This document shows, piece after piece, positions 1-32,000 of a stretch of 32,000 nt of DNA. A model generated the notes under the pieces. It had not been told where the DNA came from. It worked only from the letters and a program-made list of their open reading frames with translations, and made no database searches. The stretch is taken from assembly GCA_963718915.1 (NCBI GenBank), contig CAVRAI010000001.1:330001-362000 (forward strand). The letters are read 5' to 3'. Made by a program: the position numbers and the translations under genes. The stretch's first letter is position 1. Each line of letters starts with the position of its first letter. Source of the DNA: an uncultured Chloroflexia bacterium. GTDB taxonomy: Bacteria; Chloroflexota; Ktedonobacteria; Ktedonobacterales; JADMIN01.

Positions 1-344
1 GCAGGCCGCTCCGCCACGGAACATGGGCGACGGTCTATCGCGTCGGCGCGGTCGGCGGTGGGATGCTGATGCCACTGGCGCTCCGGCTACCGGCGCAGTT
101 GCGCGGGCGTCCGGTTGGGCGGGCGCTCTCGATCATGGCGGCGACGCTGACGCTGGCAGGCGCGGTGGCCGAGCGATTCGCCATCGTCGAGGCGGGCAAG
201 CAGTCGGCGGATGATCCCTACGCCTATCAGGAATTCACCTCAGGCAAGGTCGGTTCCGGCCGCCCCACGCCGGAGCAGCAGGCGTTAATGGCCCCCAAAA
301 CGAAAGCTGCGAAACCCCACATCGCCGCGAAGGATACACGGTGA
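1..344 (+). CDS. 3' end of a gene entering from upstream; C-terminal fragment of a membrane protein (possibly NrfD/PsrC-like)
   Basis: Frame 3 is open from the window edge to TGA 342-344; ORF 63..344 is its tail. It has a hydrophobic 'IMAATLTLAGAVAERFAIVEAGKQSADDP' segment followed by a polar tail. The family guess rests on remembered similar C-termini only. Confidence 0.35.
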   Translation, partial: RPLRHGTWATVYRVGAVGGGMLMPLALRLPAQLRGRPVGRALSIMAATLTLAGAVAERFAIVEAGKQSADDPYAYQEFTSGKVGSGRPTPEQQALMAPKTKAAKPHIAAKDTR

Positions 345-599
345 TGGTATTGCCTGTGGCGCAAATGACAGAATGCGCGATCTCACCCTCGAACTCGCGA
401 GCGAGCCATCTAAATGAGCCATATCACCTCCGATATCCCACGCTTGCATACAGGCAATGATTATGACATACTGGCGCTGATGCGGCCAGCGGCGCCCTAC
501 GCTCCTGCGAAGAAAGCCCCGTGACCTCAGCGGCGGTGCGGTGTCAGCTTGAGCAATGTTCCTCTTGTTTATGAAGCTAATTGTTACCAGGAGAATTGC

Positions 600-2122
600 A
601 TGCCGAAGGTCTTCATCTCCTACCGGAGGAGCGATAGTATAAGCGCCACTGGGCGCATCTATGACCGCCTGACCAGCCACTTTAGCAAGCAAGATGTATT
701 CATGGATGTGGACAATATCCCCGCAGGCGTGCGCTTTTCGGACTACATCCAAGGCTCCCTGCGTGAGTGCATGCTAGAACTGGTCATCATTGGCCGCGAG
801 TGGGCGACAGTTAGTACTAGCGTTGGCAGGAGACTAGACGATCCGCAGGATTTAGTACGCCAGGAGATTGAAGTGGGGCTAGCTCTCGGCCTCACTGTAC
901 TCCCCGTACTTGTTGAAGGTGCCAGTATGCCTACGAAGGCAAATCTGCCAGAGTCGCTGGGCGAACTGAGCGAGATCAATGCGATCAAGGTAGATAACGA
1001 TCCGGACTTTAGTCGGGATATGGAGCGATTGGTGTGGGTGATAGAGCAGGTGTTTGCTGCGCGAACATCAAGCTTATCACAACCGGCCAACGAGGCGGTA
1101 GGGGCAGCCGCCCACGTCGGCGTGGAATGTTGGGAGGTCGTGGCGAGTCCCACCAGCAATATGCTGCTCTGTATCGCGTTGATCTCTGCAAGCGAAGGCT
1201 GGGCAGTAGGAGCGAGGGGAACGATCCTGCACTATCGCGGAGGTCAATGGCTTGACTGGATGAATGAACCGAAGCCAACACGGTCGGCGGTACCTACCTC
1301 CAAAGACCTCACCAGTGTCGTGATGGTCTCCCACAGCGAGGGCTGGGCTGTGGGACATGGTCATGTAATCCTCCATTATGATGGAGGAGAGTGGAAGGCA
1401 ACGGTTTCTACTATCGGTGATTTCAGCAAGAGGCTGATTCGTAATGTGTCAAAATATGTGCTATTGGATATCACTGGTCCCAATTACAGTGACTTCAGCA
1501 GTATAGCGCGGGCTTCCACCACCGACGTCTGGGCAGTCGGAAAGAGATCGACATATTTGGGATCTGGATGGCCAATCAGTCATCAATCAGTCATTATAGT
1601 GGACAGGCTTGGGAACAGTTAAAAGTTTACGTCCAGCAAAAGCGGCTCTTCGGTATGACGTACACGTGGGTCTCTGCTCACGATCTCACCAGTATCACAA
1701 TGGTTTCTCCGAGGGAAGGCTGGGCAGTCGGCGAGAAGGGAATGATCCTCCATTATACTGGGAATAACTGGTACAAGATGCGAAGTCCCACTACCGCCAA
1801 CCTCACCAGTATCATGATGCTCTCTGCTGGGGGGGGTTGGGCGGTCGGCGAGAAGGGGACGATCCTTCAGTACACGGGAGGGCAGTGGCGACAGGTGGCA
1901 AGCCCCACCTCCGCGTATCTCACCAGCATAGCGATGGTCTCCGCCGACGAGGGTTGGGCGGTTGGATTTGCTGGGACAATCCTGCACCACGCTCAGGGAA
2001 AGTGGATAGCGGCGAATAGTCCCACAACGAAAGACCTCTATGGTGTGGCGATGGTCTCCGCCGACGAGGGTTGGGCGGTTGGTAATGATGGGACGATTCT
2101 ACACTACACCACAGGCACCTAG
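600..2122 (+). pseudogene. TIR-domain protein fused to a 7-bladed beta-propeller, frame broken by an 11-bp tandem duplication
   Basis: ORFs 549..1622 and 1568..2122 are one gene. ATG 600 is preceded by AGGAG. 'KVFISYRRSDS' marks a TIR_2-type domain with a conserved Glu in 'VRQEIE' (codon 864-866). Seven repeats 'LTSI.MVS..EGWAVG..GTILHY.GG.W' follow. Deleting one copy of the 1573-1594 duplication gives a continuous 503-codon ORF reading '...GSGWPISHYSGQAWEQL...'. Confidence 0.8.
1573..1594. repeat. perfect 11-bp tandem duplication caatcagtcat x2
   Basis: 1573-1583 and 1584-1594 are identical. The length is not a multiple of 3, and this is the exact point of the frame change in the TIR-propeller gene. 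Confidence 0.95.
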
Positions 2123-2181
2123 AGCAATCTGTACCAAGTCTGATTCGGACATTTGAAAAGGAGTCTTGTGAGCTACGCAGT

Positions 2182-3087
2182 TCACGGGACTTTGCCCTCA
2201 CTCGCATTGGCCTCGGCGGTGTTGAGGACGCCAGCGACCGCGCGCAGAAACGGCCCCGGCTGCTGGAGGAAAGGCAGGTGGCCCGCGTCGGGCAGCGCCA
2301 CCATAACCGCGCCGTGCTCGCCCAGCGCCTCCGCCGCCCGCTGCGTATCCGCCTCCGTCACCAGCGCGTCGAGCGAACCGCGGAGCACGATGGCGGGCGG
2401 CGTCACCGTCTTCGCCGTCGTCATCAATTCCTCGCGGGAGCTGTCGAGGCTGCGCCAGAGGGCAGCGAAGGCCGCCACCGACGCGGGATAATCGTCGCGG
2501 GCGCGTTGCTCGCGGCGCCGCAGGGCGATCTCGGTCGTCAGCGGCGTATTCGGCCCCAGCGCCAGCGAGGTCAGGATCGGCTCCAGCCGCCGCAACAGCG
2601 CCGGATTCCCCAGCGCGCGCCCTGCCAGCCGACCCACACGACCACCAGCGCCAAAGCCGAGCGGGCCGGAAAGCGCCAGCCCCAGCACGCGCTTCGGGTT
2701 TGCCGCCGCGTACATGAGCGCCGCCGTCGCGCCGATGCCGTTGCCCAGCAGCACCGCGCGCGCGATGCCAAGACTGTCGATCCAGCCAGCGAGCGTCTCC
2801 GCATAGCTGGCCGCGCTATACGTGAACGCGGTGGGCGCGGGCTTCTCGGAGGCGCCGAAGCCGGGCCAGTCGAGGATGAAGACACGCCGTTCGGAGGCGA
2901 AGTGTTCGAGGATGGTCGTGTAGTCCTGCCAGGCGAACGCGGCGGCGGGCAGCACGATCAGCGGCGCCCGCGCCAGCAGTGCACGCGGGGTATCATTCAT
3001 CGCCGACGCCAGCCGCACGCCACGCACCGCGACGCCACGCTCGACCAGCTTGACGCCTGGCTCCGTCGCCGACGACTCCGAACTCAT
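2182..3087 (-). CDS. alpha/beta-hydrolase-fold protein with degenerate catalytic motifs
   Basis: 301-aa ORF with 'FILDWPGFGASEKP', 'GSLDALV' and 'LPDAGHLPFLQQP', typical of the fold. The nucleophile elbow reads GNGIG (2731-2745) instead of G-x-S-x-G. Confidence 0.75.
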   Translation of the reverse strand: MSSESSATEPGVKLVERGVAVRGVRLASAMNDTPRALLARAPLIVLPAAAFAWQDYTTILEHFASERRVFILDWPGFGASEKPAPTAFTYSAASYAETLAGWIDSLGIARAVLLGNGIGATAALMYAAANPKRVLGLALSGPLGFGAGGRVGRLAGRALGNPALLRRLEPILTSLALGPNTPLTTEIALRRREQRARDDYPASVAAFAALWRSLDSSREELMTTAKTVTPPAIVLRGSLDALVTEADTQRAAEALGEHGAVMVALPDAGHLPFLQQPGPFLRAVAGVLNTAEANASEGKVP

Positions 3088-3103
3088 GGTCGCTCCATCT
3101 CAC

Positions 3104-3823
3104 CTAGATTGCGTAGTCGTTGCCCGATTCCTCATCCCATTGCGGTTCCAGCTCCTTGGCCGAGCCGGGGCGAATCTGCAGACGCGCTGGTTGCGCCATC
3201 ACCACCGAGCATGGAGGCAGCGATTCGAGCACCAGCGCCATCGCGCCGATTTTGCTGTCGTGCCCAACGGTGATTGGCCCCAGGATCGACGCGCCGACGC
3301 CAATCGTGACGTTATCCTCGATGGTCGGGTGACGCTTGACACGCCCATCGCCGCGATGCTTCCACCAGCCGGTCGCGCCGAGCGTGACCTGATGATACAA
3401 CATCACGTTATCGCCAATCTCCGCCGTCTCGCCGATCACCACACCGGTACCGTGGTCGATAAAGAAGCGCCGTCCGATACGCGCGCCCGGATGAATCTCG
3501 ATGCCACCAGTCACCAGACGGGCAATCTGAGAGATCAGCCGTGGAATGAATGGCACATGGCGCAGGTAGAGCGCGTGGGCGAGGCGGTGCAGCAGAACCG
3601 CATGCAGCCCCTGATAGGTGAGCGCCTCGAAGATATTACACGCCGCCGGGTCTTTCTCGAAAATGACATCGATATCGTCGGGCCAGCGGGTACGCTGACG
3701 CGGAACCGCGACGGGAGCCTGGGCGGCAGCCTGGACGGCCGCTGCCGTGGCGGGCGGACTCGCGCCATTCTGTGACGCGCCATCCAGCGAGGCGCGGTCG
3801 GTCAGTGACGATGGTTGTGGCAT
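3104..3823 (-). CDS. cysE: serine O-acetyltransferase
   Basis: '[31 protein letters not shown]...[43 protein letters not shown]...[20 protein letters not shown]' gives the SAT N-terminal motif plus hexapeptide repeats. The start is set at ATG 3823, 6 nt after AAGGAGG; the longer ORF to 3955 lacks an RBS. Confidence 0.9.
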
Positions 3824-3907
3824 GGCGCCCTCCTTCCCCCAATGAATCGAGACTGCGCGCACCCCCTTGTACCAGCTGTGCGGCGATCCGTATGATTCAC
3901 AAAGTGA

Positions 3908-3936
3908 AGTGTAGCCCGCGCCGATAGGCACGTCAA
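3908..3936 (-). promoter_or_regulatory. candidate sigma70-type promoter of cysE
   Basis: On the minus strand: TTGACG (3936-3931), a 17-nt spacer, then TACACT (3913-3908), about 85 nt upstream of the cysE ATG. Confidence 0.3.
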
Positions 3937-4139
3937 GGCAGTTGCTGCTCCGCATGGCATCTACACGTCCGACGATGCCCTGATCTGCTGGGAATAGCGG
4001 TGAAATCCTCTCTACTTTCGTGTTAGGCTACCAACTGGAGCCTCCTCAGAGAGAAATGATCTAGTAGGATGGAGCCACAGCGCTCCCTTCGACATCCCAA
4101 CACCATTCATATCCCGAACACCACAAAGGAGTATCCCAC

Positions 4140-4595
4140 ATGCCAGCAGACGACGAGAAGACGACACAGAAGCCCACAAAGGCGTCCAGGGGATTCACGG
4201 ACGAAGAAAAAGCTGCGATGAGGGAGCGCGCCCAGGAGCAGAAGGCGGCGGAGGGCAGGGCGGAGGGCGAGCGCGACGTGATCGAGAAGATCGCCGCGAT
4301 GTCAGCTCCTGATCGCGCCATGGCCGAGCGGCTGCACGCGGTCATCACCGCCAGCGCGCCAGCCCTCTCGCCGAAGACCTGGTACGGGATGCCCGCCTAC
4401 GCCAACAAGGACGGCAAGATCGTCTGCTTCTTCCAACCCGCCGAGAAGTTCAAGACGAGGTACGCGACGCTGGGCTTCAACGACAGCGCGAACCTCGACG
4501 ACGGCGGCATGTGGCCATCCGCCTTCGCGCTGAAGGAGTTGACTGCCGCCGAAGAGGCAAAGATCGCCGCGCTCGTGAAGAAAGCGGTGAACTGA
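4140..4595 (+). CDS. DUF1801 (YdhG-like) domain protein with a Lys/Glu-rich N-terminal extension
   Basis: 151-aa ORF with an AAGGAG-like RBS. The '[35 protein letters not shown]' core is typical of DUF1801/YdhG-like proteins. Confidence 0.7.
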
Positions 4596-4670
4596 GGGCG
4601 CGCCGCCTGCCCTGGCTTACGGGTCGCGACGGGCTACCGATTAAGACGACGACGACAGCGGATGGATATC

Positions 4671-4702
4671 GCCCACCTTCCCTGGAGGTGGGCTGCGATT
4701 TT
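4671..4702 (+). terminator. candidate intrinsic terminator after the DUF1801 gene
   Basis: 8-bp GC-rich stem gcccacct/aggtgggc (4671-4678 and 4686-4693) with a 7-nt loop. TTTT lies at 4699-4702, but 5 nt after the stem, so the terminator is weak. Confidence 0.3.
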
Positions 4703-4958
4703 CCCTCACCACCACTCACGAAAATATGAAGTCCAGCGCGATGAAGTGGTACGTCGCGACCTGGGACATTGCCGCAGCGCCTCGACTCCCTGCTGTTTTC
4801 CAGCTTTGTTGCTTCAACTGCCAGACGCGCTTTCGTACTCATGGCGTCTGCGTAGCTTCGCTTTTGCCCTCTACTCAATGGTCGGTAATGGGCTATAATA
4901 GCGCGTACCGCCTTGCGTATATACGTATGTGCACTCGTCGCCGAAAGGATTGCCCGCC

Positions 4959-5471
4959 ATGTCTGTCGTGCCCGATGCGTCGCACGTGACGCTGCGCAGC
5001 GCGAGCGCCAGCCAAACCCACCGGCTCGGCGCGCTGCTGGGCGGGCTGTTACAAACAGGCGATGTCGTGCTGCTGGAGGGGCCGCTCGGCGCGGGCAAGA
5101 CGGCGCTGACGCAGGGCATTGGCGCGGGGCTGGGCATTCGCGAGACGATCAACAGTCCGACCTTCACGCTGCTCAAAGAATATGTGGGCCGCCTGCCACT
5201 CTATCACTTCGACCTGTATCGCATCGACGACCCCGACGAACTGTTCGCGCTCGGCTTCGAGGACTACTTCGAGGGCGAGGGTGTCTGTGTCGTCGAATGG
5301 GCCGACCGCGGCATCGCGGCGGATGGCGCGACGCTCTGGCCCGCGAACTGGCTGCGCATTGCCATCGCGGCGGATGGTGGAACGAAACGCGCACTGGCCT
5401 GCACTGCCAGCGGCGCGCGCGGCGAGGCGCTGCTACCGGCGTTTGTGACCGCCGCCGAGGGAGGTCGCTAA
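4959..5471 (+). CDS. tsaE: tRNA t6A37 biosynthesis ATPase TsaE
   Basis: Contains 'VVLLEGPLGAGKTALTQGI...INSPTFTLLKEY...LYHFDLYRI...EWADR'. The start is taken at ATG 4959 (MSVVPD) after AAAGGA. Confidence 0.9.
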   Translation: MSVVPDASHVTLRSASASQTHRLGALLGGLLQTGDVVLLEGPLGAGKTALTQGIGAGLGIRETINSPTFTLLKEYVGRLPLYHFDLYRIDDPDELFALGFEDYFEGEGVCVVEWADRGIAADGATLWPANWLRIAIAADGGTKRALACTASGARGEALLPAFVTAAEGGR

Positions 5472-5474
5472 CCC

Positions 5475-6263
5475 ATGCTGCTCGCCTTCGACACCTCCAC
5501 CAGCGTCGCCAGCGTCGCCCTCGTCACGGGCACGACGGACGATGCGCGGCTCGTGGCCGAATTGACATGGCAGGTGGGCCAGCGTCACAGCACCGAGCTA
5601 CTGGAGCGGATCGAGTGGCTGCTGGCGGCGTCGCGCCTGACGATGAACGACCTGACTGGTGTCGCGGTGGCGCTCGGTCCCGGCTCGTTCAACGGCGTGC
5701 GGGTGGCGCTGGCGACGGCCAAATCGCTCGCCTTCGCGCGCGGGGCGCCGCTCTTCGGTGTGCCGACGCTTGACATCATCGCCTGGGGACATCGCCTCGT
5801 CGGCGGCGCCATTTGCGCTATACTGGAGGCGGGACGCGGGCAAATTTATGCCGCGATCTACGACGCGGCCCGACCCGACGCCGCACACTGGGAACCTGTC
5901 GCTGGCTATATGGTGTTGACAGCCGCCGAACTTGCTGCGCAGATTCATGGAGAGGCATTTTGCTGCGGCGAGATGTCGCCCGAGACGCGCGCAACGCTGG
6001 CTCAGGCGCTCGGTAGCCGGTTTCAGGTAACGTCGGCGCTGGATGAGCGCCGGGCGGGCTGGCTGGCGGAGCTGGCGCTGGCGCGGTCCGCTGCTCAGCG
6101 CTATGATGATCTTATGGCGCTGGAGCCACTCTACCTCCGGCGACCAGCCATCACGACCAGCACGCGCCGGAGGCTTCCGACGCCAGAAGAGGGCGCCGAC
6201 GAGGCGGCAGGCGAGACGACCGTGCAGGGTAGCGCAACAATGCGCCGAGAGGAGAGAGACTAG
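5475..6263 (+). CDS. tsaB: tRNA t6A37 biosynthesis protein TsaB
   Basis: 'MLLAFDTSTSVASVALV...GVAVALGPGSFNGVRVALATAKSLA' is the TsaB/YeaZ signature. GGAGG lies upstream, and the gene abuts tsaE. Confidence 0.9.
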   Translation: MLLAFDTSTSVASVALVTGTTDDARLVAELTWQVGQRHSTELLERIEWLLAASRLTMNDLTGVAVALGPGSFNGVRVALATAKSLAFARGAPLFGVPTLDIIAWGHRLVGGAICAILEAGRGQIYAAIYDAARPDAAHWEPVAGYMVLTAAELAAQIHGEAFCCGEMSPETRATLAQALGSRFQVTSALDERRAGWLAELALARSAAQRYDDLMALEPLYLRRPAITTSTRRRLPTPEEGADEAAGETTVQGSATMRREERD

Positions 6264-6266
6264 CAG

Positions 6267-6935
6267 ATGCGCTACGTCGTGAACCGGATGACGCTGGCGG
6301 ATATCCCGCGGGTGATCGAGATCGAGAAGCTTGCCTATTCCTCTACCTGGCCAGCCAGTTCATATCGCAAGGAATTGCAGGATAACCCGTTGGCCCACTA
6401 CATTGTCGAGCGCGATACCCAGATGCCCATCCAGGTCGGGAGCGATAGCCCATCCGATTCGGGGCGGCGGCCGTTTCCGCTCTCGTTGCTGGCGCGGCCG
6501 CAACCACAACAGCCGTTAGAGATCACCAACATTGTTGGATTCGCGGGCCTCTGGCTGATGGTGGATGAGGCGCATATCACAACCATCGCCACCCATCCCG
6601 ACTACCGCCGACGCGGCCTCGGCGAGCTGCTGCTGACCTCGCTCATCGACATCGCCTATGATATCGGCGCGCGTCAGGTGACGCTGGAGGTGCGCGTCAC
6701 CAATTCCGTTGCGCAGAACCTCTACCACAAGTACGGGTTCCGCGAGCAGGGCGTCCGTCGGCGCTATTACAGTGATAATGGAGAAGACGCGCTCATCATG
6801 TGGACCGAAGATATCATGTCAAATCAGTATCGCGAGCGCTATTTCCATCTGACGCAGGCGCTGTCGGCGCGGCTGGCCGCCGAGGAGAAAGACAAGGGCA
6901 CCGACGCCACCAGTGGCGCTGCCCAACCAGCCTGA
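6267..6935 (+). CDS. rimI: ribosomal-protein-alanine N-acetyltransferase (GNAT), with an internal insertion and a C-terminal tail
   Basis: Contains 'IEIEKLAYSSTWPASSYRKEL...IATHPDYRRRGLGELLL...LEVRVTNSVAQNLYHKYGF'. It sits in the conserved position between tsaB and tsaD. Confidence 0.85.
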   Translation: MRYVVNRMTLADIPRVIEIEKLAYSSTWPASSYRKELQDNPLAHYIVERDTQMPIQVGSDSPSDSGRRPFPLSLLARPQPQQPLEITNIVGFAGLWLMVDEAHITTIATHPDYRRRGLGELLLTSLIDIAYDIGARQVTLEVRVTNSVAQNLYHKYGFREQGVRRRYYSDNGEDALIMWTEDIMSNQYRERYFHLTQALSARLAAEEKDKGTDATSGAAQPA

Positions 6936-6976
6936 ATCTGGCAGTCACACCATCGGTCATCAGGAAAGTATCTCCC

Positions 6977-8089
6977 ATGCGCATTCTGGCAATCGAAAGC
7001 TCCTGCGATGAGACCGGCGCGGCCGTCGTCGAGCATGGCCGCATCATCTGCTCCAACGTCGTCGCCTCGCAGGCTAGCATCCACGAGCGCTACGGCGGCG
7101 TCGTGCCCGAGGTGGCCTCGCGCCACCAGCTGGATGCGCTGATTCCGGTGGTCGAGGCGGCGCTACGTGAGGCGTCAGTCACCTGGGACGCTATCGACGC
7201 TATCGCGGCGACGTACGGGCCGGGGCTGGCTGGCTCGCTGCTGGTTGGTCTGACGGGCGGCAAGGCGCTGGCGCTGGCGCGTGGGCTGCCATTCATCGGC
7301 GTCAACCACCTGGAGGCGCACATCTACGCCAACTGGCTGCGCGATACCCCCGGCGAGCCACCTGATAGCCTCGATGATGCATGGCCTGGCGATCCGCGCT
7401 TCCCCTTGCTGGCGCTGGTCATTTCGGGCGCGCATAGCGAGTTGGTCTCGATTCCCCGCCACGGGCGCTACGAGCTGCTCGGCCAGACACGCGACGACGC
7501 GGCGGGTGAGGCGTTCGACAAGGTGGCGCGGGTGATGGGCCTGGGCTATCCCGGTGGCCCGGCGATCCAGCACGCCGCCGCAGAGCGCGACCCTTCGCGG
7601 AAAAATCTGCTCCGGCTGCCCCGCGCCTGGCTCAACGGTACGTGGGACTTCAGCTTCAGCGGGCTGAAGACGGCGGCGCTGCATCTGGTGGAGGGCGCGC
7701 AACACGGCGCGGGTGATGGCGCGAGCCGCTATGCGCGTGAGGGCGCGGCGCTGGCTGGTGATCTCTCGATCCCCGATCTGGCGGCAGCGTTTCAGGATGC
7801 GGTGGTGGATGTGCTGGCGACCAAGACAGTGCGCGCGGCGCAGTCGCTGGGCGTGCGCCAGGTGCTGCTGGCGGGAGGCGTCGCGGCCAACGTCGCCCTG
7901 CGCGAGCGGCTCATGCGCGATCTCGCGCCGCTGGGGATCGATCTGCGCTTCCCGCCGGTGGCCCTCTGCACCGACAACGCCGCGATGATCGGCGCCGCCG
8001 CCTGGTTCCATCTGCGGCTGGGCGAGCGCTCCGGCCTAGACCTCGACGTGCGCCCCAACCTGCAACTCCCCTTCGCCGCCACACAATAA
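6977..8089 (+). CDS. tsaD: tRNA N6-adenosine threonylcarbamoyltransferase TsaD
   Basis: 'MRILAIESSCDETGAAVV...VASRHQ...GVNHLEAHI...AGEAFDKVAR.MGLGYPGGP' is present. The start is at ATG 6977, within ORF 6800..8089. Confidence 0.92.
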   Translation: MRILAIESSCDETGAAVVEHGRIICSNVVASQASIHERYGGVVPEVASRHQLDALIPVVEAALREASVTWDAIDAIAATYGPGLAGSLLVGLTGGKALALARGLPFIGVNHLEAHIYANWLRDTPGEPPDSLDDAWPGDPRFPLLALVISGAHSELVSIPRHGRYELLGQTRDDAAGEAFDKVARVMGLGYPGGPAIQHAAAERDPSRKNLLRLPRAWLNGTWDFSFSGLKTAALHLVEGAQHGAGDGASRYAREGAALAGDLSIPDLAAAFQDAVVDVLATKTVRAAQSLGVRQVLLAGGVAANVALRERLMRDLAPLGIDLRFPPVALCTDNAAMIGAAAWFHLRLGERSGLDLDVRPNLQLPFAATQ

Positions 8090-8242
8090 CGTTTGTCGGT
8101 ACAAGTTGGCAGCGTGCTTTCAACTGTGCTCTTCGTTTCAGCACAACCACCACGTTTAAACGATCTCCGCCCCAATAATTATCACCGTCCGCTTCTCATT
8201 ATCTACCAATCCACCACTTTGTAACTCGCATCTACAGACCCC

Positions 8243-8270
8243 TTGACAAATTCTTGTGTATCTGTATACT
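8243..8270 (+). promoter_or_regulatory. candidate sigma70-type promoter of the rhs locus
   Basis: TTGACA (8243-8248), a 16-nt spacer, then TATACT (8265-8270). It sits in the AT-richer 280-bp gap between tsaD and the rhs start (RBS GAGGGAG before ATG 8372). Confidence 0.45.
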
Positions 8271-8371
8271 GGCCTCAAAATACCCCGCGATACGTACGCT
8301 AAATCTCCGCGCAATCCCGCGCGTTGACCAGGATGCTTGTAGACTTTTCAAGGAAATGAGGGAGAGCGATC

Positions 8372-11300
8372 ATGCGTGACCAGCAATCGGCACATCCACG
8401 TACCCGTCAGTCGCTGTGGCTCCGCGAGCATGCGCGCTGGGCGATGCTCCTGCTGCTGGTGCTCAGTGGGATCCTGATGCCGATCTCGCAGGATGCGTCA
8501 ATCTTCTTTCCTGTGGCCTCGGCGCACGGCCTTGGCACGCAGAGCACGAAGCCCACTCCCAACCGCTTCAATCCCCATGCGGACGCCACCTCGGTCGCGC
8601 CGCCTGCTGGTTTTGGCAAAGGGAAGACCGCCAATGCCCCCGCTGGTCCCCCGCAATCGCTGAAACGGGCTGGGAGCTTCAGCATGCAACCGGGAAGACT
8701 GGCCTTGTCCGCTGATCACGCCACGACCTTCAAGGGCAGTGACGGACGGTTGGAGATCGATGTGCCAGCGGGCGCGGTGACCGGCGACGATCTGGCAGCC
8801 GCCGGGGGATACATCAGCCTGCGCATCAGCCAGATTGCCCCGGCGTCCGGCTCCAGCGCGGGTGGCAGCGGGATCGTGTCGTTTGGCACGTATCTGGTGC
8901 AGGCAGTCGATGCCCAGGGCGTCTTGCTGCCCCACGGGTTGCGCCAACCGGCGACGCTCAAACTCCACTACGCCACGCGCGAGTCCGCCCTGGATCTTTC
9001 GCATGCCGTCGCGGTCTTCAACACGCAGTTGCCGGATGGGACGGATCCTGACCTGGCTCCCCTGACCTTCGCCGTGCAGGTGCAGCAGCCCGGCCGCCTC
9101 ACCGGAGGGAATGTCGATGTCGCCCCTCCGGGTTCAGCGCCGACGATGGCGAACAGCCATTTTGGTCCCTACAGCTCGCAGGCGGCGACGCTGGACACGG
9201 CAAGTCAATCGCTCATCGTGCCGCTCACGTTGAAAGACCCCAGTAACACCAATTCCTTCGACACCGATGCGGCGGTAGCCACCTTTGGCAAGCCCGATCC
9301 CTTCAACGTCGATCTCAATGCCGGGTCGCTCACCAGTGGCATTCCGATCGATGTGCCGAGCGGCCCTGATGGTCTCACGCCGCCAGTGACGCTTTCGTAC
9401 AGCAGCGCGGGTGTCTCGGAGCAGCACAACCCGCAGGGCGCCGCAGGGTGGGCGGGTGAAGGTTGGACCCTGGACATGGGCGCGATTTCGTGGGCGGAGC
9501 ATAACAGCAATGCCAGTTGCACCTCAGGCTGTGGCAATGGCTGGGAGGATACCTGGGAACTCTCCGACCCGTTCGGTACCTCGGTCGAACTGATCCCGCC
9601 CAATATCCAGGTCGCCACCTACTACGACGATACCGGGAACAGCATTACCGCCAGCCCGGTACGCTGGCACACGACGCCGGACAACTATGCGAAGGTCTAT
9701 TCCTATACCAGCACGCTCACACTGCCGGATGGGGCGGGGGTGCATCCGCCGTGCTTCCGGGTCTTCCTTACCAATGGCATCATGGAGGAGTTCGGCTGCA
9801 CGAGCGACTCGCTCCAGTACTACTACACGCCGGGGATGGGCGACTATATCGCCAGCTGGCATCTCGATCTGATTACCGACCCGCAGGGCAACCAGATTCA
9901 CCTGAAATACGCGAGCGACGTCGAGCAGAAGAGCGTCTCGGGCGTCAATCACCCGTACGACCGCGACACGGTCCTCAGCACCATCGAATGGGACTCACCT
10001 ACCTGCCAGAACGCCTCGACCGCCTGCGCCATCGGAGGCACCGCCCCCAACAAATGGGCGCCGCTGATGCAGGTCAGCTTCACGGCTGGGCACGCGCCCA
10101 CCCACCCAACGAACACACTCACGGGCTGCAATACCGGCACGAATCTGCGCTGCGACGATCCCCTAGATCTCTCGACCACCATCTGCAAGGCTGGCTACAC
10201 GACGAAGGGACTCCCCGCGCCTGATGTGCAGAGCACCTCTGTGCTCAACGATGTCGTCGTGCAGGTGCGCGGAAGCGCCGCGGGAAGCTGGAACTCGCTG
10301 CGCGACTACCAGTTCACCTATCAGCGCTCTGCACCCAGCCAGGTTGGCGCCGGGGAGGTCTACGACCCCGTGACGGGGATGTGCGAGTCGGTGGCAGGGT
10401 CGCTATTGCTGACCAAGCTCGTGGAAGTGGGCGACGACCTCACGACCGCGTTGCCAACCCACACCTTCGGCTACACCGCCGTGCCGCAGTACTATGAAGA
10501 TGATGTTTACCACCCCCACACCCTGCCTGGTGGCGCGACAAACTGCGGGCCATCGTTCAATACCGGGAATGGCAGCGGATGCCTGCTCTGGAACCAGAGC
10601 TTCGACGGCAACAGTTACTATCTCTCGACCGCCGACAACGGCATGGGGCTGCACCAGACCTTTAGCTGGGCCAACGCACGCAACAACACACACGGTGTCA
10701 ATGGCGGCGGCTCGAATAATGAGATACCGCTCTATTGTAATGGGTTGAGCGCGGCCGACCAGAAAGTCTACCCCTGCAACGAGGCCGACGACCAGAACTG
10801 GAGCCACGCCGTCCTCACCCAGCAGAAAGGGGATGTTGTTCGCGCCTCCACCGATGGCGACACCACGATTTCGAGCACTTCCACCTACGCCTACACCCTG
10901 ACAGCCCTGCCGAACCGGGCGTGCTCCGACTGCGTGGCGGGGATGTACTGGGGCAACCAGAACAACGGCGATTACCTTGACTACTACGACGCCAAGTTCA
11001 TGGGCTTTGCCGAGGCCGATGTCGCCAATCCCGACGGCTCCTTTGTCAAACACAAATATCTCTCGACCGAGGGGTATGGCCTCTACGACGCGACGGTGCC
11101 TTGTCTGGCGTATATCTTGCCCTGCCACGTCTCGCCGTGGTGGGATATCGGCAACGCGGGCCATGGCCACGAGTATGAGACCGATTACTATGATATCGGC
11201 GGCACGACCCTGCTCAAGAAGGAGACCGCCCAGTATCAACTGGTCTGCCCGGCGGGCGGCGTCGCGGGGTCGCCTTCGTGGAGCACGACGCTCAACGGCA

Positions 11301-12214
11301 ACCCCTACACCTATACCTGGGACGGCATGCTCGTGGCCGCGCTCGACCATGGCAATCCGGTGGCCGACTGCGATGTGCAGACGACATCGACGGATTCGAC
11401 CATGGTCAATGGCGCATCGGACCCGTTCTACGCGCCGCATAGCAGCGCCAGCTACCTCTACGACAGTGTGGGGCGCGTCACCGACCAGACCACCGGCGTG
11501 GATACCGGGCTGGAGGCGCAATACTTCGCCAATAGCAGCCTGACGGGTGATCCAGCGCTCACCCGGCTGGACGCGACCGTGAACAATAGCTGGGGCACTG
11601 GCTCGCCCTTCCCTGGCATTGGCCCGAACGGGTTCTCCGTGCGCTGGACCGGCTACGTGCAGCCGCAGTATTCGGGGACGTACACCTTCTATACCGATTC
11701 AGATGATGGGGCGCGGCTCTGGGTCAACGGGACCGAACTCGTCAACAACTGGACGAACCACGGCCTGACGGAGAACAGCGGGACCATCGCGCTCACCGCG
11801 GGCCAGCTCTACCCGATTACCTTGGAGTATTACGACTACACCAGCACCGCGACGATCCAGCTGTACTGGTCGGAGGCGAGCCAGCCGAAGCAGATCATCC
11901 CGGCGACGGCCCTCTTCACCCGCGCAGATGGCGGCGGCGGCACGGCCTACGGCAGCGTTCCCGCCGTGGTCACCCATACCGACTACATCCAGAACAATGG
12001 CCTCACCGCGACCAGCACCGGCGTGACCGGCCACTACCTGCTGACCTTCCCCGCCTACGTCTACACCCGCGACGGCGGCAACACCGTCCACTACGCCTGC
12101 GGCCAGGTCAGCTATGACGGCGCGGGGTACGCCACCGGCCAGCAGAGCAGCCTGACGCTGGGCGAGGCGATGACCGGCGACCAGTACACCAGCTGTGGCA
12201 ACGCCGGGCAATAG
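8372..12214 (+). CDS. intact 1280-codon N-terminal ORF of the rhs gene (signal anchor, SpvB/TcB-like region, PA14)
   Basis: A TM/signal anchor 'WAMLLLLVLSGILMPI' opens the ORF. An SpvB-type motif 'GIPIDVPSGPDGLTPPVTLSYSSAGVSEQHNPQGAAGWAGEGWTLDMGAISW' lies at about 9311-9490. A TcdB-mid-like 'WHLDLITDPQGNQIHLKY' lies at about 9857-9910. The ORF ends at TAG 12212-14, created by an extra c at 12209 relative to copy B. Confidence 0.85.
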   Translation: MRDQQSAHPRTRQSLWLREHARWAMLLLLVLSGILMPISQDASIFFPVASAHGLGTQSTKPTPNRFNPHADATSVAPPAGFGKGKTANAPAGPPQSLKRAGSFSMQPGRLALSADHATTFKGSDGRLEIDVPAGAVTGDDLAAAGGYISLRISQIAPASGSSAGGSGIVSFGTYLVQAVDAQGVLLPHGLRQPATLKLHYATRESALDLSHAVAVFNTQLPDGTDPDLAPLTFAVQVQQPGRLTGGNVDVAPPGSAPTMANSHFGPYSSQAATLDTASQSLIVPLTLKDPSNTNSFDTDAAVATFGKPDPFNVDLNAGSLTSGIPIDVPSGPDGLTPPVTLSYSSAGVSEQHNPQGAAGWAGEGWTLDMGAISWAEHNSNASCTSGCGNGWEDTWELSDPFGTSVELIPPNIQVATYYDDTGNSITASPVRWHTTPDNYAKVYSYTSTLTLPDGAGVHPPCFRVFLTNGIMEEFGCTSDSLQYYYTPGMGDYIASWHLDLITDPQGNQIHLKYASDVEQKSVSGVNHPYDRDTVLSTIEWDSPTCQNASTACAIGGTAPNKWAPLMQVSFTAGHAPTHPTNTLTGCNTGTNLRCDDPLDLSTTICKAGYTTKGLPAPDVQSTSVLNDVVVQVRGSAAGSWNSLRDYQFTYQRSAPSQVGAGEVYDPVTGMCESVAGSLLLTKLVEVGDDLTTALPTHTFGYTAVPQYYEDDVYHPHTLPGGATNCGPSFNTGNGSGCLLWNQSFDGNSYYLSTADNGMGLHQTFSWANARNNTHGVNGGGSNNEIPLYCNGLSAADQKVYPCNEADDQNWSHAVLTQQKGDVVRASTDGDTTISSTSTYAYTLTALPNRACSDCVAGMYWGNQNNGDYLDYYDAKFMGFAEADVANPDGSFVKHKYLSTEGYGLYDATVPCLAYILPCHVSPWWDIGNAGHGHEYETDYYDIGGTTLLKKETAQYQLVCPAGGVAGSPSWSTTLNGNPYTYTWDGMLVAALDHGNPVADCDVQTTSTDSTMVNGASDPFYAPHSSASYLYDSVGRVTDQTTGVDTGLEAQYFANSSLTGDPALTRLDATVNNSWGTGSPFPGIGPNGFSVRWTGYVQPQYSGTYTFYTDSDDGARLWVNGTELVNNWTNHGLTENSGTIALTAGQLYPITLEYYDYTSTATIQLYWSEASQPKQIIPATALFTRADGGGGTAYGSVPAVVTHTDYIQNNGLTATSTGVTGHYLLTFPAYVYTRDGGNTVHYACGQVSYDGAGYATGQQSSLTLGEAMTGDQYTSCGNAGQ
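11510..11917 (+). other. PA14 domain inside the rhs gene
   Basis: 'LEAQYFANSSLTGDPALTRLDATVNNSWGTGSPFPGIGPNGFSVRWTGYVQPQYSGTYTFYTDSDDGARLWVNGTELVNNW...LTAGQLYPITLEYYD...IQLYWS' is the canonical PA14 pattern. Confidence 0.8.
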
Positions 12215-14640
12215 CTTTGCCCTGAGCGGGCAGATCCGCAGCACCTCCACCTATGATAGCTATGGGAACGCGCAGACGACGACCGATCCCGACGCCAACG
12301 CGGGCAACACCGCGCACAAGGGCTGCACCGTCGGCAGTAGCACGTATACCACCTGCGTGACCTACGACTCGACGTTCGACGGTCCTGCCGGTCTCCAGCG
12401 CCAACGCGCTCACCCAGAGCGTCTCGCTGGGCTTCAACGCCACCTCGGACGCGACCGGTGGCTTTGGCCTCTGGCCAACCTCGGCGACCGACGCCAACGG
12501 GCAGGTCGCCACGACCACCTACGACGCGCTGGGGCGGACGCTGAGCACGACGCGCGCCGGGCGAGACGACCGGGCTGACGACCACCACGACCAGCTATAC
12601 CGTCTGGTGCAACCCGCCGACGGGGCGCGTAGACACCCTGTGTTGAGGTGGACAGCACCCAGCGGCTCGACGCCAGCAATACCGTCACCGCGCGCAGCTT
12701 CTACGACGGCTACGGGCGGCTGGTGGAGACGCGCACCGCCGCGCCCGGCGGCAACGACATCGTCCAGTATGTCGACTATGATGTCTCCGGGCGGGTCGAT
12801 CAACGCCAGTGTGCCCTACTTCGTCCCTGCCTATAGCGGCGGCCCCGGCTCAGCGGCGTTCTCCGACGCCAGATGCGACGCCAGGCGGGTACCCAGACGA
12901 CCTATGACGGGCTGGGGCGGACGCTCAGCGTGCAAGACCCGCTCGCGGCAGACGACGACCACGAGCTACCAGGTCGAGTGCGGCTGGACCGCGCCCGCCG
13001 ACACCGCCTGCTATCAGGCGATCACGGTCCACGACGCGCTGCATGCACCAGACCTACTCCCTCGTCGATGGGCTGGGGCGGGTCGATCTACAGCGAGCGG
13101 GATACCGGCAACAGCAGCGGCACCTGGGGATGGTATACGGAGACCCACTACACCTACGACGCCAATGGCAACCTGACCAAGATCTTCGTCCCCTATGATG
13201 ACCCGGCGACGACGACCTTCAGCTATGACGCCACCGGGCGCACCACCGGCATGACCGACCCCGACCGGGGGACGGAAGCGTATAGCTACGACGCCAATGG
13301 CAACGTCATCCAGACGACCGACGCGCGCGGGCAGCGAGCGGGACAATCTACGCGGGCTACGACGGGCTGAACCGCCAGGTCTGGCGCAACACCAGCAATA
13401 GCCCGACGGGCGCCTACGTCACCTACAGCTACGACAGCACCAGCGGCGGCAACTATGGCGTCGGGCGGCTGACCGGCGAGACCTTTAGCGGCGCGCTCGG
13501 CTCCGGCTCCTACAGCTACAGCTACGACCGGCGCGGCGAGACGACCAGTCTCGACCCTGACCATGGGCGGCACTGGGGGCGGCAGCTACCCGGTGGGCAC
13601 GACCTACAACGACGCCGGACAGGCGCTCATGCTGACCTACCCGAACGGCGAGACTGTCACCGCGAGCTACAGCGCGGCAGGCTGGCTCGGCAGCCTCACC
13701 CGGACGCTGAGCGGCACACCACCACGCTGCTCGGCGCGATCAGCTACACCGGCAGCGGTGGCGCGAGCGGGCAGATGACCAGCGCGCAAGTGGGGATCGT
13801 CAGCGGGAACGCTACCTACAGCTACAGCGCCAGCTTCGATACGCTGGCCCGGCCAACCGATGTCAAGACCAGCCGGATCAGCGACGGGGCGACGCTGTTT
13901 GAGGAGGCGCCGACCTACGACGCGGTGGGCAACATCACCAGCGAGACGACCACGTTGCCGACCGGGACCGATGTGCAGCAGTTCTGCTACGACGACTTCA
14001 GCCGCCTGACCTGGGCAGGGTCGACTGGGACGCCGCCCTGCACCGGGACAGCCATCACTCCTGGCACGCTGACCGCCGCCCAGTATACGCAGACCTTCAG
14101 CTACGACAACCAGGACCGGCTGACCAGCAGCCCGCTGGGCAGCTACTCCTACGACGACGCCGAATCACCTGCACGCCGCCACCTTCGTGGACATTAGCGG
14201 CACCGACGACTATTGCGCCGAGCTACGATGCCAGCGGCAACATGACTCGCCCGCGCGCCCAGCGAGAGTCATGCCCCAGCAGCAACTGAGCTACGACAAC
14301 GAGGGGCGGCTCACAGCCTGGCAGAACGCGCCGTCGTCAGCCCACGAGCACGGCGCAGTATCTCTACGATGGCGAGGGCAACCGCGTCGAGCAGCAGACG
14401 ACGAGTGGCGGGACGACCACCACGACCACCTATGTCGGCGACATCGAGCAGGTGGCGACCAGCGGCGGCACGATCCACCACCACAACGTACTACTACGCC
14501 GCTGGGCAGCGCATTGCCCTGCGGTCAACGGCACGCTCAGCGTATCTCGCCAGCGATCTCCTCGGCAGCGCGACGGTCGCCCTCGATGGCAGCGGTATCC
14601 CGATCGCCAGCCAACTTTACGCGCCGTATGGCGGAGTCCG
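12165..14640 (+). repeat. YD-shell copy A (direct repeat of 21452-23905)
   Basis: It aligns by eye nearly base-for-base with copy B, from '..ccagtacacc.gctgtggcaacgccggg' to '..gtcgccct.ga.g.cagcgg'. Offset is about 9.29 kb. Confidence 0.85.
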
Positions 14641-14842
14641 CTACAGCAACGGCACGATGCCGACCGACTATGGCTTTACCGGCCAACGGGCCGACAGCGC
14701 CACCGGGCTGGATTATTATGGCGCACGCTACTATGACCCAGCGCTGGGCCAGTTTACTTCCGCCGATACAGTCTTGGATGGGTTGAACCGCTATGGCTAC
14801 GTGGGTGGCAATCCCGTCAGCTATACCGATCCCAGTGGGCAT

Positions 14843-15647
14843 ATCCACGTCGAAAAGGATGATTGGATCGTTCTGGGCGGAGGGCCTGATTACGACGGTG
14901 TGATCGGCACTCCCAGCGTCAATGTGTGGGATGATTTCCATGTCGGTACCGATCCCCTCACGCTCACAGATGGGGATAAGCAGATTACATTCACCGATAA
15001 CGCCACCGTGACCGAAACCACCGCAGAAGGCGCGAAGACCCAGAGTGCCGATGACTGGTGGGCGCAGCAGACAGGGGTGACGACGAACGAGTTCACCGAC
15101 GAGTTCAGAGCGCCGGGGCGCGAGGCCTGGGACAGCGAGTTCACCCCGGCCAATGACGGTGATCATCGGCAATGGCGGCAATGGCGGCAATGGCGGCAAT
15201 GGCGGCAATGGCGGCAATGGCGGCAATGGCGGCGGTAGTGGGGGTAGTAGTGGTTCAGGAGGGGGCGGCAGGAACCCCGGAGCTACTGCCTCCATCAGCC
15301 AGGATGGCGCCACGACAATTGAGGGAACCTCAGGCGAGGGCGTACAGAATCCTGGATTTGATATCGGTCCACATAGGTTTGGTGGTCAATGTGCAGAAGT
15401 CATGTGTGCTTCCAAAGTCGTAAACGCCATTGAAAATGGCGAAGATGGCTGGGAGGTAGGTAAACCGGCTTACATACACGTAAACCAGTTTAGGTATCAA
15501 GGGCCGTGTGCTGGTTGTGAATATATCCTTAAGCAACTGGCATCGTACCTCGATGCGCCAGTCCAGCTATCCTACGATGGTGGGTCTAGGTTTGGGATAG
15601 TCACGCTGCCGCGATACTTGCCGGGTTTCTACCCATTCGGGGGGTAG
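14843..15647 (+). other. C-terminal toxin tip CT1: pre-toxin region + (GGN)7 linker + deaminase-like domain
   Basis: It begins right after DPSGH (14828-14842). The frame changes near 15167, from ORF 14369..15238 to ORF 15153..15647. Zinc-ligand and catalytic motifs are 'QCAEV' (CAE 15390-15398) and 'GPCAGCE' (15504-15518). GC is lower than in the shell. Confidence 0.6.
15168..15233 (+). repeat. 9-bp tandem repeat (aatggcggc x7) encoding a (GGN)n linker
   Basis: AAT recurs at 15171, 15180, 15189, 15198, 15207, 15216 and 15225 in perfect register. It reads GNGGNGG in frame 0 and RQWRQW in frame 2. Confidence 0.95.
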
Positions 15648-15884
15648 GAGGAAAAAGTAAGTGGCGAGAATTTTGGAGGTGGCGTCCAGGAGCTTGCACG
15701 ATCGGCTTTTCAAGAGATCTTTGGGCAACGGTTCATGCACGTTTTCCTGCCCCGTGCACTGGTTGCTCAGCTGATGATAAGTGAGGCACCCATGATGGGT
15801 ATATACTGTTGCCCGGAGACAGCGGAAACAGCGGAGCCGACAACACCCTGGCGAGTCCATGAGTCAAGAAAGAAGGTCAAATAA

Positions 15885-16448
15885 ATGGCGCTTGTTCAAC
15901 TTGATGGCGACGCCATGGGGTACATTCACGAGGCACTGGCACAGCCATATCCATTTGCAGAGGCAATGCGCCTCTTACCCTGGGAGCGGGGTTCGCTTTG
16001 GTCATTTGTACCCATCTCAGAGGAAGAACGGTGGTCAAACTGGGAAGCCTTCCTCCATTTCGTCCTCCAGTATCTGCATGCTGGAGGGCAACGGGCATTC
16101 GTGATGAGCCACGCGTTTCCGGGCCGACGTACTGATGCTCGTTTACTAGAAGATCCACGTCTGGGCCGTGAATGGGCGGATTGGTGTTTCTGCGGCGATG
16201 CACTATGCTTCTTTACAACCGAAATTGCGGATGTCGCCCAGATCGTGCATGTACTAGAAGATGTCCAAGCACCAGCAGCATTTGGCGTCTTGGTACGTGA
16301 CGTAGCCCTTCCCTGGCATGCTGACCTCTCGCAAAAAACACTCGATGATATGGTGTCACGCGCTGAATATGCTGTGTTGGAGATTGATGCCTACGATAAC
16401 AGGACCGCGCTCATCTGGAGTCGCACTGAGACACTTGAAGCGCAGTAG
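15885..16448 (+). CDS. candidate immunity protein for CT1 (hypothetical, 187 aa)
   Basis: This clean lower-GC ORF is the first one downstream of the toxin tip on the same strand. I recognise no family. The immunity role is positional inference. Confidence 0.5.
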   Translation: MALVQLDGDAMGYIHEALAQPYPFAEAMRLLPWERGSLWSFVPISEEERWSNWEAFLHFVLQYLHAGGQRAFVMSHAFPGRRTDARLLEDPRLGREWADWCFCGDALCFFTTEIADVAQIVHVLEDVQAPAAFGVLVRDVALPWHADLSQKTLDDMVSRAEYAVLEIDAYDNRTALIWSRTETLEAQ

Positions 16449-16563
16449 CTGACTCGACTGGGGAGTCGAATAACCGAGAGTCCGGTCTGCATAGCATAAG
16501 GCACCGGGATGGCAATTACCCCCGGTACCCTCACCAGCGCGCAATATACCCAGTCCTTCAGTT

Positions 16564-18171
16564 ATGACCCCCCTCAACCAGCTGACGAGCGGCCCCCTGG
16601 GCAGCTATGCCTACGGCGATAGCGCGCACTTGCACGCCGCCACCCAGGTCGACTCGGGCGGCAGCGCCTACACCGCCAGCTATGATGCCAGTGGCAATAT
16701 GGTCTGCCGTGCGCCCGATGGCAGTACGACCTGCACTGGTGACACAACGACCGGCCAACACCTGAGCTACGACAACGAGGGACGGCTCACCAGTTGGCAG
16801 AACGCGCCATCCTCACCTACGAGCACCGACCAGTACCTCTACGATGGCGAAGGCAACCGCGTCGAGCAGCAGACGATGAAGAGCGGCACGACCACGACGA
16901 CGGTCTATATCGGGGACATCGAATCGGTCGCGACGACCGGCGCACGACCACCACCACGACCTATTACTACGCCAATGGGCAGCGGATCGCCCTCGCGGTC
17001 AATGGCACGCTTCAGCTACCTCGCCAGCGATCTCTTGGGCAGCGCCACCGTGGCATTGAATAGCAGCGGTACACCGACCGCCAGCCAGCTCTACGCGCCC
17101 TACGGCGGCACGCGCTATAGCAATGGGACAATGCCCACCGACTATGGCTTTACCGGCCAACGGGCCGACAGCGCCACCGGGCTGGACTACTACAGCGCGC
17201 GCTATTACGACCCAACGCTGGGCCAGTTTACTTCCGCTGACACCGTGCTGGATGGGCTGAATCGCTATGGCTACGTGGGTGGCAACCCCATCAGTAACAC
17301 CGATCCCAGCGGACATGAAGATTTCGCGTTACAACGTGACAGCTTTGGAGGCGACTTATCTGGCGAGGGGAGCGGTGGCGAGTTGACGGGACTGGCGAAC
17401 GCCATCCTCCAATTGATATTTGGCACCACCGTCGCTGCCGCCGCTGTCACCAGCCACCACGCCTCCACGACAACCGCAACAACGCTGGCAGGTACCCCCG
17501 ATCCGACCATGACGTTTGCCGTCAATGGCGCGACCATTGTCGTCACCTCGACCGGCGACCTGGTGGTGACGCAGGGTGCGACGACCACTGATTATGCGGC
17601 GGGCAGCGCGGGCTGGCAGACGTGGAGCCATGCCATTGATGGCGCCTATGCCAACACCGATGTCTGGAACGCGCGGACCGCGCCCGGAGCCACCACGGGT
17701 ACAACGACGACCACCCTAACCCCGGTTCATGTGGTCGCCACCGAAGCAGGAGATGCAGGTGCAGCATCAGGCGAGGGCTCGGTTCCAGTGAACGGAAGTG
17801 GGGCTGCGGCAGCAGGTGGCGGCTCTGAGCCACCAGGAGGCGATGACCCTTGCACCTGTAGCGGGGCTAGCAGCGGAAGGCCAGCTATCAGAGTCGGTGA
17901 CCTACAACCTATTCATACGCCAGAAACAGCCGGTGTTCGGCCCGATCTTGAGGGATTAACTGACGACGAATTGCTACAATCGGTTAGCAATCCGACAAAC
18001 AACGACCCTCTCAAGATTAATACAAGAACAGGTGGTGTAATGGATGGCAATGGACGCGCCTATGAACTGCTGAGGCGGGCTGGAGACCCAAATAGTACGA
18101 TCACTCCGGATACCCGTGTGCCTTATGAACCATATGTACCGTTCACACCGTGGGATTCGGATTTATGCTGA
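16564..18171 (+). CDS. orphan Rhs module C: 3' core fragment + toxin tip CT2
   Basis: 535-aa ORF. Homology to the main core begins at about 16500 in another frame, shifted by a C6 run at 16568-16573. The core end 'RYGYVGGNPISNTDPSGH' finishes at 17316, and CT2 spans 17317-18171. A compensated frameshift pair near 16942 and 17011 garbles about 24 codons. Confidence 0.75.
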   Translation: MTPLNQLTSGPLGSYAYGDSAHLHAATQVDSGGSAYTASYDASGNMVCRAPDGSTTCTGDTTTGQHLSYDNEGRLTSWQNAPSSPTSTDQYLYDGEGNRVEQQTMKSGTTTTTVYIGDIESVATTGARPPPRPITTPMGSGSPSRSMARFSYLASDLLGSATVALNSSGTPTASQLYAPYGGTRYSNGTMPTDYGFTGQRADSATGLDYYSARYYDPTLGQFTSADTVLDGLNRYGYVGGNPISNTDPSGHEDFALQRDSFGGDLSGEGSGGELTGLANAILQLIFGTTVAAAAVTSHHASTTTATTLAGTPDPTMTFAVNGATIVVTSTGDLVVTQGATTTDYAAGSAGWQTWSHAIDGAYANTDVWNARTAPGATTGTTTTTLTPVHVVATEAGDAGAASGEGSVPVNGSGAAAAGGGSEPPGGDDPCTCSGASSGRPAIRVGDLQPIHTPETAGVRPDLEGLTDDELLQSVSNPTNNDPLKINTRTGGVMDGNGRAYELLRRAGDPNSTITPDTRVPYEPYVPFTPWDSDLC

Positions 18172-18471
18172 CATCAAGGAGTTGCTGTGATAATGGTCCC
18201 AATTTGGGGATGGCTACCCAGAATATGATCGGTCTACACATGCCTTCAAAGAAAGGTCGTAGATTAATGTCACACTGAAGAGGCTATTTTCAGGATGTAC
18301 AAAAACACCTCAATGAGGCAATATTGAGGTGGAGCATAGATGTGACACTGCGCCGTTGAGTGACCGCCACATGATGACTGCGCGGTTTCTTATCGGCAAT
18401 ATGTGGTTCGCATGGTATCGCTATGGGCGCAGAATCGTATCCTTGTGCCAGGAATGAAAGGTAGAACAATC

Positions 18472-18765
18472 ATGATACCTACAAGGCGTGTGCTACATCG
18501 TCTCCTCTACGACGCCCTCATCGAAATACGGGCCAAAGGAAATGCCAGTAACGACAAGGCGGTATTCTCGCTCGCTGATTTGTTCCACAATGTTCCAATG
18601 GACCTCGATAAACTTGATCGAGGCGAGGTATCCGTAGAAGATATCATGCACAAATTAGAGGAGCACGCTCGACGACGCGGAATCGAGGGGTGGTTGGACC
18701 TACGCCTTAAAGAAATCGTAAAGTACCATCCGGAGACCATGGAAAACAGAGACACATCACCATAA
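18472..18765 (+). CDS. candidate immunity protein for CT2 (hypothetical; start uncertain, alternatives 18403 and 18454)
   Basis: Low-GC ORF 18403..18765. ATG 18472 has AAGG about 10 nt upstream. The product 'MIPTRRVLHRLLYDALIEIRAKG...' matches no family I recognise. Confidence 0.45.
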   Translation: MIPTRRVLHRLLYDALIEIRAKGNASNDKAVFSLADLFHNVPMDLDKLDRGEVSVEDIMHKLEEHARRRGIEGWLDLRLKEIVKYHPETMENRDTSP

Positions 18766-18921
18766 GATTAGGTGGATGTCATTGCACAAGACGGGGCGTA
18801 TTAGCAACCCGCTAGTGAAGGTGCTGATCTAGCCTCACAGGTAACATCCGCTGGATACGTATCTCCCGCTTCGGGGTCCTGTGGCTTAGCATACGGTCCC
18901 AACCTACCGACCTACGACGCG

Positions 18922-20571
18922 GTGGGCAACATCACCCGCGAGACGACCACGCTGCCGACCGGGACCGATGTGCAGCAGTTCTGCTACGATGACTTCAGCC
19001 GCCTGACCTGGGCAGGCTCAACCGGGACGCCACCCTGCACGGGGACAGCCATCACGCCCGGCACGCTCACCGCCGCCCAGTATACGCAGAGCTTCAGCTA
19101 CGACAACCAGGACCGCTTGCGAACCAGTCCGCTGGGCAGCTACTCCTACGACGACCCGAATCATCTACATGCTGCCACCTTTGTGGACAGCGGAACCGAC
19201 GATTATAGCGCCGACTACGATGCCGCGGGCAACATGACCGCCCGCGCGCCCAGTGAGAGCCAGTCCCAGCAGCAACTGACCTGGGACAATGAGGGGCGGC
19301 TCACTGCCTGGCAGAACGCGCCGACGAGTCCCACCAGCCAGGCATGGTATCTCTACGATGGCGAGGGCAATCGCGTCGAGCAGGATGTCACGACCGGGGG
19401 TGGCAGCGACAGCCATACCTATTATCTGCCGGGCAACGCCGAGGAGGTGACGCCGAGTGGCAGCCTGGTCAAGTACTACAGCGCGGGCGGGCTCGCTCTC
19501 GGTGAAAACACGACGATAGATGCGTCTGGCATCTCCTACCTCGCCAGCGATGGCTTGGGCAGTGTCAGCGAGGCGCTCAACCAGACGGGGACAGCAACCG
19601 GCGCGCAACTCTATAGCCCCTATGGCAACGTGCGCTATAGCAGTGGCGCACTGCCGACCAGCAAAGGCTTCACCGGCCAGTATGCCGATGCCAGCACGGG
19701 GCTGGACTACTATAGCGCGCGCTATTACGATCCGCTCCTCGGGCAGTTCACCAGCGCCGATACGGTCATTGATGGGCCAAGCGGCCTCAATCGCTATGGA
19801 TATGTCAAGGGCAATCCCGAGACGGCGACGGATCCGAGCGGTCACATCCGGGTGGAAAAGGATGATAATTTCGGTCCAGGTGTCGTGCCAGGTGGGCCGG
19901 GCGGCCCAGGATATCCAGAAGACTACGTTGAATCCATTTATAACGCGTGGAGTCGATTCCTGGGCATGGCTCCAGGCGCGCCCATCGGTACGGTAGTCAC
20001 ACTTGGCAGGGGTGACAGTGTCCAAATCCTGCTGGAGCAGGGCACGCTCATGGTGACCTATAACTACGGCGATGGCACGGCTGCGACCTTTAACGCAACG
20101 TATGCATCCAATTGGCTACGTGGCCAGTGGTTGCAAGTGTTGTCTGAGCACTATGCAGGCAATCCGTACGACACGACGGTACATCGTCCGGGTAGGGTTG
20201 CCTTTGCTGGGATCACGTCCTACGATCGCGCCGCCAACTTTGCCAATATCTTCGGTGACCCACACTCACCTCCATCTGTAGCGCGCGGTGCTGGATGGAC
20301 TATAAACGTTGACGCAGGTGGGCGGGGTACAGCACAGATCCGTTGTATGGATTACAGCAACAGCAGATACGGCCGTGGACAAGGACCCTACCTGCGCTTC
20401 CAGACGAATACTGATCCGCTAGGGGGGCCAAATTTGAACTTCAATGGGCAAGTGGATGCCAATGATTGGCATAATCACTTCTATCTGGGAACTGGAGGTG
20501 AAGGTGATGACTTACCGTTGCAAAATGCCCTCGCCGGAACTATTCTCTACCAGTATGAGTTCGGACCGTGA
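18922..20571 (+). CDS. orphan Rhs module D: 3' core fragment + toxin tip CT3
   Basis: 549-aa uninterrupted ORF. Homology to the main core starts at about 18908, and the listed GTG is an internal Val codon of 'YDAVGNIT'. The core end 'RYGYVKGNPETATDPSGH' finishes at 19845, and CT3 spans 19846-20571. I see no convincing RBS of its own. Confidence 0.75.
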   Translation: MGNITRETTTLPTGTDVQQFCYDDFSRLTWAGSTGTPPCTGTAITPGTLTAAQYTQSFSYDNQDRLRTSPLGSYSYDDPNHLHAATFVDSGTDDYSADYDAAGNMTARAPSESQSQQQLTWDNEGRLTAWQNAPTSPTSQAWYLYDGEGNRVEQDVTTGGGSDSHTYYLPGNAEEVTPSGSLVKYYSAGGLALGENTTIDASGISYLASDGLGSVSEALNQTGTATGAQLYSPYGNVRYSSGALPTSKGFTGQYADASTGLDYYSARYYDPLLGQFTSADTVIDGPSGLNRYGYVKGNPETATDPSGHIRVEKDDNFGPGVVPGGPGGPGYPEDYVESIYNAWSRFLGMAPGAPIGTVVTLGRGDSVQILLEQGTLMVTYNYGDGTAATFNATYASNWLRGQWLQVLSEHYAGNPYDTTVHRPGRVAFAGITSYDRAANFANIFGDPHSPPSVARGAGWTINVDAGGRGTAQIRCMDYSNSRYGRGQGPYLRFQTNTDPLGGPNLNFNGQVDANDWHNHFYLGTGGEGDDLPLQNALAGTILYQYEFGP

Positions 20572-20799
20572 GATTGCAGAAGTATATTCAGAGGACCACG
20601 CCGAATCTCTAGGCCAGCATCACCTTCATTAGTATGGGCGCACAGGCAGTACAAGGCACGAGCTTGTGCAATAGGCGCTACTTTTCAGCTTACAGGATGT
20701 GCTGCTGATATCCTGCAGCGAGAGCTCGTAGTTGCAGCATAGTGGCAACACACAGATTGCTTGTACGCGAGTGACTGCGAGAATCAGCAGGAGGACTTC

Positions 20800-21312
20800 A
20801 TGAGCGGTGCAAGTCATGACAATAGTGACGACGGCGAAGACGATGAGAATCTTGAAATGTCTCTTGCAAACCTGGAGTCAGGGACTATCGAGGCACTGGA
20901 CATTGATGTGTTACATCAAACAATCACCTTTCACGTGCTAACACACTGGAGCGTAGAACCCGAACTGCATGTGGTCATTTTTGAGGATGTTGCCTCATTT
21001 TACATGATTCTGGGCTCAGACACGAAGCGCTTTGAATGGCTTCGTACAGGCCTTGTAAAAGAGAGACGAGTCGTTGGCGAGTGGACATCGGCTGGCTACT
21101 ACCCCGAAGGTGTCGGGACCGTCCGGATCCACGCCAAACCAGGCTCTTGGGAGAGTGGTTGGGTCGTACGGTACAACACGCACCCTAATTTTGCGGTTGA
21201 ATTGAGGGATGCGATGCTTCTGATAGAGGCTCGCTTGATAAGCATTGATGGTAGACCGTTTGAGGTTGGCTTCATCGAAAACGACTCACCAAATGCTCCA
21301 ACCGATGTGTAG
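20800..21312 (+). CDS. candidate immunity protein for CT3 (hypothetical, acidic N-terminus)
   Basis: ATG 20800 lies 5 nt after AGGAGG, within ORF 20761..21312. It is low-GC and is the first same-strand ORF after CT3. Confidence 0.55.
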   Translation: MSGASHDNSDDGEDDENLEMSLANLESGTIEALDIDVLHQTITFHVLTHWSVEPELHVVIFEDVASFYMILGSDTKRFEWLRTGLVKERRVVGEWTSAGYYPEGVGTVRIHAKPGSWESGWVVRYNTHPNFAVELRDAMLLIEARLISIDGRPFEVGFIENDSPNAPTDV

Positions 21313-21451
21313 TTGCGGCCTTCTGCAGTAATGAATAGCATGCAACATACAAGTGGCAATATGACCTGTTGAACGCCTCCTTTTCCACGACCTGCGCAGA
21401 CAGACTGATCCTGTTCGAGAACACAGCCACTGATACCATCGGAAACCCTAG

Positions 21452-23909
21452 CTGACCAGCGGCGGCCAGTACACCGGCTGTGGCAACGCCGGGAATAGCT
21501 TTGCCCTGAGCGGGCAGATCCGCAGCACCTCCACCTACGATAGCTATGGCAATGCGCGCACGACGACCGATCCCGACGCCAACGCGGGCAACACCGCCCA
21601 CAAGGGGTGTACCGTTGGCAGCAGCACGTATACGACGTGTGTTACCTATGACTCGACGTTTGACGTCCTGCCGGTTTCCAGCGCCAACGCGCTCAACTCA
21701 GAGCGTCTCGCTAGGGTTCAATGCGACGACGGATGCGACCGGCGGCTTTGGCCTCTGGCCGACCTCGGCGACCGACGCCAATGGGCAGGTCGCCACGACG
21801 ACCTATGACGCGCTCGGACGCACGCTGAGCACGACCGAGCCGGGCGAGACGGTTGGGCTGACGACCACCACGACCAGCTACACCGTCTGGTGTGCCGCCG
21901 CCGACGGGCGCGGAGACGCCCTGTGTTGAGGTAGACAGCAGCCAGCGGCTCGATAGCCAGCAATACCGTCACCTCGCGCAGCTTCTAGGACGGCTACGGG
22001 CGGCTGATCGAGACACGCACTGCCGCGCCCGGCGGCAACGACATCGTCCAGTACGTCGACTATGACGAGTCCGGGCGGGTCGTCAACGCCAGTGTGCCCT
22101 ACTTCGTGTCTGCCTATAGCGGCGGCCCCGGCTCGGCGGCGTTCTCGACGCCGGATGCGACGCAGCATAGCACCCAGACCACCTACGATGGGCTGGGGCG
22201 CACGCTCACCGTGGAAGACCCGCTCTCCGAGACGACGAGCGCCAGCTACCAGACCGAGTGCGGCTGGACCGCGCCCGCCGACACCGCCTGCTATCAGGCG
22301 ATCACGGTCCACGACGCGCTGATGCACCAGACCTACTCGCTCGTCGATGGGCTGGGGCGGGTCGTCTATAGCGAGCGGGATACCGGCAACAGCAGCAGCA
22401 CGTGGGGATGGTATTCGGAGACCCACTACACCTACGACGCCAGCGGCAACCTGACCAAAATCTTCGTCCCCTACGATGACCCGGCGACGACGACCTTCAG
22501 CTATGACGCCGCCGGGCGCACCACTGGGATGACCGACCCCGACCGGGGCACGGAATCGTATAGCTACGACGCCAATGGCAACGTCACGCAGACGACCGAC
22601 GCGCGGGGATCTAGTGGGACCATCTACGCGGGCTACGACGGGCTGAACCGCCAGATCTGGCGCAACACCAGCAATAGCCCGACCGGCGCCTATGTCACCT
22701 ACAGCTACGACAGCACCACCGGCGGCAACTACGGCGTCGGGCGCCTGACCGGCGAGACGTTTAGCGGCGCTGGCTCCCTCGGCTCCGGCTCCTATAGCTA
22801 TAGCTATGACCGGCGCGGCGAGACGACCGCCTCAACCCTCACCATCGGCGGCACTGGGGGCGGTAGCTACCCGGTGGGCACGACCTACAACGACGCCGGA
22901 CAGGCGCTGATGCTGACCTACCCGAACGGCGAGACCGTCACCGCGGCGCTATAGCGCCCAGGGCTGGCTCGGCAGCCTCACCCGGACGCAGGGCAGTAAG
23001 ACCACCAAGCTGCTCGACGCCATCGCCTACACCGGCAGCGGCGGCGCGAGCTGGGCAGATGACCAGCGCGCAGGTGGGCGAGTCGTCAGCGGCAACGCCA
23101 CCTACAACTACAACGCCAGCTTCGATACGCTGGCCCGGCCGACCGATGTCAAGACCAGCACGGGTCAGCGACGGGGCGACGCTGTTCGAGGAGGCGCCGA
23201 CCTACGACGCGGTCGGCAACATCACCAGTGAGACGACCACGCTGCCCACCGGCACGGATGTGCAGCAGTTCTGCTACGACGACTTCAGCCGCCTCACCTG
23301 GGCAGGGTCGACCGGGACGCCACCGTGTACCGGGACGGCGATTACTCCCGGCACGCTGACTGCCGCGCAGTATACGCAGTCCTTCAGCTACGACAACCAG
23401 GACCGGCTCACCAGCAGCCCGCTGGGTAGCTACTCCTACGACGACGCCAATCACCTACACGCCGCCACCTTCGTGGATAGCGGGACCGACGACTATAGCG
23501 CGACCTACGATGCCAGCGGCAATATGCTGACCCGCGCGCCGAGCGAGAGCCAATCACAACAAAAACTGGCCTGGGATAACGAGGGACGGCTGGTGGCGTG
23601 GCAGAACGCCCCAAGTAGTCCGAGTAGCACGGCGCAGTACCTCTACGATGGCGAGGGTAACCGCGTCGAGCAGCAGACGGTGAATAGCGGCACGACCCGA
23701 CGACGGTGTATATGGGGAGCCTAGAATCGGTCGCGACGACCGGCTCAACGACCACCACCACGACCTACTACTACGCCAATGGGCAGCGGATCGCGCTAGC
23801 GGTCAATGGCACGCTCAGCTACCTCGCCAGCGATCTGCTCGGCAGCGCCACCGTCGCCCTTGACGACAGCGGCGACGAGTTGCTCTACGCGCTCTCGTAC
23901 GACGACTGA
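21452..23909 (+). pseudogene. tip-less second copy (B) of the YD shell, without start codon, DPxGH core end or toxin
   Basis: Homology starts directly after TAG 21449-51 ('LTSGGQYTGCGNAGNSFALSGQIRSTSTYDSYGN'). It runs through ORFs 21546.., 22094..22954, 23059.. and 23706..23909, with about 8 indels and TAG 21986-88. It ends '...ATVALDDSGDELLYALSYDD*', about 230 nt short of the core end. Confidence 0.8.
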
Positions 23910-24085
23910 ACAGAAAAGCGACGCACAATGGGTGATGTGACCTACGCCACTTGTATTCTGTTCCACGCTCTCATACACTCCCATCACAGCCCCATGTGAT
24001 GTGCGTATCCGCATTGTTTCGCGCACCGCTTGCGCATGCGCAGGTATGAGATGCCTTCCAGACGAAGGTGTTGGGAGAGATGGGC

Positions 24086-25024
24086 ATGAAGACGATGATG
24101 AGCCTCCCATTCAAAGGAGTGAGCGGCCTGACGCACACGCTGTTTGGCATCGTGCTGCTCGGCGCCCTCTGGGTCACCAGCCTGACACTGCTCTCGGCGC
24201 GGCCAACGGCGGTAGCGCTGCTCACCGAGGCGGGCGCGCAGACGCTGAATCCGCAACTGATTCACATCACCAACGGCGCCATCGGCATCACGCCCGACAG
24301 CTACGTCAAGTTGCAGAGCGCCGCCAAAGCCAACCCGTCGAAGCCGCTCGATCTCTCCATCCTCAAAGTGCAGATTCCGGGGAGTGTGATCGTCGGCAAG
24401 AACTACGCTGACGGCCTCCACGCGATCTATGGCAAAGTCGCCGAGGGCTACTACGACAACGGCCCGCAGAGTGTCTTCACGCTCCCCGCCGACGCGCAGA
24501 AAGCGCTCGAGGCGTTCGGCATGTTCTCCGCCGCGACCGGAACACCTTCGCCACTCCCTTCAACATCGGGGGTAAACCTGCCGACCTTGCCGCCATTCCT
24601 CCAGCCGCTTTTCAGCATTGTCGGCCTCTCGCCCACGACCTTCACCGCCGCGGGACACGACAACATCGCCTCGCTGCTGCTCTGGTTCTGGCTGGCGGCG
24701 GCCATCACTGCCGCGCTGGCGCTGCTGACAACGCCCGGCGAGCGGCGCTTCACCAGTCTGGCGCGGACGATTCTGCATGGCGCGTGGCCCGTGCTGGCGA
24801 TCTTCGCGTTGGTCTTCGCCTTCTCGCTCTTCAAGCCAGACGCTTTTGCGCCCTATCGCACAGTCTTCGGCCTGGTCGCGGGCGCGTTCCTGCCGGTCTA
24901 TGGCATCGCGGCGCTGGTGGGGCTGCTCGGCTTCTTCGGCCCGAAGCTGGTAGGTCTGTTCGTTGGCGGTGGATCGCGCGAAAGCAAGGAAAACTCGCGC
25001 CAGCGACGATGTCGCGTGGCATGA
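24086..25024 (+). CDS. polytopic membrane protein, unknown function
   Basis: ORF 24068..25024. ATG 24086 lies 6 nt after GGGAGAG. It has one N-terminal TM segment, a soluble region of about 150 aa, and then 3-4 hydrophobic segments ('[18 protein letters not shown]', '[16 protein letters not shown]', '[22 protein letters not shown]'). Confidence 0.65.
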
Positions 25025-25438
25025 CGCCCGACGCAACGGCGCCGTATCCCTCCCAGACGGACTACGGGCGATCACCGGGCTATGGCCAGCAGCCCAATTA
25101 TGGGCAACAGCCAAACTACGGCCAGCAACGCCAGCAACAACCTGGCTATGAGCAACAGCAGCCTGGCTATGGCCAACCACCGGGCTACGGCCAGTCGCCT
25201 AACTATGGGCAGCAGCCAGGATATGGCCAGCAGCCTGGCTATGGACAACCACCCAGCTACAATCAGCCCCCAGGCTATGGCAACCAGCAGCCCGGCTAGC
25301 CAGGACTACGGGCAACAACAGCCCGGCTACGGCCAGCGGCGACCGGGAAATGGCGAGCAGCCGGGGCAAGGAGCGTCCGACTGGGAAAACACGGAGCCTG
25401 ATGCGGGGCGCGGCAACCAGCCGCCTCCCGGATGGTAA
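25021..25438 (+). pseudogene. Q/G/Y/P-rich repeat protein, ATGA-coupled to the upstream gene, one frame break near 25290
   Basis: ATG 25021 overlaps TGA 25022-24. It encodes '[12 protein letters not shown]...' repeats up to TAG 25297-99. The same repeat continues in frame 2 ('[12 protein letters not shown]...GNQPPPGW*' to 25438). 'ggctagccagg' looks like ggcta[tg]gccagg with 2 nt missing. Confidence 0.5.
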
Positions 25439-25525
25439 GCATTGCGCATGTCGGGGCGTCATACACTCCAGTAGCGGGTGTCTTTCGCCCTCGAGCTGTC
25501 ACGCCATCCTGAGAGGAGCCGCAGC

Positions 25526-26260
25526 ATGACGCGCATTGCCGTCATTTCCGACATCCACGGGAACTGTGTCGCGCTTGATACCGCGCTGGCCGATATCGAC
25601 CGCGCCTCGGTCGATCAGATCGTCTGCCTGGGAGACGCCATCCAGGGAGGCGCGCAGCCAGCGGCGACGGCGCGGCGGTTGCGCGCGCTGGCATGTCCGG
25701 TGGTGATGGGCAACGCCGACGCCTGGATGCTAACCGGCGTGGAGACGGGCGGCGAACCAACGACCGAGACGATGGAGCGGGTGCGCCAGTGGTCGCTGGC
25801 ACAGCTCTCAGCCGACGATCAGGCGTTCATCGCCGCGTTCGCGCCAACGGTGACGATTCCGCTCACGACGGAGCGCGCGCTGCTCTGCTTTCACGGCACG
25901 CCCACCTCGTTCGACGAGATTCTGCTGCCGTCCACGCCCGCCGAGGAGTTCCGGCGCGCGCTCGACCCCTACGCGCCCGCGATTCTGACCGGCGGCCATA
26001 CCCACCTGCAACAGATTCGCCAGCTGACCGAGACGTTCTTTTTCAATCCCGGCAGCGTGGGGCTGGCGTGTAATTATGAGCTTCCAGAGGAGCGCTTTCG
26101 ACGCGAGCCGTGGGCCGAATACGCCATTCTCAGCGCGTCGGATGGTGTGATAAGCCTGGAGTTTCGCAAGATACCGCTGCCGATGGATTCGCTGCGCGAG
26201 GCGCTGGTAACAAGCGGACATCCCGACGTGGAACGAGTGCTGCATGAATATGGTCTCTAA
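25526..26260 (+). CDS. metallophosphoesterase (YfcE/MJ0936-like)
   Basis: 'RIAVISDIHGN...VCLGDAI.GG...MGNAD...GHTH' metal-binding motifs are present. The start is at ATG 25526, after GAGAGGAG. Confidence 0.85.
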   Translation: MTRIAVISDIHGNCVALDTALADIDRASVDQIVCLGDAIQGGAQPAATARRLRALACPVVMGNADAWMLTGVETGGEPTTETMERVRQWSLAQLSADDQAFIAAFAPTVTIPLTTERALLCFHGTPTSFDEILLPSTPAEEFRRALDPYAPAILTGGHTHLQQIRQLTETFFFNPGSVGLACNYELPEERFRREPWAEYAILSASDGVISLEFRKIPLPMDSLREALVTSGHPDVERVLHEYGL

Positions 26261-26266
26261 TCGGCA

Positions 26267-26950
26267 TCACTCCTCCTGGCCGATAGCCTGGGGCAACTCA
26301 TCGAGGCGGGTGATGCGCGCGTCTGGCGCTGGCAGACCCGCCGCGATCTGCTCATTTGGCGCGCTGATCCAGCAGGTATGCCAGCCAACCGCCGCCGCCC
26401 CGGCGATATCGTTGACCAATGAATCGCCGATGTACCACGTATCCTCCGGCAGACTCGAAGACATGGCGCGCGCGAGGTCGAAGATGCCCCTCTGGGGCTT
26501 GCGTACGCCAATCGTGGCGTCGCCCGAGACGATGCGCCAGCGGAAGAAGCGTTCGAGATGGAGCGCCGCGATGACCGCATGCTGGGAGTCGCTCGGCCCG
26601 TTGGTGATAATCCCCAGCGTATGCCGCTCGGCGAGGTCTGCCAGCGTAGATTCCGCCCCTGGGGTGAGTTCCTGCGTCGCGGCCCACGCATTGGCGAGTG
26701 ACCGCGCGCACGACGCGACCAGATGCTCGGGCGCGGATGCGCCACAGGCCACCAGCGCGTGCGCCAGACATCCGGCGGTCGTGGAATGGCCCGGCTCTTC
26801 GAGCGCTTCGGCCCAGGCGTTCAGCAGCATGTGGGCGTCAACCAGCGGGGATGCTAGCAGCGGCGCGCAGCTTGCGAGGAATATCGTGAGAAACGGCGTA
26901 CGCGGATGGCAGAGTGTATTGTCGAGATCGAAGAAGAGGGTCGCAGACAC
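26267..26950 (-). CDS. HAD-superfamily hydrolase (subfamily IA-like)
   Basis: Contains 'LFFDLDNTL', 'GIITNG', 'RKPQRGIF' and 'YIGDSLVNDIAGA'. The GTG start at 26950 lies 8 nt after GGGAGG. Confidence 0.85.
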   Translation of the reverse strand: MSATLFFDLDNTLCHPRTPFLTIFLASCAPLLASPLVDAHMLLNAWAEALEEPGHSTTAGCLAHALVACGASAPEHLVASCARSLANAWAATQELTPGAESTLADLAERHTLGIITNGPSDSQHAVIAALHLERFFRWRIVSGDATIGVRKPQRGIFDLARAMSSSLPEDTWYIGDSLVNDIAGAAAVGWHTCWISAPNEQIAAGLPAPDARITRLDELPQAIGQEE

Positions 26951-27152
26951 CAGCAGACCTCCCTATGGCGCGCTTCATGCTTACATCTATCCGTATCGTG
27001 CGCCTGTCTATTGTAACTCGCGAGGGCCATAACGTCCCACGGACACCGGGACTGGATGTTTGATCGTGCGGAGTTGTGATAAAGTAGTGACCAACACACC
27101 TCATGGATGATCCGTAGAAACTCGTGGAGGATGATTGCTGGAAGGGAGGAAG

Positions 27153-27728
27153 ATGGTGGGTGCAACAGTCGTTCTCGTCGAGTATGATCCCCACTGGCCC
27201 GATCGCTACGAGTACGAGAAAAATCGCATCCTGCATGCCCTGGGCGAGCGCGTCGTCGCCATCGAGCATATTGGCAGCACAGCGGTGCCGGGTCTGGGCG
27301 CGAAGCCGATTATCGATATCATGGTCGCCGTGCGTTCCCTGGAACATGACCTCCCGGCTTGCATCGAGCCATTGCGCCGCCTCGGCTATGAGTATGTTGA
27401 CCGCGCCGACTTCACCGATAGCTGCTTCTTCTGCCACGGCGTCTGGGGACCAAGCACGCGCCACCTGCACGTCACCGAATACGGGAGCGCCTTCTGGAAC
27501 GAGAAGCTGCTCTTCCGCGATTTCCTCCGACTCCACACCGATACCGCCGCCGAATACTTTGCCCTCAAGCGATCCCTCGCCACACAGCACGCCGCCAATC
27601 GCACCGCCTATACCGACGCCAAAGGCTCCTACATCCGGTCGGTGGTGAACCGCGCCCGCTCCGCGACGCTGGCCCCCAGCAATCGCGTCACAAACCATGC
27701 ACAAGTAGAAAGACACATGCACAAGTGA
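27153..27728 (+). CDS. GrpB-family protein
   Basis: 'VVLVEYDPHWPDRYEYEKNRI...IEHIGSTAVPGLGAKPIIDIMV...RHLHV...FRDFLRLH...AAEYFALKRSLA' is present. ATG 27153 follows GGGAGGAAG. Confidence 0.85.
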   Translation: MVGATVVLVEYDPHWPDRYEYEKNRILHALGERVVAIEHIGSTAVPGLGAKPIIDIMVAVRSLEHDLPACIEPLRRLGYEYVDRADFTDSCFFCHGVWGPSTRHLHVTEYGSAFWNEKLLFRDFLRLHTDTAAEYFALKRSLATQHAANRTAYTDAKGSYIRSVVNRARSATLAPSNRVTNHAQVERHMHK

Positions 27729-28447
27729 GCGCAAGTCAGCCCGCCAGCTCGCCCTGGCCCGCCGATGTCATCCATGTCAACGAAGATGGCTGGGTGCTGA
27801 TCAATCGTGGCAGCCGACATGGCGTCACCATGGGGCTGCGCCTGCTGGTGGTGGGGACGGGCATCCGCGACCTGCACGATCTGTTCGCGCCCGACGCCTC
27901 CTCCGAGGCACAGCCACCCGCCCTGCGCATCCGGCGAACATACGAACTGCTGGAGGTGGTTCACGCCGAGGAAAACTGCGCCGTCGCCATCGCCACCCGC
28001 ACGCCCGCGGCCCGACGCCCGACGGTCTATCGCGGCCCGGAGGGCGAGTTGCTGGTCTGGGCGCCACTACCTGAGGGCTATACCTGGCCACCGCCGAATA
28101 GTTCGACCGACGCGCGGCAACCAGAGTCGCCGCCCTGGGCGCCCGCGACAGATGACGACGCCGCGACAGATGACGAGGAGTCCTCAGACGCCGGGGAGGC
28201 CGATGCGCCGCCGGAACGCGCCCCGCAGGATGACGAGCCGTGGGAGGAGGCGCTGCCGCTCAATAGTGTCAGCGTCGGCGATATCGTGCTGCCCGCCCTG
28301 CCCGCGACTCCATCGGCTCCAGCCGCGCCACACGCGCCCGCGTCGTCGTCGAGTGGAGGCGGCAGCTCGCCCACAGGGTCGCACGACCCAACGTCGCCCT
28401 TCGAGACGGGGCGATCCTACGACTGGATGAAGAAGCCCGGCGAGTGA
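27725..28447 (+). CDS. hypothetical protein with a small N-terminal beta-rich domain and a long acidic/Pro-rich disordered tail
   Basis: 240-aa ORF. Its GTG start overlaps the GrpB stop (GTGA). I recognise no family, and the start is uncertain. Confidence 0.5.
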   Translation: MSASQPASSPWPADVIHVNEDGWVLINRGSRHGVTMGLRLLVVGTGIRDLHDLFAPDASSEAQPPALRIRRTYELLEVVHAEENCAVAIATRTPAARRPTVYRGPEGELLVWAPLPEGYTWPPPNSSTDARQPESPPWAPATDDDAATDDEESSDAGEADAPPERAPQDDEPWEEALPLNSVSVGDIVLPALPATPSAPAAPHAPASSSSGGGSSPTGSHDPTSPFETGRSYDWMKKPGE

Positions 28448-28463
28448 AGGCGGCTGGCGGCTG

Positions 28464-28720
28464 ATGTAGTTTTAGGATTTGCGACGGACAGCCACGGCGG
28501 CGGGCGGTTCAAACCGCGCCTTGAGGGCCGCGCCTGCTGCGCACGCTCCGCCACGAAACCCGCCTGCGCGGGGTGCCCAGACCCCTGCGCCAACGGCTCG
28601 CGCGTTGGGACACGGTCTGGGAGTCCGCGACGGCGGACTTGGTGGCCGCAGGCCCTCAAGGCGCGGTTTGAACCGCCCGCGCCCCTCCGCGCGTGTCCCT
28701 GGTGATTGCTAAAACTACAT
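28464..28720. repeat. 257-bp nested palindrome (MITE-like or large structured element)
   Basis: Outer 12-bp perfect inverted repeat: atgtagttttag (28464-75) / ctaaaactacat (28709-20). Inner 30-bp perfect inverted repeat: gcgggcggttcaaaccgcgccttgagggcc (28500-29) / reverse complement (28651-80). Further pairings cccagacc/ggtctggg and ccaacg/cgttgg lie around the centre near 28598. Confidence 0.6.
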
Positions 28721-28879
28721 AAGCCGCGCCTATGGGCTTACGCCAGAAAAGCCGCCTGCGCGGACTGCTCCCTCTCTGAAGGACAATCGATAGCACTAAC
28801 CCTCTAGCACACTTGCTTTCGCTGTTCCGTCTTCATAAGCAAAGCGGCTTATGGTGATGTGTTCAGCGGGCAGGGTTTT

Positions 28880-30211
28880 ATGACGATGATCGCGAGTGGC
28901 CAGTCTCGGCGCGCGCGCGCTTTGCGTGTGACGCTGCGTATCCTCTGCATCGGCGCGCTACTCTGCCTGTTCGCGCTCGCATGGTTCGCTGGGCGGGCGC
29001 CAACTGCCCATGCGTCGGGTGTGCCGTGGTGTCCGTATCCCCTGCCAGATGAGCATGCTCCTACCCGTCCCGCGATTCACCTCAACCGCACCGAAGGCCC
29101 GGTAGGGACAGACCTGACCGTGATCGCGAGTGGTTGGCGCCCAGGGGCGCAGGTGGCGCTCCATCTCGACGCGCGCGACCCCAAAACGCACGAGTTATAT
29201 ACGCTAATACCCGATCTCGCCGAGGGTACGGTCACTAAAGATGGCACAATCACGTTGGCTTCGCTCGATACGCCAGCCTTCTTTTGCGTGGACATGTCCA
29301 CCTCCGACAATACCGATTACAGCTTCGACAACCAGGGCGGCGCGACGGCGTACTTCGTGCTGGCGTCCGATCATGGCGAGGTCAGCGCGCCCGTGGCATT
29401 CCGCTATCTTCCCGCGCCGACGGTTGCCCTGGCAGGTCTTGACAAGAATAGCGGCGTGAAGGTTGGATCGGCGCTGACCGTCACTGGTTCAGGCTGGGAG
29501 CCGCATGAGCCGCTCTCGCTCACCTTGCTATCCGCCGATCCGGTTAGCCCGGTCATCGTGCCCAACGCCGCGCGAATACACGCCACCGCTGATGCCCAGG
29601 GAAACTTCACGACCAGTTATCCTGTAGATGCGCGCCTTGACTGGAATAACGGTGTCATGCTCCTGGTGGAAGGCAACAGCCCGCGCTTCGGCTATCTCGA
29701 TGAGTATGGGACGCTCTCGCTGACCCCCGCGATTCAGCCCACGTTTCGTATCGACCACACACTGGTCACGCCTGGCATGACGATCACCGTCAGCGGCGAA
29801 CACTGGTATCCTGGCGATGCCTATACCATCAAGTATTGCTCCGCTCAACTGGGAGTGAGCGGCTGGGAAGATGGGCCAGACTGCGGCAAGGAAGTGAATC
29901 CCACGCTTGGAACCGTGACTATCGGCGCGGATGGACGCATGCAGCAACAGTTCAAAATTCCGTCTGATGAACCGCTGGGCGTCATCATGGTTGGTGTCAC
30001 CAACCTTACCCCGTGGTTCAATCCACAGCAGGTTGCGGTGCACGTGGTGGATCACCTGCCTACCTGGGACGATATCCACCCGCGCGTGGCGGCAGTGCGC
30101 AACAAACTGGTTGGCTCGCTGCCGTTCACCATCCCGGCGGCGCTGGCGCTGGGCGCGCTGGCATTCTTCACTATCCGTCGCTGGCGCGTGCGGCAAGCTC
30201 CACGCGCTTAG
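28880..30211 (+). CDS. secreted, C-terminally membrane-anchored protein with three repeated beta-domains
   Basis: A signal peptide 'LRILCIGALLCLFALAWFAGRAPTAHA' opens the protein. A module recurs three times: 'GTDLTVIASGWRPGAQVAL', 'GSALTVTGSGWEPHEPLSL' and 'GMTITVSGEHWYPGDAYTI'. A C-terminal TM segment 'IPAALALGALAFFTI' is followed by RRWRVR. The start could be 28859 or 28880. Confidence 0.7.
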   Translation: MTMIASGQSRRARALRVTLRILCIGALLCLFALAWFAGRAPTAHASGVPWCPYPLPDEHAPTRPAIHLNRTEGPVGTDLTVIASGWRPGAQVALHLDARDPKTHELYTLIPDLAEGTVTKDGTITLASLDTPAFFCVDMSTSDNTDYSFDNQGGATAYFVLASDHGEVSAPVAFRYLPAPTVALAGLDKNSGVKVGSALTVTGSGWEPHEPLSLTLLSADPVSPVIVPNAARIHATADAQGNFTTSYPVDARLDWNNGVMLLVEGNSPRFGYLDEYGTLSLTPAIQPTFRIDHTLVTPGMTITVSGEHWYPGDAYTIKYCSAQLGVSGWEDGPDCGKEVNPTLGTVTIGADGRMQQQFKIPSDEPLGVIMVGVTNLTPWFNPQQVAVHVVDHLPTWDDIHPRVAAVRNKLVGSLPFTIPAALALGALAFFTIRRWRVRQAPRA

Positions 30212-30759
30212 AGGCCGTCCATCGCCCGTGGAATCGCGTCGAGTTCGGCGCCAGGGACGTCGTGCTGTCCAAGAAAGAGGCAGAGCTGGGCCGCATGCTC
30301 CTGGACGTGGCGCATTGTGTAAAGTAGCAACTCCAGATAGCTGACAGGCTGACCTTCTGACCAGGGATATTCGACGGGCCGGCGCGCCTGCTCGTCCGTC
30401 AGCGCGGCCAGCGTGGTCCGGCACTTCTGGCGCACAGACGCCAGATAGGCGCGCAGTTCCTCCCTGGTATACGGCTGTTCGGGCTGCGCCTCATAAGAAT
30501 CGAGCATCCCCTGGGCAAAGGGCGCCGGGGGCGCGAATTCCTCCTCCGGGACGCCTGAGAGATACAGGTCGAGCCAGACCAGCGTATGGAAGGTGACATA
30601 CCAGAACTCCGCGAACTGCGGCGGGAACTCTGGTGGCGGGGGGTCGGGCCAGAGACGCTCCTGCCAGAGCGCTTCGGGACAGGCTACTAGGGCTTTTTCA
30701 AGCATGTCGATGGCCGCGCCAAATTGCGGCCATAGTGCGGTGCTCCACACGGTCTCCAT
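30208..30759 (-). CDS. DinB-family four-helix-bundle protein
   Basis: ATG 30759 follows GGGAGGATAC. 'FWYVTFHTLVWLDLYL' and 'LLLYTMRHVQEHAAQL' are His-containing helices typical of DinB_2. Confidence 0.75.
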   Translation of the reverse strand: METVWSTALWPQFGAAIDMLEKALVACPEALWQERLWPDPPPPEFPPQFAEFWYVTFHTLVWLDLYLSGVPEEEFAPPAPFAQGMLDSYEAQPEQPYTREELRAYLASVRQKCRTTLAALTDEQARRPVEYPWSEGQPVSYLELLLYTMRHVQEHAAQLCLFLGQHDVPGAELDAIPRAMDGL

Positions 30760-30781
30760 GTATCCTCCCTCAGGAATAGCG

Positions 30782-31291
30782 CTACTTATGCCCTGGGTTG
30801 AGCGCGGTGACGATGCGTTCGATTTGCTTGACGTGCGGCCGTTCGTGGCGCGCCAGCCGCTGCGCATAGGAGAGCACAGTCAGCTTCAAGGGCCTTCCCG
30901 CGCCAGTTACGATGGCTGAGCGTGACCAGCTTTCAAGTGGCAACGGTTTCAGAGCGGCCAATAGCTCGGCACGCTGCATGGCAAAGGCGCGCAGGGAGGG
31001 CTGGAACTCCAGCTCACGATAGTTCGTCTGCTTGATCCAGCTGCGGGGATTGACCGCCCGTAGCGTTGGTGTATCCTCGGCGAGCATCGCCACGATGTAC
31101 TTGCCCCACATATCGGCGCACGCGCGCAGATGGGCAAGCACATCGTTGGCGGACCACTCATCCCGGTCTGGGGCGGCCAGCAATTGCGCTGGCGTCATGC
31201 CATCGGTCAGCGCGGCAATGTGCGCCGGCGATGCCTCAAGCAGGGTCAGCGCCTGCTCAATCGTGAGGAGGCTGCTGGATGTGCTCGGCAC
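30782..31291 (-). CDS. DinB-family four-helix-bundle protein
   Basis: Contains 'EWSANDVLAHLRACADMW' and 'YAQRLARHERPHVKQIE'. 169-aa ORF. Confidence 0.75.
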   Translation of the reverse strand: MPSTSSSLLTIEQALTLLEASPAHIAALTDGMTPAQLLAAPDRDEWSANDVLAHLRACADMWGKYIVAMLAEDTPTLRAVNPRSWIKQTNYRELEFQPSLRAFAMQRAELLAALKPLPLESWSRSAIVTGAGRPLKLTVLSYAQRLARHERPHVKQIERIVTALNPGHK

Positions 31292-31297
31292 GTAACG

Positions 31298-31801
31298 TCA
31301 TCCCTCTCGCCTGACTTTCGCTAACCAGGCGCGCATGTCCGGCTCATGCTCTTCGTGGAAATGGGCGAAGAAGACCGCGCCTGTCAGTGGCTCGCCCTCC
31401 ATCCACGGGAAGCGTCCGGGCGCCAGCAATTCCGCCTCGGGGAAGGCGTCGAGCGTCTCCGCCAGTTGTGCGAAGACGTCGTGCGCGTCGCGCAGCACGT
31501 CGGCGACTGGTCGGTCGCGGTTGGCGGCGTAGATCCAGGCGTTGATCTCGTCGTCTGTCTGGAGGTGTGGCGGCCACTCGGGCGGGGGCAGTGGTTCATG
31601 GCGTAGCGCCGCCTGGAATCGTCCCACTGTTCGCTTACGCCAGCCGGTCAGATGCGCGACGATGTCCGCAATCGACCACTCGCCCGCGACGCCCGGCTGT
31701 GTCATGCGCTCCTCGCCGATCTCGTCCAGCAGTGCCTCCCACCCGGCCTGTTCGGCCTTGAGGTCGTCGAGGAGTCGCGCCTTGTTCGTGCTGGTGTTCA
31801 T
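31298..31801 (-). CDS. DinB/ClbS-like four-helix-bundle protein
   Basis: Contains 'GEWSIADIVAHLTGWRKR' and 'FFAHFHEEHEPDMRAWL'. The start is taken at ATG 31801, after GGAGGATGTG; the ORF extends to 31825. Confidence 0.7.
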   Translation of the reverse strand: MNTSTNKARLLDDLKAEQAGWEALLDEIGEERMTQPGVAGEWSIADIVAHLTGWRKRTVGRFQAALRHEPLPPPEWPPHLQTDDEINAWIYAANRDRPVADVLRDAHDVFAQLAETLDAFPEAELLAPGRFPWMEGEPLTGAVFFAHFHEEHEPDMRAWLAKVRREG

Positions 31802-31851
31802 CACATCCTCCATATGCTGATCCAAGCGTACCTACCTGCTCACGCATGAGA

Positions 31852-32000
31852 TTACGAGCGACGCAGTTCGGTATCCAGGAAGGCAAGCATTCGCTCCCAC
31901 GCCAGGGTCGCGGCGGCGGCATCGTAGGTCTCCGGACGGTTTGCCTCGAAGAACCAGTGTTTGGTTCCCGGATACGTATAGACGGTGACCTGTTTGCCCG
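31852..32000 (-). CDS. 3' end of a dienelactone-hydrolase-family gene (5' part outside the window)
   Basis: The minus strand reads '...[48 protein letters not shown]'. The stop is TAA, the complement of 31852-54. Confidence 0.7.

Follow-up and report, generated by a model that had tools for sequence, protein, structure and literature searches.

The window analysed here, a stretch of 32,000 nucleotides, contains an Rhs/YD-repeat gene with a C-terminal tip that raises three questions: whether the tip has the fold of a deaminase, which branch of that superfamily it would join, and on what it would act. A first-pass annotation had read it as a polymorphic-toxin tip with a deaminase-superfamily domain of no recognised clade, and had proposed the 187-aa ORF downstream as its inhibitor. 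Our comparative analysis makes it probable that positions 15276-15644 encode an exchangeable Rhs tip of ~123 aa with a zinc-dependent deaminase fold of the C-terminal-hairpin (CDA-like) division, which would act by the mechanism set out below. The locus is organised as follows:

8372-14842, plus strand: Rhs/YD-repeat carrier gene (ORF list, frame map)
14618-14842, plus strand: Rhs-associated core domain with its DPSGH end (TIGR03696, E 4.9e-23, residues 84-158 of the ORF 14369..15238)
14843-15157, plus strand: pre-toxin, ~105 aa (same frame as DPSGH; colinear with the pre-toxin of the intact relative P0005)
15158-15170, plus strand: zone of the 1-nt frame shift joining pre-toxin to linker and toxin (P0005 HSPs, frame map)
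15167-15275, plus strand: Gly/Asn and then Gly/Ser linker (TRF, translation)
15276-15647, plus strand: predicted deaminase-fold toxin domain, 123 aa plus stop (family alignment, AF2, Foldseek against the PDB, profile against the PDB, hhalign, dN/dS)
15372-15374, plus strand: codon of the conserved His37 (family alignment)
15390-15398, plus strand: Cys43-Ala-Glu45, CAE (family alignment)
15405-15407, plus strand: codon of the extra conserved Cys48 (family alignment)
15504-15518, plus strand: Pro81-Cys82-x-x-Cys85, PCAGC (family alignment)
15648-15884, plus strand: spacer of 237 nt between toxin and immunity ORF, apparently non-coding
15885-16448, plus strand: ImmA, candidate cognate immunity protein, 187 aa (adjacency, identity, dN/dS)

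Carrier gene and reading frame

The carrier gene is intact over 8372-12214, which encodes 1280 aa with a signal-peptide-like N-terminus and a PA14 insert (E 1.1e-31), and the frame map shows many frame changes between ~12.2 and 14.6 kb. In a tblastn comparison with the core of cassette 3, the window is out of frame and carries stops at ~14160-14540, and its Rhs core differs from the paralogous copy at 21.5-23.9 kb by ~35 single-base indels. Indel counts from the DNA alignment to locus L088 are unreliable in divergent stretches, and the intact cassette 3 also scored many; our indel evidence is limited to clear isolated indels.

The DPSGH autoproteolysis motif lies at 14828-14842, exactly where the TIGR03696 (Rhs_assc_core) match ends, and the same core ends at DPSGH in P0005 and L088. 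The order DPSGH, pre-toxin, linker and toxin had been described earlier as a continuous layout. All its parts are present, including the ~105 codons of pre-toxin, the Gly/Asn-Gly/Ser linker and a C-terminal domain close to the ~125 aa expected (~123-127 aa, from 15264 or 15276 to 15644), but they do not share a single reading frame, a break that had been overlooked. The frame of DPSGH and the pre-toxin reads the linker DNA as (RQW)7 and stops at 15236-15238, while linker and toxin use a different frame, which is open from 15081 and has its first ATG at 15153. The repeat itself, at 15167-15233, is a perfect 9-nt tandem array of CGGCAATGG x7.4 (TRF: period 9, 100% matches); the Gly/Asn linkers of relatives are shorter and imperfect. 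One P0005 HSP ends at 15157 and the next restarts at 15171 in a different frame. Since the intact P0005 is colinear across this junction, we place the 1-nt shift at ~15157-15171, with 15081-15235 as its widest possible bounds.

In P0005 and L088, core and tip form one uninterrupted ORF, which in L088 runs through core, DPSGH, pre-toxin, Gly/Asn linker and toxin. We therefore find no support for a programmed frameshift or for independent translation from the ATG at 15153; no Shine-Dalgarno-like sequence precedes this ATG. The tip of the window is out of frame with its Rhs core owing either to a faulty consensus in a repeat-rich region or to decay of a cassette that retains an intact immunity gene.

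Decay would mean that the Rhs gene and its tip have been pseudogenised by real frameshifts and that the immunity ORF alone still works, as an orphan protecting against the toxins of neighbours. We regard such a dead remnant as quite possible, though it is not the reading we favour. It would explain the break between pre-toxin and toxin as well as the breaks, stops and many 1-nt indels of the core. It also fits the protein collection, from which ImmA was returned at 100% identity and no 100% match to the toxin ORF was returned, and the occurrence of ImmA homologues as orphans at three other loci (L090, L092, L093). On the other hand, the toxin domain is free of frameshifts and stops over 164 codons and has a dN/dS of 0.11 against its relative at locus L001, which shows that it is under purifying selection. 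Moreover, the breaks are mostly found in the paralogous Rhs-core segments, while the unique parts and the flanking genes that we checked are intact except for one early stop (24068-25024). This concentration also fits consensus errors in the repeats of a long-read metagenome assembly, and the closest relatives by TsaD are MAGs.

The favoured reading, a tip that belongs to an exchangeable cassette, is consistent with the base composition: G+C is 0.63-0.67 in the Rhs core and falls to 0.53 in the tip and the immunity gene, a drop that an exchanged cassette would be expected to show. The polymorphic-toxin assignment is borne out by the relatives, which are fused either to the Rhs DPSGH motif or to PT-HINT, the latter upstream of the toxin domain in P0003 and P0008. 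In Ktedonobacterales-like Chloroflexota, the family serves as the toxin tip of Rhs or PT-HINT proteins, and fusion to these carriers together with pairing with immunity genes argues for a toxin rather than a salvage enzyme.

A small family with a conserved motif pair

The CAE and PCAGC motifs had been reported from the window alone; we found both as described, with 35 residues between the Glu of CAE and the Pro of PCAGC, and conserved in homologues. In six-frame translation, the window contains the strict motif pair once, against a mean of 0.017 per locally shuffled window. By itself this rarity is suggestive; together with the conservation in homologues and the fold prediction it becomes decisive. 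G-x-C-[AG]-E-x-x-C, [PS]-C-x-x-C and His37 are kept in every homologue covering those columns. All six sequences that reach this column carry C43-[A/G]-E45 (CAE in four, CGE in two), with Glu45 invariant and exactly two residues past the first Cys, and C82 and C85 are invariant in 8/8, preceded by Pro81 in seven and by Ser in P0008. C85 is followed by E, E, E, V, E, E, D or K, never by R. Between strand 2 and the CAE helix, a loop of 20 residues carries the invariant His37 and a nearly invariant NPG (NSG in one member). The family is uniformly acidic, with a pI of 4.2-5.9 in five full-length domains and up to 6.5 in one fragment, and net charges from -9 to 0.

Seven genuine relatives of the toxin domain were found when 1.84 billion representative proteins were searched exhaustively. 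Another candidate from this search, P0007, was discarded as a low-complexity repeat protein, and a tblastn match on a Treponema plasmid (E 0.01) proved spurious, lying antisense to an ABC-transporter gene. A word-indexed protein search with the toxin found P0001 alone and then P0001 and P0004, and DNA-pattern scans of GTDB genomes and JGI metagenomes found no toxin relatives.

Evidence from sequence and predicted structure for a deaminase fold

As a single sequence, the toxin domain has no match in Pfam (E <= 1), NCBIfam or the PDB (phmmer, E <= 10), and none of the family members scores above the gathering threshold of a deaminase model in Pfam or NCBIfam. Below that threshold, the highest Pfam scores, each in one member, are for PF00383 (E 0.0087) and PF14424 (E 0.12-0.21). 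The earlier impression that no recognised deaminase clade applies thus agrees with the absence of an assigned Pfam or NCBIfam family, and points to a clade of the C-terminal-hairpin (CDA-like) division that has not been catalogued.

Searching PDB sequences with the family profile gave E-values from 0.015 to 1.2, led by mouse CDA (E 0.015), human CDA (E 0.054) and blasticidin-S deaminase (BSD; E 0.26). At 0.015 or worse these values are marginal, and the alignments are in register at three places: CAE with CAE, PCxxC with PCGAC, and the C-terminal YLPG with ELLP. A comparison by hhalign with a CDA/BSD alignment reached 92.8% probability over 87 columns, its E-value being optimistic because the CDA fragments in the target had been picked for having matched the profile.

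An AF2 model from an alignment of eight sequences, three of them fragments, has a pLDDT of 86.9 and a pTM of 0.83 (an earlier run with two sequences, pLDDT 44.6, was unusable). The predicted order of elements is b1-b2-loop-helix(CAE)-b3-helix(PCxxC)-b4-b5; the canonical helix 1 is absent. Both motifs are placed at helix N-termini as in deaminases (helix 44-57 for CAE, helix 83-96 for PCxxC). The model has the traits of the superfamily, namely [HC]-x-E, P-C-x-x-C and a five-stranded sheet packed on the two motif-bearing helices. [quoted passage not shown] The model agrees: strands 100-105 and 112-114 are predicted to be connected by a 6-residue loop with no helix between them.

The earlier proposal had named a Foldseek comparison as a check of the fold, and with the predicted model as query the best 31 PDB matches are all of the deaminase fold (E from 4.6e-4, TM ~0.45-0.60). 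The first is the dsDNA deaminase DddB/BaDTF3 (9k3e_B, E 4.6e-4, TM 0.53/0.60), followed by yeast CDD1, Burkholderia and Bacillus cytidine deaminases and blasticidin-S deaminase, with SsdA, DYW and DddA lower down; the named BFVD matches are dCMP/CMP deaminases.

These results bear on whether C43, C48, C82 and C85 could form a purely structural zinc site, in which case the domain would kill in another way and its resemblance to deaminase motifs would be coincidental or vestigial. Cys48, an extra invariant cysteine outside the canonical deaminase triad, would suit such a site, as would the lack of a match to any curated deaminase HMM. However, the invariant Glu45 at its fixed distance from the first Cys, the motifs at the helix N-termini, the uniformly deaminase-fold Foldseek matches and the in-register profile alignment with CDA together render this explanation very improbable, and we retain the deaminase fold.

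Relationship to known deaminase families

DddB (Pput_2613 clade, PDB 9k3e; PMC13346905), the best structural match, is likewise ~120 aa long and sits at the C-terminus of a large polymorphic toxin whose gene also neighbours an immunity gene. Its hallmarks are His-Thr-Glu and PCxxCK, together with a helix-hairpin-helix insert before the catalytic helix and a DNA-binding surface that is basic. In contrast, Cys-[Ala/Gly]-Glu and PCxGC-[E/V/D/K] mark the new family, with Lys after CxxC in P0008 only, and its members are acidic overall. An insert of 20 residues (23-42) is also present here and is predicted to lack helices (pLDDT ~81-88). Sequence identity to DddB is 12%, and PF14427 is not matched at E <= 10.

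The homotetrameric CDD/CDA enzymes and blasticidin-S deaminase are the sole families detectable by sequence profile. They share with the new family the three-Cys zinc site (CAE plus PCxxC), the C-terminal hairpin topology, which here is predicted, and an LP..F-like tail. The CDD/CDA signatures are C[H]AE in helix 2, PCxxCR in helix 3 and a Glu ending strand 5 (Iyer 2011 Table 1, PMC3239186). The new family has C[H]AE, whereas it lacks PCxxCR and a conserved Glu before the LP motif, as well as the arginine of CAER, the NxE ribose-binding motif as such and helix 1.

The YwqJ-like family (PF14431; Iyer et al. 2011) is another group of Rhs-associated polymorphic toxins, and the YwqJ-like traits G41-x-C43-x-E45 and His37 are invariant in the six covering sequences. 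However, PF14431 is unmatched by all eight members at E <= 10, only ~6 residues separate strand 3 from C82 where the YwqJ-like insert would lie, and the new family appears to keep the full C-terminal hairpin. The partners differ too: SUKH3/Imm6 for YwqJ; ImmA, an FGE-sulfatase-like protein or a pentapeptide-repeat protein here. DddA (SCP1.201/BaDTF1) and SsdA (BaDTF2) resemble the family in superfamily, division and use as interbacterial toxin tips with cognate immunity, and their Foldseek matches (9ky4, 9c63) are weak (probability 0.23-0.28). Compared with the [HD]xEx[KQ] of SCP1.201/DddA, the first ligand here is Cys and the residue two past Glu is M, A or Q; PF14428 is not matched.

Proposed mechanism and substrate

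In the proposed mechanism, Cys43, Cys82 and Cys85 at the N-termini of the two core helices would hold a zinc ion, and Glu45 would shuttle protons so that the zinc-bound water hydrolytically deaminates the base. The likeliest substrate would be cytosine in a polynucleotide, with DNA as a first guess, and the loop with His37 and NPG would probably serve in substrate recognition. In an intact architecture such as that of the relatives, the Rhs shell would enclose the tip and autoproteolysis at DPSGH would free it for delivery into a competitor. A positively charged surface is how DddB binds DNA (PMC13346905); given the uniform acidity of the new family, a DNA target cannot be assumed.

The same fold could instead act on a free nucleoside, nucleotide or other small molecule, for instance depleting CTP/dCTP as a CDA-like oligomer, rather than editing nucleic acids. 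Homotetrameric cytidine deaminases and blasticidin-S deaminase are the only sequence-level PDB matches, and the alignments run through the C-terminal LP..F tail. In tetrameric CDAs, this tail closes the active site of the neighbouring subunit. The three-Cys CAE/PCxxC site is also as in CDD/CDA (Iyer 2011 Table 1), and the acidity is unusual for a DNA binder. Nevertheless, we consider a small-molecule substrate unlikely. The top structural match is a dsDNA deaminase, and the interbacterial deaminase toxins DddA, SsdA and DddB all act on DNA (PMC7901873, PMC13346905). Moreover, the CDD/CDA synapomorphies PCxxCR and Glu ending strand 5 are missing, and it is not obvious how deamination of free cytidine would be toxic. 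The gene following the distant member P0008 encodes a pentapeptide-repeat protein, and such proteins can mimic DNA. A polynucleotide therefore remains our preferred substrate.

The candidate immunity protein

As the first-pass annotation had proposed, the 187-aa ORF has the features expected of a cognate immunity gene. Toxin and ImmA are adjacent in five loci (the window, L001, L003, L087 and L088), and ImmA is 71% identical to the ORF 3' of the toxin in L001 and 52% identical to that in L003. The ImmA family has 12 members. The ImmA of the window has no relative in Pfam, NCBIfam or the PDB, and its dN/dS of 0.17 shows that this gene, too, is under purifying selection. Conserved adjacency and purifying selection, both read from sequence, fit an immunity role, in which ImmA would bind and block the toxin and so protect the producer. 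The spacer has ~59% identity to the 236-nt spacer of L001 and is essentially unalignable with it; no promoter-like or terminator-like site was found within its 237 nt. In other toxin subclades, the downstream genes encode, in P0003 and P0005, an FGE-sulfatase-like protein or, in P0008, the pentapeptide-repeat protein.

Implications

A Rhs tip with its immunity gene is already a well-known theme and ordinary in kind. Editors and footprinting tools have been derived from DddA, SsdA and DddB, all of them deaminase tips of bacterial polymorphic toxins, and, to our knowledge, each new toxin-deaminase clade so far has had a different substrate preference. The clade described here is invisible to the Pfam and NCBIfam deaminase models, and annotation-based screens therefore probably miss it. 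Although the clade is used as a toxin, its nearest matches by sequence are housekeeping cytidine deaminases, so the CDA scaffold may have been recruited into warfare separately here. Its acidity and the three unrelated downstream genes are clues to an unusual target. Because the subclades pair with three unrelated putative neutralising partners, which is an indirect argument, a distinct mode of action is conceivable. The new clade is very small, and its predicted toxin deaminases are compact (~120 aa), acidic, CDA-like with three cysteines, and probably have a substrate loop of their own. As a long shot, we tentatively suggest that their target is unlike that of DddA, SsdA or DddB, be it the CTP/dCTP pool, RNA, or DNA engaged in a new way. 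If the target is indeed distinct, the family would provide a new killing route for a toxin or a new minimal base-editing scaffold.

Organisation and reading frames of the tip

The elements that the first-pass annotation had assigned to this Rhs C-terminus, from DPSGH through a pre-toxin stretch of about 105 aa and a linker to a domain of about 125 aa with CAE and PCAGC motifs, were all found in the sequence where it had placed them:

ending at 14842 (+): DPSGH, closing the TIGR03696 Rhs-associated core match (E 4.9e-23)
14843-15157 (+): pre-toxin region of about 105 codons, following DPSGH
between pre-toxin region and domain (+): linker, first Gly/Asn, then Gly/Ser
3' of the linker (+): toxin domain (about 125 aa) carrying CAE (15390-15398) and PCAGC (15504-15518)

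The spacing of 35 residues from the CAE Glu to the PCAGC Pro was likewise borne out. This CAE/PCxxC pair occurs only once across the six-frame translation of the window, and the strict pair had a mean of 0.017 per window in 300 locally shuffled windows; by itself it is suggestive of a deaminase and not decisive. The linker DNA contains a perfect 9-nt tandem repeat, CGGCAATGG x7.4 at 15167-15233, encoding (GNG)n. Because the Gly/Asn linkers of relatives are shorter and imperfect, the repeat looks like a recent slippage expansion that preserved the frame. The tip and the downstream ORF have a G+C content of 0.53, against 0.63-0.67 in the Rhs core, a drop that an exchanged cassette would be expected to show.

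A contiguous product from DPSGH to the toxin, as originally proposed, is contradicted by the frame map and by alignment with the intact relative P0005, which place the parts in different reading frames. In the DPSGH frame the tandem repeat reads (RQW)7 and a stop follows at 15236-15238; linker and toxin occupy a distinct frame, open from 15081 with its first ATG at 15153. P0005 is colinear with the window, its match ending at 15157 in one frame and resuming at 15171 in the other. Slippage of a 9-nt repeat cannot alter the frame, and therefore the shift sits just upstream of the repeat. Rhs core, DPSGH, pre-toxin region, Gly/Asn linker and toxin form a single uninterrupted ORF in P0005 and in the Logan contig L088; the window tip is detached from its carrier by the frame break.

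The Rhs core also changes frame repeatedly at about 12.2-14.6 kb. This copy 1 differs by about 35 single-base indels from an 87%-identical paralogue (copy 4) at 21.5-23.9 kb, and many isolated 1-nt indels are found across the paralogous core segments 12200-14600, 16940-17015 and 21490-23900. In places neighbouring indels cancel out (-1 at 14521 versus +1 at 14539, for example), and compared with the intact core of cassette 3 the segment at about 14160-14540 is frame-shifted and interrupted by stops. Frame-intact are the first 3.8 kb of the Rhs gene, the toxin tips, the immunity ORFs and the flanking housekeeping genes checked. The breaks may reflect genuine decay of the locus, or they may be consensus errors mainly confined to the paralogous repeats of a metagenome assembly; their position in paralogous core segments and the intact frames of unique parts and most flanking genes also fit the latter. 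The non-Rhs ORF 24068-25024 stops early: its 441-aa homologue in the related locus L007 aligns through to 25435, at only 71% identity. Either a further premature stop or a local frame problem beyond the Rhs repeats may be responsible.

Fold and clade of the toxin domain

Single-sequence searches with the domain gave no match in Pfam, NCBIfam or PDB. Among 5.8 billion clusters, a word-indexed search recovered a single relative, P0001 (73% identity). Scanned exhaustively with HMMER, 1.84 billion representatives gave eight matches at E <= 1e-3, one of which (P0007) was discarded as a low-complexity artefact; neither GTDB genomes nor JGI metagenomes yielded a relative when scanned for the toxin. 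Identity to the window domain is 33-73% among the seven genuine relatives. In the eight-sequence alignment A2, Q-[DEP]-G, N-[PS]-G, His37, G..W..G.P, G-x-C-[A/G]-E-x-x-C and [P/S]-C-x-x-C are kept by all relatives covering the columns, Cys48 is an extra invariant cysteine beyond Cys43, Cys82 and Cys85, and a C-terminal LPG..PFG tail is present in most members.

Four lines of evidence from sequence profiles and structural models agree in supporting a deaminase fold, and with it the superfamily assignment made at first pass. Searched against PDB sequences, the A2 profile gave seven matches at E <= 10, six of them tetrameric cytidine deaminases (CDA) or blasticidin-S deaminase (BSD), with the best scores for mouse (E 0.015) and human CDA (E 0.054). 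These alignments cover residues ~22-120 and place CAE on CAE, PCxxC on PCGAC and YLPG on ELLP. An hhalign comparison of A2 with CDA/BSD fragments gave 92.8% probability over 87 columns, an optimistic value because the fragments were picked for having matched the A2 profile. AlphaFold2 yielded a model with pLDDT 86.9 and pTM 0.83 from the eight-sequence alignment (a two-sequence input failed, pLDDT 44.6), with predicted strands b1(7-12), b2(19-22), b3(69-75), b4(100-105) and b5(112-114), a 20-residue loop between b2 and the first helix, no helix between b4 and b5, and helices 44-57 and 83-96 that start at CAE and PCxxC, respectively. [quoted passage not shown] 2011, PMC3239186). In the Foldseek comparison that had been suggested for this domain, the best 31 PDB matches were all of deaminase fold, headed by the DddB/BaDTF3 dsDNA deaminase 9k3e_B (E 4.6e-4, TM 0.53/0.60) and followed by yeast CDD1, bacterial CDAs and BSD (TM ~0.45-0.55); SsdA, DYW and DddA ranked lower, with JAB-fold proteins below those. 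The BFVD matches bearing names are dCMP/CMP deaminases.

All family members score below the deaminase thresholds of Pfam and NCBIfam; the highest sub-threshold Pfam scores are PF00383 (E 0.0087) and PF14424 (E 0.12-0.21), each in one member. The CDD/CDA clade is defined by a three-Cys site, CAE, PCxxCR and a strand-5 Glu (Iyer et al. 2011, PMC3239186); the toxin family has the same CAE and three-Cys site but lacks the other two. An insert before the catalytic helix is shared with Pput_2613/BaDTF3, which has HTE, whereas the toxin family has CAE and lacks PCxxCK, and the helix-hairpin-helix insert of DddB (PMC13346905) is not predicted in the model. Gx[CH]xE and the conserved His in the strand-2/helix-2 insert fit the YwqJ clade, but there is no PF14431 match, and the SCP1.201 and BURPS668_1122 motifs are failed. 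These results support the suspected new clade: the family fits none of those catalogued and represents an uncatalogued, very rare one, nearest to CDD/CDA by sequence and to DddB by predicted structure.

Genomic context and candidate immunity gene

The domain lies 3' of an Rhs core in the window, P0005 and L088 and after a PT-HINT pre-toxin domain in P0003 and P0008, supporting its description as a polymorphic-toxin tip. The host is a Ktedonobacterales-like Chloroflexota, its TsaD sharing 92% identity with the TsaD of a Chloroflexia MAG and 77% with that of a Ktedonobacterales MAG. The whole 15.8-kb Rhs island (8090-23854) is flanked by tsaD and a metallophosphoesterase gene; L007 (TsaD 92% identical) has in its place, at 4650-8284, two genes for PQQ beta-propellers, one of which includes a TIR domain. 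The site is a variable conflict island.

Further cassettes begin at ~16560, 18907 and 21490. Two further orphan Rhs C-terminal cassettes with unrecognised tips span 16564-18171, 18403-18765, 18922-20571 and 20761-21312; a YxiG-like ORF (PF24711, E 1e-22) comes after the third tip and a 120-aa ORF without a family match after the second. The N-terminal part of the Rhs protein contains a PA14 carbohydrate-binding domain (11504-11905, aa 1045-1178 of ORF 8372..12214, E 1e-31), and its N-terminus a signal-peptide-like hydrophobic segment. An ORF with a TIR domain and BNR/Ycf48-like beta-propeller repeats (549-1622), which may be a defence-type gene close to the Rhs island, precedes a beta-propeller ORF (1568-2122). 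The 15-kb cassette array of locus L002 carries, at 3107-5304, an IS66-family transposase just upstream of the truncated toxin copy P0004, and its last element is an Rhs tip for which Pfam gives an SCP1201/DddA-like deaminase match (13212-13304).

Homologues of the 187-aa ORF 15885-16448 (ImmA) lie directly 3' of the toxin in the loci L001 (71% identity), L003 (52%), L087 and L088, which with the window make five loci known from DNA. In a sixth, the gene upstream of an ImmA copy encodes 376 aa. Twelve members make up the ImmA family, some of them orphans and one, on a contig of 509,910 nt, matching at 100%; searches of Pfam, NCBIfam and PDB found nothing related to it. In the comparison of the window with L001, the toxin has a dN/dS of 0.11 and ImmA one of 0.17 (dS saturated), which marks both as real genes subject to purifying selection; the 237-nt spacer separating the two can hardly be aligned. 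P0003, P0004 and P0005 are followed by a ~290-aa protein with a weak FGE-sulfatase-like match (E 3e-4; L002 5315-6190, L004 1320-1901, L006 1567-1923), and the most divergent member, P0008, by a pentapeptide-repeat protein (PF00805, E 3e-27; L005 1190-2188); both are possible alternative immunity proteins. The downstream gene thus switches with the toxin subclade, which fits cognate immunity. Of the inhibitor role proposed for ImmA, recurrent adjacency and purifying selection hold; neutralisation itself is inferred.

Proposed activity and substrate

The best-supported activity would be zinc-dependent hydrolytic deamination, with Cys43, Cys82 and Cys85 binding zinc and Glu45 acting as proton shuttle. 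Cleavage at DPSGH would free the tip from the Rhs shell, and ImmA would block it within the producer. We tentatively favour a polynucleotide substrate, DNA foremost, and give DNA a little under an even chance. Pentapeptide-repeat proteins are a class able to mimic DNA, and one adjoins P0008. DddB heads the structural list, and the characterised interbacterial deaminase toxins DddA, SsdA and DddB act on DNA (PMC7901873, PMC13346905). However, acidity is common to all family members (pI 4.2-5.9 in the full-length domains and as high as 6.5 in one fragment; net charges between -9 and 0), and the sole sequence-level relatives are small-molecule deaminases, whose C-terminal tail motif the toxin family keeps. 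A free nucleotide or other small molecule seems unlikely and RNA somewhat more so, the rest of our expectation going to another target or an inactive domain.

Rhs tips with immunity genes and the deaminase toxin superfamily are already well known in kind. Within them, our analysis supports placing the tip, as a domain of deaminase fold, in a very rare clade not catalogued before, and its neighbour is a credible immunity gene.
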